Below are positions 1-64,000 of a DNA stretch of 64,000 nucleotides, in pieces. Origin of the DNA: an uncultured Dyadobacter sp. (GTDB lineage Bacteria; Bacteroidota; Bacteroidia; Cytophagales; Spirosomataceae); assembly GCA_963976315.1 (NCBI GenBank), contig CAXBLH010000001.1, positions 968-64,967 on the forward strand. The letters are read 5' to 3'. The translations under genes and the position numbers were made by a program. How positions within the stretch are numbered: the first letter of the stretch is position 1; every line of letters begins with the position of its first letter. A model generated the notes under the pieces. It did no database searches and was not told the DNA's origin. It saw only the letters and a program-made list of their open reading frames with translations.

Positions 1-1044
1 ACCCGACATTTCGCTACCTACTGTTACGCCGCCATGTCCATGGTACACGATATTGTTTTTAATAATGAGGTTTTCACAGGGTACCCCACGGTCTCGCCCG
101 TCTTGGTCTTTTCCTGATTTTATACAAATCGCATCGTCGCCCACATCGAAACTGGAATTTTCAATGATCACGTTTTTGCAAGACTCCACGTCCAACCCAT
201 CACCATTTTGCGAATACCAGGGGTTTCTAACGGTTACGTTTCTTACAATAAGGTCTTCGACCATTAAGGGGTGCAGACACCAAGCAGGGGAGTTTTGAAA
301 TACCGGGCCATCAAATTTTACCCTTTTTGAGTTTTGAATACTTACCATCACCGGACGAAGGAAATCTCTGATCGCCTGGAACTCTGCTTTGGTTTTTAAT
401 TCCAATCGCACATTTTGGTCTGCGCCATTAGCACCCTCTTTAAACTGCTGCGACGGAAACCAGTTTTGATTTTTTTCATCTACTAAGCCACCTGATGCCA
501 CCAATTTTTTCCATTCTGTTTCAGTCAATTTACTCCTTTTTACACTTCGCCACGCTTCACCGGATCCATCCCAAACACCAGTACCAGTAAAGGCAACGTT
601 TTCTAGGTCTTTACCATAGATTGGGGAAATGCACCGCCAAGTATTCAACCCTTCAAAGCTGGTTTCAATAATAGGGTAAAGATCCTTATCCGTTGAAAAG
701 CGAATCAGAGCGCCCGCCGAAGCGTAAATTTCGATGTTACTTTTAAGTATTATAGGTCCTGTTAGCCAAATACCTGCTGGTATTACCACTTTTCCGCCTC
801 CTTTTTTTGATAAGGCATCTATCGCATCGGCTAGGGCTTTGGTATTCAAAAAATCTCCACCACTTTTCGCCCCGAAGTCTTTTATATTGACGGTGTTCTT
901 AGGAATTACGGGTTCCTTTACCAACGCCATTTTAAATTCAATGTCTTGGTACAGCGCAACCTTTTTGCTGGTTTGAGCCGATACACCATTCGCTATCAGC
1001 ATAGCTAGTAGGGTAATGACAGTTGTAATTTTTTTTGATCTCAT
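1..1044 (-). CDS. GH28 polygalacturonase-family glycoside hydrolase (3' end runs off the window)
   Basis: Not in the ORF track; manual minus-strand translation from ATG at 1044 gives signal peptide MRSKKITTVITLLAMLIANGVSAQ, then NIKDFGA..GGGKVVIPAGIWLTGPI and GH28 motifs QNGDGLD, VGDDAICIKSG, GHGGVTVGSE. Confidence 0.92.
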   Translation of the reverse strand, partial: MRSKKITTVITLLAMLIANGVSAQTSKKVALYQDIEFKMALVKEPVIPKNTVNIKDFGAKSGGDFLNTKALADAIDALSKKGGGKVVIPAGIWLTGPIILKSNIEIYASAGALIRFSTDKDLYPIIETSFEGLNTWRCISPIYGKDLENVAFTGTGVWDGSGEAWRSVKRSKLTETEWKKLVASGGLVDEKNQNWFPSQQFKEGANGADQNVRLELKTKAEFQAIRDFLRPVMVSIQNSKRVKFDGPVFQNSPAWCLHPLMVEDLIVRNVTVRNPWYSQNGDGLDVESCKNVIIENSSFDVGDDAICIKSGKDQDGRDRGVPCENLIIKNNIVYHGHGGVTVGSEMSG

Positions 1045-1104
1045 TTTGCTAAATTATTGGAGTTCACTTTTCGTGATAAGCGTTTTAGTAGATAAAGTAT
1101 TTGA

Positions 1105-2550
1105 CTAAGGAACAATGTTTACAATGATCCTTTTATAGCTGGATAGTCGCGGTTCTCCCTTGTCGGTTACTTTTAAAATAAAATGGGTAGTAACGGGTTT
1201 CTCCACTTTGGGAGCAACAAAATAGGCGCTATGCACATTTTCGACACCGTTAATATTTACCGACTTTTGGTAAGTGCCTGCTTCCGCATAATTGAACCAA
1301 AGGAAACTCAATGCATCGCCATCCGGATCAACGGTATCGAATGCATTCAATCCGAATCCTTGTCCAGACTTAACCGTTATATTTTCTGGATGTTTCAATA
1401 CGATCGTGGGAGCGTGATTTGCTTCTGAATAGGATTTGGTGCACCAATCCATACGGGCAGCAAAATCGTTTTGGAAATCGTCTCTCCAGCGCCATAAGGT
1501 AACCTTGTCATTGGTAAAAGTAGCAGTATCTTTTTTTACGGCACGGCCATATTCACTGGGGATATAAGGCGTGTAACTATCGATGGCGTCGGTCCAAATA
1601 GGTCGGGTTTCAGGAACACATATTACCTTCGAGCCACCTTCTTTTACTTTGGAAAAATCGGGTTTGTATAGTTCGTATCGGCCACCCCATCCGCCCCATT
1701 CTGGGTGTTCCGCGTTATTAAGTCCGTTGGGAATAAGTGATAAAAATGCGGGTGTGTCGCCTTCTACGCCCCATGCTACGTCGGGGTAATGCTGTCCGAG
1801 TGCTCCATGGTTTTGCTGTATATTTTCGGTAATCCAGCTATTGCTAATTTTCGAATTGTTTATTCCTTTAAAAAAGCCGTTAATACCGGTCCAGGTGGCT
1901 GCGCCGTAGTCGTCGCCTGGGCTCACGATATAAAACAAATCGGGGAAATTGTTTCTAATCCAAATACCAGAATCGTCTTGGTCAGAAATGGTATATACCC
2001 TTATTTTGTCAATCAGCTTCTTAGCTTCTGCAGGGCTTTTGGTCTTTTTTATTTTGAACAAAGATTGCGCCAAGGTATTCACGCCACCCCACACAGAAAT
2101 CCAAAGTGGACGGTCGTCATTGGCTTCCAATTCTTTAATGATCCAATCCGAACCTTCCGAATCTTTCCCGTCGCCAACACCCAGCATCCCGTATAACGGA
2201 AGGCCATTTTTAACCAGAGCCATTAGTTCTGCCGATTGAGGGAAACCTGCCTCATGTTTTAAGAGATTAGGCTGCACTTTGTCATAGGCTCTAATTATTT
2301 TTTTAATCGATTCAGGTTCTATTCGGTTATCCAACCAGCAAGAAGTGGTGGCTACAATACCTTGAATATCAATTTGATTGGAGTATAGTAACAAACGTAT
2401 AAGCGATTGCGTGTCATCTACATCTGCTTCAATATCCGTTAAAATGATAACTCTGTTTTTTTGGATCGGTTGGGCAGTAACCCTTATTCCAATGGCAAGA
2501 AGGAGGGTAAGCAGGGTTAGGCGAAGAGACGTGAGTGATTTTGTGGTCAT
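1105..2550 (-). CDS. DUF1593 / Sde182-like nucleoside-hydrolase-fold protein with C-terminal Ig/PKD-like domain, signal peptide (paralog 1)
   Basis: RVIILTDIEADVDDTQSLIRLLLYSN, VWGGVNTLAQ, ISDQDD, EGDTP, GGWGGRY, FQNDFAARMDW, DPDGD. Confidence 0.88.
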   Translation of the reverse strand: MTTKSLTSLRLTLLTLLLAIGIRVTAQPIQKNRVIILTDIEADVDDTQSLIRLLLYSNQIDIQGIVATTSCWLDNRIEPESIKKIIRAYDKVQPNLLKHEAGFPQSAELMALVKNGLPLYGMLGVGDGKDSEGSDWIIKELEANDDRPLWISVWGGVNTLAQSLFKIKKTKSPAEAKKLIDKIRVYTISDQDDSGIWIRNNFPDLFYIVSPGDDYGAATWTGINGFFKGINNSKISNSWITENIQQNHGALGQHYPDVAWGVEGDTPAFLSLIPNGLNNAEHPEWGGWGGRYELYKPDFSKVKEGGSKVICVPETRPIWTDAIDSYTPYIPSEYGRAVKKDTATFTNDKVTLWRWRDDFQNDFAARMDWCTKSYSEANHAPTIVLKHPENITVKSGQGFGLNAFDTVDPDGDALSFLWFNYAEAGTYQKSVNINGVENVHSAYFVAPKVEKPVTTHFILKVTDKGEPRLSSYKRIIVNIVP

Positions 2551-2579
2551 GTTTTGCTTAGGACTATGATTTGATTATC

Positions 2580-3671
2580 TTAATTAAGGTGTTTTTGTTG
2601 CCATGCAGGGTAGGCTTGTAAGGCTCGTGCGGGTCGGGAGGTATACCAGCTATAACCGTTTCTGCGTTCATAACCGATTTCGGACAGGGCACTTTTTTTG
2701 ATACCATCTCTATCGCAGAAGTAAGGTTTTTCAGTATTTAAATCATAAAAACGAGCCCAGAGAGGAGTGGCGTTTTTATCCTTTACCACAATCCGGTTTT
2801 TGGTGTTCTGTGCTGTCATTTCGGTTTCTACTTTTATTCCTTCAATTTTATGCGAATCAAACCAAGTAACAGCACCTTTGATGGCCTCTTTTGTCCGCTG
2901 ATTGGGGTGCTCTATTTGCATTAAAAGTTCTAAAATTCCAACCGACTCACTGCCACTGAAGGAAGGTAATTCGTAACTCCGGGCTTTGGCAGGTAATAGG
3001 GTTTTTTCATCATGTTGGGCGCACCAGACTGTTGGTTTACCTGCTACTTTTATTTGGGTGTCCAAAAAGCATTCAACGCCCTTTTCATAGGATTGAAGGG
3101 CTTTGTTTTTGGTTTTCGGACTGATGTGTAGTGCCATCAATTCGGGGTCGTTTTGATAGACCCTTTTTAAGAAATTCATGATATTAACCATTGCATCGTC
3201 ATTATAAGTAATATGACCAGAATAGCTCACACTGCCCGTTCGTACGGGATAAAATTGTGGCCATCCTCCATTACTATACTGAGAAACAAAAATATAGTTC
3301 AGCGCCTTTTCGAAAGCATTTTTATAGCTTTCTATTTGCGATTGAGAATATACTTTGGCTAAAAAAAGCATTTCGGTGGTGGTAGCGCCATTGTCGAAGG
3401 TAGCCCCAATATCATTTTTTGAGCTTTGATAATGTTCTTGCTCTTCTTGGGTAAATGGTTTATGGTAAGGCTTGTTTTTCTCCCACCCACCAATAGTCTT
3501 CTGGGCAAGTAATACGTTATTGGCAATTGTTTTTGCCTCTGAGGAACCGTACCAAGTTATGGGCATTTTAGTGGCTACGTCATGCCAGCTTTTACCATCG
3601 ATTTGCCCAAATGCACCATGTATAGTGAACAGTATCAGTGCACAAAGGTAGGTTTGTCTATTTTTTCTCAT
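2580..3671 (-). CDS. pelA: Pectate lyase, family PL10 (PelA/Pel-15E type)
   Basis: ATFDNGATTTE, QYSNGGWPQFYP, ITYNDDAM, WCAQHD, PAKARSYELPS, WARFY, ERRNGYSW; signal peptide. Confidence 0.92.
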   Translation of the reverse strand: MRKNRQTYLCALILFTIHGAFGQIDGKSWHDVATKMPITWYGSSEAKTIANNVLLAQKTIGGWEKNKPYHKPFTQEEQEHYQSSKNDIGATFDNGATTTEMLFLAKVYSQSQIESYKNAFEKALNYIFVSQYSNGGWPQFYPVRTGSVSYSGHITYNDDAMVNIMNFLKRVYQNDPELMALHISPKTKNKALQSYEKGVECFLDTQIKVAGKPTVWCAQHDEKTLLPAKARSYELPSFSGSESVGILELLMQIEHPNQRTKEAIKGAVTWFDSHKIEGIKVETEMTAQNTKNRIVVKDKNATPLWARFYDLNTEKPYFCDRDGIKKSALSEIGYERRNGYSWYTSRPARALQAYPAWQQKHLN

Positions 3672-3841
3672 GTCTTTGTAAGTATATCAATATCTTTATT
3701 TACCTTAAAAATTATATAAATCCTTCTATATCCTGAATCGCATTGCATGGCTATTACTCCTTGTCAACAATTTGATGTAAAATCGTTTTCAGGAATGGCC
3801 TGATAGTCGACGGAATTACCAAACTTCTTTAAAAAAAACTA

Positions 3842-5149
3842 CTATTCTTTAATATAGGCCCACCTTTTTGCCCAGTCGGTGAGGTAATCGGTTCTAAATT
3901 TTGAGATGGTACGGGCACCTTGCTGATCCTTAAGGAATAGCGCTGGATGGGGTTGGTCGCCATACCAATTCGGCCCAAGTTTGTAATCGTTTTTATCGGG
4001 TTTTCCTGGCCAAGGTGCAGTACTTACATATTGTCCCTTTAGCTTATCAAGTTGAGATATTGAACTGTGTGTTACATACTTTCCCGATTCTGGTTTTTTG
4101 GAGGAATACCTTGCAGCATAAATTCCGTTCCCAAGATAGAACCCAGGCCATTTTTGATTTTGAATTTCAAGGGTAAAGCATATTGAGTCTGCGGGAATTT
4201 GTAATTTTGGGCCTGTAAAATGCCATTCGATCACGTCATAAGCTGCTACGGTATCCACGGCATTGGAGTTCCCCTTTAAAATATGTCTTGGGCTTGCCTT
4301 GATTTTGGTAAACTGTCCGCCCCAGCTTTCACTCGTGGGGTCGTTGGGATCTCCATTCATCAGATAGGCTAGGGAAGGGGTATCGCCCATTTTAATATGA
4401 CCTTTATAATGGTTTACAAAATTGGCACCCATCGCACCATGTCCCTTGATGAAATGATCATAGTAGGCACCTTCACTCATGTTTTTAGGGGCATTTTCAT
4501 CCTCCATAAACCAGCCTCTATAGGTGGCATTGGCTTCTATCATCCATAAATTGGGGTGATGTTCCGCTATATAAGCATAAGCGTTTACACTCCATTTTTT
4601 ATTGGGGCCACCTATCCAGTATACCCGGATGTTGTTTTCGATCTCGGGTGCGTCATGAAGGGCTTGGGCTACATCTTCTATTCCACCCCATACCAATACC
4701 CATAAAGGTTGTTTGCTTTCCTTTTTGGCGCAAGAAATAATCCATTCCGAGCCTTCGGTACCAGTGGTATAGCCCACAAAAGGAGCCTCTTTTTTTGCAC
4801 CTTGTTTGGTGATTTCTCGGAGAGCATTCGCGGAGTATAAGCCTTCTAAATGTTGTGCCAGTTGTGGCCGGTCTTTTTCATAGAGGTCTATCATATCGAG
4901 AAAGTCCTGTTTGCTACCATTGCCAAATGGCGACGAAATGAGGCCTTCCAGCTGAAATAAGTCGGAATACATCATCAGGTGTATCATCGACTGGAAGTCA
5001 TCTGGGTCTGTACCACCAATATCTGAGCTCACGATCACACGAGGCTTCTCCTCTTTATATGCTGAGGCATTACACTGAAAAAACAAGACTGAGCAGACTA
5101 GTATTACTAACTGAATTATAGGAAACGTATACTGTTGTTTTCTTGCCAT
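3842..5149 (-). CDS. DUF1593 nucleoside-hydrolase-fold protein with a different C-terminal domain (paralog 2)
   Basis: RVIVSSDIGGTDPDDFQSMIHLMMYSD, LVWGG, WIGGPNKKW, KMGDTPS, SWGG; hydrophobic N-terminus. Confidence 0.85.
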   Translation of the reverse strand: MARKQQYTFPIIQLVILVCSVLFFQCNASAYKEEKPRVIVSSDIGGTDPDDFQSMIHLMMYSDLFQLEGLISSPFGNGSKQDFLDMIDLYEKDRPQLAQHLEGLYSANALREITKQGAKKEAPFVGYTTGTEGSEWIISCAKKESKQPLWVLVWGGIEDVAQALHDAPEIENNIRVYWIGGPNKKWSVNAYAYIAEHHPNLWMIEANATYRGWFMEDENAPKNMSEGAYYDHFIKGHGAMGANFVNHYKGHIKMGDTPSLAYLMNGDPNDPTSESWGGQFTKIKASPRHILKGNSNAVDTVAAYDVIEWHFTGPKLQIPADSICFTLEIQNQKWPGFYLGNGIYAARYSSKKPESGKYVTHSSISQLDKLKGQYVSTAPWPGKPDKNDYKLGPNWYGDQPHPALFLKDQQGARTISKFRTDYLTDWAKRWAYIKE

Positions 5150-5272
5150 GAAATTGTACTTAATTAGTCTTTTGTTTTCTTTTAGAGGAACGAATATACA
5201 TAAAAAGAAAAATAAACGAAGAGAAAAGTAAAAAAAAGAAAGAAAAATTAGGATTAATAGTGCTGAAAGGTA

Positions 5273-5280
5273 TACTTTTG
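5273..5280 (+). promoter_or_regulatory. Bacteroidota primary-sigma -7 element (TAnnTTTG) for the rightward pectin operon
   Basis: TACTTTTG in the divergent intergenic region, about 185 nt upstream of ATG 5465. Confidence 0.45.
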
Positions 5281-5464
5281 TCTTGAAAGTATGTAATTAT
5301 TCAGAGTCTTTTCGATGATAACCAATTGACATTGAGTTGTTTGGAATCAAAATCAATTATAATTAGGAAAAATAACTGAGGAATGTGGGTGCTCTCCAAA
5401 TGGATGCTCCTCTTACTTTGAAGCTCAAAAGGCATATTTGGTATTTAATCAATGCGATAGGGAG

Positions 5465-6898
5465 ATGAAAATTAGTTATAATAAAATATATTCCGTTTGT
5501 ATTTTCTTCGTTGGCCTTTTTCTGAATGGGTCAAATACTTTTGCCCAGAAAGGAAAAGTAGTCGAAAGGACTCGGGTCTTAGTAACCTCTGACGGTGAAA
5601 TAGATGATGAATGTTCCTTCGTTCGTTTTTTATTGTATGCCAATGAATGGGATATTGAAGGAATAGTTACCACCAGTTCGCAATACCACTGGCGAGGTCA
5701 CAAATGGGCGGGAGACGACTGGGCACAACCGTATCTAAAAGCCTATGAGGAAGTTTATCCCAATTTGTTAAAACATGACCAACGCTATCCCTCTCCCGAA
5801 TATTTACAGTCCCGAACACTATTAGGTAATGTAGCATCAGAAGGTGAAATGGATGAAAAATCTCCGGGTTCCGAACTGATCGTAAGGGTGCTTTTGGATG
5901 AAACCGACCACCGACCCATTTGGCTACAAGCTTGGGGAGGCACCAATACCATTGCACGTGCGCTGAAAACCATCGAAGAGCAACATCCTGAAAAGATGGA
6001 ATATGTAGCCTCAAAAATACGCTTGTATCTAATTTGGGAACAAGATGAAACCTATCAGCAATATATTAAACCCCACTGGGGTAAGTACAATATACTCACC
6101 ATTATCTCGGATCAGTTTATTGCCTATTTCTATAATTGGAAACAGTTTTTACCCAAAGAGCAGCAGCAGTATTTGGTGGGTTCCTGGATGAAAAATAACA
6201 TACTGACAGAACATGGTGCTTTGTGTTCACTTTATAAAGCCAACGAAAATGGGGATTTTAGATCAGAAGGCGACTCTCCCGCTTTTTTACATACCATTCC
6301 TACTGGTTTGCGCAGTATGGAATCGCCGGATTTTGGTGGCTGGGGGGGCAGGTATGTTAAAATTAGAGCCAATACCTGGATGGATAAGGTGGACGAACAT
6401 GATTATGAGTATCCAGAAGGCAGGTGGTGGACTAAAAATGCCTGGGGAAGGAATCGGATGAAACTGGAAATTCCAAATGATACCCTTTTAACCAATTATA
6501 TGAAACCCATGTGGCAATGGATTGGGGCGATTCAAAATGATTTCGCAGCTCGGGCAGACTGGTGTGTAAATACTTTTGAAAATGCCAACCATCCACCTTC
6601 TGTACTACTGAAAACCCAATTGGATTTACAAGCAAAGGCGGGTCAAAGCATAATGTTAGATGCTAAAGGTACTAGGGATCCAGACGGCGACAGGCTCCAC
6701 TATAAATGGTGGCAATATCAAGAGGCAGGCACTTATCAAGGAGTAGTAAAAATCCCTAATTCTGAAAAACAAAGAACCTCATTTAGGATTCCCCAAAATG
6801 CAAAAAAGGGTGATACCATTTCAGTTATTTGCGAAGTAAGTGATAACGGGACACCAAGTCTTACAAGATACCAACGGGTAATTATCACTATTAAATAA
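5465..6898 (+). CDS. DUF1593 nucleoside-hydrolase-fold protein, signal peptide (paralog 3)
   Basis: ATG at 5465 (MKISYNK) gives a clean signal peptide; VTSDGEIDDECSFVRFLLYAN, AWGGTNTIARAL, SEGDSP, GGWGGRY, QNDFAARADW, DPDGD. Confidence 0.88.
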   Translation: MKISYNKIYSVCIFFVGLFLNGSNTFAQKGKVVERTRVLVTSDGEIDDECSFVRFLLYANEWDIEGIVTTSSQYHWRGHKWAGDDWAQPYLKAYEEVYPNLLKHDQRYPSPEYLQSRTLLGNVASEGEMDEKSPGSELIVRVLLDETDHRPIWLQAWGGTNTIARALKTIEEQHPEKMEYVASKIRLYLIWEQDETYQQYIKPHWGKYNILTIISDQFIAYFYNWKQFLPKEQQQYLVGSWMKNNILTEHGALCSLYKANENGDFRSEGDSPAFLHTIPTGLRSMESPDFGGWGGRYVKIRANTWMDKVDEHDYEYPEGRWWTKNAWGRNRMKLEIPNDTLLTNYMKPMWQWIGAIQNDFAARADWCVNTFENANHPPSVLLKTQLDLQAKAGQSIMLDAKGTRDPDGDRLHYKWWQYQEAGTYQGVVKIPNSEKQRTSFRIPQNAKKGDTISVICEVSDNGTPSLTRYQRVIITIK

Positions 6899-7756
6899 AT
6901 GAAATACAGCATAATAGCACTTTTGCTGGGGTTAAGTATTTGCTCGAAAAACGGTCAAGCACAGGGTCTTGGATTCTTGCAACGTGACGTGAAATATGGC
7001 AGTGTTTCAGGAGAAGATCTTCTTTTGGATGTCCATTCACCTCCTGCTCATGGGCTCTCCCCAATCGCTATTTACGTGCATGGTGGCGGCTGGACAGGTG
7101 GGGATAAGGCTAATACGGGTGATGCGCCTATATTAGAAATGCTTACCAGAGCAGGCTTCACCTGGTTTTCTATCAATTACCGACTGGCCCCCAAATACCG
7201 TTGGCCGGCTTGTGAGGTTGATGTGCAAATGGCTATTCGCTGGGTGAAAGCCAACGGATTGAAATACAAGGGAGACACTTCTCGTATCGTACTCATAGGT
7301 TATTCGGCAGGTGGTCACTTGGCAACTTATGCCCCTACGGTCGTAGATGAAGGTATTCGGGTGCAGGCGCTTGTTGGCTTTTCGCCACTTACGGATTTCG
7401 TACAGGAGCTACCGATGCGCGGTAATATTCTGGGCAGAGCACAACGTGGCCTGCTTAATCGTCCAGAAAAAATAACACCTGAATCGTTGGGGATGTTAAA
7501 AGCCCTTTCTCCAATTAACCATATTCGTCCGGGTATGCCTCCATTTTTAATAGTACATGGCGATGCCGATCAGTCGGTTCCCTTTGCACAAACACTGGCC
7601 TTTCAATCCAAATTACGAGAAAATGGTGTTCGTTGTGATGTGATTACTATACCCAAAGCACCCCATAATATTACAGTATGGAATTCCTATATGCCGGATT
7701 ACAGTAATCAAGTGATTGCTTGGATGAAAGAGGTATTGCGCTCAAAAAATAAATAA
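6899..7756 (+). CDS. Secreted alpha/beta-hydrolase (HSL-type carboxylesterase; probable carbohydrate esterase)
   Basis: HGGGW oxyanion motif, GYSAGG nucleophile, HGDADQSVP acid, C-terminal His (APH); starts directly after the paralog 3 stop codon. Confidence 0.85.
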   Translation: MKYSIIALLLGLSICSKNGQAQGLGFLQRDVKYGSVSGEDLLLDVHSPPAHGLSPIAIYVHGGGWTGGDKANTGDAPILEMLTRAGFTWFSINYRLAPKYRWPACEVDVQMAIRWVKANGLKYKGDTSRIVLIGYSAGGHLATYAPTVVDEGIRVQALVGFSPLTDFVQELPMRGNILGRAQRGLLNRPEKITPESLGMLKALSPINHIRPGMPPFLIVHGDADQSVPFAQTLAFQSKLRENGVRCDVITIPKAPHNITVWNSYMPDYSNQVIAWMKEVLRSKNK

Positions 7757-7802
7757 TGGAGACCGAAAGAAAATTAATTATCATTTAACCATAAACGAAA
7801 TT

Positions 7803-9206
7803 ATGAATAAAATAAAAACATTATTTCTGTTGACTTTGACGATCGTGGGGTTCGCAGGTTATGCGCAGCAACTGGCTTTTCCGACTGCTGAAGGCTACGG
7901 AAAGTATACAAAGGGTGGCCGTGGTGGAACGGTATATGAAGTTACCAACTTAAACGATAGTGGAAAGGGCAGTTTACGTGCAGCGGTAGAAGCAACGGAG
8001 CCACGGACTGTTGTGTTTAGGTTGTCTGGTACCATACAGTTGGAAAGTGCCTTGAGAATTAAAAGTCCTTTTATAACTATTGCCGGTCAGACGGCCCCAG
8101 GGGATGGGATTTGTCTTAAAAAACATCCGTTGATAATTGAAGCGGATCAGGTAATTATTAGGTACCTGAGGGTAAGGTTAGGCAACGAGTCCGGTAATGA
8201 TGACGATGCGGTGTCGAGCAGGTATACCAAAAACATCATTTTGGATCACATTTCGGCCAGTTGGAGTGTAGATGAGACCATGTCCATTTATCATTGCGAT
8301 AGTGTTACCGTGCAGTGGTGTATTGTTTCAGAAAGTATGTTTAACTCTAACCACATCAAAGGAGCGCATGGTTTTGGAGGAATATGGGGTTCTAATTTTG
8401 GTAGCTATCACCATAATCTAATAGCCAACCACGGTAGTCGCAACCCACGGATGGCGTCTGGTTCTGGGTACATGGATTATCGGAATAATGTAGTTTATAA
8501 TTGGGGGTATAACAGCTGCTACGGTGGAGAAAACCAGCAGGTAGGTAATCCTAAGTTTGCAGTTTCGAGATTTAATATGGTGGCTAATTACTATAAGCCC
8601 GGGCCAGGTACAGAGCCGGGAGAAAATTCCTCTCGCATAGCAGCCCCCTCCATGCGAGGCACCACTGATGACTTTGGAAAGTGGTATGTAGCGGAGAATA
8701 TAATGGCAGGCAATGAAAGTGTTTCGGCCGATAACTGGAATGGTGGTGTGCAACCATCTGGTGGCGCAAAGAACTTGAAATACGTAAAAATGGACAAACC
8801 TTGGGAAGCGATGCCAATTAAGCAGCAAACCGCTGAGCAGGCATATCATTTGGTGCTTGCCAATGCAGGAGCAGTTTTACCGAAACGTGATATTGTGGAC
8901 TCTCGTATCGTGGAAGAAGCCAAAAATGGCATCAATACCTATGAAGGTGGATCTTATAAAAAGGGTAGGGAAATCGGTAATCCGGCAGCCAAATCTGGAA
9001 TAATTGATACTCAAAATGATGTCGGTGGTTGGCCGTTATTGAAAAGTGCTACTGCTCCTAAGGATAGTGACCATGATGGGATACCGGATAATTGGGAAAA
9101 GAAACATGGCCTCAATGCAAATAACCCTAAAGATGGGAATCAATTGGATGCCAGTGGTTATACGATGTTAGAGAAATATTTGAATGATGACAAGGTAGGG
9201 CAATAA
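7803..9206 (+). CDS. Pectate lyase, family PL1
   Basis: AFPTAEGYG..TKGGRGG..VTNLNDSG.GSLR, TIAGQTAPGDGI, IILDHISASWSVDE, RNPR, C-terminal DSDHDGIPDNWE. Confidence 0.92.
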   Translation: MNKIKTLFLLTLTIVGFAGYAQQLAFPTAEGYGKYTKGGRGGTVYEVTNLNDSGKGSLRAAVEATEPRTVVFRLSGTIQLESALRIKSPFITIAGQTAPGDGICLKKHPLIIEADQVIIRYLRVRLGNESGNDDDAVSSRYTKNIILDHISASWSVDETMSIYHCDSVTVQWCIVSESMFNSNHIKGAHGFGGIWGSNFGSYHHNLIANHGSRNPRMASGSGYMDYRNNVVYNWGYNSCYGGENQQVGNPKFAVSRFNMVANYYKPGPGTEPGENSSRIAAPSMRGTTDDFGKWYVAENIMAGNESVSADNWNGGVQPSGGAKNLKYVKMDKPWEAMPIKQQTAEQAYHLVLANAGAVLPKRDIVDSRIVEEAKNGINTYEGGSYKKGREIGNPAAKSGIIDTQNDVGGWPLLKSATAPKDSDHDGIPDNWEKKHGLNANNPKDGNQLDASGYTMLEKYLNDDKVGQ

Positions 9207-9302
9207 ACGACGGGTAAGGAAAACTAGGAACTCGAAAAACTTAGTTTGCAGCCCAATACAGTAAGCGGGTTAATTTAAATTGGATACAAAACAGTATATC
9301 GT

Positions 9303-11354
9303 ATGAATACTTATAGGCTAAACAGCAAATTATTTGCAGCCGTATGTTTGGGCTTTTTTGCCAGCTCGTACCAGCTGTGGGCACAAGAAAAATCCCTAGT
9401 CAATACTTCAAAAAGTCCTTATGCAAAACAAGTATCCGTAAATACCGATGCCGTAACGTGGAAGGGTGGTTTTTGGGGACATTGGGCCGATGTGAGCCAG
9501 GATACAATGGCCATCAGTATGCTCCACTTGTATAAGAATGATGCATTGGCGCATGGTCTGAGCAATTTCGAAATTGCCGCTGGTCATAAGCCAGGTAAGC
9601 ATGGTGGGGCACCGTTTCAGGATGGCGATTTCTATAAAACATTAGAAGCCATTACCTCCGTTTATGCGACTACTAAGGAGCAACGGCTTTACAAGGAATT
9701 AGAGCATATTATAAAAGTAATCGGTGAAGCTCAAAGAGCGGACGGATATATTCATACGCCCACACTGATCAGTCAGCGTAACCACCCCAACCCCAAAAGG
9801 GAGTTTCAGGATCGCATGAATTTTGAAACTTATAATATGGGACATTTGATGACGGCCGCTTGTTTGCACTATCGGGTGACGGGCCAAACTAACTTTCTGG
9901 ACATTGCTATCAAAGCCACGGATTTTTTGGTGGCCTACCATGAACATGCCACTGCCGAGCAGGCTCAAAATGCGATTTGTCCTTCTCATTATATGGGTGC
10001 TGTGGAAATGTATCGTACCACTAGAGACAAAAAATACCTTGATTTGGCTCAAAAAATGATCGATATACGTGGCTTGATAAAAGACGGAACCGATCATAAC
10101 CAGGATCGTATCCCTTTTCGTCAGCAAAGGGAAGCGCTTGGCCATGCCGTTCGGGCCAACTATTTATATGCTGGTGTAGCGGATTTATATGCAGAAACCG
10201 GTGAGGATTCCTTATTGGTAGCTTTGGAACGTATTTGGGAGGACGTAGTGACCAAAAAACTATATATAACCGGAGCTTGTGGTGCGTTATACGACGGTGT
10301 GTCTCCCAACGGAACTACTTATAAGCAATCCACTATCCAGCAGGTACATCAGGCTTATGGACAAGCTTACCAGCTTCCCAATATTACAGCTTATAACGAA
10401 ACCTGTGCGAATATTGGCAACGTACTTTGGAATCATCGGATGTTGTTGGCTACTGGAAACGCCCGTTATGCGGATATTTTAGAGTTGAGTTTATTTAATA
10501 GTGTTTTGTCTGGAACCGACCTGGGTGGTACCAATTTTAATTATACCAATCCATTACGGGTCGACCATGCGATTCCTTATGACTTGCGATGGAAAAAGGA
10601 ACGTGAACCCTACATTTCTTATTCTAATTGCTGTCCGCCAAACGTGGTGAGAACCGTAGCTGAGTCGCAAAACTATGCTTATGCTTTGTCCAAAACTGGT
10701 TTGGTAGTAAATCTTTACGGCGGTAATACCTTGAAAACGCGTTTAATCAGTGGTGGTGAATTGGAACTTATTCAGCAGACCGATTATCCATGGGATGGAA
10801 AAATTAAGCTTACAATTCAAAAAGTAACTCATTCAGATTTTGATATCGCCCTGCGCATTCCGGGTTGGGCTACGGATGCCAGTATACGTGTAAACGGAAA
10901 AGCATCTTCGGTTAAAACGGAGTCTGGGAGCTATGCTACTTTAAATCGTGTTTGGAAAACAGGCGACATCATAGAACTGGATTTGCCTATGCCAGCCCGA
11001 CTCATGTCCGCAAATCCACTGGTGGAAGAAACTCGGAATCAAGTTGCAGTAATGAGAGGGCCGATTGTGTATTGTATTGAATCTCCTGATCTTAAAAAGT
11101 TTAATATTTTCGATGTATTGGTTCCGGCAAATATGCAATTAAAGCCTGTTAAGGAACAAGTTGAAGGGGCAAGCCTGACTTTTTTATATGGGAAAGCGAT
11201 GTTGCAAGCACCCAAAACTTGGGAGGGTAATTTGTATCAGCCTATCAGTTCCAAACCGGATTTGAAGGAAGTTGATATTAAACTAATTCCTTACTTCGCT
11301 TGGGGGAATAGAGGAAAGTCGGAGATGTCGGTATGGATACCCTTATTAAAATGA
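9303..11354 (+). CDS. GH127 glycoside hydrolase (beta-L-arabinofuranosidase / aceric acid hydrolase type)
   Basis: PFQDGDFYK, ETYNMGH, GHAVRANY, YNETCANIG, NCCPPN Zn/Cys motifs, QTDYPWDG, LRIPGW, RGPIVY, LIPYFAWGNRG. Confidence 0.92.
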   Translation: MNTYRLNSKLFAAVCLGFFASSYQLWAQEKSLVNTSKSPYAKQVSVNTDAVTWKGGFWGHWADVSQDTMAISMLHLYKNDALAHGLSNFEIAAGHKPGKHGGAPFQDGDFYKTLEAITSVYATTKEQRLYKELEHIIKVIGEAQRADGYIHTPTLISQRNHPNPKREFQDRMNFETYNMGHLMTAACLHYRVTGQTNFLDIAIKATDFLVAYHEHATAEQAQNAICPSHYMGAVEMYRTTRDKKYLDLAQKMIDIRGLIKDGTDHNQDRIPFRQQREALGHAVRANYLYAGVADLYAETGEDSLLVALERIWEDVVTKKLYITGACGALYDGVSPNGTTYKQSTIQQVHQAYGQAYQLPNITAYNETCANIGNVLWNHRMLLATGNARYADILELSLFNSVLSGTDLGGTNFNYTNPLRVDHAIPYDLRWKKEREPYISYSNCCPPNVVRTVAESQNYAYALSKTGLVVNLYGGNTLKTRLISGGELELIQQTDYPWDGKIKLTIQKVTHSDFDIALRIPGWATDASIRVNGKASSVKTESGSYATLNRVWKTGDIIELDLPMPARLMSANPLVEETRNQVAVMRGPIVYCIESPDLKKFNIFDVLVPANMQLKPVKEQVEGASLTFLYGKAMLQAPKTWEGNLYQPISSKPDLKEVDIKLIPYFAWGNRGKSEMSVWIPLLK

Positions 11355-11532
11355 TATTTGAAAATAGACTATTAAATCTTATCAGAAAATGTTATGCTTT
11401 CGGCACCGGCGAAAATATCCCGTATGTCGTTGGGTCGTCCGCCGAAAGTCTACGCCAGTTTTTATCCAAAAGAAATCGTTATAAGGTCTATTAAAAGCAC
11501 CTTTTGATAAAACGCTAATAAATTATAAAAAT

Positions 11533-13002
11533 ATGAAAATCCACCATTTATCAAGAAAGCGTACCACATTGTACCTATTGGTATTCCTGATCAGTCCATT
11601 TTTGAACTGTTTTGGACAAATTGCCAGCATAAAAAAGCAAGATAAGCCGAGAGTGATTGTAACCTCCGACGGTGAAATAGACGATGAATGCTCCATGGTA
11701 CGGTTCTTACTGTATGCCAATGAGTGGGATATAGAAGGCATTATTACTTCCAGTTCCCAGTACCACTGGCATGGACACAAATGGGCGGGGGATGATTGGA
11801 TTGATCCGTATTTGGATGGCTACAGCAAGGTTTATCCCAATTTGGTGAAACATGATAAAGCCTATCCTACGCCTGATTATTTGAAATCCGTAAACTTTTT
11901 GGGCAACGTAGAAACCGAAGGGGAAATGGAGCTAGTAACGCCAGGTTCACAACATATTGTAAAAGTGTTGTTGGATGAAACCGATCACCGTCCTATTTGG
12001 ATTCAGGCTTGGGGGGGTACCAATACCATCGCTCGAGCATTGAAAACCATTGAAGAAAAACATCCTGAAAAAATGGAATATGTAGCCAATAAAATCCGGT
12101 TTTACTTTATTTGGGAACAAGATGCTACCTATCAATCGTATATACGGCCTCATTGGGGGAAATACAATATTTTAACGATAATTTCCGACCAGTTTGAGGC
12201 GCTAGCCTATCGTTGGAAAACAATCCAACCGAAGGAAATGCTCCCTTATTTTGAGGCGAAATGGATGAAAGAAAATATTTTACAAAATCATGGCGCTTTG
12301 TGCTCTCTCTATAAGTCGCATAATTCGGGAGAAAAGGGCTTTGACGAAGGGGATTTTCGGTCGGAGGGAGACTCGCCGGCTTTTATTCATACTATAATCA
12401 CTGGCCTAAGAAGCATGGAATCGCCCGATTGGGGCGGCTGGGGCGGTCGGTTTGTGAAAGTCCGTGAAAATACCTGGTTGGATCCCGTGTCTGAAAAGGG
12501 GTATAATTATCCTAATGGCCGTTGGTATGGAAGTTCGGGCTGGGGGCGCAATGCCACCCGTGAGGGAGCAACGGTTTCTAATAATGAGGTTTATAAAACC
12601 TATTTTAAACCCATGTGGCGTTGGTCGGATGCACTGCAAAATGATTTTGCTGCTCGTGCAGACTGGTGTGTAAAGCCATTCGGTGGAGCAAATCATCCGC
12701 CTATGGTTAAATTGAAAAATGCGCTGAACCGATCTGGAAAGCCAGGTTCCGTAGTAAAGCTGGATGCGGCAGGTACCACCGATCCGGATGGCGACCAGTT
12801 AAGTTTCTCGTGGTGGCAATACCAGGAAGTCGATACCTACCCTAAAGCAGTTTCTGTAAAAAATGCAACGACTAGCAAAGCTTCGTTTGTGATTCCTGTG
12901 GATGCTCAGAGGGGAGATACCATACACATAATTTGTGAAGTGAAAGACGCAGGTAGTCCTTCCTTGACCAGGTACCAAAGGGTAGTAATAGTTGTAAATT
13001 GA
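11533..13002 (+). CDS. DUF1593 nucleoside-hydrolase-fold protein, signal peptide (paralog 4)
   Basis: VTSDGEIDDECSMVRFLLYAN, AWGGTNTIARAL, SEGDSP, QNDFAARADW; closely similar to 5465-6898. Confidence 0.88.
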   Translation: MKIHHLSRKRTTLYLLVFLISPFLNCFGQIASIKKQDKPRVIVTSDGEIDDECSMVRFLLYANEWDIEGIITSSSQYHWHGHKWAGDDWIDPYLDGYSKVYPNLVKHDKAYPTPDYLKSVNFLGNVETEGEMELVTPGSQHIVKVLLDETDHRPIWIQAWGGTNTIARALKTIEEKHPEKMEYVANKIRFYFIWEQDATYQSYIRPHWGKYNILTIISDQFEALAYRWKTIQPKEMLPYFEAKWMKENILQNHGALCSLYKSHNSGEKGFDEGDFRSEGDSPAFIHTIITGLRSMESPDWGGWGGRFVKVRENTWLDPVSEKGYNYPNGRWYGSSGWGRNATREGATVSNNEVYKTYFKPMWRWSDALQNDFAARADWCVKPFGGANHPPMVKLKNALNRSGKPGSVVKLDAAGTTDPDGDQLSFSWWQYQEVDTYPKAVSVKNATTSKASFVIPVDAQRGDTIHIICEVKDAGSPSLTRYQRVVIVVN

Positions 13003-13113
13003 CAAAGAAGATTCATTTCAAAAATAATAATTAAACGCATAAAAGGAAAATAAACGTAAATGGTGATTTGTCCTTTTGTTTAAAATTACCAGTTGTATAC
13101 CCAATTTCGATTT

Positions 13114-13150
13114 AGATGGCATCTTTCAGTAGGTGCCATCTCTTTTTTTT
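13114..13150 (+). terminator. Intrinsic terminator after DUF1593 paralog 4
   Basis: AGATGGCATCT-ttcagt-AGGTGCCATCT followed by C and T8. Confidence 0.8.
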
Positions 13151-13740
13151 ACTCTCCTTTCGTATGGATATAGCGTCTAGTAAGAGGTTATATAAATAGC
13201 TTGAGAAGTAAAATTCCACAGGGGCGTTAGTTTTAAATTCTTAGTAGAGTGCTATTTAAACCTGAAAATAATAGAACGGAGCTCTGGCATCAACAAAACA
13301 ATTGTTTCACGCCAAGATCGCAGGGCGAACGCCTCTTTGTCGCCAGTTTCCAGCATTTTACCCGCTGAATCAACTATCAAGAGTTAAATCACGATGGATA
13401 TGGTTTGAATTATGGCCAATGTGTATCTGTTTTTAGCCTTCCAGTTTGTTTATTTTATTGAAAAGGATCTTTTGTTGTCTAGGAATGTTTATTTTAATGG
13501 TCTTTTTTTTGCAGTTATAGAGCGGATATTGTTTGTAAATAAAGATTAACGAAAGTCAAAAGAATATAAAAGAAACAAAAAAAGAAAAAAATAGTAAAAT
13601 ATGATTGTTTTATTGGACGTGTAGATTTAACTTTATGCAATTATTTACTTTTTTCCTTCGAAAGGTATAATTATAGTTAAAAAATCGAAAGGCATTTAAG
13701 TAAGAGATTTATTATTATTTTCTATAAACCTTTTTTATTT

Positions 13741-16700
13741 ATGTTTAAAACTGTACGTTTTTATTCCAATGGAATAAAGAAACCATCCAGTAAGCGGTGG
13801 TTTTGGTGGGCAATTGCAGTGTTAGTGACAGTTTCATTGGAGACCATGGCCCAAAATAAAGTGTCTGGAAAAGTGACTACTGAGGGAGGATTTGGACTTC
13901 CAGGGGCTTCGGTTGTGGTGGATGGCACCAATGTTGGAACCACCACAGACAATGATGGTAACTATTCCATTACGACACCAAAGGGTTCTAAAAGGCTTAT
14001 TTTTAGTTTTATCGGTTATTTGGGTCAAAAAATAGCCATTGATTCTAAGAGTATAATTAATGTAGACCTGAAAGAAGATGCTGCGCAGCTTTCTGATGTA
14101 GTGGTAATTGGCTATGGTACAGTTAAAAAAAGGGATTTAACAGGCGCGGTAACCTCTATCAAAAGTGAGGATATTAAGCAGGTACCTGCCCAAAACCCTC
14201 TAGAATCTATTCAGGGAAAGGTGGCTGGTGTGGATATAACCAGAGGTAGCGGTTCTGCCACTTCAGGGATTAGTATTCGTATAAGAGGTAACCGTTCCAT
14301 CGGAGCAGGAAATGGCCCACTTTTTATAGTGGATGGGATTCAAACTAGCAACATTGATAATATTAATCCGAACGACATCGAATCGATGGAGTTTTTGAAA
14401 GATGCTTCATCCACGGCGATTTATGGCTGGCAAGGAGCTAATGGTATTGTGATTGTTAGTACCAAAAAAGGAGCTTCTGGTAAGCCAAGGGTTAATTTTA
14501 ACATGTATTATGGCGTTTCTCAGGTTTCCAGATATCCTTCGGTTTTGGATGGTCCTGGTTATGTAGCCATCAAAAGGGAAGCGAATAGAGCTGCTGGAAA
14601 ATGGAATTCAGAAACGGATGATGCCGCCATTTTTAACACCCAAGAACTAGCTGCCATAAAGAATGGGGATTGGATCGACTATCAAAAAGAGCTCTTGCAT
14701 AATGGTAGACAACAAAATTACAATGTGGGTGTGAATGCCGGAAGTGATAAAACAAAGGTGTTTTTCTCCCTAGACTATTTCAACGAAAACGGTATTGTTA
14801 AATTTGATCAGGCTAAGCGCTATTCTTTTAGAGCTAATATTGATCAAACCATCAATAGTTGGATCAAAGTGGGGCTGCAAAGTCAGGTAACTTATAGAAA
14901 TGAAAGTTATAGAAGAGATCCTTTGAACATGGCTAATAAGATTATCCCCCTAGGAACCATCTATGATGAAAACGGTATTTTTATCCCCTATCCATTAAGC
15001 GGGTCGTCGATTAGTCCGCTGGCAGATGAGCAGCCGGATGTTTTTTCGAATACAGGAAAGAAAACAAATATTATCTCCAATGCCTATTTCGAAATGAAGC
15101 CTCTGAAAGGATTGACCTTCCGATCTAACTTCGGAGTAAACCTAGGTTATGCACGGATTGGCCTTTTCGAAGCTTCCAATACCATTAGCAGAAATGGAAG
15201 TAATAGCCAATCCTCTATTGCATCTTCTAATAGCAGCTTTATCAATTGGGATAATATCTTAACCTATAATAAAGAAATTGCTGGTCATTCCTTTACAGTA
15301 ACGGCACTGAGTAGCTACGTAGAAAATGTCGCGGAAAGTGTATCCGCACTGGGACAAGGGCAACTTTTGCCTGCTCAGTTATATTATGCGCTGGGCAATG
15401 CCCCAAGCAATATTTCTATAAGTAGTGATTATGAAAAATGGAGTGTTTTGTCTTTTGCTGGACGTTTAAATTACAATTACAAAAGTAAGTATCTATTGAC
15501 CTTAACAAACCGGGCGGATGGAGCTTCCAGACTTTCGGCAGGGAATAAGTGGGCGTTTTTCCCATCTGCCGCAGTAGCTTGGCAAGTAGGGGATGAAGAA
15601 TTCATGAAAGATCAAAATATATTCTCAGACCTAAAGGTGCGACTTAGCTATGGGGTTTCTGGTAATTCAGGTATTTCTCCTTATGGGACACAAAGTACCC
15701 TGGCGCGAGTACCGATGGCTTTTGGTGAAACAAGTTTCCAAGGATTTACATTTTCACCCCTTCTGGGAAATACGGATGCGGGATGGGAGCTTTCCAAAAC
15801 CAAGAACTTAGGTATTGATATGGGCTTCTTCAAAAGTAGGCTGACGGCTAATTTGGATATTTATGATACCCGTACTTCCGACTTGTTGTTACCCCGTGGC
15901 TTACCTCCGACAACAGGAGTAAAAACGGTTTATCAAAATATTGGGAAGACTAGAAACAATGGAGTTGAATTAGGAATTAATTCAGTAAACATTAAAACAA
16001 AGGATTTTAGCTGGAATTCAACATTGACGTTTACTCATAACCGTGAAAGAATTGTTTCGCTGGTTACCGAGGGTATAGATGACATTGGAAATGGATGGTT
16101 CTTAGGTAAACCTATCAGTGTATTTTATGATTATGAAAAATTAGGTATCTGGCAAACGGCTGAGCAAGATCAAGCGGCTTTGTTTGGGCAAAAACCAGGA
16201 GATATCAAGGTGAAGGATCAGAATGGAGATGGTAAAATTGATGCTGTAAATGACAGGGTAGTGTTAGCAGGTGAAAACAGACCGAACTGGTATGGTGGCT
16301 TAAACAACAAAGTAACTTTCAAAGGCTTCGACCTGAGTGTTTATTTGTTTGCTCGTTGGGGACAAACGATCAATCCCTCTTTCCTAGGAAGATACGACCG
16401 CCAGTCCAATCTGAGTAATAGCTCTGCAGCTATTGACTACTGGACTCCAGAAAACCCTACGAATGCGTATCCACGTCCAAATGCTAACATTTCGGGTGCA
16501 TCTACTTTGTATTGGAGTACTATTGGGTATGTAGACGGTTCTTATTTGCGGGTCAGAAACCTTTCATTAGGCTATACTTTTCCAAATTTGAAAAAATCGT
16601 ATTTCAACAATTTACGGTTTTATGTAACGGGCTCAAATCTTATGACCTGGACCAAAAGTTCCAAATTGAAGGAGTATGACCCTGAAAGAGGTGGTGGCGA

Positions 16701-16752
16701 AAGCAGTCCCATGTTGAAAAATGTAGTGGTTGGTCTTAACCTTGGATTTTAA
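13741..16752 (+). CDS. susC: SusC/RagA TonB-dependent transporter
   Basis: CarboxypepD-like N-terminus, VVVIGYGT, PLFIVDG, INPNDIESMEFLKDASSTAIYG, RADGASRL, C-terminal F. Confidence 0.96.
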   Translation: MFKTVRFYSNGIKKPSSKRWFWWAIAVLVTVSLETMAQNKVSGKVTTEGGFGLPGASVVVDGTNVGTTTDNDGNYSITTPKGSKRLIFSFIGYLGQKIAIDSKSIINVDLKEDAAQLSDVVVIGYGTVKKRDLTGAVTSIKSEDIKQVPAQNPLESIQGKVAGVDITRGSGSATSGISIRIRGNRSIGAGNGPLFIVDGIQTSNIDNINPNDIESMEFLKDASSTAIYGWQGANGIVIVSTKKGASGKPRVNFNMYYGVSQVSRYPSVLDGPGYVAIKREANRAAGKWNSETDDAAIFNTQELAAIKNGDWIDYQKELLHNGRQQNYNVGVNAGSDKTKVFFSLDYFNENGIVKFDQAKRYSFRANIDQTINSWIKVGLQSQVTYRNESYRRDPLNMANKIIPLGTIYDENGIFIPYPLSGSSISPLADEQPDVFSNTGKKTNIISNAYFEMKPLKGLTFRSNFGVNLGYARIGLFEASNTISRNGSNSQSSIASSNSSFINWDNILTYNKEIAGHSFTVTALSSYVENVAESVSALGQGQLLPAQLYYALGNAPSNISISSDYEKWSVLSFAGRLNYNYKSKYLLTLTNRADGASRLSAGNKWAFFPSAAVAWQVGDEEFMKDQNIFSDLKVRLSYGVSGNSGISPYGTQSTLARVPMAFGETSFQGFTFSPLLGNTDAGWELSKTKNLGIDMGFFKSRLTANLDIYDTRTSDLLLPRGLPPTTGVKTVYQNIGKTRNNGVELGINSVNIKTKDFSWNSTLTFTHNRERIVSLVTEGIDDIGNGWFLGKPISVFYDYEKLGIWQTAEQDQAALFGQKPGDIKVKDQNGDGKIDAVNDRVVLAGENRPNWYGGLNNKVTFKGFDLSVYLFARWGQTINPSFLGRYDRQSNLSNSSAAIDYWTPENPTNAYPRPNANISGASTLYWSTIGYVDGSYLRVRNLSLGYTFPNLKKSYFNNLRFYVTGSNLMTWTKSSKLKEYDPERGGGESSPMLKNVVVGLNLGF

Positions 16753-16772
16753 TCATAATAAAGTTTATTGAA

Positions 16773-18401
16773 ATGAAAAAAATAGCATTATTTATCATAT
16801 TTCTTGCCGTTGTAGTTTCTTCCTGTAAGGATGCAATTACCGAGTATAACCCAAGTGGTTTAACGGCAGAAGCGGTGTATACCACTCCGGAGGGTTTTGA
16901 GTCGCTAGTAAATGCGGCGTACAGCTATCAGAGATGGTGGTATGGCAAAGAGGAAGCCTATAATATTTCTGAAATGGGTACCGATATCTGGACCAGCGCC
17001 GCTGGGGATGTATTTCCTGACTTATCGCAATATATCAATCTGCAAGGAACCAATGCTCCACTTTCTTCGGAATGGACGGCACTATACGCTGGTGTTAACT
17101 TATGTAACGCTGGTATAAACCGAATTGGGGATGTGAATTTTACACCTGTAATGAAGGCGCAGAGAGAAGCAGAACTTCGCTTCTTACGTGCATTTTACTA
17201 TTGGCATATCGTTGAAACTTGGGGTGGTGTTCATTTTACGCTGGAAGAAACCAAAGGGATATCAACTACGGCAAATAAAACGCCGGTTGAAACTTTTTAT
17301 AAGCAAATATTTGAAGATTTGCAGTTTGCAACTAAAAATTTGGCCAGCACTACTACCAACTACGGCAGGGTGACAAAGCCAGCTGCTATGGCATTTTTGG
17401 CTAGAATGTACCTGACGAGAGGGATGAATGCAGAGGCAAATAATATGGCGAATTCTGTTTTGAAGGGCAACTTTGGCTACAAGCTGGAAGCCAACTATGC
17501 CGATCTTTGGAAAATGAGTAATAACCAAAACAAAGAAATTTTGTATGCGGTTAACTATTCAGCAAATTTAACACTCAACGACCTTTATAACTCCACTACT
17601 AACGTAACGGGGCATGGTAGAGGTAGTAATAATGGACACCTGCATTTCTTGATGAAATACGATAACCTTCCAGGAATGTTAAGAGACATCACCTATGGCC
17701 GTCCTTTTAACAGGTATATGCCCACACGTTTTTTACTAGACCTTTACGGTCCAGCGGATGCGCGGTATGAAGGGTCCTTTATGGAGGTTTGGCTTGCTAA
17801 CTCTGGTACTAGACCTACGGGTATGAAACTGGGTGATACCGCGGTGGTTGCCACCAGAAAATCCTTGGCAAAACCAGCAGGAGCGTTGTATACTTTGGTA
17901 GACCGTAACGCTATTTATAATACGGACGGTACGGCTAAAAATAACTTGGTTTATCCAACACTTACAAAACACATGGATAATACACGTTCCAGTGCAAATG
18001 AAGCACAAAGTGCTAGAGATGCTTATGTAATTCGGTTGGCAGAAGTGTATCTAATCGCTGCCGAGGCACAAATGAAACTGGGGAAACTTGATTCAGCGGC
18101 TATCAATATGAACATCGTTCGTACACGAGCAGCAAAACCTGGGAAACAGGCTGATATGCAGATAGCGGCAAGCCAAGTAACACTTGATTTTATTCTGGAT
18201 GAGCGCGCCAGAGAATTTGCGGGCGAGCAATTGAGATGGTTTGATCTTAAAAGAACGGGCAAACTCGTGGAAAGAGTGAAAGCGCATAACCCAAATGCTA
18301 CGGGTATCCAGTCTTTTCATACGACCAGACCCATCCCAAGGGCGCAGCTAGATGCAGTAACAAACCGCGTGGAGTTTGCTCAAAATGAAGGTTACCAATA
18401 G
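16773..18401 (+). CDS. susD: SusD/RagB glycan-binding lipoprotein
   Basis: Lipobox VSSC, ELRFLRAFYY, IRLAEVYLIAAEA, ERAREFAGEQLRWFDLKR, QNEGY. Confidence 0.96.
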   Translation: MKKIALFIIFLAVVVSSCKDAITEYNPSGLTAEAVYTTPEGFESLVNAAYSYQRWWYGKEEAYNISEMGTDIWTSAAGDVFPDLSQYINLQGTNAPLSSEWTALYAGVNLCNAGINRIGDVNFTPVMKAQREAELRFLRAFYYWHIVETWGGVHFTLEETKGISTTANKTPVETFYKQIFEDLQFATKNLASTTTNYGRVTKPAAMAFLARMYLTRGMNAEANNMANSVLKGNFGYKLEANYADLWKMSNNQNKEILYAVNYSANLTLNDLYNSTTNVTGHGRGSNNGHLHFLMKYDNLPGMLRDITYGRPFNRYMPTRFLLDLYGPADARYEGSFMEVWLANSGTRPTGMKLGDTAVVATRKSLAKPAGALYTLVDRNAIYNTDGTAKNNLVYPTLTKHMDNTRSSANEAQSARDAYVIRLAEVYLIAAEAQMKLGKLDSAAINMNIVRTRAAKPGKQADMQIAASQVTLDFILDERAREFAGEQLRWFDLKRTGKLVERVKAHNPNATGIQSFHTTRPIPRAQLDAVTNRVEFAQNEGYQ

Positions 18402-18423
18402 TAACGTTTAAATCGTTAAAAGC

Positions 18424-18460
18424 ATAAAGGCCGTTCCAGAAACTCTGGGACGGCCTTTAT
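18424..18460 (+). terminator. Hairpin terminator after susD
   Basis: ATAAAGGCCGTTCCAGA-aac-TCTGGGACGGCCTTTAT. Confidence 0.8.
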
Positions 18461-18524
18461 CGTAATCAGGCTAAATTTCTTCCTTATCTTCTAAGCAAGA
18501 TTTTACCCTTCACCTTCACCAAGG

Positions 18525-18540
18525 TTTGTGTCCTCACAAA
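18525..18540. repeat. Short REP-like palindrome
   Basis: TTTGTG-tcct-CACAAA; resembles extragenic palindromes recalled from Flavobacteriia/Cytophagia; single copy here. Confidence 0.3.
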
Positions 18541-19039
18541 ATTTTAAAAGAAGTGGTTGTTTCCTAAGTTCCCCCATTTGGAAACGGAGGATACGAATCT
18601 ATAAAAAGCTATTGCCTTGATTTATAGATTTCTTTTAGGTCACCGCATTCTTTTTATCTGGCAGGTACGAGTTTTGTAATACTTCGTTCTGAACTAAAAC
18701 AGTCACACTAATGAAAAACGATACCGGCTTAGCGCCACCATTCAAAACAAAATCCTTTGTGGGGACAGAACATACTTTGGAGGGCATACTCCACCATGGT
18801 CTTCGGGCAGTAAAGTGCTTGGTAACAACATTCCTTATGATACTAAGCCCAGTAAACGCTACTAAACTACAACTATCAGATCCCATTGTTTTAAGAAATG
18901 GGTAAACGAGGATAGGAACGAATTAGGCAGTTGATTTTTGGAAAAAGTAGAAAAACAAGCCGACTGCCGACCAAAAATAAACAAAACATAAAATGAACAA
19001 CCGGGCACCCTAGGAAGCCTGACCAACTTAATAAATACC

Positions 19040-21229
19040 ATGGCAAATAAAAAGAAAACGAATAGTACTAACGAAAAACAAGAAAACAGAAAGACTGCCG
19101 ACTTGGCTTCTAACACCTTAGACAGCAGAGAGGAGTTTATGACGACGAATCATGGACTTCGTATTAATGATGACCAAAATTCCTTGAAAGCAGGGGAAAG
19201 AGGTTCCACATTGCTGGAAGATTTTATACTTCGTGAAAAAATTACCCATTTCGATCATGAACGTATTCCGGAACGTGTAGTGCATGCGAGGGGCTCGGGT
19301 GCACACGGTGTTTTTAAATTATACGAACCGATTCCCGCTTTAACCAAAGCTGGTTTTTTGAATGACACTTCTGTTGAAACTCCTGTTTTTGTAAGATTTT
19401 CAACAGTGGCTGGCTCAAAGGGCTCTACTGATTTGGCCAGAGATGTACGTGGTTTTGCGGTAAGGTTTTACACCCAAGAGGGCAACTTCGATCTTGTGGG
19501 TAACAATATGCCAGTTTTTTTTATACAGGATGCCATTAAATTTCCAGACTTAGTACATGCTGTAAAGCCCGAACCTCATAATGAAATGCCGCAGGCAGCT
19601 TCTGCTCACGATACTTTTTGGGACTTTATTTCTCTGATGCCTGAGTCGGCCCACATGGTTATGTGGTTAATGAGCGATCGTGCCATTCCTCGTTCGCTAC
19701 GAATGATGGAAGGGTTTGGCGTGCACACTTTCCGTTTTATTAACGAGGTAGGGGAGTCCAATTTTGTAAAATTCCATTGGAAACCGCTCTTAGGAGTGCA
19801 TTCTGTAGCCTGGGATGAAGCGCAGATTATTTCTGGGAAGGATCCCGATTTTCATAGAAGAGACCTCTGGGATGCTATTGAAAATGGTGATTTCCCTGAG
19901 TGGGAACTGGGGGTTCAGATAATCCCTGAGTCCGACGAATTTAAGTATGATTTTGATCTTTTAGATCCTACGAAACTAATTCCAGAAGAGCTGGTACCCG
20001 TTCAGCGAATAGGTAAAATGACACTCAATCGTAATCCCGACAACTTTTTCGCTGAAACGGAACAGATTGCTTTTCATTTAGGTCACATAGTGCCTGGTAT
20101 TGACTTCTCAAATGATCCTTTATTGCAGGGGCGGTTATTCTCTTATACAGATACCCAATTGTTAAGATTGGGAGGCCCTAATTTTCAGGAAATACCCATT
20201 AACCGTCCGGTTGTGCCGGTTGTTAACAACCAACGCGATGGGCATATGCGCCAGACTATAAACAAAGGAGTGGCGAGTTATAGCCCCAATTCGCTGGGTG
20301 GGGATTTCCCTAATCAAGCCAAAGCTTCGGAACGTGGTTTTACATCTTATCCGGAAAGAATTAGTTCAACGAAAATACGAGCTAGGAGTAAAAGCTTTTT
20401 TGACCATTTTAGTCAAGCAAGATTGTTTTTTAATAGTCAATCCGACTTTGAAAAAAATCATATCGTTGATGCCTTTAGCTTTGAATTAGGTAAAGTAAAA
20501 AGTGTGGAGGTACAGCAACGAATGCTTCGGCAGCTCTCACTGGTAGACAAAGGACTTGCTGCCGCAGTCGCTTTTGCGCTGAGAATTAAAGTACCGAAGT
20601 CGCCGAATGAACCGTTAAATCATAGCGTTCCTGCGGATGGGGATCCGGCGGAGTTTAATTCGTTGCTCTTTGAGCCCACGGATGAAGCTTCCGAAGCATT
20701 AAGTATGGCCAACACCATCAAAGACGGTATAAAAACGCGAAAAATTGCATTTCTTGCTGCCGATGGGGTGGATGCCGCTTCCTTAAATACCGTGAAAGAA
20801 GCCTGTATAGCGGCAGGAGCGACAGTGGAAATTATTGCTCCAAGGCTAAATTATATCCTTTCAGAAGACGACTTGGAGATCCCGGTAGATCATAGCTTTT
20901 TAACGGCAGCTTCGGTATTCTATGATGCAGTTTATGTTCCTGGAGGGGTTAATAGTGTGGCCACGATTGAAGCCGATGCAGATGCGGTACACTTTCTAAA
21001 CCAAGCCTTTAAGCATTGCAAAGCTATTGCAGCGGATAAAGAGGCAATGCAGGTGTTGGAGGCAACGTATTTTTCTAATAAGCTGCCCGCAGATTATTCT
21101 GATGAGACCGTGAAGAGGGAGGGGATTGTTGTAAATGACAATGCGGAAGTTCTTTCAGAAAAATTCATCCTCGCAGTATCCCAACACCGGTTCTGGGACC
21201 GAGAAAAACCTCGCAAAATACCAGCTTAA
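19040..21229 (+). CDS. katE: Catalase HPII (large-subunit monofunctional catalase with C-terminal DJ-1/GATase-like domain)
   Basis: FDHERIPERVVHARG, RFSTVAG, RDVRGFA, RLFSYTDTQ haem-ligand motif, C-terminal AVYVPGG..HCKAI. Confidence 0.97.
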   Translation: MANKKKTNSTNEKQENRKTADLASNTLDSREEFMTTNHGLRINDDQNSLKAGERGSTLLEDFILREKITHFDHERIPERVVHARGSGAHGVFKLYEPIPALTKAGFLNDTSVETPVFVRFSTVAGSKGSTDLARDVRGFAVRFYTQEGNFDLVGNNMPVFFIQDAIKFPDLVHAVKPEPHNEMPQAASAHDTFWDFISLMPESAHMVMWLMSDRAIPRSLRMMEGFGVHTFRFINEVGESNFVKFHWKPLLGVHSVAWDEAQIISGKDPDFHRRDLWDAIENGDFPEWELGVQIIPESDEFKYDFDLLDPTKLIPEELVPVQRIGKMTLNRNPDNFFAETEQIAFHLGHIVPGIDFSNDPLLQGRLFSYTDTQLLRLGGPNFQEIPINRPVVPVVNNQRDGHMRQTINKGVASYSPNSLGGDFPNQAKASERGFTSYPERISSTKIRARSKSFFDHFSQARLFFNSQSDFEKNHIVDAFSFELGKVKSVEVQQRMLRQLSLVDKGLAAAVAFALRIKVPKSPNEPLNHSVPADGDPAEFNSLLFEPTDEASEALSMANTIKDGIKTRKIAFLAADGVDAASLNTVKEACIAAGATVEIIAPRLNYILSEDDLEIPVDHSFLTAASVFYDAVYVPGGVNSVATIEADADAVHFLNQAFKHCKAIAADKEAMQVLEATYFSNKLPADYSDETVKREGIVVNDNAEVLSEKFILAVSQHRFWDREKPRKIPA

Positions 21230-21235
21230 ATACAA

Positions 21236-21268
21236 TAAGAGCCGTTTGGGAATTCCAAACGGCTCTTA
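21236..21268. terminator. Hairpin between convergent katE and ankyrin genes
   Basis: TAAGAGCCGTTTGG-gaatt-CCAAACGGCTCTTA, perfect 14-bp stem. Confidence 0.8.
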
Positions 21269-21286
21269 ATGTATTGAATGGGAAAT

Positions 21287-21757
21287 TTAAGAAAGAAGTG
21301 CTACGCCCATTTCATTTCCTTGTTGTTGCGCCAAGTCTTTTGCCGAAAGTCCTCGGCTGTCCAGCAAGGTGGTATCTGCACCTCGGTCAATCAATAATTT
21401 AACCAAGTCGTTTCTACCGAACATACAAGCAAACATGAGGGCGGTACCACCATTCCCGTGTTGCATATTAAGTGCTGCACCATTATCTATCAAAAGTTTT
21501 GCGATACCCAGGTAGCCTTTAAACGATGCTCCCATTAATGCGGTATTTCCTCCATAATCGGAAGCGTTGACGTCCGCTCCAGCACTTATAAGTAACTTGG
21601 CTGCCCTCAGATGGTCATTATAGCAGGCAATGATAAGAGGGGTATACCCCTTTTGATCCTGAACGTTGATATTTATTCCACTTTTGATGATTTCCATTAG
21701 CACAGGTACATTCCCTTGTCTTGCGGCATGGATAATTATTTCATTCGTTACTTCCAT
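21287..21757 (-). CDS. Ankyrin-repeat protein (catalase-associated type)
   Basis: Repeats GYTPLIIAC, GNTALMGAS, GGTALMFAC, each followed by LL..GA. Confidence 0.92.
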   Translation of the reverse strand: MEVTNEIIIHAARQGNVPVLMEIIKSGININVQDQKGYTPLIIACYNDHLRAAKLLISAGADVNASDYGGNTALMGASFKGYLGIAKLLIDNGAALNMQHGNGGTALMFACMFGRNDLVKLLIDRGADTTLLDSRGLSAKDLAQQQGNEMGVALLS

Positions 21758-21816
21758 TGTATGAAATTATAAATTAGAGTAGTTTTTTTGTCCATAAAGA
21801 CACTGCTATTTTCCTA

Positions 21817-21831
21817 CCAAAAATTGTTCCA
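21817..21831 (-). promoter_or_regulatory. Sigma54-like -24/-12 element for the ankyrin gene
   Basis: TGGAAC-AATTT-TTGG versus consensus TGGCAC-N5-TTGC. Confidence 0.5.
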
Positions 21832-21875
21832 GCATTTTCTATACCCTCATAGTGAATCTGAAAGAGCAGTACCGC

Positions 21876-21890
21876 TGGTATACTTATTGT
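21876..21890 (+). promoter_or_regulatory. Sigma54-like -24/-12 element for the 21931 operon
   Basis: TGGTAT-ACTTA-TTGT. Confidence 0.5.
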
Positions 21891-21930
21891 AATACCTCTT
21901 CTGTGAACGAGTATTATCCAGATAGCTAAA

Positions 21931-22557
21931 ATGATGTTAAGTATGAAAGAAAAAGAGCAAACCGGAATTATTCCGGAAGGAAATGGTGGAAAGGATATTA
22001 CAGTGGAGGTGGAGCAGGTTCAGCCAGACCTCCAAACTGCAATAATCGCTTTTCAGAAAGCTAAAATTCGACTACTGGATGTAAATCGTTGGGATGAATT
22101 CGCAGGTAAGATTTTTGCAAACTTTCAGTTGATGGACGCAGAGGGTCAAAAACGCCTTGGTTCAGTAATGCGCGGCGATTATATAAAAATTGATATCCTG
22201 GGTCCTGGTTCCCATTCCGGTGATGGGAATGACTGGGTATTTGTAGAAGAGATGGAAGCATCGGCTCTTGAAAATGGGGATTTCGTTGGGTTCAGAGTAA
22301 GGCCCATTTCTAATCCAACCAAACCTGACGATGATTCCGTAGCCCATTTTTATGATAGGGGGTCTACTAGCTCTTTTACGGTCACACGAACTGGCGAGAA
22401 GGTTATAGTGGGAATCTATGATAAAAATATCGAGATCAACACCGATTCAGACTTGGCCGTTGATAATGCCAGAAATCGCCTTTACGGGGCTATTGCAAAG
22501 ACATTTTTCTCGAAAGTACAATGGGAATTACTGGCCGAAGGTATCCTTAGAGAATAA
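21931..22557 (+). CDS. Hypothetical protein
   Basis: 208-aa ORF with protein-like composition (RLLDVNRW, GDYIKIDILGPG, DWVFVE, HFY..STSSF); no family assigned. Confidence 0.75.
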   Translation: MMLSMKEKEQTGIIPEGNGGKDITVEVEQVQPDLQTAIIAFQKAKIRLLDVNRWDEFAGKIFANFQLMDAEGQKRLGSVMRGDYIKIDILGPGSHSGDGNDWVFVEEMEASALENGDFVGFRVRPISNPTKPDDDSVAHFYDRGSTSSFTVTRTGEKVIVGIYDKNIEINTDSDLAVDNARNRLYGAIAKTFFSKVQWELLAEGILRE

Positions 22558-22585
22558 TTGAAGATTCACTTAAATCACTGTCCAA

Positions 22586-22996
22586 ATGAAAGATAATAAT
22601 CTGTTGGTTATGATTGATGATGACCGAGACGACCACGAAATATTTAGTATTGCGCTCTCCGAATTGGAAAAGCCCATAAAGTTATTATCATTTTCTGATT
22701 GTGAACAAGCTATTTCACATTTTGAAAAATCAAATGTGGACACCCCTGCGTTTGTTTTTATGGATTTCACATTACCACGTACGGATGGTGCGTCTTGTTT
22801 GTTGAACCTACAAAAACTGTCTCAGTTTGATCATCCATGTATAATCATTTATTCGGGTGCACTTCCTGTGCCGTGGATTAGTCAATTGAAAGCGATTGGG
22901 GTGGAGAAATTCATGAAGAAGACGGGCTCGATCCCTTCCCTCACGGAACAATTAAAAGACTTGCTGGAAGACGGGGTGCCGGTAAAAGAGAAGTGA
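22586..22996 (+). CDS. Single-domain response regulator (receiver only)
   Basis: IDDDRDD acidic pocket, FMDFTLP phospho-acceptor Asp, IIYS, FMKK. Confidence 0.9.
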   Translation: MKDNNLLVMIDDDRDDHEIFSIALSELEKPIKLLSFSDCEQAISHFEKSNVDTPAFVFMDFTLPRTDGASCLLNLQKLSQFDHPCIIIYSGALPVPWISQLKAIGVEKFMKKTGSIPSLTEQLKDLLEDGVPVKEK

Positions 22997-23087
22997 ATTA
23001 CAGTAGGAGCGTTTGTTCAAATTTTAATAATGATACACTTTTTACTGAGCACGTTTTTACTTTATATCCTAATTTTTAATAAACCTA

Positions 23088-24350
23088 ATGACTAATTTTG
23101 TTCCCGAAAATCAGGTATTTCAGCTTGAAAAGTCTTCGAAAAAGAAAATTGAAAATCCCTTCCAGACATTTTGGATGGCAGGCTTTGAATGTACAGATCA
23201 ACTCAATGTCCATGGGGAACGGGTTGACTTTCTGAACATAACCAACCATTTCGAGCAAGTGGATAAGGACTATTCCGCTTTGTTGGGTCTAAATATGCAG
23301 GTGGTAAGGGAGGGGTTGCGGTGGAGTCAAATAGAGAAGACTCCTTATAGCTATGATTTTGATACTATTCGCAGTATGATTCATGCCGGAACCAATGCTG
23401 GTGTCCAACAAATATGGGACTTATGTCATTTTGGTTTTCCAGAAGATCTTACACCGCTGCACCCTCATTTTACCAAACGCTTTGAGTCGTATTGCCGTGC
23501 ATTTGCACTTTTTTACAAAAGTCTAAATCCTAACCATGTACTCCTAGTAACCCCTATCAATGAAGTGGGTTTTATGTCATGGTTAGGAGGGGACGTTGCC
23601 GCTACCTCGCCCTATTGCTTTAACAATGGATGGCACGTAAAATATGCCTATGTCAAAGCCTATATAGCCGGGATAAGGGCACTTAAACAAGTGGATCCGG
23701 GTGTACGTATAATCACTACCGAACCACTTGTAAGTGTTACAGGGCATCCTCTGGCCAGCGCCCAGGATAAGGAAAATGCTGCTCTTGAAAACCAACTTCA
23801 GTTTCAGGTATTAGATATGCTCAGTGGTAGGATATGTCCGGAGCTGGGAGGGAAGGAGGACTATCTTGATATTATTGGGTGTAACTATTATTACAATAAC
23901 CAGTGGATTCGATCACCTTATGAGGTATTAACGTGGAACCATCTCCAGCCTCATGAAAATTATAGAGAGCCCTCAGGTATGATGTACGAGTTGTTCCAAA
24001 GGTATAATCGCCCCCTCTTACTTTCGGAGACCAGTCATCCGGGAGTTGACAAGCCCATATGGGTGCGATACATTACCCACGAGGTAAGTAAGCTATTAAA
24101 ACAAGATATCCCTTTTTGGGGAATATGCTGGTATCCAGTGATCGACAGGCCAGATTGGGACAATTTGGACGAATGGCACCATGCAGGGATTTGGGATCGT
24201 ATCGGTGATTTGCCGGAACACCAAAGGGTATTACACCAGCCTACTGCTCACGCTTTAAAGGAAGTGCAGGAAATCTTGACAGACCTTCTCCTGGGGTGTA
24301 AGCATCAAAATTTCTATGAAATAGATTCAATTTCCACTTCCTCGCTGTGA
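23088..24350 (+). CDS. GH1-like (clan A) glycoside hydrolase
   Basis: WMAGFEC, REGLRW, WDLCHFG, TPINE acid/base, CNYY, LSETS nucleophile, GICWYP. Confidence 0.8.
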   Translation: MTNFVPENQVFQLEKSSKKKIENPFQTFWMAGFECTDQLNVHGERVDFLNITNHFEQVDKDYSALLGLNMQVVREGLRWSQIEKTPYSYDFDTIRSMIHAGTNAGVQQIWDLCHFGFPEDLTPLHPHFTKRFESYCRAFALFYKSLNPNHVLLVTPINEVGFMSWLGGDVAATSPYCFNNGWHVKYAYVKAYIAGIRALKQVDPGVRIITTEPLVSVTGHPLASAQDKENAALENQLQFQVLDMLSGRICPELGGKEDYLDIIGCNYYYNNQWIRSPYEVLTWNHLQPHENYREPSGMMYELFQRYNRPLLLSETSHPGVDKPIWVRYITHEVSKLLKQDIPFWGICWYPVIDRPDWDNLDEWHHAGIWDRIGDLPEHQRVLHQPTAHALKEVQEILTDLLLGCKHQNFYEIDSISTSSL

Positions 24351-24607
24351 TTTTGATTCCAGCTGACTATTACACCTTAGTAGCACCCCAATAGACCGGG
24401 GTGTATTTAAGTGAATTCGCCGAGAATAAAAATACTTTTCCAAATACTTGTAGATCCGCAGCTACGCAAAATGTGGAGGGAGGTCTACGCAATAGGACGA
24501 CTCTAAATGGGGCTCTTTTTCAAGTGGAATTTTACTTTTAAACAAAAGTTTTGCTACCGTCAGAAAATCGCACTTTTTTCTAAAATTAACCTCCATTAGA
24601 CCAAGTT

Positions 24608-24622
24608 TGGTATGCGTTTTTT
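24608..24622 (+). promoter_or_regulatory. Degenerate sigma54-like element for the YciF-type gene
   Basis: TGGTAT-GCGTT-TTTT (-12 half imperfect). Confidence 0.35.
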
Positions 24623-24674
24623 ATAATCACAATTAATACTAACAAATTTAAAAACAACCTATAATACTTAACTT

Positions 24675-25220
24675 ATGAAAACGAATAAAGGAAAAAAAGC
24701 AGTTTCAAATAAAATTAATGAGCAAGACAGCGAGAAACTAAAGGAGCTCTTTGTGGATGGACTGAAAGACATCTACTGGGCGGAGAAACATTTGACGAAA
24801 GCTTTGACTAAAATGTCAAAAAATACTACCTCCGAGGAGCTGAAGTCGGCTTTTGAAGAACATACTTCACAAACGGAGCAGCATGTAGCCACCTTGGAAC
24901 AAGTGTTTGAAATGGTGGGAGAAAAAGCTCAAGCGAAAAAATGTGCGGCTATGGAAGGACTCATTGAAGAGGCCGAAGAAATTATTAGCAGTACCGACAA
25001 AGGTACCATGGTGCGCGACTGTGGTTTGATAATGGCCGCCCAAAAAGTGGAACATTATGAAATGGCATCTTACGGTACCTTGAGGAACATTGCACGTACC
25101 CTTGGTTATGAGGATGCCGCAAACCTGCTTCAACAGACGCTAGATCAAGAAGGAGAAACCGATCATCTACTGACTGAACTCGCAGAAACTTATGTGAATG
25201 AGGAAGCAAGTGCAGAGTAG
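24675..25220 (+). CDS. yciF: YciE/YciF ferritin-like protein (DUF892)
   Basis: LKDIYWAEK, H..QTEQH, KKCAAMEGLIEE, AAQKVEHYEMASYGTL, TLDQEGETD. Confidence 0.93.
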   Translation: MKTNKGKKAVSNKINEQDSEKLKELFVDGLKDIYWAEKHLTKALTKMSKNTTSEELKSAFEEHTSQTEQHVATLEQVFEMVGEKAQAKKCAAMEGLIEEAEEIISSTDKGTMVRDCGLIMAAQKVEHYEMASYGTLRNIARTLGYEDAANLLQQTLDQEGETDHLLTELAETYVNEEASAE

Positions 25221-25235
25221 TTGTTTTTTCAAATG

Positions 25236-25272
25236 ACAATAAAAAAGAGCCGTTAAGGCTCTTTTTTATTGT
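25236..25272. terminator. Bidirectional intrinsic terminator
   Basis: ACAATAAAAAAGAGCC-gttaa-GGCTCTTTTTTATTGT between convergent genes. Confidence 0.88.
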
Positions 25273-25313
25273 GACCTATTTAGGGCCTGTTTAAAAATTA
25301 ACCAATAGTTTGT

Positions 25314-26528
25314 TTATGCTCCCCGACTTAAAGTTATATAAGGTAAGTTGATAAGTTCCTGATGGTTAGCATGTCGGGTGATATACGCTTGGTTCATTTC
25401 TGAAACCATGTTGGAGAATGTGATATCCCAAGACATTGTGTCGAGAAACAGGTCGGCTTTGGTAAGCCAATCGATTTTATCTGCACTAGTTAGCCAAAAG
25501 GAGATGGCTTCTATAAATTCCTCACTGGTATGGGCAATAGAAACCAGCCCAGTATCTCCATAAGGATCAATAATATCCTGAATAGGCGTTGAAACCACGG
25601 GGCGCCCTGCACACAAGTACTCCGGTGTTTTGGTAGGACTCACAAACTGGGTGGACTCATTAATCAGGAAGGGAACCATGGCCACATCCCAGCCCGACAA
25701 ATAGAGGGGGAGCTCTTGGTAATTTTTGGGTCCCAAATAATAAATATTTGATCGTTGGGGTAGCTGCGCGGGGTCAATTTTAACCACTGGGCCAATGACA
25801 ATAACCTTCCAATCTTGGTGTGAATCAGCGATTTTTTCAATCAACGATAAATCAAACCTTTCGTCAATGACTCCATAGAATCCTATTTTTGTTCCTTTGA
25901 TACTGGCCTGATCCTTCGGTTCAGGAGGGGTTTGACGAGCAGAAAAGAAATGATTTTTATCAATACTGCTGGGAAAGGAAAAAATATTATTGTGAAGGTG
26001 TTTTTTTGCTTTGAAAAGAGAATTCCCACCAGTAAATACAACATCGGCAGCTTGCAAAAGGCGCTGTTCCATCGATTTTAGAGCGTCGGGTGCAAATTTA
26101 AAAGCAGCAAGTTCATCCATACAATCGTAAACGGTAAGCCCAGCCGTGATGTGTTGTGAGAATTCAAGTGCCATCGGGGTATAGTACCAAAATGTAAAGT
26201 CGGCTGGGTTTCTTCCTAAAAAGAAAAAATCCAATAGCTGCGTTAATTCTGATATGATCTGATGGTGCTCCAAACCTGAGGGTATATGCGGTATACATAC
26301 CCATAGGTTATCTTCTCTTTTCGATACCGCTAAATAGGATTTATCGGTATCGATAAGTACAGGTTCTTCTAAAAAATAGACCGCAGCTACCTTGCTAAAT
26401 CTGCTCAGGAGGTGCTGTGGGCGCTGGTAAACGAAATCCCAGCGCAGGTGGGAAAAGCATAAAAGGTTTTTTGGTAAACACGCTTCCGTGGACGTTAAGG
26501 GGTTATTTTCTAATGTTGTGGAATTCAT
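25314..26528 (-). CDS. GT-B fold glycosyltransferase (type usually linked to UDP-galactopyranose mutase)
   Basis: CFSHLRWDFVYQRPQHLL, WYYTPMA, YDCMDEL, GVIDERFD, SPTKTPEYL..GRPVVST. Confidence 0.9.
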   Translation of the reverse strand: MNSTTLENNPLTSTEACLPKNLLCFSHLRWDFVYQRPQHLLSRFSKVAAVYFLEEPVLIDTDKSYLAVSKREDNLWVCIPHIPSGLEHHQIISELTQLLDFFFLGRNPADFTFWYYTPMALEFSQHITAGLTVYDCMDELAAFKFAPDALKSMEQRLLQAADVVFTGGNSLFKAKKHLHNNIFSFPSSIDKNHFFSARQTPPEPKDQASIKGTKIGFYGVIDERFDLSLIEKIADSHQDWKVIVIGPVVKIDPAQLPQRSNIYYLGPKNYQELPLYLSGWDVAMVPFLINESTQFVSPTKTPEYLCAGRPVVSTPIQDIIDPYGDTGLVSIAHTSEEFIEAISFWLTSADKIDWLTKADLFLDTMSWDITFSNMVSEMNQAYITRHANHQELINLPYITLSRGA

Positions 26529-26568
26529 AGTTTATTGTGAATTTAGGATTGATGTTTGTGTTAGGTAT

Positions 26569-26583
26569 TCAAATATTATTCCA
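26569..26583 (-). promoter_or_regulatory. Sigma54-like -24/-12 element for the glycosyltransferase
   Basis: TGGAAT-AATAT-TTGA, about 40 nt upstream of ATG. Confidence 0.5.
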
Positions 26584-27097
26584 TTTGCCAAGTCTGCCTG
26601 ATTCGAATCCTTACTCTTAATTTTATATTTATGCTACTCCCCAGAATGGGAATTCCTACTCTGTTTAATCCTATTTGGGTTTGGGATTTGTGGAATTCAA
26701 CGAACAGTATACGCTCGTCGGTAAGGTAGTTTGAAGCGTGTATTTGGTCAAAATTAAAGACTCCTAATCCTGTGCTACCCGCATTTCTCTTTCTTCATAA
26801 TCGTTCCTATCCATTATTTTTTTAGCATATTATCTTCTAAATCTGGATGATTTCTTATGGCGTATTACTTTGATTTATTAATACACATGAATAAGACTTT
26901 CTGCCAGAACATGGAATGTTATTACTCCCATGTACCTATTCCCGAATTTGCTATTCACTCCATTGAAAGGAAGCATATCCCCAATTGGAAGTCACACCAT
27001 TTTAGCGATTTAATAAGTGCTCCTTTTTTTGTAAGAAATTGAACTCTAATCCCGGGAATGGATAGTAGAGACTGGTTGGAAAGGAATAGTACCTGTC

Positions 27098-27139
27098 CCA
27101 TTTGCATTAAAATGTTCTTTTAATGCAAATGGCTTTTTT
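27098..27139 (+). terminator. Hairpin with plus-strand T-tract
   Basis: CCATTTGCATTAAAA-tgttc-TTTTAATGCAAATGG then CTTTTTT; may also end the minus-strand FAD gene transcript. Confidence 0.7.
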
Positions 27140-27198
27140 GGTATAGACCTGTTATCTGAATCCAGCTCTATGGTCCTGATGGTGCCTGGTTGAAAGTC

Positions 27199-28923
27199 TT
27201 AGGAATGGCAAATATGATCCACAATACTAGCAGAAGCCTGTTCGCAAAAATCCAATCCCGAATAGTCGGGGTTGTACCCACCCATATAGGGTACTGCCAT
27301 CATATAAATACGTTTGTTGGCCAGGGCATTACTGCCAATCACCTGGAAATTATCATTAATCGTAATGCCAGAGACTTTGAGATAATAGGTGCCGTCTATG
27401 TCCTGCTCCATTCTTTCGGGTTCCTTTTCCAGCATGGCTTTTGCTTGCTCCTCCGACCGAAACCTGATTCTACCCGGGCTTACTGTTTTATTTTCGATTA
27501 AACCTTTAAAAGGTAAATCTTCTAGGTTCAAATGAGGTTGACCAATGCAGTCCACAAATGTGCTAAAATAAACCTCCTGATAAGCGCCCTGTTCCTCCGT
27601 ATAATGATAAATAATTCCCCCGTTTTCCTGCGGCACCACTTGACTATCGGCATCTACCGTTACGATCTCAAGTTTGCCTGCCTCCTGTAACGCCAGCAGT
27701 TCCTGGGCGGAACCTTGGGGCACAAATGCGATCACAATGGATATCAAAGGCAAAAGCATATTTTGCATCCGTATCATATCTTCAGCTGAAAGGTATTTTG
27801 CGGGATAGTTCATCACAAAGCTGAGTATGGCCAGCACCTCCTTCCAATGAATAGACTCCTGTTTTTTAATGGATTGCTCCGCTTGAAGGTATTCCGCTCG
27901 AAAGAGTGTAAAGGGTTCCACTTTTTCTCTACGATCCATCATTAGCCCCACAAATTCTTCCATCTTCATTTCCTGGATGAATCCATAAAGTGTAGGGTCT
28001 TTGTCCTTAATGAGGTCTTTAAAACCTTTTTCAAAAATATAATCCAAGGAAACAAAACCTTCATTACTCGCCATGTGCGCTGCGAGCTGTTGCTTGGTAA
28101 GCAAGGATTCCGTGGATAATAATGGGTCTTCCAAATGGAAACGGATCGCTGGAAGCATGCCACTGCGGGTATGCATCACCATCCTGAAATCTTCGGAACC
28201 AATATGGTGTGTGTAGGCAATTTTTCCGTCCTCGCTCTTTTCAAAATGCCCATTACATCTGGCTAGGGTTCGAACGGCATCAATTGCGGTCAAAGAGGAG
28301 CCACGGATAGCCACTGCATGGTTCATCGTCCTCTTAAGTTTGGAGGGCGGATAAGGAGAGTCAAAATAACCGGGAACCTTTCCTTCCTTTTTGCTGGGCC
28401 AATTATGTCCCGTGCACACGATTACCCGCTCATAATCATGCAGTTCTCCGCCTTCAATCTGAACTTGGACTATATTGCGACCCGGCTGATCGACAATGTC
28501 TGCTACCTTGCTTGACAAATGCACAATTGTTTTGAGCCCCAACTTCTCCGCTTTTTCAAGTAATAAAGAAAACTGCTCCGATAGGTACTGTCCGAACAGG
28601 AGTCTTGGCAGTACTTTATAATCATTAAACCGTTTTTTATCGATCTCAAAACCATTCAAAATTCCCTGTGGAACAGTTTGTATCCACTGCTGGATGGAGG
28701 TGACAATTTCAGGCACTTCATTGCCTGAAACATTGGTGATATGTTCGCTATTGGCTCCATCAAAGCTATAGGGCATTCCTGCTCCTAAGAGTTGCTTACT
28801 TTCATGGATATGAATTTCTATATCTGTGCGACCAGTTTCTACAAACCGTTTATAAATAAACAAGGCACTGGGGCCGCCACCTAATAGGGCTATACGTTCC
28901 TTATGCTTTTCAAAATTCATCAA
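27199..28923 (-). CDS. FAD/NAD(P)-binding oxidoreductase-like protein
   Basis: N-terminal Rossmann IALLGGGPSAL, LGAGMPY, LPRLLFGQYL, CTGH, IRGSSLTAIDA, DCIGQ. Confidence 0.85.
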   Translation of the reverse strand: MMNFEKHKERIALLGGGPSALFIYKRFVETGRTDIEIHIHESKQLLGAGMPYSFDGANSEHITNVSGNEVPEIVTSIQQWIQTVPQGILNGFEIDKKRFNDYKVLPRLLFGQYLSEQFSLLLEKAEKLGLKTIVHLSSKVADIVDQPGRNIVQVQIEGGELHDYERVIVCTGHNWPSKKEGKVPGYFDSPYPPSKLKRTMNHAVAIRGSSLTAIDAVRTLARCNGHFEKSEDGKIAYTHHIGSEDFRMVMHTRSGMLPAIRFHLEDPLLSTESLLTKQQLAAHMASNEGFVSLDYIFEKGFKDLIKDKDPTLYGFIQEMKMEEFVGLMMDRREKVEPFTLFRAEYLQAEQSIKKQESIHWKEVLAILSFVMNYPAKYLSAEDMIRMQNMLLPLISIVIAFVPQGSAQELLALQEAGKLEIVTVDADSQVVPQENGGIIYHYTEEQGAYQEVYFSTFVDCIGQPHLNLEDLPFKGLIENKTVSPGRIRFRSEEQAKAMLEKEPERMEQDIDGTYYLKVSGITINDNFQVIGSNALANKRIYMMAVPYMGGYNPDYSGLDFCEQASASIVDHICHS

Positions 28924-28986
28924 TTCGAATTTTATTTGAATGGTAATAAATAGTTTAACACCGCCCTACCTTTTCATGAAAGATTA

Positions 28987-29033
28987 ACCAAAACCACTCC
29001 TCGAATATAGTGAAACGAGTAGTGGTTTTTGGT
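28987..29033 (-). terminator. Hairpin between GH13 and FAD-protein genes
   Basis: ACCAAAACCACTCCTCG...CGAGTAGTGGTTTTTGGT imperfect inverted repeat. Confidence 0.55.
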
Positions 29034-29059
29034 ATTGCTTTTGGCAAGGATAGTGAGGC

Positions 29060-30883
29060 TTATTCTTGAGAAAATAGCATAACGGTATAGGCAGGAATCA
29101 GAAATGCAGCGTGTACTGAACACCCATCCATTTCTCCGTCCATGGTGTCTACATCGTCCATTCCCTGTCCCGAAAATTCTGGATCATAGTGCTGGTTATC
29201 GCTATTTAATCTCAAGTGCCAAAGGCCTTCTGAGGGCATCCCGATCTTATAATCATAATAAGTCTCATGGGATAGGTTTATCAATACGACCACGCTATCC
29301 TTGGGGCCACCCTGGTCAAATCGGTGAAATGCCAGAACTTTTCTCTCATGGTCACAGCGCAAAATTTGCGTATGATGACCTTGGAGCCCTGCCGTAACCC
29401 CAAACCAGTTTCTACGCATGTGGATCAAATCGCGATGCAAGTTTACAAATCCAGAAAAGGTTTCCAGTCTGGACCAGTCGATAGGGTCTGTATCAGAAAA
29501 CCACTTATCTTCTAGCAGCGGTTGCCCTTGAAAAAGCATAGGAATACCTGGTGAGGTCATCACTAACGCAACACCCACAGCAGCTCTTTTTTTGGAGTAC
29601 CAATTATTGACATCGCCATGAGCGATCTCTTCTGCCACTCGGGCTTGTCCATTGGCTACTTCATCGTGCGATTCTGTATAAATAATTCTTTGAAAAGCAT
29701 CTCCATTATAGCTATGCAAAATGGCCCCAACGACCTCGTCCAGATTACGAGACTCATCATCGCCCGCTACAATGGCCTCCCGAATACTATGTACAAACTT
29801 GGCATCCCACTGGGAACCATATCCCAATCCACCGTCTTCGGTAGAACGTGTGATAAAGTCAAGAGAGTGCATGTCTTCTGCAATGGTAAGGCGGTTAGGA
29901 AACTGGTGTTTGATGTCCGCATTAATCCATTGCATTAAGCTCATTCCTTCAGGGATATCATTCCCCGGGTTACCATCCGCATTCACGTTTCTTATATAAG
30001 GAACCATATCCATTCTTAATCCATCCGCACGGTAGTCTCTGAGCCACATCATGGCGTTGTCATGGATATAGTGGCGCACTTCATTACGGCCATAATCCGG
30101 ACGGGTATTTCCCCAAGGTGTTTTTGATTTCCAATCGTTATAAAAATATATCCCACCGCCCTCGTTCTCGCTCCATCCATCAAACTGCCAAAGGTCCAGA
30201 TCCGAAGGTCCGAAATGGTTGTAGACCACATCTAATATCACGGCAATACCTGCCTGATGCGCCGCTTTGATAAAGGCTTTTAATCCATCCGGGCCGCCAT
30301 AATCAGATTCGATAGCAAAAGGGTTAGACGGGTTATATCCCCACGAACGAGAACCTGGAAATTCACTGCAGGGCATCAGCTCCACCGCATTGAACCCCAT
30401 TTGTTGCAGGTAAGGAATTTTTTCAATGGCGGTATAAAAAGTACCTACTTGGTCCTGCTCGGTAACATGAAAAGTTCCCACGTGAAGTTCATAAATTACC
30501 AGCTGTTGCCAGGACGGTATTTCAAAAGAAGTATCTTCCCAATCGAAAGCATGGTGGTTGTAAACAACGCTATTACCAGAGGAATTGGTGACTTTTAAGG
30601 CATAAGGGTCATTTCTCATGAGCTCCCCAGAAGCCGTTTTAAGTACAAACTTATATTCGTCTCCTTCCTTTGACTCGGAAACCAAACCAGCCCACATACC
30701 ATTCCCTTCGCTGGAGAGTTCTTGGCCCGGCTGCTGCCACTCGTTAAAATCGCCCGACACAGAGACCATTTCTGCATGCGGAGCCCACACTCGATAAAAT
30801 ACACCCTCATTGGTGCATATTGCCCCCATGCCTTCATAGCTTGCTTGCACCGGTGGACGTTCCTCTTCTTCTAGAAGCTCCAT
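29060..30883 (-). CDS. CBM48 + GH13 alpha-glucan enzyme (branching enzyme / TreZ-like)
   Basis: RVWAPHA..VSGDFN, IYELHVGTF, WGYNP, DVVYNHFG, catalytic GLRMD, IAED, ESHDE; cytoplasmic. Confidence 0.9.
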   Translation of the reverse strand: MELLEEEERPPVQASYEGMGAICTNEGVFYRVWAPHAEMVSVSGDFNEWQQPGQELSSEGNGMWAGLVSESKEGDEYKFVLKTASGELMRNDPYALKVTNSSGNSVVYNHHAFDWEDTSFEIPSWQQLVIYELHVGTFHVTEQDQVGTFYTAIEKIPYLQQMGFNAVELMPCSEFPGSRSWGYNPSNPFAIESDYGGPDGLKAFIKAAHQAGIAVILDVVYNHFGPSDLDLWQFDGWSENEGGGIYFYNDWKSKTPWGNTRPDYGRNEVRHYIHDNAMMWLRDYRADGLRMDMVPYIRNVNADGNPGNDIPEGMSLMQWINADIKHQFPNRLTIAEDMHSLDFITRSTEDGGLGYGSQWDAKFVHSIREAIVAGDDESRNLDEVVGAILHSYNGDAFQRIIYTESHDEVANGQARVAEEIAHGDVNNWYSKKRAAVGVALVMTSPGIPMLFQGQPLLEDKWFSDTDPIDWSRLETFSGFVNLHRDLIHMRRNWFGVTAGLQGHHTQILRCDHERKVLAFHRFDQGGPKDSVVVLINLSHETYYDYKIGMPSEGLWHLRLNSDNQHYDPEFSGQGMDDVDTMDGEMDGCSVHAAFLIPAYTVMLFSQE

Positions 30884-30927
30884 AAATGAAAAATTTGGTT
30901 TTTAGATAATCCTCATTTTTCAAATAG

Positions 30928-30942
30928 ATTAAAGTCATGCCA
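30928..30942 (-). promoter_or_regulatory. Degenerate sigma54-like element for the GH13 gene
   Basis: TGGCAT-GACTT-TAAT (-24 half good, -12 half poor), about 45 nt upstream of ATG. Confidence 0.3.
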
Positions 30943-31664
30943 AATAAAGAAGTAGCGTACGGTTTCCTTTATTTCAACTTAATAGGGGCAATTATGTACT
31001 TTCAAATTTACTTCCTTAACTCCTATACTGGGAGTGATTCTGTAACGGGTATCTACTTTCCATTTCTCTGCAGTGATTTTGGGAAATATACGAGCGAGTA
31101 CGCCCAGAATGTGACAGGTTTCAGACCTTCTAGATGGTTAATTGATTGATTATCAAAAAAAAGCTACGGATCTGATGGTTGGACTCCCGCACCCACAAAA
31201 TCAATTATGGAGCGTATTCGGTACTCCTTTAATAACATTTTGTCCCGAATAATATACCTTAGTTTGGACGAACCCTGCTGTATATGCTAGGGCTTTATTC
31301 CCTAACTATACGCCTTAGATAAGCAGATCCTAGTTAAAAAGGAGTACACAGAAATGAGTAAATTTATACTCAGATTGCAAGGTAGAAATGGCTAATTCGG
31401 TTTATGGCCATTAAAATCTCTTAAAGACTAGTTTTGCAGGTACCCTTTTGTTATCAAAAAAACGAAACCAGCAATAAGCTTGAAGATCGATTTCAGAAAG
31501 TATTTAAAAGCCGAAAACGCACTGCTTACTAAAAAAGTCCTGAGAAGGTCCATTATGCAGCCACTTTTTTAACCTTTCTGGCCAGAGGCACTAGCTCTAA
31601 ATTGCCCTTTTTCGTCTTGGCACCCTATTTTATAGAATACTTGCGAGTGGAAATATTAACATGA

Positions 31665-31724
31665 AATAAAAAACTCCCGTTGGAAAGTGACTATCTATAA
31701 AAGGTAGTCAGCTATCAACGGGAG
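31665..31724 (-). terminator. Long-stem terminator of the T9SS cargo gene
   Basis: CTCCCGTTG..TGACTATCT-ataaa-AGGTAGTCA..CAACGGGAG with U-tract on the minus strand. Confidence 0.75.
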
Positions 31725-31785
31725 ATAAAAAGTAAATGAATGATGAGCAATTACTACTTAAAGTAAAGCGCATCACTGCTTACAT

Positions 31786-34700
31786 TTATTTAGTAATCAC
31801 TATTTTTTTCACTTCTGAGAACGTATTATTGAATATCCTTAGGAGATAGATACCTGGTATTGTCTCCTGCAATTTGGCTTGGTATTGATTGTTGCCAATC
31901 GTATCCACCTGTATTTGATGAGTAGTTCCATTTTTATCTAATAATTCGAAAATGGGATTCTTCATGTTGGTGTTTATCATAAATGAATGACCAACTACTG
32001 GATTTTCAACAAAAGTATACGATGCCCCTTCTGTAAAGTTTACCTGTATAATTCGAGACAGTTTAAACGATCGATCTAGATCAATCATTTTTAACTGGTA
32101 ATAGTTATTGCCCTGTAATGGGTTATTATCAACAAAGTTATAGAACGAACTACCTTGTGCCGACACTCTGCCAAGAGAGACAAACTCATTTATACCATCG
32201 ATACTTTTCAGTACTTCGTAATGAGAGAAATTAACTTCATTGGCGACAGTCCAGTTCAGTTTTATATCCCTTTCAACTGCCTGAGCTTCGAACTTAATAA
32301 GGCTTACCGGAAGTGGAGTATTGATCGTTGTAATGGCTTCCGTACATAGACACGAGCTCGCAGAGGGCGTAATCTTTGCCGTTATCATTTGACCATTAGT
32401 ACAGCTGGCATTATTTGGGACCGTAAATGTTTCGCTCTCCGAAGCCGATACACCCACTACTTTAGTAAAGTTCTGACTAGCAAATGGCGTTGCAGATGTA
32501 CCACAGTAAAAATCTACCTTCAATGAGTTCGCTGGGGCTGCTAAGGTTGTTGAAGCATTCGCAAGTAAAACGGTCAGTTTAAGATCCGACGAATTTCCAA
32601 AAGAACCTTGATCTAAAGTCAGCGTGGTAATTGAAATTTCAGGCCTTTTAACACTAATAGCATTTTCGGAAGAACCTATTACTAACTGAGCTCCATTCTG
32701 GCAGACATTTTCACCGCATTTTAAGGGATCTGTAGTTCTAATCACTTCACTCAATACAGCATAATCAGCGCAATTGATAGTGGGGTCTGCTTTAATATCG
32801 AAAGCATACATGATATTATTCCCAGTAGTAATCCCAGCCGGAAGCACCAGTTTTAAAATGGTACCTGCCGCATTGGTTTTTGGATATCCTGCGGCCATGG
32901 TTACATTGGTGGAGTTCAAATTACCTTGGTATAATAACCCAACAGGCAAGTTGACACTCACTGTATCGGTTGCCAAAGTGGTTGTGCCAACTGGCGTGAT
33001 AGTTGCACTTAGAGTGGAGGTATTACCACAGTTCAAAACAGTGTTATTATAGGACATACTAAGGGTCATACTGCCATTTGGTTGAACACCAGTAATATTG
33101 ATAGGGTCTGTCCTTACAATATTGTTATACCCATTTTGGCTACTCAATTGTCCACCACAAGGTCTATCACCTTTTTGGGTGACGGCCAGCTTACTCCCGC
33201 TCACAAAACCACAACTGGTTTCGTAGGTAATACGTAGCTTGACAGCTCGCTCATTTACACCCAAGTTATCAATGGTTCCAGGTAAACCTTTATCAGACAT
33301 TGCCGTGTGTGACTCACCCATTACACTCCATATACCTCCAGCCTGAGAAGGGGTTACTGTTTGCCAAGTACCACTTTCAGCAGGATATTCTATTTCTGTT
33401 TTTTTGATGGTCAGACCAACCGGGGGAATGATTCCAAACTCTGGATTATTTACATAACCCGCTTGTGAGGAACTCATTTTATAGATCACATTATCCTCTG
33501 AACATAGCGCAGTAGTGGGTGTGGGCTGCTTTTCAACCGTTAACTGTATTTGGCTAATGTCGTTTTGAAGGATAAGCTTTACCGATTTTGTACACGATTG
33601 TGCCGCAAAGGTAGAAGGGTATCCGTTACATCCCCATCCATAGTTAAGGGTCAAGTCACTAGTGCTACATTGTGAGGTGTTGGCTGTGATCGTAAAGTTA
33701 CGTGTAGCACTAGCCGTCAAATCCCCTAAATAATAAAACCCATTTCCATCCGCAGTAAGCACCGTAGTTCCTTCTTTGAGCACGATGTCTGTTAGGCCGT
33801 TAATAGGAGAAATATAAAAGTAGCTATTTGCTGCATCCACGCCGTTGTCTTCATTTTGAAGTACTACGCTCCATTCACCATTGGCTTGTGTACTCACTAC
33901 CGTTCCTCCGCCACTCAGCTTAGGCTGCGGTAAGCGAACAAGATAGGCAGGGGTTTGTTTATATTCATAGGTATCATAGATAGATGCTGGTGTGTTCACA
34001 CCATTCCCAATTAGTTTACCAGTAACACTTCCTAAATAGCTCCCGTTTACCGCTTCACAGGTAGGGTCTACACTAAACGAAATATATAATTGTGGGTTTT
34101 CGTCTGGATCCGGTAAGGGGCCGCCAAACTGAGCAAAAGCATTTTTAAGGCCAGATATAGTGGCTATATCACCCACCTGACTCGCAGTTGCGCCCGTATA
34201 AGTAGCACCAGTACCTATATTCCGTTGTGTTACTTTTATGGATCCGGGTCTTATATTAAAGCCTGGCGGCAATTGAATGATTGCTTCATCGTAGGTATTA
34301 AATATACGAACTTCGTATGGGAAAACATTTGGACCTTCTTGAAAACGAACATACTGGCGCAGGTAGACTAAAATCTCATTACTGCAGGCATTAATATTTT
34401 GATTAGAAGCAATATATGGAGACAGCCAAATTTTGCTAATTTGACTATAATCATTAAAATGATCACAAGTATAAGTCTCTCCATCAATCGGGGCGCTTGA
34501 GGCTCCGCTTTTGGCAGTATAGGTGGCATATACCTCATTTTGGGTTATAAAAGTAGAATAGCCCGAAGCGGTTTGTTGACTAACAACGGTACCATTTGCG
34601 TGATTCACGGTATATTTGGCTTTTACCACCAAGCTATCCAGATTCTGCCAGTCAGAAGTTCTACAGTTGGGTCCAATTTCATAGTGTGCAATAACGCCAT

Positions 34701-36912
34701 CCAGAACGTAGGGCACCGTGCATGTAATAGGCGTTGAGACGCCTGCGGGGTATATTTCGACTTGGGCAGGGCCAGGTACAGGCGAAAGGGTTCCATCTTG
34801 GCCTAATGCACTACCTCCTAAATTGAAATCTACATAAACGTATTTGAAAAGTTTATTGTAATTAACGTCAGCTATATCTACATTGTTATTCACATTGATA
34901 TTCCAGGTACCTTGCAAAGTATCGCCGTTCACAGAATGGTGGTCTGAGATCAAAGAAAGGTCAACCGTACCAGTGGCATCGGCAATATGGTTGTTGTCAT
35001 TATCAGGTAAGCCGTAGTTGATACGTTTCAAAGTAAACTTTCTAGGAGTTGCTCCCCCTTTAGGGCCGCAACCTGGGCAATGAAGCGTGGTTGAAAAATC
35101 CAGACAAGTCATTTTAATTGCTGGTGAGCAATCAGAGTACTTTTTAAGGAAAAATAGCTTCATATTTTGAGGGCCACCCGTTCCACAGCTTGCTATCAAA
35201 GGTATTTTTAAATCCCCTCCCGAAAAATCTATTTGTTCTTGAAAAGGCCCAATAGTTACTGTGTCGTTCGCAAAAGTAACCGGGTAAGTAGTTCCATGGA
35301 AGATAATGCTGGTGGCATTAGGAATAATACTCGTTCCAGCCAATGAAAGTTTTAAATAAGTGGTCCCTCCACCGTTTGGATTACTAAGATTCTTAAACCG
35401 TGCCGTATTTAGTAACAATTCAAAAGGTTCATTAGGCAAAATATCAGTCGGCAGTTCTGGAGTGAAATTTAAAATATTATGGCGATTCGATGTATGTTCA
35501 GCCAGGTTGGAAGAATAACTTGCTGTACCGCATTCATTTTGGTAATTGACAAATGAATAAAACGCCAGCCAGCCAATAGAGGGGTAACAGTATTCTTCAC
35601 AGCTCAAATTGGTAGCCACGGTTGCTACTTCCACCGTGATATAATCACCAGCAGGTATGCTTATATTTCCCAAAATGGCCGTGGTTGCACTCACAGCATT
35701 GGTATTCAGGCCGCAATTGGCATCTTTACGCAACGACTGATCAGAACTCGTTAATTGTGTATCTGTAAAGGAGCTTACTTGACCAATAATTGTATTAGTT
35801 GAATTACGTATATTCCATACTTTACCAGTATCCAGTAAGACTCTACCTGTGTAATTATTCTTATAGAAACTTCCCACGTCCAATTTTACATTAATTGCAG
35901 CACCCAGCCCAGAATTTGTAATTTTTACAATTTGCGTCTTTTCGTCCCCTCTAAAACAATAATCATAGTCATAATTATCCACTTTGGTGGTTAGTGTTGG
36001 CACATTGTTAGCCATGGTAATATTACCTGTTGTAGTCTTGCTTTCACAGGTATTGCTTGCGAAATCTCCCCAGGCAGTACCATAGTTGCTAGTAGCCCCA
36101 CATTTAAGAATGGTTATATTCTCGGTAAGGGTTATTTCTTCGCCACTACAAAACCGATTATCACCACCAGGGAAGTTACCCGCCGATATTTCATATAACG
36201 TACTGTCGCCATTGGTATAAACCGAAGTTAATGGGATACTACCACCAGAAAGAACCGGGATCGCAGCCGTTATTGCTAAGGAGTTTATTTGTATTGAGCC
36301 TGGAGTATTTTTGATCCAAAACTGAATTTTTTCGGCACAGCCATTACCACCCTGCTTTATCTTTAAAGTTCTTGTGTGCGTACTTCCCAAGCTTGCATTC
36401 GCAATTGTTTCGGGTCCTATTAAGGTTAATGCTGGTGCCAGTAGATTATAGGTGTTTACATCCACAGCATTTTCTACAATTGTGGTGATACCCGTACCCG
36501 ATAGGGTTACAAAGTCTTTAGTGGCCGATGCCGTTCCACAATTAGCTTTCCGTAAAATGGTAAACTCAATAGAAGCACCTGCACTTCCGTTGCAAATTTC
36601 AAAAACAGGTTTTGTTTTATCCGTTGTAACGTCAAATTCTTTAATCGTAAGAATTCCAGATACTTTATTGACCGAATTAGCAACGTATTCTATTCTACCA
36701 GGATTATTGGTAGCACCTAGGTCTACTTTTAATCGAATATCGGTACCTGTAGCGGGCAAGACCACCTTAATAGTCAGCAGGCTAGACTCAAGCCCTCTGC
36801 TCACTGGGGCAGCGGGTGTGGGATAAGTTATTTGCCCATTGGCAAAATGTGTCATCAGTAGCAGGAAAGCAACTGAAAACGTTCTTAATAGATTTGGGAG
36901 CTTTTTACTCAT
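31786..36912 (-). CDS. Large (1708 aa) Cys/Thr-rich secreted protein with T9SS type A sorting domain
   Basis: Signal peptide; beta-rich Ig-like segments; PLPVSLIKFEA..LNW..E.NFSHYEV.KS.DG..YYQLKMIDLD module; C-terminal ENPV...PGIYLLRI..EVKKIVITK. Confidence 0.88.
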   Translation of the reverse strand: MSKKLPNLLRTFSVAFLLLMTHFANGQITYPTPAAPVSRGLESSLLTIKVVLPATGTDIRLKVDLGATNNPGRIEYVANSVNKVSGILTIKEFDVTTDKTKPVFEICNGSAGASIEFTILRKANCGTASATKDFVTLSGTGITTIVENAVDVNTYNLLAPALTLIGPETIANASLGSTHTRTLKIKQGGNGCAEKIQFWIKNTPGSIQINSLAITAAIPVLSGGSIPLTSVYTNGDSTLYEISAGNFPGGDNRFCSGEEITLTENITILKCGATSNYGTAWGDFASNTCESKTTTGNITMANNVPTLTTKVDNYDYDYCFRGDEKTQIVKITNSGLGAAINVKLDVGSFYKNNYTGRVLLDTGKVWNIRNSTNTIIGQVSSFTDTQLTSSDQSLRKDANCGLNTNAVSATTAILGNISIPAGDYITVEVATVATNLSCEEYCYPSIGWLAFYSFVNYQNECGTASYSSNLAEHTSNRHNILNFTPELPTDILPNEPFELLLNTARFKNLSNPNGGGTTYLKLSLAGTSIIPNATSIIFHGTTYPVTFANDTVTIGPFQEQIDFSGGDLKIPLIASCGTGGPQNMKLFFLKKYSDCSPAIKMTCLDFSTTLHCPGCGPKGGATPRKFTLKRINYGLPDNDNNHIADATGTVDLSLISDHHSVNGDTLQGTWNINVNNNVDIADVNYNKLFKYVYVDFNLGGSALGQDGTLSPVPGPAQVEIYPAGVSTPITCTVPYVLDGVIAHYEIGPNCRTSDWQNLDSLVVKAKYTVNHANGTVVSQQTASGYSTFITQNEVYATYTAKSGASSAPIDGETYTCDHFNDYSQISKIWLSPYIASNQNINACSNEILVYLRQYVRFQEGPNVFPYEVRIFNTYDEAIIQLPPGFNIRPGSIKVTQRNIGTGATYTGATASQVGDIATISGLKNAFAQFGGPLPDPDENPQLYISFSVDPTCEAVNGSYLGSVTGKLIGNGVNTPASIYDTYEYKQTPAYLVRLPQPKLSGGGTVVSTQANGEWSVVLQNEDNGVDAANSYFYISPINGLTDIVLKEGTTVLTADGNGFYYLGDLTASATRNFTITANTSQCSTSDLTLNYGWGCNGYPSTFAAQSCTKSVKLILQNDISQIQLTVEKQPTPTTALCSEDNVIYKMSSSQAGYVNNPEFGIIPPVGLTIKKTEIEYPAESGTWQTVTPSQAGGIWSVMGESHTAMSDKGLPGTIDNLGVNERAVKLRITYETSCGFVSGSKLAVTQKGDRPCGGQLSSQNGYNNIVRTDPINITGVQPNGSMTLSMSYNNTVLNCGNTSTLSATITPVGTTTLATDTVSVNLPVGLLYQGNLNSTNVTMAAGYPKTNAAGTILKLVLPAGITTGNNIMYAFDIKADPTINCADYAVLSEVIRTTDPLKCGENVCQNGAQLVIGSSENAISVKRPEISITTLTLDQGSFGNSSDLKLTVLLANASTTLAAPANSLKVDFYCGTSATPFASQNFTKVVGVSASESETFTVPNNASCTNGQMITAKITPSASSCLCTEAITTINTPLPVSLIKFEAQAVERDIKLNWTVANEVNFSHYEVLKSIDGINEFVSLGRVSAQGSSFYNFVDNNPLQGNNYYQLKMIDLDRSFKLSRIIQVNFTEGASYTFVENPVVGHSFMINTNMKNPIFELLDKNGTTHQIQVDTIGNNQYQAKLQETIPGIYLLRIFNNTFSEVKKIVITK

Positions 36913-37774
36913 AATTAAAAGGGAATGATTGAAAATTTTTGTTGTTCAGATAACTTATTTGTTGGTTATTGTAATTATTTCTTTTATATTCGAAAATATA
37001 CCTACAAGTCAATTCGAAGAAGTTCTATTCGTCGTAATTACGCACTCGAAATAGGTTATTCTGAAAACAAAGCTTAGCCTTTTAAAAAGCTGATCCCTTA
37101 GCCAATCATTGAAATTCCGGAGTTGAAATTCTAAAATCAGCTGGACAATATTCTATTTGCAGGGCATGATGTAGCCAGTATACGTAGTACAGTTACTAGC
37201 TGGTTTTGTGGGGAATTTAGTAAGGGCGTCAATTTGTTTCCCTTCATTCTTGACTGAGCTTTAAAATTGTAAGAAGCTGGCGTAACCCCTAAAAATTTGA
37301 AAAAGAACAATTCTTGGTAATGAGGGCATTTTAAGGGTAATAGTGGGCAGGTGGGATTTATAAATGGGTTCTGGCGAACCCGATCCTATTCTCTACTAAG
37401 CTGCGAAGTTATTTGAAGTGGTATTGTAACTGATCTACTAATAGCGGAGGCATAGAGAAGGAACCTTTCGCAAGAAGGGCCCTCTCCAAACTATTTAATG
37501 TAATCTTGCAAATCTGGTGTGAACGGAAAGCACTCTGTCTAATGCTATTATTCCGAATAGCAATATTTATTAATTTTGTTAAATGTTGAGTGTAAAAATA
37601 TATCTATCCCTCCTGGAAATACTTTACGCTCACAGTCCTTTCTCCTGTATGAACTGGTGTTAGCGTACGTATCTTCACAATTATCTTCGGCAAACCTACC
37701 GGAAAAGCGAAGCCACTCGTAGGTGTCATTTAAACAGGATTTAAAATCCAATATAATCTTTTTGGAAAGGGTGT

Positions 37775-38401
37775 TTAATCCGAAGAATATGATTTAGAGA
37801 GCTCTACCAGTTGTATAATATTTGAAACACCGAGTTTAGACATAATCTTTGCCTTGTGCGTCCCGACTGTAGAAGGTTGAATATTTAATAAGGAGGCAAT
37901 AGAAGTAATACTTTGCCCCTCCAATAAGTGAGTTGTAATTTGAAGTTCTCTCTCCGATAGCAATCTAAAAGGATGTCCTTCAAAGTTGAAGTTATTATCA
38001 TTAATCATGGCATCCATTATATCGCTATCAATATAACGCTTACCATCGAGTGTGGTTTTAACGGCTTTTAAAATTTCATCGTCTTCCACGTTTTTACTTA
38101 CAAAGCCTCTAACCCCCTTTTTAATAAAACGTTTGATAATGGTGTATTCTGACACCATTGAAAAAAGTAAAATTTTATTATTGGGGTTAAAATCAAAAAT
38201 ACGATCAATGAGCTGAAAGGTGTCCGTGTTCGGAAGGGTAATGTCCAGAATAATTAAATCATACTCGTTTTCCTTTAATTTTTTGATGGAAGTCGTATAA
38301 TTAGTGGCCTCTTCCAAAACAGAAATAGGAAATGACTCTTGTAATAATAGTTTTAATCCGAAACGAACAATAGAATGATCATCTACTAATAAAAATCGCA
38401 T
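37775..38401 (-). CDS. NarL/LuxR-family response regulator
   Basis: LLVDDHSIVRFGL, IILDITLP, LSERELQI, TVGTHKAKIMSKLGV. Confidence 0.94.
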   Translation of the reverse strand: MRFLLVDDHSIVRFGLKLLLQESFPISVLEEATNYTTSIKKLKENEYDLIILDITLPNTDTFQLIDRIFDFNPNNKILLFSMVSEYTIIKRFIKKGVRGFVSKNVEDDEILKAVKTTLDGKRYIDSDIMDAMINDNNFNFEGHPFRLLSERELQITTHLLEGQSITSIASLLNIQPSTVGTHKAKIMSKLGVSNIIQLVELSKSYSSD

Positions 38402-38714
38402 TATGGAATAATATTTATTTAGTGAATTTTATAGGGTTGAATACTATCCTAAGAAAATTATTGGGTACTACCCTAATTACAGACGACAGCAGTCATAGGT
38501 TTTCTAAGATTTATCATTTTGAATTTCAGGTAGATAGCTGGAACTTGTTAGGGTTGTTATCTTTTCTTTGCTATTTTTATAAGGATACCGAGTAAGTCAA
38601 AAAGATATTTTTTACGCCTAAATTTTCTGAGGGGGTTAGTATTATGGATGCAATTTATATTTTTTCGTTTGTTGTAACCTACACCTTCACCAAAAATAAT
38701 CTTAATATTTATTT

Positions 38715-38722
38715 TATCTTTG
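38715..38722 (+). promoter_or_regulatory. -7 element (TAnnTTTG) for the sensor kinase
   Basis: TATCTTTG about 120 nt upstream of ATG 38840. Confidence 0.45.
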
Positions 38723-38839
38723 TTTGACGACCCTTTACTTGTTTTATAATACTAGTTCTTAATCAAATTGCCCCTTATTAGTGAATACCAATTCTGTAAT
38801 TTGGTTAGAATAAATTCGGGTTTAAAATTGAATTTATCC

Positions 38840-41800
38840 ATGCCCAAACCAATATTCTTCCTCGTTATATTCAGTCTGTTCGTATCAAACCGCTGCATTT
38901 CACAAGAGTACTGTTCCAAACAATACAATAGCGAAAATGGGTTAACCCAAAATTCCGTTACTGAGTTAGTTCAGGACAAGTATGGTTATATCTGGTTCGC
39001 TACACAGGCTGGAGTTACTAGGTTTGATGGTACTAAGTTTATTCTAATTAATTCAAAACAGCTTCCCCAAATGTCCTCCGACAGGATTCTTTGGATCGGT
39101 TTAACCCAAGAGAAAACGGTTGCATTTCAGGATGAATCGGCTAAAATTTTTATACAAGGAGAAAACCCGCTGGATTTTTTCCCGAAGGAAAAAGAACAGG
39201 GCAGCATTAGAAACCTTCCTGCTTTCTATACGGCTAATTTGATTACCTATAATCTAAAAGATTCGCCTTTAAAGGATCCTAAGAAACTAGACCAATGTAA
39301 TTTAAGTATGGCCGCGGAATGTTCTGATTCCAGCAGCTATCTTTATTACTCAGATCCCCAAAATAAAAGGGAGTATTTGCTATACGTAAAAAATAAGCAA
39401 TCAATCTTTCTGGATGATAATAGACTGCAGGATAGTAAACTTTTGCAATTTGGCGATACACTTTGCTTGTTAAATAGGCGAGGGGAGGCCTATTTTATGC
39501 TTAACGGTAAAATACTAAATGATGAAATGGTACAAACCGACATTACGTTTGACAACCATGAAAATTTACTCTTTTTTAAGCAATACGATAATTACATTAT
39601 CAATAATAACAATTTGTATGAGATAAACTTAGATCAAAAATTGCACCTCACCAAGCGGCTAATTATAAAAGATTTGCCCTGTAATAATATAAGATCAATC
39701 AATAAAATGTTCAATGGAAAAATATATGCCATTGGAACGGATACGGATGGGTTGTTCTTGTTGTATCCCAAAACAATAGAAACCATAGTATATAAAGAGA
39801 ATAGTTCTATAACACATATGAACACCTATGCGCTTTTATTAAAGGATAAAGAATTGATTACCAATGAATTTAAATATAACCTTAGTTCTCAAAAATTTAC
39901 CCACATTAATGGGTTCGAAAGGTTCTTCCTTTTCAAAGACAATCAGGAGTTTATATACTACTCGCACAGAGATCAAGATGGCGGGTCTATTTTATATAAG
40001 ACCAATAAGTTTACAGAAGCAGAAGTAATAGGAAAATTTAAAAATACGTTGATTGCTATGATTCAGGATCCAACAGATTCTGAAAAGTTCTACTTTATTA
40101 CCCAAATGCAAATTGGTTATATGGACAATAAAGGGATTCATGTTCTTTTTGACGTTACTAATTCAAAAAATAAAACATTCCTCCAAGGAAGTTTCCAATG
40201 TTTCCTTTTATCCGATCAGCAATTATTAATAGGGTCTACTAAAGGTTTGTACAATTTTGATATTCAAACTCATAAATTAATCTACTACCAATCAAAAACT
40301 GCTTTAAATGTTCGGTCCTTATTTGAGGATCCGGATAAAAATATATTTTGCGCCACTTACGGAGATGGCCCCTTTTTGTTTCGCAATAAGAATTCGCTTA
40401 TCCGGCTGCCCCAAGATTCAAAACAAAACCTATTGTATGCCCATTGTTTCATTCTGGATAAAAGCGATCGACTTTGGATCACTTCCAACAATGGCCTATT
40501 TGTGATTCCTAGACAACAAATATTGAATCATTTGAAAGATAGGAAACTCCCTGTAAACTATTATTCTTTTGACCGGCTCGATGGAATTGTGGGCTATGAA
40601 TTTAATGGTGGATGTAATCCATGTGCCGTTAAAAATAATCAAAATGAACTGTTCTTTCCTTCCCTAAAAGGAATTGTACGCGTGAATACCCAGGCCGTCG
40701 ATTTTATCTTCCCTGCGGACTCGATCATCGTCGACCAAATCAAAGTAAATAATCACCTGATGTCCTTTCCAAAAGGCAAATTAGAATTTAGATCGGATTA
40801 TGACAACCTGACATTTTATATCACAACACCCTTTTATGGTCATAGGCAAAATTTGCATATGGAGTATATGTTTGAGGGAAAGGCAGACGAATGGGAGCCG
40901 ATAACGGATGGTATGATTAATGTTCGTTTTTATTCTCCGGGGGATTACTCATTACTTATTAGGATGATCAAACACACCTCTCAAGTGCCTGAGTATACCT
41001 ATAACAGCGTCCACTTTACGATTCTTCCCGCATGGTATCAAAGTAAGTATTTCTATTCTTTACTGGCAATCCTATTTATATTAGTGGTTTGGGGAATAGC
41101 CAATCGTCGGCAAATGGCACTTAAAAGAACCAACCAGCAGTTAGAGATAATGGTGAAGGAAAGGGTTACTGAACTGGAAGCATTATACAAAAACTTAAAA
41201 GTCTCAAACGTTGAACTCAATACTTCTAAATTAAACATTCAAAATTTACTTTTAGAAAAGCAGTATATATTTTCCATACTAGTACATGACCTAAGGTCGC
41301 CTTTAAAGTATTTGTATAAAATCGCAAATATGCTCGTTCGGAACTGGGAAACGATGCCTTCCAAGGATGCCAAACTAGCGGTAAGTAAGCTTTCCAACTC
41401 CACCAAAGAGATGCATTATTTTACAGAAGAGCTTATGTCCTGGTTATCTTCACAAAACCACGATGGAAATACGGTAACGGAAATAATCAATATTGATTCG
41501 GTGGTACAGGAAGTTGTTGGGGCTTATCGTGAAATTTTAGTCGACAACAATAATTTATTAACCGTGGCGATAGACCCAGATCTTGTGTTCCAAACCAATC
41601 ATTTAATGGTAAAGTGTATTGTTAGAAACCTGTTAGACAATGCCAACAAAAATACTGTCAATGGGCATATATTTATTGAATCATGGAAAACGATGGATCA
41701 TTTGATCCTGAAAGTTTCGGATGACGGGTCGGGTATGACTCCCGAAATGCTTCTTAAATTAAATTCCTATTTTAATAGTAATGAAGGGGAGAGCTTTGTC

Positions 41801-41908
41801 AACTCTCAATCCGGTCATGTCATTCTAAAATATGCTATCCAGTCGCTGAATGGTACGATCAATTACCATAACACGGATTCCAAATTGATTGTTTCCGTAA
41901 CTTTATAA
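38840..41908 (+). CDS. Sensor histidine kinase with periplasmic beta-propeller (Reg_prop) and Y_Y_Y-type domains
   Basis: Start MPKPIFF; NGLTQNSV..QDKYGYIWFATQAG..RFDG, EFNGG, PAWYQS + TM helix, H-box LVHDLRSPL, N-box RNLLDNANK, DDGSGM. Confidence 0.9.
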   Translation: MPKPIFFLVIFSLFVSNRCISQEYCSKQYNSENGLTQNSVTELVQDKYGYIWFATQAGVTRFDGTKFILINSKQLPQMSSDRILWIGLTQEKTVAFQDESAKIFIQGENPLDFFPKEKEQGSIRNLPAFYTANLITYNLKDSPLKDPKKLDQCNLSMAAECSDSSSYLYYSDPQNKREYLLYVKNKQSIFLDDNRLQDSKLLQFGDTLCLLNRRGEAYFMLNGKILNDEMVQTDITFDNHENLLFFKQYDNYIINNNNLYEINLDQKLHLTKRLIIKDLPCNNIRSINKMFNGKIYAIGTDTDGLFLLYPKTIETIVYKENSSITHMNTYALLLKDKELITNEFKYNLSSQKFTHINGFERFFLFKDNQEFIYYSHRDQDGGSILYKTNKFTEAEVIGKFKNTLIAMIQDPTDSEKFYFITQMQIGYMDNKGIHVLFDVTNSKNKTFLQGSFQCFLLSDQQLLIGSTKGLYNFDIQTHKLIYYQSKTALNVRSLFEDPDKNIFCATYGDGPFLFRNKNSLIRLPQDSKQNLLYAHCFILDKSDRLWITSNNGLFVIPRQQILNHLKDRKLPVNYYSFDRLDGIVGYEFNGGCNPCAVKNNQNELFFPSLKGIVRVNTQAVDFIFPADSIIVDQIKVNNHLMSFPKGKLEFRSDYDNLTFYITTPFYGHRQNLHMEYMFEGKADEWEPITDGMINVRFYSPGDYSLLIRMIKHTSQVPEYTYNSVHFTILPAWYQSKYFYSLLAILFILVVWGIANRRQMALKRTNQQLEIMVKERVTELEALYKNLKVSNVELNTSKLNIQNLLLEKQYIFSILVHDLRSPLKYLYKIANMLVRNWETMPSKDAKLAVSKLSNSTKEMHYFTEELMSWLSSQNHDGNTVTEIINIDSVVQEVVGAYREILVDNNNLLTVAIDPDLVFQTNHLMVKCIVRNLLDNANKNTVNGHIFIESWKTMDHLILKVSDDGSGMTPEMLLKLNSYFNSNEGESFVNSQSGHVILKYAIQSLNGTINYHNTDSKLIVSVTL

Positions 41909-42022
41909 CCTATCAATTGGGTTTAAAAGCGCTCTTTTTTAAACGCATTTAGTTGTAAAAATATAAGACTTAGGTACTAGGAGGGTACCATTTCAAATGG
42001 AAAGAAAGGCGATTTGTTTTAC

Positions 42023-42064
42023 CCCCCAGGGTAATTTTAATACAGATAAAAACTACCGTGGGGG
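42023..42064. terminator. Imperfect hairpin between convergent kinase and efflux genes
   Basis: CCCCCAGGGTAATTTTA...TAAAAACTACCGTGGGGG. Confidence 0.4.
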
Positions 42065-42094
42065 ATGCGGTTTTAATGAAAACATCAGCCTTCA

Positions 42095-43294
42095 TTAGTG
42101 GCCATGGCCACCACCTTCTTCTTCCGAGTTTTTGAGTTTCGACAAGAGATCATAAGTTCCATTCACCACCATTTTCGATGGGGCAGCAGTACTATTTTCA
42201 GGAAGTGTTATGGCGGTATACCCATTCTCTGAAACGCCTCGTTGAACTTCTATCATTTCGAAAACAGATAGCGTCTTTCCGTTCTCCACTTCTTTTTCTT
42301 TTTCCACAAAAACATAAGACTTTCCTTCAAAAGTAACCACCGCCTGGTCGGGCAAGGAGGGTACCGAATTAATGCCCAGCTCAATGGTTGCATTAACATA
42401 GTTCTCTGGCAATAAAGTAGCATCGTCGGTCTCCAAATGACAATGTACTCGTACGGTACGGTCTTCATTAATTTTTGGATTGATCAAGTACACTTTCGCA
42501 AGCCCTTCTTTTCCTAAGGTATTATTGACCTTAAACCGAACACTTTGGCCAATTTTTACTTGGCTAATGTCTTTTTCAAATACAGATAGCTCCACATGCA
42601 AGTGATCCGTATCCACAATTTCAAACATGACATCCGTTGGTGAAACATACATCCCAAGGTTCACATTTACCACCGTAACCGATCCACTAATGGGCGAAAT
42701 GATGTTGGCATGGTTTACCACTGTTCCTTTTTCCAGCGTTCCAAGGTTAATTCCGGCGGTTCTGATCCGCTCTTTTAGTCCTGCTAATCGTGCCTTTAAA
42801 GTCTTTACTTTGGAGGTAGCTTGTTGGAATATTTTTTGTGAACCAACATTTTCAGTGCTAAGCTCTTTTTGTCTTTCAAATTCTAGTTCAGCATATTCCA
42901 GCTCAATTTTAGTTTCTAAATATTCCTGTTGGATTGGAATAAAATCCGGGTTTTCAATTACCGCCAAAACTTGTCCTTTTCGCACTTTCATACCTTGCAA
43001 TAGTTCCGTTTTCCGAACAAATCCTCCAAGCGGCGCGGAAATACTCACCAAATTAGAAGGGGGTATATCTATTTTTCCGGTGGCCGTAATTACATTGCTA
43101 AGGTTTCGAAGCGTCACCTCTCCGAGCTCTATTTTTGAATTTTTGTATTGCTCAGCAGTTAATTCTACCCTATTTTCCCCCGCTTCCGATTCATGATTTT
43201 CCGCTTGTTCCTTCGTGTCTACTTCTGAAACCTGTGATTTATTACAGCCACTCAGCACCAGTAATGCTAAAAAAAGAATATGTATGATTTTCAT
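42095..43294 (-). CDS. czcB: Heavy-metal RND periplasmic adaptor (CzcB/CusB-like), lipoprotein
   Basis: Lipobox LSGC, ISAPLGGFV..G.KVRKGQVL, SPISG, VFEKD, C-terminal GHGH. Confidence 0.88.
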   Translation of the reverse strand: MKIIHILFLALLVLSGCNKSQVSEVDTKEQAENHESEAGENRVELTAEQYKNSKIELGEVTLRNLSNVITATGKIDIPPSNLVSISAPLGGFVRKTELLQGMKVRKGQVLAVIENPDFIPIQQEYLETKIELEYAELEFERQKELSTENVGSQKIFQQATSKVKTLKARLAGLKERIRTAGINLGTLEKGTVVNHANIISPISGSVTVVNVNLGMYVSPTDVMFEIVDTDHLHVELSVFEKDISQVKIGQSVRFKVNNTLGKEGLAKVYLINPKINEDRTVRVHCHLETDDATLLPENYVNATIELGINSVPSLPDQAVVTFEGKSYVFVEKEKEVENGKTLSVFEMIEVQRGVSENGYTAITLPENSTAAPSKMVVNGTYDLLSKLKNSEEEGGGHGH

Positions 43295-43326
43295 TTTTAT
43301 GTCTATTTATCTAATTCAAAAAAATA

Positions 43327-46300
43327 TTACTTTACCTCGCTTTCATGCAGCAAGAACTCGATTTGGATAACGGATTGATTGTAGCTCTCCATTAACTCCC
43401 AGTAGGTGGTTTCAATTTCCAAAGCTTGGCCTATGGATTGGGAATATTCCAGATACCCAATTTCTCCACTTTGGTATGATTTTAAACCGTTACTTCGAAG
43501 CTGGTTTGCCAGTGATAAGGAATTTGATTCATACAAGTCGAGACTCTCTTGGGCCTTTTGATAGCGTTGAAAAGCCTGATCGAACGCTCCTTGAAGTTGG
43601 AATATTCCTTGTCGGAGTTCATTCCCTGCAATTTTTTCTTGAATTCTTGCGGCCTCAATTTTGGCCTTGGCTGTTTTGTTGAAAATAGGTAAGGCCAGCC
43701 CAAGCTGCACCCCCTGAAATCTTTTTGAGGCACCATAAGTTTCAGAACTTAGGCCAATTTGTGTTCCAATTAAAGATTGGTTAAAATAACCGACACTAAA
43801 TTCAGGCAAAAGATTCGTTTTTTCCAACGCTGTTAACTTTTTACCAATGGTTTCCTGCTGGCGTAGGAAGGCGATATAAGGGTGCTCTGAAATAGAAGAA
43901 CTATCTAGTTGAAGACTATTAATCACTTTTTTAATTGGAGTGGTGGGGTCAGGTACTACAAGTTGGTCACTATTCATTAATACCCGCAACTTATGTTGCT
44001 CGATGAGCCGATTAGACTGGTTTTCGATTCTACTGGCTTGCACTTTACTAAGTAAGGCTTTGGCTATGGTCGTTTCAAGCAAAATTCCTTCTCCCGTTTT
44101 ATACCTCAGATTAGAAGCTTTTACAAACACTTCGGCACGCTGGATTTCTTCTGCCAGAATTTGATTCCGACGATCCAGCTGCAGCCATTTGTAATAAACA
44201 GATTTTATTTCCCGTATAAGCTCCTGCTTGGTGATGGCTAGTCTGGTTTCATAACCTGTGACCTGTTGCGACAATAACTCTCCACGTCTTTTGGAGACAG
44301 CGGGGTTTGGGATTTTCTGATCAATTGTAAAACTATTGTCGAACCTCAAAGAATTATATTGGCCACCCATCCAACTAAAATCCGTTTTGGGGACGGTAGT
44401 GGCAGTTTTTTCAAGTGCTTTATGGTAGTCTATTTGATACAAACCTGTTTTAACTTCCAAGTTTTGCGCTAAGGCTTCCTGAATGACTTCCTCTAATGAA
44501 AGCGTTCGGGCCCCAGTTTCCTTCAATTCCTGGCCCGATGAAACCAGAGGAAGAAATAAAGCGAATAGTATTAGCACTGGAATAATACCATTTTTTTTGC
44601 GAGCCAACCTATTAAAACGCTGTTCGACTAATAAATACAGGACTGGCAGCACAAATAAGGTTAATAAGGTAGCGGAAATGAGCCCCCCTATTACCACTGT
44701 TGCTAATGGTCGTTGCACCTCTGCTCCAGAACTTCCAGACAATGCCATGGGTAAAAAACCTAGGGAGGCCACCAGAGCGGTCATCATAACAGGTCTCAAG
44801 CGAGATTCTGTTCCCTTGAAAATAATCTCACGAAGATCGGTTAAACCCTGCTTTCGTAAAAAATTGAATTCGCCAATTAATACAATACCGTTTAATACAG
44901 CTACTCCAAACAAAGCGATAAAACCAATACCCGCAGAGATACTAAATGGCATATCTCTTAGCCATAACGCTATGATGCCACCAATAGCTGAAAGCGGAAT
45001 GGCTGTGAGTATCAATAAACTTTGTTTTAAGGAACGAAAAGTAAAAAAGAGTAAAACAAAAATCAGAAGTAGTGCTGCCGGAACGGCAATACTAAGCCTT
45101 TGGTTGGCTTCTTGCAGGTTTTGAAATTGCCCTCCGAAACTCAAATAATATCCAGCAGGAAGCACTACTTGCTCCTTAATTTTGAGTTGTAATTCAGCCA
45201 CAATACTCTCCACGTCACGGCCTCTCACATTAAAAGCCACGGTGATTCTACGCTTTGCGTCTTCACGTTGAATTTGATTGATACCGGTCTTCATCGCTAC
45301 CTCGGCCACCTGTAAAAGTGGAATTTGTTTACCTTGGGCAGTAGTTACAAACAAATTTTGTACATCCTCCAAAGAACGCCTGTCTACCTTATCGAAGCGA
45401 ACTACGAGGTCGTACCGCCTTTCTCCTTCATATACCAAACCTGCCGAACTCCCTGCGAACGCCGTGTTTAAGGCTCGGTTAGCTTCTCCAATGGAAAGGC
45501 CATGTTGCGCCAGCCGTTTCCGATCAAAAGTCACCACGATTTGCGGTAAGCCAGAGACCGTTTCCACATATAAGTCTTCTGCTCCTTGAACGGACGAAAC
45601 AATTTTGCCAATCTTTTGGGCTTGCTCTCCTAATATATCTAAATCTTCTCCAAAGATCTTAATGGCAACATCTTGTTTTACACCCGTCATCAGTTCATTA
45701 AATCGCATTTGGATAGGTTGCTGGAAGCCAAAGGTCACACCTGCCATTGATTCCGATAAAGTAGCTTTCATCTTTGCTGCTAACGCTTCGCGGCTCGACG
45801 CTTTGGTCCATTTGGATTTTTCAGACAGGATCACCATCACATCTGCTGCCTCAATAGGCATGGGGTCCGTTGGGATTTCGGAGGATCCTATTTTACCGAC
45901 CACCTCTATGATCTCATCGGGGTAGTTTTCCTTCAAAATTTTAGCTGCATTCTGAACCGCATCTACCGTTTGAGATAATGAACTACCTGTCATTACTCTT
46001 GTTTCCACCGCAAAGTCACCTTCATCTAGCTGTGGGATAAACTCTCCTCCCATTCTGCTAAAAATCCATAGAGAAACTACAAACATAGAGGTTGCGATTA
46101 ATAGGATTACTTTTCCGCGGTTCAGTGCTCTTTTTAAAGCCGGTAAGTATAGGCGGTGCAAAAAGGCAATGATTTTATCTGATATATTCGGTTTAAAGGT
46201 ATTTTTCTTACTTAGAAATACTGCCGAAATCATGGGAACATAGGTTAAGGACAATATGAAAGCACCCAAAATCGCAAAAGCAACTGTTTGCGCCATTGGA

Positions 46301-47724
46301 CGGAACATTTTTCCTTCGATTCCCACCAAAGCGAGTATTGGTAAATAAACAATTAGGATAATGATTTCTCCAAATGCCGCTGAGTTACGTATTTTCTTGG
46401 CAGATTCATAAACCTCTTTATCCATTTCGTTTTGCGATAGTTTATGGGAATAGCCTTTCCCTACGATATGGTGTAAGGTGGCTTCCACAATGATTACTGC
46501 GCCGTCGACTATAAGGCCAAAATCAATTGCGCCTAGGCTCATCAGGTTTCCGGACACCCCAAAAACTTTCATCATTGACACCGCAAACAGCATGGCTAAT
46601 GGAATTACGGATGCTACAATGAGGCCTGCACGCAAATTGCCTAGTAGTAATACCAGTACAAAAATTACGATTAAGGCACCTTCTATAAGATTTGTAGAAA
46701 CGGTTCCAATAGCGTTGTTAACCAGCTTGGTCCGGTCTAGGTAGGGCTCGATGGCTACTCCTTCTGGTAAGGTTTTTCCAATTTGGTCAATTTTTTCCTT
46801 CACATTTTTGATAACCTCGGAGGAATTTGCACCTTTCAGCATCAGTACTAACCCACCCACGACTTCACCTTCATCGTTTCGGGTCATAGCTCCATACCGA
46901 ATGGCGTGACCCAGTTGTACCTTGGCCAGGTCAGCTATTAAGACTGGCGTACCGTCTGGGGTTTGCTTTACCATTATTTTTTCGATGTCCTTCAAGTTCC
47001 CAATTAAACCTTCGCTTCGTATGAAATAAGCATTTGGTTTTTTGTCTATATAGGCACCACCGGTATTCTGATTATTGTCTTCTAATGCAGTAAAAACTTC
47101 TGAGATGGCTATATTAAAGCTTTTAAGTTTCTGAGGATCAATGGCTATCTCATATTGTTTGACAAAACCTCCAAAACTACTCACATCGGCAATTCCTTTG
47201 GTTCCTAAAAGCTGCCGCCTTACTATCCAATCCTGAATGCTACGCAGCTCCATGGCATCATATTTGTCTTCAAAACCCTTTTTAGGATAGAGTAAATACT
47301 GGTATATCTCGCCCAATCCGGTAGTTACGGGAGCCATTTCGGGCCTGCCGCTACTTTTTGGGATTTGGTCTACGGCCGTCTGCAAACGTTCTGAAACTTG
47401 CTGACGTGCCCAATATACGTCTACGTTATCTTTAAATACGACCGTCACCACCGAAAGTCCAAACCTTGATATAGATCTTATTTCTGTTGTATTTGGAATG
47501 GTGGTCATGGCGATTTCCACGGGGAAGGTGATAAGCCTTTCCACTTCCTGTGCGGCCAACGACGGACTGGTGGTGATTACCTGAACTTGGTTATTGGTAA
47601 TGTCTGGTACGGCATCAATAGGCAGTGTGCTCAGTGATACTGTTCCCCAAATTATTAATGCAAGCGTGAGTACTCCAATAACAAGCTTATTGTGGATTGA
47701 AAAATGAATTATTTTATCTAACAT
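43327..47724 (-). CDS. czcA: CusA/CzcA heavy-metal RND transporter fused to a C-terminal TolC-like outer-membrane factor
   Basis: Start MLDKII at 47724; IDAVPDIT, MSLGAIDFGLIVDGAVIIVE, EGKMFRPMA, RLRPVMMTA, EVQRPLATVVIGG; about 420 extra residues of OMF character (LSLEEVIQEALAQN..., LLPEFSVGY..., YQSGEIGYLEY). Confidence 0.92.
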   Translation of the reverse strand: MLDKIIHFSIHNKLVIGVLTLALIIWGTVSLSTLPIDAVPDITNNQVQVITTSPSLAAQEVERLITFPVEIAMTTIPNTTEIRSISRFGLSVVTVVFKDNVDVYWARQQVSERLQTAVDQIPKSSGRPEMAPVTTGLGEIYQYLLYPKKGFEDKYDAMELRSIQDWIVRRQLLGTKGIADVSSFGGFVKQYEIAIDPQKLKSFNIAISEVFTALEDNNQNTGGAYIDKKPNAYFIRSEGLIGNLKDIEKIMVKQTPDGTPVLIADLAKVQLGHAIRYGAMTRNDEGEVVGGLVLMLKGANSSEVIKNVKEKIDQIGKTLPEGVAIEPYLDRTKLVNNAIGTVSTNLIEGALIVIFVLVLLLGNLRAGLIVASVIPLAMLFAVSMMKVFGVSGNLMSLGAIDFGLIVDGAVIIVEATLHHIVGKGYSHKLSQNEMDKEVYESAKKIRNSAAFGEIIILIVYLPILALVGIEGKMFRPMAQTVAFAILGAFILSLTYVPMISAVFLSKKNTFKPNISDKIIAFLHRLYLPALKRALNRGKVILLIATSMFVVSLWIFSRMGGEFIPQLDEGDFAVETRVMTGSSLSQTVDAVQNAAKILKENYPDEIIEVVGKIGSSEIPTDPMPIEAADVMVILSEKSKWTKASSREALAAKMKATLSESMAGVTFGFQQPIQMRFNELMTGVKQDVAIKIFGEDLDILGEQAQKIGKIVSSVQGAEDLYVETVSGLPQIVVTFDRKRLAQHGLSIGEANRALNTAFAGSSAGLVYEGERRYDLVVRFDKVDRRSLEDVQNLFVTTAQGKQIPLLQVAEVAMKTGINQIQREDAKRRITVAFNVRGRDVESIVAELQLKIKEQVVLPAGYYLSFGGQFQNLQEANQRLSIAVPAALLLIFVLLFFTFRSLKQSLLILTAIPLSAIGGIIALWLRDMPFSISAGIGFIALFGVAVLNGIVLIGEFNFLRKQGLTDLREIIFKGTESRLRPVMMTALVASLGFLPMALSGSSGAEVQRPLATVVIGGLISATLLTLFVLPVLYLLVEQRFNRLARKKNGIIPVLILFALFLPLVSSGQELKETGARTLSLEEVIQEALAQNLEVKTGLYQIDYHKALEKTATTVPKTDFSWMGGQYNSLRFDNSFTIDQKIPNPAVSKRRGELLSQQVTGYETRLAITKQELIREIKSVYYKWLQLDRRNQILAEEIQRAEVFVKASNLRYKTGEGILLETTIAKALLSKVQASRIENQSNRLIEQHKLRVLMNSDQLVVPDPTTPIKKVINSLQLDSSSISEHPYIAFLRQQETIGKKLTALEKTNLLPEFSVGYFNQSLIGTQIGLSSETYGASKRFQGVQLGLALPIFNKTAKAKIEAARIQEKIAGNELRQGIFQLQGAFDQAFQRYQKAQESLDLYESNSLSLANQLRSNGLKSYQSGEIGYLEYSQSIGQALEIETTYWELMESYNQSVIQIEFLLHESEVK

Positions 47725-47746
47725 TTTTGTACTAAAAATAGAATGT

Positions 47747-47790
47747 AAAAAACAACCACTCTTCGCTAGCAATACTGATAGCGAAAGTAG
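47747..47790 (-). terminator. Attenuator-like hairpin plus U-tract between uORF and czcA
   Basis: mRNA CTACTTTCGCTA-tcagtattgc-TAGCGAAGAGTGG-TTGTTTTTT. Confidence 0.45.
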
Positions 47791-47811
47791 GCTCCAACTA
47801 AAAAGAAAGGA

Positions 47812-48150
47812 TTACACGTTATTTTTGGGCGGTTGCCAAATGAAAGAAAAATCAGTACTTGTAAAAGTAGACTGGTAGGTAAATAATTGTATGGTATCGA
47901 TTTGCTTTTGCAATAATGCGGGTAATTCAGTTAACGGTGCAGTGGAGGTAGGTACCGAGCAACAAGAACAGATACAAAATGGGGAGCATAGATCCAGTCC
48001 CATACTTTCGTTTTGTGAACTATGCGCCGTTTCCAAAGCCACCTCAAAGTCCGATTGCTGATGCCACGACTTAAATATATCGTCCTGGCAGGGTAAGCTG
48101 GAGATGATAATGGTATATAAAGCCAATAAAAATAAAAAAGACTTATTCAT
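47812..48150 (-). CDS. DUF6660-like small Cys-rich protein upstream of the metal efflux genes
   Basis: Start MNKSFLFLLALYTIIISSLPCQD; DLCSPFCICSCC; C-terminal IWQPPK. Confidence 0.8.
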   Translation of the reverse strand: MNKSFLFLLALYTIIISSLPCQDDIFKSWHQQSDFEVALETAHSSQNESMGLDLCSPFCICSCCSVPTSTAPLTELPALLQKQIDTIQLFTYQSTFTSTDFSFIWQPPKNNV

Positions 48151-48154
48151 GCCC

Positions 48155-48162
48155 CAAAGGTA
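48155..48162 (-). promoter_or_regulatory. -7 element directly before the uORF start (leaderless mRNA)
   Basis: TACCTTTG-gggc-ATG on the minus strand. Confidence 0.6.
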
Positions 48163-48259
48163 CTGCAAAGATTCATGCAACAGGTAGGCATTTACTATTC
48201 TTGGATAACGGTTACTGATTAAAATAGTCTTTTTTCTGGAAAAGAAAGCACCGGAAGGG

Positions 48260-49525
48260 CTATTTGATCCAGTCCCCCACCAGCAAGACATTGTTTACAA
48301 GCCAGCTGTTAACTTGATAATTCTCAGGGTCTTCGAAAGGAATATTTCGTTTTGCTAGGATAGCCGCTTTGTCAAATTCCTTTCCTGTTACCGTAAAGGT
48401 TACGGTATGAAGGCCCTCTGATAAATCTTTAATAAAAAAAGCATTTCGTCGGTAATAATTACAATAGGCATCGAAGCGGGTGATCTCCGTAGCTGGTTTG
48501 TTATCCACCACCACCTCCACAATGCCAGATTGTGGACCAATTAAGTCATATACACCTAGCACTTTTCCCTTAAATTGGATGGTAAAGGAGGCTCCTGGGG
48601 AATTGGCATTGCTCAGAACTGAAATGCTTCTAGAGAATTTCTGAATGAATTCATTAGAGGGAGGTAGCTCGCTCCATTGGTCATTCCGGCTGAGTTGTGT
48701 CAATGGAATCATCTGGGCATTTTCCCAATTATCGTCGTCAAACGGCTTTTTTAATTGATGTTTTTTTGTTCCTGAGGTGATTTTCATTTTTGCGAAATTT
48801 CGGTCCACTACCTGCGCGTAGATCGGATGTCCGGATGCCGACAAAGGGTGTGTTCTGTCCTTTGTGAAAACGATTTTGTCAGGGTGCTCTTCAGGGTTCC
48901 CTGTGAAAATCAGTTTGCCTTGTTCCATTAAACGAATGACTTCCACGCCCATATGGATCGAAGGGATACCATAGTGTTGCGCAATTTGCTCCATTGCTGC
49001 TGCCGAAATCTGGTACGTGCCTTCTTGTAAGGGTTTGATTACATTTTCGGCAATGGTATACACAAAACAGATGTCGGTCATGGGATTGTGTTTCCATATT
49101 TTTCGGACAATGCCTTCCATACTTTTATGAATGGCTGCTGCGGGACCATTGCCGTCATTTACCGCAAATTCTACAAAAACCAGATCTGGATCATGGAGCA
49201 GCACGTCACGTTCCAGCCGGAACACGCCCAGGTTAGAGCCTGTACCTCCAATGGCCGCATTTATTTGCGTAAACTCAGTGTTTGCATAGTCACTTTGAAA
49301 CTTGTTAAAGGTAAGGTCTCGCCAACCATTACTGGCTTCTGTAATACTTCCTCCCAAATAAGCGATTGACACTGGTTTCCCTGACTTTACTTTTTCGAAA
49401 AAATTTGGCAAGCCGTCTCGCCGGTGAAACTCTGGCAGGTCGTTTATCGTTTTTTGCGCACGAGATGGGGTGGTACCCAGAAAGAAAATAAGGAAAATCC
49501 AATAAGAAAATAGGGTTCGTTTCAT
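48260..49525 (-). CDS. SGNH/GDSL hydrolase (secreted; probable carbohydrate esterase)
   Basis: Start MKRTLFS; block I LGGSIT, NAAIGGTGS, VEFAVND, DRTHP..GH. Confidence 0.9.
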   Translation of the reverse strand: MKRTLFSYWIFLIFFLGTTPSRAQKTINDLPEFHRRDGLPNFFEKVKSGKPVSIAYLGGSITEASNGWRDLTFNKFQSDYANTEFTQINAAIGGTGSNLGVFRLERDVLLHDPDLVFVEFAVNDGNGPAAAIHKSMEGIVRKIWKHNPMTDICFVYTIAENVIKPLQEGTYQISAAAMEQIAQHYGIPSIHMGVEVIRLMEQGKLIFTGNPEEHPDKIVFTKDRTHPLSASGHPIYAQVVDRNFAKMKITSGTKKHQLKKPFDDDNWENAQMIPLTQLSRNDQWSELPPSNEFIQKFSRSISVLSNANSPGASFTIQFKGKVLGVYDLIGPQSGIVEVVVDNKPATEITRFDAYCNYYRRNAFFIKDLSEGLHTVTFTVTGKEFDKAAILAKRNIPFEDPENYQVNSWLVNNVLLVGDWIK

Positions 49526-49565
49526 AGTTTTGGAATAGAGGTAACACCAAAGTTTTGCTGGGAGG

Positions 49566-50639
49566 CTATTCATTACAACCTTTACTGTTAATTACGATTT
49601 GAGCATCCACCACCTGGTAAGACCCCTTTATAATTTTACAGATAATATCCAGTTTCTCATAAAATGTTTCGTTTCCTAGAGGAGCCGTTATCGCACAATT
49701 CTTTAAGGTCTCGAAGTCATAAATAATTGTAATTCCATACCCCTCTTCCAGTGTTTTAAAAACCGTTAATAAGGGTGTATTTGAAAAATTGAAATCTTTG
49801 GACACTTTCGTGGAGGATTTAATAATTACGGGATTGTCAATGAGTTTCCTTCTGAATTTTTCCGGAGCACGGTCAAAAATAGCCATTTGATTAGGAACTA
49901 GTTCTAAACTTTCCTCCTGACTGGAAGTTTCGCTTTTTAAATCGGACTTTCGGGATTGTACCGTAACCCGCCCGGTAACCACCTTTACCACCACATCTAC
50001 ATCTTTTTCATAAGCTTTTATAGAAAAACTGGTTCCCAATACCGTTGTCACTACTTCATTGGCATATATCAAAAATGGTTGATTAGCTTTTTTCCCAACA
50101 TCAAAAAACGCTTCGCCCGAGAGGTATACTTCCCGTTTGTCATCGGCAAATGTTTCAGGATAACTGACTTTACTATGGGGTTGGAGTGTTATAACAGATC
50201 CATCACCTAGGCCAATGGTCATGGGATTATTGCTGTTATTTACTTTTTCTTTAGCAGGATGCAGCTGTGCCTTGACCATCTGGTCGTAAGGGGAGTGGGT
50301 ATCTGGTGTCTTCGATCCAATATAGTATAGTCCTAAACTCAGCAGAATTACAGCTGCTGAAGCATATTTCCATAAGTGTTTATAAAAGAATTTGTTACCA
50401 TTTCTGGACTCGATTATGTCTCTAACCTTCTCTTCCAGCTTGTCGTCGGCCAAGGTAATATGCTCCATTTCCAGGGACTTTAATACAAATTTAGCCTGGC
50501 TTACTATGGGCGCCTTGTCCGGATTGTTATCTATCCATGTTTCCCAAAAGGTATCTTCTTTGGGGAGTTTTCCATTGACCCATTTACAGAAATATTCGTC
50601 TAATACTAATTCTTCGGCTGTATAATTGATATAATTCAT
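49566..50639 (-). CDS. fecR: FecR-family anti-sigma factor (copy 2)
   Basis: LGDGSVITLQPHS, REVYLSGEAFFDV, VLGTSFSI, VVTGRV; paralog of 57311-58381. Confidence 0.92.
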   Translation of the reverse strand: MNYINYTAEELVLDEYFCKWVNGKLPKEDTFWETWIDNNPDKAPIVSQAKFVLKSLEMEHITLADDKLEEKVRDIIESRNGNKFFYKHLWKYASAAVILLSLGLYYIGSKTPDTHSPYDQMVKAQLHPAKEKVNNSNNPMTIGLGDGSVITLQPHSKVSYPETFADDKREVYLSGEAFFDVGKKANQPFLIYANEVVTTVLGTSFSIKAYEKDVDVVVKVVTGRVTVQSRKSDLKSETSSQEESLELVPNQMAIFDRAPEKFRRKLIDNPVIIKSSTKVSKDFNFSNTPLLTVFKTLEEGYGITIIYDFETLKNCAITAPLGNETFYEKLDIICKIIKGSYQVVDAQIVINSKGCNE

Positions 50640-50706
50640 GATAAAATAGGTCTAATATAAAATGGTACATGAATTTGATTTTATCCTGCAATAATATAAT
50701 TTTTTT

Positions 50707-50994
50707 CTAACTTGCCAACCAGGCCGTTTGTAAATCTTTGATAGCGCTATGCACTAAATTTCTGACAGATTGATAGTTAATGGACATCATCGTGGCAATT
50801 TGTTGATAATCCATTTCCTGATAAAACTTAAGGTATACTACTTCCCGCTGGCGTTTACTCAATCCCGAGAGTATTTGTTGCAATTTTTGGTGTTGAAGCT
50901 CCGTTGTTTCCACTTCTATCATTTTAGATTCAATTGAAAATTCACCCACAAAGTCAAATTCTGCTCCTACCTCTATGGCATAATTATTCCATTT
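50707..50994 (-). pseudogene. 5'-truncated ECF sigma factor (region 4 half only)
   Basis: 95 aa aligning 77/95 (manual count) with the C-terminal half of 58454-59014; region 2 absent. Confidence 0.85.
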
Positions 50995-51640
50995 CTGAGC
51001 GTCCATAGTCACTATCAACATCCAGTTTGCATCCAGTCGTAAATAAATAGCTTTCCGTCGAAATAGGAAGGGAAAGCAAAAGGAATGTTTTTGATATTGT
51101 CGAGATACTAAACCGGCCCGGCCATTGCTGTTCTACCATCGCTAAGGACTTTTGTAGATTGGCGGGAATGGCTGTGGGATACCAAATAAAGGAAGGCTGT
51201 GCCGCAGGAAGAAGCTTATATCCCCGGATGTTCACGGACTCGTTGGTGGGAAGTAAAGGGTCGAACCCAGGTTCTGAAACGCCGGTGTTGAAATCATACA
51301 GGCGATAAGGCTTGTTATTTCCTATAAGAAAAGGCCATGCTAAATTACTGGCCTTTCGTGCCTGATTGAACTCATCATATCCTTTTGAGCCACGGTTTAG
51401 GCTATCCAGACCGGCATCAGGGCCTACTTCTCCCCAATACAAATAACCAGTTTTGTGGTCAACTGATATACTAAAAGGGTTACGGTGGCCCATGACGTAA
51501 ATTTCTGGGCTGCCTTTTGATCCATTAGCAGGAAACAAATTGACATTAGGAACGGTAGATACTCTGTCGGACTGCGGCTTTATCTTTAGGATTTTGGACA
51601 TTTGCTGAATAGGTTATTATCAGAAGCAATACTTTCGAAA
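50995..51640 (-). pseudogene. Decayed internal fragment of a PQQ-dependent glucose/sorbosone dehydrogenase-type gene
   Basis: KILKIKP..NLFP..PEIYVMGHRNPF..LYWGEVGPDAG..GYDEFNQAR, frameshift, GRTAMAGPV*Y (TAG at 51110-51108), FPSYFDGKLFIYDWM, frameshift, NWMLIVTMD. Confidence 0.85.
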
Positions 51641-51816
51641 AAACTTGCAAATGTTTATGCGCATTATGCTTGTTGCGATTATCAGGCAACCGGATTTAAC
51701 ATTGAGTATTCTATTAGTAATCCTTTGGAAGGTTATTCAGTTGATATACTCGTAAGGTGAATGGATTCGAATGAAGTGTGAGGTATATGCTGACAAATTG
51801 CTGGTGAGGTTTTAGA

Positions 51817-51862
51817 AAAGTATTTCCCCAAATTCCAAAACTCTGGCTTGGGGAAATACTTT
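51817..51862 (-). terminator. Terminator after second susD
   Basis: AAAGTATTTCCCCAA...TTGGGGAAATACTTT, 15-bp inverted repeat next to the stop codon. Confidence 0.8.
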
Positions 51863-51865
51863 ATA

Positions 51866-53491
51866 TTACTGGTAATCGGGATTGAGGCTTTTCTCAGCAG
51901 CTGGAACAGTCCATTTCCAGTCACTGTAAGGAGCAGGTACTCCGGCAACTCCTTTGCGGTCCCCTGCTGGTATATCCATTTGGGTAGCCATCATAAAGTC
52001 GAGCGTCCAACCTTCCCCAGTCATTTCCTTTAGATATTCGGCAAAAATGGCGTCATGAGTTACATTGGCGGCCGAGAATTTATTGGGTATCGAAGGGTTG
52101 GAGCGATTCCAAACTTTATTTAAATCTTGGGCGGCTCCATCGCTGTTACCGGCATTCCAGCGAAGCCAGGCACGAACAAGATAAACATCTGCCAACCTTA
52201 TTAACGGGAATTTGCTATACCGACCGTCTCCGGGCCCCCCACGATTATACTTATCAATATAAATTTGTGGCTTGTTTACTTGAATGTGCTGACTTAGCGT
52301 TTCAAATAGGAATGGATCTCCACCAGCTTTGTAAGGAAGCAGATGATAGTAAACCTGAGTATAACGTAAATCGTTTTTAGCCTCTTTGGATACTTCAAAA
52401 TCGCCATTAAGAGGGTCATTCATCCATCCCATTTTGTCTATGGCCCAGTAACTGAACGTAAACTGATTGGCCCCTGATTTGTTCATACCGGCCCCTCTGC
52501 CAAAATCATCGGCATCACGATCTTGTAATGAGAATATCCAGGCCCAATATAAATACATACTCGCTCCTGAAACAGTTGGATCTCCTGTATTGAATTCTAA
52601 AATTGTTTCTTTTGGAATATCATTCGGCGCAATTTTGTTAAAAGGTCCAATAGGCTCTTCTAATGCGAATAACTTGCTAGTTTCAGCAGCATTTATAACA
52701 ACATCGGACTCCGCCAAAGCTTTGGCGTACTCGCCCATTACGAAATAAACCTTACTTAGCAATGAAACGGCAGCGTATTTAGTGGCCCTTCCTGAGCTAT
52801 AAGTGGGTATCATTGTGGCCGAATTATAGGCAATCGGAAGCATTTCTTTGGCCGCTATCAGATCATCAATAATTTGGTTATAAACGGCCTCATTGCTTCC
52901 GAGAGATTCGCCAAGTATTTCTTCACGGTTGGTAGGCACTTTGGTTTTGAAAGGGATATAGGCCTCATTATTGTTCCCATTTTGGTCATAAGGTGCACCG
53001 AAAGTTCGAACTAACAGATAGTAGGAATATGCTCTAACGAAACGATATTCGCCTATCTGGCGCACATAGTTGTCCCTATAATCACTGCTGTTTTTTGCTA
53101 ACTTAAAGGCATTTCCTTCACTGGTTTCGTCCAATTCGATGGCGAAGTTACACACGGTGATTGCGTTGTATAGCGCAGACCACATATCATTCGTATGCGC
53201 ATGATTTTGACTAAAAAGCCGGTTGTACATTTCATTCCAGGCAGCTCCTGTGGATGTGCCTGGTAATAATTGGGCAGTTCCTGAAACAGCGAAATCCATC
53301 ATTTGCGGAATAGCTCGCAGTCGATAATTGAGATCATAATAGGCAGTTGACAATCCCTGATCGAAGGTGATGGTATTAGTCCACTGGGTTTCTTGAGGCC
53401 GCTCCATCTCAAAGAACTTATCTTCATTGCAAGACCAGAAACTTGGTAAGACCAGTAGTAGGATGGCGGGCAAAATTATTGATTTTTTCAT
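51866..53491 (-). CDS. susD: SusD/RagB lipoprotein (divergent)
   Basis: Lipobox FWSC, GEYRFVRAYSYYLLV, VYNQIIDDL..A, GRATKYAA..LLSKVY, IRLADVYL. Confidence 0.9.
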   Translation of the reverse strand: MKKSIILPAILLLVLPSFWSCNEDKFFEMERPQETQWTNTITFDQGLSTAYYDLNYRLRAIPQMMDFAVSGTAQLLPGTSTGAAWNEMYNRLFSQNHAHTNDMWSALYNAITVCNFAIELDETSEGNAFKLAKNSSDYRDNYVRQIGEYRFVRAYSYYLLVRTFGAPYDQNGNNNEAYIPFKTKVPTNREEILGESLGSNEAVYNQIIDDLIAAKEMLPIAYNSATMIPTYSSGRATKYAAVSLLSKVYFVMGEYAKALAESDVVINAAETSKLFALEEPIGPFNKIAPNDIPKETILEFNTGDPTVSGASMYLYWAWIFSLQDRDADDFGRGAGMNKSGANQFTFSYWAIDKMGWMNDPLNGDFEVSKEAKNDLRYTQVYYHLLPYKAGGDPFLFETLSQHIQVNKPQIYIDKYNRGGPGDGRYSKFPLIRLADVYLVRAWLRWNAGNSDGAAQDLNKVWNRSNPSIPNKFSAANVTHDAIFAEYLKEMTGEGWTLDFMMATQMDIPAGDRKGVAGVPAPYSDWKWTVPAAEKSLNPDYQ

Positions 53492-53613
53492 AATATATAT
53501 ATGATTTTGGCAGTAACTGTTTAGCGCTTAGGCTCGTTTAACAATTATTGGCTTTTTAAATATCAAATTGTGTTATCATTCAGTTTTAACGGATATTCTT
53601 AGCTATCTGATTA

Positions 53614-56600
53614 TCATGGTGTAATTGATATTCCAAAGTTAAAATTCCGAGGGATTGTCAACGATTCATTGGTTTCGGGATCCAAACCGTTGAATTTTGT
53701 GAAGGTGTATAAGTTCATTCCTCCCACATACAAACGAACATTCTGCATACCTACTTTTGAAACGTATTTGCCAGGAAGTCTAAAACCAAGCTGGATATTT
53801 CTTATGCGCAGATAATTAGTTTTTTGAAAAAAGATATTATTGTTGGCTGTTTCGAAGTTGGTTCCAGAAGCGGAGGGATTGCCATCATTATCGTAAGGGA
53901 AATTATTACCCCATCTTAACTCTGGAAGATCTGCAATATCACCAGGTTTTTCCCATACCTTACCAGCAACTTTTGCTATATTAGATACCGCACTAAAAGT
54001 TCTACCCCGGTTGTATCTGCTGTTTAACTCATAACCTCCGCCAGCATATACTAGTAGCATGGTTAAATCCAGATTTTTGTACGAAAACCGGTTTGTAATA
54101 CCTCCAAAAAATGTTGGAAGCGCACTTTTACCACTCAAAATCATTTTATTGGCTTCCACGTTGGCCTTATTCATGGGAATTAATTTTCCAGTTGGGACAG
54201 TCTTGAAATCTGTATTCCATACTTCCTGATCTCTTTCGTCGATCATTGCTATACCCTTTTGTGGGTCAATCTCTACAAAATTTGCAAGGTACCAAGTATC
54301 AAGTTTTTCACCCTCTTTTCTGATGGTTTGTGAAGATTCAGCTCCCTTGCCCTTTTCGAACTCATTTAATTTAATGATTTTATTGTCATTGAAGCTAATA
54401 TTGAAATCTGTATTCCAGGTAAAATTGTTTTTATTGATGTTGGTAGAAGATAGGTCAAGTTCGTAACCCCAGTTTTTAAGATCTCCAATGTTTTCCCAAA
54501 CAGCATTGGTGTTGAAACCTGTGGAGATAGGCACATTTCCGCGAAGTATTAAATCTGATACTTTTTTGACATAGTAGGCAAGGGATCCAGAAATTCGATC
54601 ATTCAAAAAGCCAAAATCCAACCCGATATCTGTACCGGTGGTAGTTTCCCATTTCAAGTTTGAACTTCCAATTGGCCCGATTGTGGTTGCTCCCGGTAAA
54701 TAGGCTCCACCATATCGGTTAGAAGAAAGTCCATAATTTAGCTGTACCATTTCCGTACTCAGTCCAGTATTACCAGTTGTACCATAACTACCTCGTAACT
54801 TAAGCATACTAATTCCTGGAATATTAAAGAATTTTTCGTCAGTGATAATCCATCCAGCACCTAATGAGCTAAATGTTGCCCAACGATTATTCTTATTTAA
54901 AACGGAATGGCCGTCTCTTCTAACACTGGCACTAAGAATATACCGTCCGTTGTATACATAATTTAGCCTACCAAACATACCCATCAGATATTGCTCACCC
55001 CCCTTATAACCATCACCATCCGTTAACTGCAATGGGTTGCGAAGCTCAGGATAAGTGCTGAATACTTGCGAGCCTTCAACAGATCTTGTATAGGAGCTTT
55101 GACGTACGGCTTCGGCACCAGCGGTGGCTAAAAAGCTATTTTTACCAAAGGTTTTCTCATAATTTAAGAAAGCGTTATAGTTGATGACCTTACGTGTAAT
55201 GGACCTTTCTGCTGCTTCATTGTTGAAAGGAGCGTTGGCATCCAGTAGTTCCGATCGCCAGTAACTACCATTATTTATTAACAAATCAATACCGACTTCG
55301 CTTCTTAACTTTAAACCTTCCAGCGGTAATTTTAACTCGGCATAAGCATTGCTGATCGTGCGATATTCATCAGTATCATTACGGATTAGGTTTGGATCGG
55401 CGAAGGCTAAACCATTAAAACCTGAATTAGCAGCCCAGTAACCCGTTGCTGAATTTGGATCATATAGTTTAAACCAGGGCATCATAGCCACCCAGTTGCC
55501 CCAACCTCCAAAACCTTTTCCATTTCCGGACTGCACCCCGGAATTCTTAAGGTATAACATGGAGGTATTAATGCCAATATTTAATGCCTTAATCGGGGAA
55601 AAGTTAAAATTGAAACGCCCTGTTAAACGCTTAAGATTGTTATTTAGCAGCAGTCCTTTTTCGTCCCGATAATTTAAAGAAAACAGGACACCTCCTGATT
55701 CAAATCCTTTATTAGCTGAAAGGCCTACCTGGTGAAATCCAGCATCTTGTGTCATAGCACCCAAGTGATCCGTGTTAACGGCCATTGCTTCTTCCCGTGT
55801 CATAGGAGGTTTTTCGTCTAAAAACTGCGTGTTGATAATTCTATTTGGTTCGAATGAAGACGTATTGCCTGTATTTGCCCAAGCTTTATCCACCATTGTC
55901 CACCAGGTTTTAGTATCTACGTAAACGTCATTTTGTTTGTAGGGGAGCCTCGACATCCCACCGTCATAGGTGACAGTAATACCAGTTTTATTGCTCTTTG
56001 CAGATTTTGTAGTTACGATAATCACCCCGTTTGAACCACGGTTACCGTAAATTGCCGTAGCAGCAGCGTCTTTTAGTACTTCTATAGATTCAATGTCATT
56101 AGGATTAATCATCGCAATTGGCGAAACCGATGTAACCCCATTACGTGCTAAGTCCGTTGAACCAGTTTGGATGGGCACTCCATCCACTATCCATAACGGG
56201 CTTGAATTTAGATTGATGGATCCCTTACCTCTTATATTAATACTGGGCGCCGCACCAGGATGCCCACTGGTGTTTTGTATCAAAAGGCCACTGGATTGTC
56301 CCTGCATACCTTCTGCAAATGAGGCGGTAGGTACTTTTGTGACGTCGCTACCGTTTATTTTTGAAATAGAACCTACCACTTCACGGCGTTTTTGACTTCC
56401 GTAGCCGACTACAACCACCTCTTCGAGGGCCTTGTCGTCTGTCTTTAGAATTATATCTAGAGAATTTCGATTACCAGTCTGGATTTCCTGAGATTGATAT
56501 CCTACAAAGGAAAACACTAAAGTTGCCCCTCCGTTTGGTACTTCAATACTATACAATCCCTTAGCATTGGTAGTACTACCTTGTTGGGTTCCCTTTACCA

Positions 56601-57084
56601 GAATATTTACACCAGGCAGTACTTCTCCATTTGAATCGGTTACCTTTCCCACTATTGTGATATCCGCAGGCACAAAGGTCATTATTTGTCTTTCCTGTCC
56701 CTCGAATAGATTTTTTACCGATTTTTTAACATCACTCAATAATACATATTTACCGGATACTTCATACTTTATACCCAGTGGGGCCAACAACTTTTCTAAA
56801 ACAGTTCCGAGTCTTTCTTGATTTAGGTTTATAGTAACCCTTTGACCAGAACGAATTACCTGTGGGCTGAAAACAAACCTAACTTCTGTTTGCTTCTCCA
56901 GTTTTTGCAAAACATATGGAACTTCTTGATTTTCAGCGTGCAAGGTTACTATCTTGTCTAATGCTTGCGCTTCCAGATCTATGGCATACGAGAAACTGGT
57001 AAACAGCCCCATTAAAACCATCTGTGTAAGTGAGATTTGCATGAATTTCAGCCAAACGGCGTGGTTTGGTAAGTTTTTTTTCAT
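53614..57084 (-). CDS. susC: SusC/RagA TonB-dependent transducer with N-terminal signalling (STN) extension
   Basis: STN-like domain (LEKQTEVRFVFS..LEKLLAPLGIKYEV), VVVVGYG, INPNDIESIEVLKDAAATAIYGNRGSNGVIIVTTK, LKWETT. Confidence 0.95.
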   Translation of the reverse strand: MKKNLPNHAVWLKFMQISLTQMVLMGLFTSFSYAIDLEAQALDKIVTLHAENQEVPYVLQKLEKQTEVRFVFSPQVIRSGQRVTINLNQERLGTVLEKLLAPLGIKYEVSGKYVLLSDVKKSVKNLFEGQERQIMTFVPADITIVGKVTDSNGEVLPGVNILVKGTQQGSTTNAKGLYSIEVPNGGATLVFSFVGYQSQEIQTGNRNSLDIILKTDDKALEEVVVVGYGSQKRREVVGSISKINGSDVTKVPTASFAEGMQGQSSGLLIQNTSGHPGAAPSINIRGKGSINLNSSPLWIVDGVPIQTGSTDLARNGVTSVSPIAMINPNDIESIEVLKDAAATAIYGNRGSNGVIIVTTKSAKSNKTGITVTYDGGMSRLPYKQNDVYVDTKTWWTMVDKAWANTGNTSSFEPNRIINTQFLDEKPPMTREEAMAVNTDHLGAMTQDAGFHQVGLSANKGFESGGVLFSLNYRDEKGLLLNNNLKRLTGRFNFNFSPIKALNIGINTSMLYLKNSGVQSGNGKGFGGWGNWVAMMPWFKLYDPNSATGYWAANSGFNGLAFADPNLIRNDTDEYRTISNAYAELKLPLEGLKLRSEVGIDLLINNGSYWRSELLDANAPFNNEAAERSITRKVINYNAFLNYEKTFGKNSFLATAGAEAVRQSSYTRSVEGSQVFSTYPELRNPLQLTDGDGYKGGEQYLMGMFGRLNYVYNGRYILSASVRRDGHSVLNKNNRWATFSSLGAGWIITDEKFFNIPGISMLKLRGSYGTTGNTGLSTEMVQLNYGLSSNRYGGAYLPGATTIGPIGSSNLKWETTTGTDIGLDFGFLNDRISGSLAYYVKKVSDLILRGNVPISTGFNTNAVWENIGDLKNWGYELDLSSTNINKNNFTWNTDFNISFNDNKIIKLNEFEKGKGAESSQTIRKEGEKLDTWYLANFVEIDPQKGIAMIDERDQEVWNTDFKTVPTGKLIPMNKANVEANKMILSGKSALPTFFGGITNRFSYKNLDLTMLLVYAGGGYELNSRYNRGRTFSAVSNIAKVAGKVWEKPGDIADLPELRWGNNFPYDNDGNPSASGTNFETANNNIFFQKTNYLRIRNIQLGFRLPGKYVSKVGMQNVRLYVGGMNLYTFTKFNGLDPETNESLTIPRNFNFGISITP

Positions 57085-57177
57085 AATTTTACTTTGTTTT
57101 TGTGAGGAATAAACTATTTACAAAATCAACCCGGGGCTCATTTTAATGAGTAATCTGGCTAAGATTCGGGATTTATC

Positions 57178-57218
57178 GGGTCGGTAATGTTAGAGCATTA
57201 CCGACCCATTTTTATTTT
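57178..57218 (+). terminator. Hairpin in the fecR-susC intergenic region with T-tract antisense to susC
   Basis: GGGTCGGTAATGT-taga-GCATTACCGACCC-ATTTTTATTTT. Confidence 0.65.
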
Positions 57219-57310
57219 AACTATTAACTTTTATTTGGATTATTATCTAATATTATCATATAATAATCCAATGAATTCTGACATACATTTATTTAATACC
57301 CAAATAGTAA

Positions 57311-58381
57311 CTAATTACAACCTGAACTGGTAATTACGATTTGAGCATCTACAATCTCATAGGAGGCATGAATAACCTTACATATCAGATCTAATTTCTC
57401 GTACAAAGTTTCATTTTCTAGAGGAGCGGTAATTGAGCAATTTCTTAAGATTTCATTGTCGTAAACAATGGTAACTCCATAACCCTTTTCCAGTGTTTCA
57501 AATGCAGTAATAACCGGGGTATTTTTAAAATTGAAGTCTTGTGATACTTTTTTTGATGATTTGATAAGTATTGGGTTATCAATCAATGTTCTTCTTAATT
57601 TTTCCGGTGTTCGTTCAAAGACAGCCATTTGATTTGGATATAGTATTAATCCTTCTTGCTCATTGAAGGTTTCGTTTTTTATGTCGGCCTTTTTGGATTG
57701 TACCGAAACTTTACCAGTTACTACTTTTACCACTACGTCCACATCTTTATCGTATGCCTTAATGGAAAAGCTGGTTCCCAATACTTTAGTAACAACTTCA
57801 TTGGCATATACCAAAAATGGTTTTTTCGAGTTTTTAGCAATGTCAAAAAAGCCTTCGCCTGACAGGTAAACTTCTCGTTTATCCGCAGCAAATGTTTCGG
57901 GATAACTTAATTTGCTATTGGGTTGAAGTGTTATAACCGATCCATCACTGAGGCCAATTTTCATAGGTTCGTTAGAGTTATTGACCTTTTCAAAACCTGG
58001 ATGCTTTTCGGCCATCATCATCTCTTCATAATTGGGCTTACTTAACACGGCTTTCTTACCAAAATAGTATAATCCCAAACTCAACACAACAATTGATGCG
58101 GTTGCAAATTTCCAAAAGTTGTTATAAAGTAAAGGTTTCACCTTGGTGGAAGCTACTATTTGTTTGACCCTGTCTTCCAGCTTGTCATCTGCCAACGTAA
58201 TATGTTCCATTTCGAGTGCCCGTATTACAAATTTAGCCTGACTCACCATGGCCGCCTTATCAGGGTTGTTTTTTACCCAAGTTTCCCAGAAAGCGTCCTC
58301 CTTGGGAAGTTTTCCATAGACCCATTTACGGAAATAATCATCCAATACTAATTCTTCAGCTGTAAAATTGATATAATCCAT
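57311..58381 (-). CDS. fecR: FecR-family anti-sigma factor (copy 1)
   Basis: LSDGSVITLQPNS, REVYLSGEGFFDI, VLGTSFSI; lies between ECF sigma and transducer SusC. Confidence 0.93.
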   Translation of the reverse strand: MDYINFTAEELVLDDYFRKWVYGKLPKEDAFWETWVKNNPDKAAMVSQAKFVIRALEMEHITLADDKLEDRVKQIVASTKVKPLLYNNFWKFATASIVVLSLGLYYFGKKAVLSKPNYEEMMMAEKHPGFEKVNNSNEPMKIGLSDGSVITLQPNSKLSYPETFAADKREVYLSGEGFFDIAKNSKKPFLVYANEVVTKVLGTSFSIKAYDKDVDVVVKVVTGKVSVQSKKADIKNETFNEQEGLILYPNQMAVFERTPEKLRRTLIDNPILIKSSKKVSQDFNFKNTPVITAFETLEKGYGVTIVYDNEILRNCSITAPLENETLYEKLDLICKVIHASYEIVDAQIVITSSGCN

Positions 58382-58453
58382 GATAATATAGGTCTATAGA
58401 TAGATTAGGGGTGTACCTTGATTTTGTACTGAAATAATTAATAGAATATTTTT

Positions 58454-59014
58454 CTAATTTGCCAACCATGCAGTTTGTAAATCCTTAATAGCAGTATGAA
58501 TTAAATTTCGAACCGACTGATAGTTAATAGACATCATATTGGCTATTTGCTGATAATCCATTTCCTGATAAAACTTGAGATAAATTACTTCACGCTGACG
58601 TTTGCTCAATCCAGAGAGTGCTTGATGTAATTTTTTGAGATGAAGCTCGGTAGTTTCAACTTCAATGATTTTAGTTTCTATGGAAAACTCTCCCACAAAG
58701 TCATATTCTGCACCGGCATCAACCGCATAATGTTTCCACTTATCATTATTTTTTTTCTCATAATAAATTTTTCTCCTTAGCGATTTGAGGAGATAAAACT
58801 TAACGTGGTCAGTATCACCCAGAAACTCTCTTCTTCGCCACATGTCCAGAAACAAATCCTGAATACAGTCTTCTACCAGGTTTGTATCAACCGTAAGTTT
58901 AGTACCATAGTTGAAAAGTGTTTGATAAAAAACAATTGCCAGACTATTGAATGCACCTCTGTCGCCTTTTTTAAAGGCAAGCCAAAGCTCAACTACCTCG
59001 CTATCATTGGACAT
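58454..59014 (-). CDS. ECF sigma-70 factor (FecI-like)
   Basis: GDRGAF, EDCIQDLFLDMW (region 2), LSKRQREVIYLKFY..YQQIA..MSINYQSVRN (region 4). Confidence 0.94.
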   Translation of the reverse strand: MSNDSEVVELWLAFKKGDRGAFNSLAIVFYQTLFNYGTKLTVDTNLVEDCIQDLFLDMWRRREFLGDTDHVKFYLLKSLRRKIYYEKKNNDKWKHYAVDAGAEYDFVGEFSIETKIIEVETTELHLKKLHQALSGLSKRQREVIYLKFYQEMDYQQIANMMSINYQSVRNLIHTAIKDLQTAWLAN

Positions 59015-59271
59015 ATAATTATTAATTCATTAATCACTATTCAATAGAGGACAGATTTTGCATTTTGTACTGAAAAATTTGAATTTTATATTCAGCAGTC
59101 TTATCACGAATTAATTTGTAAGACGATTTTCTTTTTGTATACTTCGGCAGTAAGCGTCGGCAATCGACTTAAATGTCGTATTTCTTAGACTGGCTTGAAA
59201 GCCGAAAGCTGACTGCTGATAGCTTTCAAAAGAAATCGTGATAATGTTTGATTTTTTCAAAACGAATGCGC

Positions 59272-60996
59272 TTATTTTCTTATTCCAGCCGAATGTTTGA
59301 TTTCTTCGTCTCTTAAATTATTGTCAATCAATATATTGTCATGTGTGGATGGAGGACTATATTGTTCTTTGATCCGATCCACATTGGTTAATTCACTGAA
59401 TACATTCCGCTCTACTCTCATATAGGCACTATCATTATCCAGAAATATCCCATTGACTGGAAAATTGTCTGCCCACTCGCTTTTCCCATAGCTATGTATC
59501 CAGTTTTCGGATATTTTGGTACCGGGTTGGGTGCTTAACGTGTATATTGCCCCGCCGTCATCGTGCAATTGCATCACATGATGTATGTTGTTTTTTCTAA
59601 TGTAATTATCTCTCATACCGTTCAGATTATCGCCATAGTGGTTTCCTATCTGCATACCGGTATATCGGCAATTTCGGATTTCATTGTATTCAATGATATG
59701 CTTGATCACACAACTTGCCAAAATTCCCATTCCGTTGGTATAATGCATTCCTAAGTTTTCAATGAGATTGTCGGCAATTAAATTGTTTTTGCTCATGAGA
59801 CTATCCGGCGGAAAGGCCTTACGATAAGTATCTATTACGATACCATTTGCACTGATTTCATGAATATGATTCTGAATTATACTACTATTTTGAACACCTT
59901 TGCTAAATACGATTCCATGTGCACCAGCATTTGATACATTGCAATTTTTGATAGTGAGGTTGCGTGCAAACTGGGCTTGAAACAAGCCTGGGCCCGGATC
60001 ATCCTTAGAGCCCCTAATCTGCACACCTTGCGTTGCGATACTTCCTTTTTTACTGGGCGTAAGCCAAGTACCATATGAAATTTCAATATTCTCAAAAGTG
60101 ACGTTATGAACAGGTTTGGTATTCGTTCCTGACACTTGTATTAAGGTTTCGGTGATCGGAAGAACTATATCCAGTTCGGCTATATTTTCGCCCGATTTGG
60201 GCTTGTAATATAAATAACTGGTTTGTTTGTTGATATACCATTCACTTTCATCATCTAAAAATTCAATCGCATTCTCGAAATAATAGGGCTTATTTGGATC
60301 CAACATTCGGGCATAGGTAAGCTGAAACAAGTAGGGACGCTCTTCCTTCAAAGGCGTGATAACCAGTGTATCCTTCATCGCTACTATACTGGAAATCCGG
60401 ACTCTACTCTGATACCAATGCTGATTGATGACCATTTCAACCTGATTAAGCTCTTTTACAGCAGGCAACTCCGATGGGCGGACGAAAATCGTTTTGTTTT
60501 TTTGATCAAATCCAAGTAATCGGTTATAAGGGCCAAAGTCAGCCGAGTCTTTCCGGTTTGGATAACGTGCTCGTATCGCCATTTTCCCGTTTACATAAAG
60601 CTGTCTAGAATCAATTCCTATAGGGATTTCTGCCTTGTAAATACCGGATCCCGTGGGTTTCCAATTCGTAACTCTTAACCCACCTTGCAGTTGAGCTCTT
60701 TGACCATCTGCACTCTTAAAGGTTATCTGATTATTTATGTTTCCAGCTTCATCGGAGGTTATTAAAAACGAGGATAGTAAGTCAAATTTTGGTGCATTAA
60801 ATATGACCTGAACCTTTCCAACGTCGGTAAGATTTAATTGTCTTAGTTTACTCTTAATGCCTTCCAGACTACATGGGAACTGTTCGGAACATACTGCTCC
60901 GTTCCCATCAGGCGTTACATAAAGGTTGGTTTGCGCAACAGTCAACTTGCTAAGAACAAGTATGGCGAACAACAATAGATTTGTTTTTTTATTCAT
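59272..60996 (-). CDS. Right-handed beta-helix glycosidase, GH141-like
   Basis: Start MNKKTNLL; YVTPDGNG, RQLYVNGK.AIRARYPN, YYFENA.EFLD..EWY, DGGAIYT, IFLDNDS, Asn ladders. Confidence 0.78.
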   Translation of the reverse strand: MNKKTNLLLFAILVLSKLTVAQTNLYVTPDGNGAVCSEQFPCSLEGIKSKLRQLNLTDVGKVQVIFNAPKFDLLSSFLITSDEAGNINNQITFKSADGQRAQLQGGLRVTNWKPTGSGIYKAEIPIGIDSRQLYVNGKMAIRARYPNRKDSADFGPYNRLLGFDQKNKTIFVRPSELPAVKELNQVEMVINQHWYQSRVRISSIVAMKDTLVITPLKEERPYLFQLTYARMLDPNKPYYFENAIEFLDDESEWYINKQTSYLYYKPKSGENIAELDIVLPITETLIQVSGTNTKPVHNVTFENIEISYGTWLTPSKKGSIATQGVQIRGSKDDPGPGLFQAQFARNLTIKNCNVSNAGAHGIVFSKGVQNSSIIQNHIHEISANGIVIDTYRKAFPPDSLMSKNNLIADNLIENLGMHYTNGMGILASCVIKHIIEYNEIRNCRYTGMQIGNHYGDNLNGMRDNYIRKNNIHHVMQLHDDGGAIYTLSTQPGTKISENWIHSYGKSEWADNFPVNGIFLDNDSAYMRVERNVFSELTNVDRIKEQYSPPSTHDNILIDNNLRDEEIKHSAGIRK

Positions 60997-61065
60997 AAAA
61001 TTTGGTCCTGCTTTTAGGTGGGTTCTCATACAATTCTGTACAAGCAACATCCATGGTTCATTTGT

Positions 61066-64000
61066 TTATCTATGTTCTTTAGGATGGTTTGGATAGCTCA
61101 ATACCGGTAATTTTTCTTCTATAAAGGGATTGTATTCGTCATACCCGCCTTCGTGGTTTCGTGTATCTCGCCTGAAAATTTCATTGGGTTTTGGGTGCCA
61201 ATTGATTAATCTGGCCGGATCGGTATCACTTATAATACTCTTGTGGCTGACACCATTTTTATTCTCAGCTGTAACCCAGTATTCATAAACGGTGGTCGAA
61301 GTGGGGAGGGTGTCCTGGTATTCTCGCCCGGTACCAGCATAAATAAGCAGCGGCTCTTTTGCAGTATCAAATTGCTTCCGTCGGTATAGTTTGTATCTCG
61401 ATACACCCAAAACTTGCCCCCAACTAATATGGGTTTTGTTATCAGTAGTCCTTACCAAAAGTCCCTCAGGAGCATGTGGCGCTTGATCCGTAAAGTACAC
61501 GGGATAGTCGGAAGAGGGTAAGCCCCATCCGCCGGTGCCCTTTGCCAGCACCCGCACATGGACTTTTGTTTTATTAGAAAACCCTTTTAAGAAAGTTTTG
61601 GTGCTGGTCAATGGCTCACCATATTTTGTCCAGCTAGTCCCAATATCCGTACTCACTTCTAGCTGATAGGCGGTGGCACCTGCTACTTTTTGCCATTCCA
61701 CCTCGCTACCGTTAGGATGGTAAATGGTATTAACGATTTTGGCGGGACCAGGTATTAACCCGTTGGTGGACCATTGCCAATTGTACTTACCCGGCAGAAG
61801 GTCAATGGCCAAAGAACCAGCAATTTCTGGAGCAACTTTCTCTCCATTCAAATAAAAGGTAGCCTGAGGCAATGGTTTCGTTAGCTTAAATGCAACACGA
61901 ATGGGTTGAGTAATATACATTAAACCCTCAAAACCCTGACTACTGGAATGGACACTAACCCCATTTTTACCACTCATCTGAAAGGTTATATCAATTCCCG
62001 GTATTCCTATTTCCTGGCCATGGAAAAGCGAAGCCTGATAGGATTTGATTTTTGTATCGTATCTTACGACTCCGGCTGTTCCCTTAAAGACTACCCCGTT
62101 TTGTGAAAATGCTTTTTCGGTTGATGCTCTGTAAACCCAATCTTTGAAATTGCTATTTTCAACGGTGCATCCGTAATCAGTACTTTTTGAAACCACATCA
62201 TTCTTATGGGTAACTACTGTCAAAAAACTTCCTTGGCCATCGTAATATCTGCCTTTGGTAGCTAGCTCACCTTTATCGTTATGGTATCTGCTTTTACTTG
62301 GTTTAATTTCCGAATCTTGCCCTTTTGCACCTGGTTTTAGTTGATGGATAAAGGGAAAATTATCCTCCTTACCCACAAACCATGCAAAACGGCCTTCGGT
62401 TTTATTATCCTTTACATGGTCAAAAACTACCATATAATCGTCACTGGATTGTAATACAGATCTCGAAATATAGTCGGGTTGTACCTCGGCGTTGGCGTTA
62501 ATCTGAGCGTATTGGGCAGATCCAAAATCGAAAAGAGGTTCGGTAAGATCGTTGCGCCCGACACTACGGTATGGTCCCAAATCGCGGTAAGTTCCTTGTT
62601 TCTTAATTCCAAAATTGGTACTTCTTTCTACGTCGCCAAAAGGTGCGTCGCCCACATCTTCCATGCCATTATGGCTAAAACGTTTGCCATTTGCATAGTA
62701 ATAAATTACCCCATTACCTCCTTTGGCCGCACGTCCCCATCTATAATTAGGTCCGTCATCTATTTGTTGAAGGTGCACATACATTTCATTTTTTTCTCCA
62801 AAATTCTTCCGTAATACCAATCCATAACCGGTGAATTTCTCTGATTTTAATCTCGGATTAGTACCTGTATTGTATTTCCAATCACCTTTAATTACTTTAT
62901 CCCAAGGATCGACTCGGCCTATTTTATACTCAAAACCTAAGTCATTTGGGGAGGTGACAAACAATAATTGCTCTGCCAGCAGGGGATCGTAGTAATAGAT
63001 TTCCTGTCCAAGCATTCTCAGTAAATTGGAAGGGGTAAGGCCATGTGAATGTGCTCCCTGTGGTGGATGAACCCTATTGTTGTCTGCGGACAGAAGAGGG
63101 GAAGTAAGGCTTTTTAGTAACCAGCCTGCGTACAAGGAAATATTGGGTTGCAACAGTCGATTGCGGTCATCAAAATGGTGATGAAGCAGATAGGAGGTTC
63201 GTAAGGTTGGTTTAAGAAAGGCCCAGGTATAGGTTCCAAGATTCTCTGTCCAACGGCCTCCGGTTGCGTTCCAAGGTGCAACAGTGGGTCTTACATGGTA
63301 CCGTAAATTAAGGGCAACGGATTTTTCGAAATGATCCGCCATGACCTGAGCTTGGGGGTGTTGCTTATAAAGAGCAGCTGCAAGTCCGGGTACTGCTTTG
63401 ATATCGGCCAGAAAGTTGGGATGCCCACTAAGCATATTTTTCATCGGCATAAGCGCTTCGTCCATAAAAACGTAGGTCATAAACAGGAACTGCGCCCGGA
63501 GTGTCCTGATTTTATCGTCAGGAATATGCTTATAGTTGGCGTATAGCATTGGAGTAATTTTGTCATGGAAATCGCGTGATCCAACCGGAGTAGGGCCATT
63601 GTTTCTTTCGGAGTTTTCCGAAATATTGGCAATTTTATTTCCTAGTATCCTTTCCAAATCGGTTATATCCTGCTGCGGATGCTTACTTTCACTGGTGAAA
63701 AATAGGGTGTCTAGCCTTTCGATTTGGGGATAGTCTAGCTCCCAGTTTTTTACTTTATCCAAGGATATCCATCCGTACCATCGTCTCAGGAAATCGGTAT
63801 ACATCAAAGGTATATTGGTATTAGCTACCAAGTCGATGTCTTTTTGATGCGGGTAAATACTCATTGCAGTAGAGCGTGTGCCATTTGAAAGTGGTAAATG
63901 CCAGGCGAGTGTATTATTATGGAAGGTGAAATGAATACCCAAATTAAGGTTTGAAGTCCATAAGGCATAGGTTTGGTCATCCCACTTTTCCATATCCTTA
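61066..64000 (-). CDS. Large hypothetical protein, possible heparinase II/III-like lyase fold with two C-terminal FN3-like domains (5' end outside the window)
   Basis: Frame stays open to the window edge; helical region with GRWTENLGTY, beta region GYGLVLR...; FN3-like VEWQKVAGATAYQLE and ISWGQVLGVSRYKLYR..YEYWVTAENKNGVS. Confidence 0.65.
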   Translation of the reverse strand, partial: KDMEKWDDQTYALWTSNLNLGIHFTFHNNTLAWHLPLSNGTRSTAMSIYPHQKDIDLVANTNIPLMYTDFLRRWYGWISLDKVKNWELDYPQIERLDTLFFTSESKHPQQDITDLERILGNKIANISENSERNNGPTPVGSRDFHDKITPMLYANYKHIPDDKIRTLRAQFLFMTYVFMDEALMPMKNMLSGHPNFLADIKAVPGLAAALYKQHPQAQVMADHFEKSVALNLRYHVRPTVAPWNATGGRWTENLGTYTWAFLKPTLRTSYLLHHHFDDRNRLLQPNISLYAGWLLKSLTSPLLSADNNRVHPPQGAHSHGLTPSNLLRMLGQEIYYYDPLLAEQLLFVTSPNDLGFEYKIGRVDPWDKVIKGDWKYNTGTNPRLKSEKFTGYGLVLRKNFGEKNEMYVHLQQIDDGPNYRWGRAAKGGNGVIYYYANGKRFSHNGMEDVGDAPFGDVERSTNFGIKKQGTYRDLGPYRSVGRNDLTEPLFDFGSAQYAQINANAEVQPDYISRSVLQSSDDYMVVFDHVKDNKTEGRFAWFVGKEDNFPFIHQLKPGAKGQDSEIKPSKSRYHNDKGELATKGRYYDGQGSFLTVVTHKNDVVSKSTDYGCTVENSNFKDWVYRASTEKAFSQNGVVFKGTAGVVRYDTKIKSYQASLFHGQEIGIPGIDITFQMSGKNGVSVHSSSQGFEGLMYITQPIRVAFKLTKPLPQATFYLNGEKVAPEIAGSLAIDLLPGKYNWQWSTNGLIPGPAKIVNTIYHPNGSEVEWQKVAGATAYQLEVSTDIGTSWTKYGEPLTSTKTFLKGFSNKTKVHVRVLAKGTGGWGLPSSDYPVYFTDQAPHAPEGLLVRTTDNKTHISWGQVLGVSRYKLYRRKQFDTAKEPLLIYAGTGREYQDTLPTSTTVYEYWVTAENKNGVSHKSIISDTDPARLINWHPKPNEIFRRDTRNHEGGYDEYNPFIEEKLPVLSYPNHPKEHR

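Follow-up and report, generated by a model that had tools for sequence, protein, structure and literature searches.

What could four copies of a protein family with no assigned reaction be doing in one pectin locus? A structure of the family, PF07632 (DUF1593/Sde182-like), has been available since 2011, and the comparative evidence described below names a candidate substrate and the residues to mutate. We analysed 64,000 nucleotides of an uncultured Dyadobacter sp. (the whole stretch is called the window), and we consider it a nearly even, still tentative, prospect that the DUF1593 copies (3 and 4 most likely; possibly 2) are periplasmic Ca2+-dependent apiofuranosidases for apiosylated galacturonan.

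Four DUF1593 genes in a pectin locus

A profile search revealed that the PF07632 matches in the window are four intact, uninterrupted open reading frames, scoring 191-371 bits (cut-off 26.8) over model positions 1-268 (Table 1). The N-terminus of each copy is basic and is followed by a hydrophobic stretch (maximum 11-residue Kyte-Doolittle value 2.35-3.25), which was the single hydrophobic segment of each protein in a rough hydropathy test other than SignalP. All four are thus predicted to carry a signal peptide and to be exported, and copy 2, with Cys at 26, could be a lipoprotein. These results agreed with the original prediction of four DUF1593 genes with N-terminal export signals, and the Asp cluster and GD(S/T)P motif claimed for all four were also seen in all four. 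The window copies represent three old subfamilies with a mutual identity of 22-35%, which form distinct groups in a quick tree used for grouping only; copies 3 and 4 are 74% identical. The Sde0182_C sandwich (PF21027) was found in copies 1, 3, and 4 and not in copy 2, whose nucleoside-hydrolase (NH) fold is interrupted by a DUF5060-like sandwich and which reads KMGD where the other copies read xEGD. Four copies within 12 kb are well above the norm, as 12 of 160 sampled genomes of the phylum had a match, one each; multi-copy clusters are recurrent within the same order. The family comprises 2225 clusters at 50% identity (E up to 1e-10).

Table 1. Features of the DUF1593 locus and their positions in the window
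Feature	Position	Strand	Description
GH28 polygalacturonase-type, 5' part	<1-1044	-	PF00295 E 2e-27; 556 aa in contig, cut by window edge
DUF1593 copy 1	1105-2550	-	481 aa; PF07632 E 5e-111; subfamily T1; D39/D45/D46, W154, E263-G-D265; Sde0182_C domain
PL10 pectate lyase	2580-3671	-	PF09492 E 2e-107
DUF1593 copy 2	3842-5149	-	435 aa; PF07632 E 4e-56; subfamily T2; D43/D50/D51, W154, GGPN, KMGD256; without Sde0182_C
AT-rich divergent intergenic region, between both gene runs	5150-5464		Sequence
DUF1593 copy 3	5465-6898	+	477 aa; PF07632 E 9e-75; subfamily T34; D43/D47/D48, W157, EQD, E268-G-D270
Secreted alpha/beta-hydrolase esterase, BD-FAE type	6899-7756	+	PF20434 E 7e-45
PL1 lyase, subfamily-2-like	7803-9206	+	Best solved relative PfPL1 9BUJ E 9e-63
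GH127 aceric acid hydrolase, RG-II side chain B enzyme	9303-11354	+	NCBIfam NF049879 1077.6 bits, cut-off 950
DUF1593 copy 4	11533-13002	+	489 aa; PF07632 E 6e-74; subfamily T34; D46/D50/D51, W160, EQD, E278-G-D280
Terminator-like hairpin with T-run, 3' of copy 4	13114-13141	+	Pattern match only
SusC-like TonB-dependent transporter	13741-16752	+	Profile match
SusD-like lipoprotein	16773-18401	+	Profile match

The copies are interleaved with GH28, PL10, PL1, GH127, and esterase genes near susC/susD, as had been claimed, and the presence of a SusC/SusD pair together with these pectin CAZymes identifies the region as a pectin locus. The GH127 protein passed the equivalog cut-off for aceric acid hydrolase, an RG-II-specific marker, and scored 805 bits with 5MQO vs 372 for the next GH127; we take 5MQO and 5MQR to be BT1003 and BT1020, respectively. 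The full RG-II enzyme set was not found in the locus, where GH127 stands alone; other contigs carry GH106 and a GH143-like match. The assembled genome is 89% complete, and 340 bp separate the start of the locus from the end of its contig. The BD-FAE-type esterase is a probable pectin de-acylase, a substrate that we infer. The PL1 gene gave no Pfam match, the PelZ model remaining below its cut-off; its solved relative PfPL1 is active on apiogalacturonan (PMC11229556). A 78%-identical relative of the SusC protein adjoins seven DUF1593 genes in another locus (L065). The hairpin lies in a gap of 738 bp between copy 4 and susC; promoter and terminator pattern counts in the window were not above those of shuffles, and a promoter scan of the divergent region was likewise at chance.

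Fold and putative Ca2+ site

Structure models cover copies 2 and 4. Against 2YHG, the copy 4 model yielded a Z of 42.7 (rmsd 2.0, 381 residues aligned) and the copy 2 model a Z of 31.7 (rmsd 2.6, 279 aligned). The likeness to IU-NH expected of the models was borne out for the fold, with a Z of 18.3 for copy 4 and 21.1 for copy 2 against 1MAS, and the Ca2+ ligands are assigned by sequence and fold. Overall, the NH-fold matches had a Z of 18-21 and an rmsd of 3.1-3.4 over 230-255 residues, with 9-14% identity.

Conservation in 207 non-redundant domains (copy 4 numbering) was 99% for D50/D51, 100% for W160 and D280, and 81% for E278. The downstream Asp (D265, D256, D270, and D280 in copies 1-4) is 100% conserved and lies 213-234 residues after the fingerprint; its equivalence to the NH Ca2+ aspartate was assigned by motif and spacing. 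Equivalents of the Ca2+ aspartates of NHs thus appear to be kept, and a Ca2+ site is suggested by sequence and fold. The complete DxDxxxDD fingerprint was found in none of the four copies, the first Asp being replaced by Thr, Ser, or Leu; its spacing is exact in copies 3 and 4, and copies 1 and 2 have insertions. The His, Trp, or Cys that activates the leaving group in NHs, just before the last Asp, is Gly in all four copies, and two residues before the last Asp there is Glu (copies 1, 3, and 4) or Met (copy 2). In the family, the catalytic His of NHs is apparently replaced, usually by the conserved Glu. None of the copies scored above the cut-off of the PF01156 profile (best 14.5 bits vs 34.2). 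As for the chemistry of the fold, IU-NH cleaves the O-glycoside pNP-riboside (PMC8910321).

Gene neighbourhoods and co-occurrence

The neighbourhoods of the copies-3/4 orthologues were counted in 48 groups; the genomes are related to one another, which makes p-values overstated. Within 10 kb, PL1 was present in 29 groups, GH140 in 12, an apiose-type isomerase in 10, and PL10 in 9; some marker was found in 37/48 groups, aceric acid hydrolase in 1/48, and for loci of at least 12 kb some marker was found in 18/21. These orthologues directly adjoined PL1 in 26/53 groups. The neighbouring GH140 is genuine (PF13204 3e-75; 8T9W apiosidase 4e-49), and PF13204 was fused to PF07632 in 9 among the 120 matches listed. 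Further fusions involve PL10 and GH28, as well as CE15-like, tannase, GDSL, and GH10 domains. Around GH67 genes of xylan loci, used as controls, a DUF1593 gene was found within 10 kb in 0/20 windows. The copy-1 orthologues had a pectin or apiose marker in 11/80 loci, and three adjoined GH67; a first scan biased to these orthologues showed little pectin context, and an unbiased phylum set had a marker in 1/12 PF07632 loci. The predicted enrichment with pectin enzymes was subfamily-specific, seen with the subfamilies to which copies 2-4 belong and hardly with that of copy 1. The proposed Ca2+-dependent action on pectic furanosides, with apiose as the guess, is partly supported: it gains real comparative support for copies 2-4, and the orthologues of copy 1 are mostly outside pectin loci.

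A fifth DUF1593 copy of the genome adjoins an operon on another contig (C129), in which SBP, DUF2291, ABC, FGGY kinase, split transketolase, and fucose-isomerase-like genes form one cluster. For five genes of the apiose cluster of E. coli SE15, which was validated by growth (bioRxiv 10.1101/2025.09.14.675865), the best matches in this genome lie in the operon (34-45% identity). The SBP is closest to the Thermotoga ribose-binding protein 2FN8, then to 5IBQ, and a PF02952 fucose-isomerase-family gene occupies the place expected of an ApsI-type isomerase; no apiose annotation was found among the names of its relatives. The sugar of the operon would be apiose. This operon type is the commonest conserved neighbour of the family, with records in Bacteroidota, KSB1, Acidobacteriota, and Verrucomicrobiota, and in seven loci a DUF1593 gene of another subfamily lies inside it, between the transketolase and SBP genes. 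In the same genus, the operon's kinase shares a locus with an aceric acid hydrolase and a GH143-like enzyme.

All sampled genomes with DUF2291, the operon marker, carry PF07632 (11 at order level and 3 at phylum level, 14/14). Among genomes with the aceric acid hydrolase, PF07632 was present in 10/10 with DUF2291 vs 1/9 without. PF07632 matched strongly in 32 genomes of the order, of which 21 lack DUF2291 and 28 have GH67; conversely, 28/47 GH67 genomes carry PF07632. The family as a whole tracks plant-wall degraders, and its co-occurrence with xylan GH67 is as strong as that with pectin markers. Co-occurrence with PF13204 (9/12 genomes) was rejected as specific evidence, as four matches were weak and the GH67 control gave 8/12. 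We also dropped DUF1593 as a stand-in for GH140 because strong GH140 matches coexist with it in 7/10 operon genomes, and one more of these has a weaker match. B. thetaiotaomicron, which frees RG-II apiose with BT1012 alone, had no PF07632 match.

Proposed function and alternatives

The relatives repeatedly lie beside genes of apiose release and catabolism, and they are thus good but unproven candidates for apiose-clipping enzymes. The locus would target apiose-decorated pectin, namely apiogalacturonan and those parts of RG-II that bear apiose. The galacturonan would be cut by the lyases, GH28, and the esterase, fragments would be imported via SusC/D, and aceric acid would be removed by GH127. 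Copies 3 and 4, and possibly 2, would act as Ca2+-dependent beta-D-apiofuranosidases in the periplasm, and the ABC-isomerase-kinase-transketolase operon would then import and catabolise the free apiose. In the mechanism, which is borrowed entirely from nucleoside hydrolases, the ligands of Ca2+ would be two of the fingerprint Asp together with the downstream Asp (copy 4: D280) and a backbone carbonyl, and the metal would grip the cis-2,3-diol common to apiofuranose and ribofuranose. A Ca-bound water would attack C1 with inversion, and the leaving sugar would be protonated by the conserved Glu (E278), two before the last Asp, at the site of the NH His/Trp. Separate subfamilies could serve linkages that GH140 may not cut, such as O3-linked apiose, apiose-apiose chains, and lyase products. 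Several results weigh against this reading: GH140 coexists in most operon genomes, B. thetaiotaomicron frees RG-II apiose with no family member, copy-1 orthologues show few markers, the family tracks GH67 as well, fusions extend to CE15-like, tannase, GDSL, and GH10 domains, the SBP resembles a ribose-binding protein, and Sde_0182 has been described as inactive on nucleosides and as a furanose binder.

It is doubtful, in our view, but conceivable that other plant-wall furanosides (arabinofuranosyl or other branched sugars) are hydrolysed instead, again with Ca2+, with a target for each subfamily and apiose as one case at most. This is the most plausible reading for copy 1, the orthologues of which lie in mixed or xylan-type loci; it is also consistent with the GH67 genomes carrying PF07632 and with the CE15-like and GH10 fusions. 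Sde_0182, which includes a CBM2, was detected on xylan (PMC2386152), and an A. niger homologue showed co-expression with CAZymes during growth on wheat straw (PMC5294722). The empty GH67 control windows argue against it, as does the association of the copies 2-4 subfamilies with PL1, GH140, and the apiose-type operon. In addition, alpha-L-arabinofuranose has no cis-2,3-diol.

We think it improbable that the copies are non-catalytic periplasmic binders, with a Ca2+ site that holds apiose or apiosylated fragments and feeds GH140, the lyases, or the ABC importer. Both Sde_0182 and XopQ have the NH fold but no nucleosidase activity, the copies lack the catalytic His (copy 2 also the conserved Glu), GH140 is usually present too, and one subfamily directly adjoins an SBP gene. 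However, the extra Glu and a Q-D pair are strictly conserved, the genes are free-standing with many divergent copies, the Sde_0182 domain follows CBMs as catalytic domains usually do, and an SBP is already part of the operon. A non-glycosidase role in apiose metabolism, with free apiose or a small derivative of it as the substrate (interconversion of ring forms or anomers, hydrolysis of a lactone or ester), is more improbable still. Apiose has several furanose forms, and one subfamily lies between the transketolase and SBP genes of the operon; against this, all copies are predicted to be exported, the window subfamilies abut lyases (PL1 beside copies 3/4) and fuse to polymer-degrading domains, and up to seven paralogues are more than one such enzyme needs.

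Opening of the RG-II dimer cross-link, a borate-apiose diester, is scarcely credible: the cross-link is built on the same cis-diol of apiose and the locus has an RG-II marker, but B. thetaiotaomicron can degrade RG-II with no family member, aceric acid hydrolase is near-absent from the orthologue loci, and nothing, structurally or otherwise, was found for the borate-related role hinted at earlier. Equally far-fetched is nucleoside salvage by exported hydrolases that happen to lie in this locus. It would fit the NH fold and Ca2+ motif, but the first fingerprint Asp, the catalytic His, and any PF01156 match above cut-off are absent, and the context is consistently one of carbohydrates. Salvage had been called unlikely from the start, and we concur because Sde_0182, which keeps Ca2+, is reported to be inactive on purine and pyrimidine nucleosides (PMC8910321).

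Returning to the apiofuranosidases, we advance a broader proposal with more reserve: DUF1593 may be an unrecognised NH-fold glycoside hydrolase superfamily with a Glu general acid and linkage-specific apiofuranosidase subfamilies, and the recurrent cassette (several subfamilies with PL1, PL10, GH140, and apiose catabolism) may be an undescribed pathway for using duckweed and seagrass apiogalacturonan. If true, this would add a Ca2+-dependent O-glycosidase to the nucleoside-hydrolase fold, account for bacterial debranching of apiogalacturonan, a form of seagrass and duckweed carbon, and provide linkage-specific tools for apiose chemistry. The locus is a convenient test set because three subfamilies adjoin a lyase that has an apiogalacturonan-cutting enzyme as its closest solved relative. 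A literature search returned no paper linking PF07632/DUF1593 to apiose and none pairing apiose with a nucleoside hydrolase.

Comparison with known systems

The XopQ/HopQ1 effectors (4KL0, 4P5F) have the NH fold (Z 16-19) without nucleosidase activity; they are injected by plant pathogens and have no sequence relation or common context with the window copies. The GH140 beta-D-apiosidases (BT1012; 8T9W; PF13204) resemble DUF1593 in the proposed reaction and are its frequent neighbours and fusion partners. They are an unrelated sequence family with a demonstrated activity, whereas that of DUF1593 is a proposal; no copy matched the PF13204 catalytic domain, which lowers GH140 membership and not the proposed reaction. 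The E. coli SE15 pathway and the C129 operon have SBP, DUF2291, ABC, FGGY kinase, and split transketolase in common, but the former has two SDRs in place of the fucose-isomerase-family protein and lacks DUF1593. In the D-apiose transketolase pathway attributed to Carter et al. in 2018, Pectobacterium reportedly has ApsI at the isomerase position.

The NHs (PF01156; C. fasciculata IU-NH 1MAS/2MAS, E. coli RihA/RihB) share the core fold, the last three fingerprint Asp, and the downstream Asp with the window copies. Unlike NHs, the copies have Thr, Ser, or Leu for the first Asp, Gly for the His/Trp with Glu one further back, an extra beta-sandwich, and a predicted export signal. The closest known system is the C-terminal region of Sde_0182/Cbm2C of Saccharophagus degradans (2YHG; PF07632 + PF21027; E 2e-63), of the same family and fold. 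A furanose role for the PF07632 domain was already suggested in 2011, Sde_0182 being proposed as a furanose-binding module by Hehemann, Marsters and Boraston, as related in PMC8910321. The window copies belong to other subfamilies (structural identity at most 37%), and copy 2 differs further in its inserted sandwich and KMGD. The Sde_0182 domain follows carbohydrate-binding modules, whereas the window copies are free-standing in a pectin locus. Both are secreted, apparently so for the window copies, with no assigned reaction, and have the motifs TD..DD, WGG, QD, and EGDxP in common; the C-terminal beta-sandwich of Sde_0182 is shared by copies 1, 3, and 4.

DUF1593 genes of the window and their neighbours

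The four window copies belong to PF07632 (DUF1593/Sde182-like): the genes were intact at the positions originally predicted, and the PF07632 model was matched across its whole length in each. A rough hydrophobicity test revealed signal-peptide-like N-termini and no further membrane segments in all four copies, in agreement with the predicted export. The predicted neighbours were likewise observed, namely GH28 (truncated at the window edge), PL10, a BD-FAE-type esterase, PL1, GH127 and SusC/D. Two further PF07632 copies were found in the same genome, on contigs C129 and C460. Because catalytic-domain identity among the window copies was 22-35%, except for 74% between copies 3 and 4, the copies represent three old subfamilies and not a recent tandem expansion.

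Coordinates of the DUF1593 copies and of other features observed in the window, its genome and the comparison loci
Feature	Location	Strand	Observation
Copy 1	window:1105-2550	-	subfamily T1
Copy 2	window:3842-5149	-	subfamily T2
Copy 3	window:5465-6898	+	subfamily T34
Copy 4	window:11533-13002	+	subfamily T34
Unrelated block after susD	window:19040-30883		by eye, stress-island look: catalase, ankyrin protein, ferritin-like protein, glycosyltransferase, GH13-like enzyme
1708-aa exported protein	window:31786-36912		no Pfam match above cut-off; C-terminus like a secretion tail
Second SusC/D locus	window:51866-63993		also holds an unannotated 975-aa protein
Beta-helix protein in second SusC/D locus	window:59272-61050		GH141 insertion domain
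Operon facing the C129 copy	L008:642-9854 (G000:C129)		ABC importer; fucose-isomerase-family protein where ApsI is expected
GH143-like match	G000:C249:4713-6451		spread over two reading frames: frameshift, assembly error or two genes
Secreted IU-nucleoside-hydrolase-like protein	L100:10901-11941		PF01156, E 5e-14; after the operon's DUF1593 gene
Unassigned proteins recurring in the cassette	L102:6186-8165; L231:13721-15376; L103:5525-6970		DUF5060 + collagen-binding-like, no catalytic domain called; also a DUF6298-like protein

Target of the locus and gene neighbourhoods

With 1077.6 bits, the GH127 protein cleared the 950-bit cut-off of the NCBIfam aceric acid hydrolase equivalog, and it scored 805 bits against 5MQO, with 372 bits for the next GH127. 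Side chain B of RG-II, built on an AceA-Rha-Api core, contains aceric acid as one of its sugars. GH127 apart, the remaining RG-II enzyme set was absent from the window locus. The closest solved relative of the window PL1 was PfPL1, which acts on apiogalacturonan, a galacturonan bearing O3-linked beta-D-apiofuranose or short apiose chains (PMC11229556).

Orthologues of copies 3 and 4 at 78 metagenome loci were collapsed into 48 groups (<88% identity), and neighbours were scored within 10 kb. PL1 occurred in 29 groups, the apiosidase family GH140 in 12, the fucose-isomerase-family protein in 10 and PL10 in 9; PL1 directly adjoined the orthologue in 26 of 53 groups overall. None of these four markers was observed in 20 control windows placed on xylan GH67 genes of PF07632-carrying genomes. 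In the copy-2 subfamily, PL1 was present in 16 of 33 loci and the isomerase in 10 of 33, many of these loci having been found via copies 3 and 4. The orthologues of copy 1 lay mostly elsewhere, with a marker in 11 of 80 loci. The predicted enrichment of pectin enzymes around these genes was thus supported for copies 2-4, but not for copy 1 or the family as a whole.

Two to six DUF1593 genes accompanied lyases and GH140 or the apiose-type operon at loci such as L102-104, L206, L218, L231, L221, L069 and L084. The cassette, in which several DUF1593 subfamilies recur with PL1, PL10, GH140 and apiose catabolism genes, was also seen at L200, L221 and L227, beside BNR-repeat and GH88/105-type genes, in contigs some of which come from human-gut metagenome records.

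At the genome level, PF07632 was carried by all genomes with DUF2291, an operon component (11/11 among 250 sampled from the order; 3/3 among 160 from the phylum), and by aceric-acid-hydrolase genomes in 10 of 10 cases with DUF2291 and 1 of 9 without, counts that overstate independence, the genomes being related. DUF2291 was missing from 21 of 32 PF07632 carriers, and operon variants without it exist (L045, L186). PF07632 was present in 28 of 47 GH67 genomes, and the family-level association is with plant-wall degraders in general. B. thetaiotaomicron secretes the apiose that it obtains from RG-II, and its genome gave no PF07632 match.

Structure, conserved residues and candidate activity

The AlphaFold2 models of copies 4 and 2 (pLDDT 95.6 and 93.0) matched the fold of Sde_0182 (2YHG) with Z of 42.7 and 31.7, respectively, and nucleoside hydrolases (NHs) with Z of 18-21. 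In the copy 2 model, the beta-sandwich was inserted ahead of the last NH helix, not appended. In NHs, Ca2+ is held by two Asp of DxDxxxDD, a third Asp about 230 residues downstream and a backbone carbonyl, and grips ribose O2' and O3'; leaving-group activation falls to the His immediately preceding the last Asp (PMC8910321). Over 207 non-redundant DUF1593 domains, with equivalences drawn from motifs and spacing and not from residue-level superposition, the last three fingerprint Asp were kept in 96-99% and WGG and the downstream Asp in 100%, while the first fingerprint Asp and the catalytic His were not conserved. The subfamilies to which copies 1, 3 and 4 and the C129 copy belong all have an invariant Glu two residues ahead of the last Asp; the copy-2 subfamily has KM in place of this Glu. 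The NH likeness extends to the modelled fold and to the motif-based Asp equivalents of the putative Ca2+ site, but not to the first Asp or the His. NHs are what the window copies would work most like; in membership tests the copies fell outside the NHs.

Copies 2-4 probably have a role tied to apiosylated pectin. The best single explanation, which we put forward tentatively, is that they hydrolyse apiosides through a modified NH mechanism; our literature search found no paper linking PF07632 to apiose. Since IU-NH cleaves the O-glycoside pNP-riboside (PMC8910321), O-furanoside hydrolysis lies within reach of the fold. Some other furanosidase activity ranks below apioside hydrolysis and seems unlikely. 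Sde_0182 reportedly retains Ca2+ and shows no activity on nucleosides, and a role as a furanose-interacting module has been proposed for it (PMC8910321); a fungal paper remarks that no activity had been demonstrated (PMC5294722). Binding with no catalysis ranks below apioside hydrolysis, and we regard it as slightly less likely still. Action on free apiose, lowest of these, is improbable.

With regard to apioside hydrolysis, DUF1593 fusions to PF13204, PL10 and GH28 exist; one fused domain matched the 8T9W apiosidase at 1e-37, and most PF13204 fusions were of a single divergent architecture. Fusions to CE15-like, tannase and GDSL domains were roughly as frequent as GH140 fusions. GH140 is usually present alongside DUF1593, which is therefore ruled out as a simple replacement for it. 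Any apiosidase activity of DUF1593 would have to serve linkages or contexts other than those of GH140, which suits apiogalacturonan better than RG-II.

The C129 operon and its comparison with E. coli SE15

The C129 copy faces genes for a DeoR-like regulator, a fucose-isomerase-family protein, a split transketolase, a solute-binding protein (SBP), DUF2291, an ABC transporter and an FGGY kinase. The fucose-isomerase-family protein is a candidate alternative apiose isomerase, and the closest relative of the SBP was a ribose-binding protein. Among the 152 loci compared, this operon was the commonest conserved neighbour of PF07632 and was seen in four phyla; at seven of the loci a DUF1593 gene lay inside it, between transketolase and SBP. 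At L100, the genes next after the PF01156 protein looked like rhamnose catabolism by eye. In the same genus, the operon kinase accompanies aceric acid hydrolase and a GH143-like enzyme; at L263, L264 and L265, it was split from the operon, 15-20 kb off, in a SusCD/aceric acid hydrolase/GH143-like locus.

For five proteins of the E. coli SE15 cluster, the best match within this genome fell on C129. The C129 kinase was the second-best match to the SE15 kinase, after another FGGY kinase of this genome, and DUF2291 of the two systems was linked by Pfam only. We infer that the sugar of the C129 operon is apiose. The operon's transport, kinase and transketolase genes are also found in the SE15 cluster, which enables growth on apiose.
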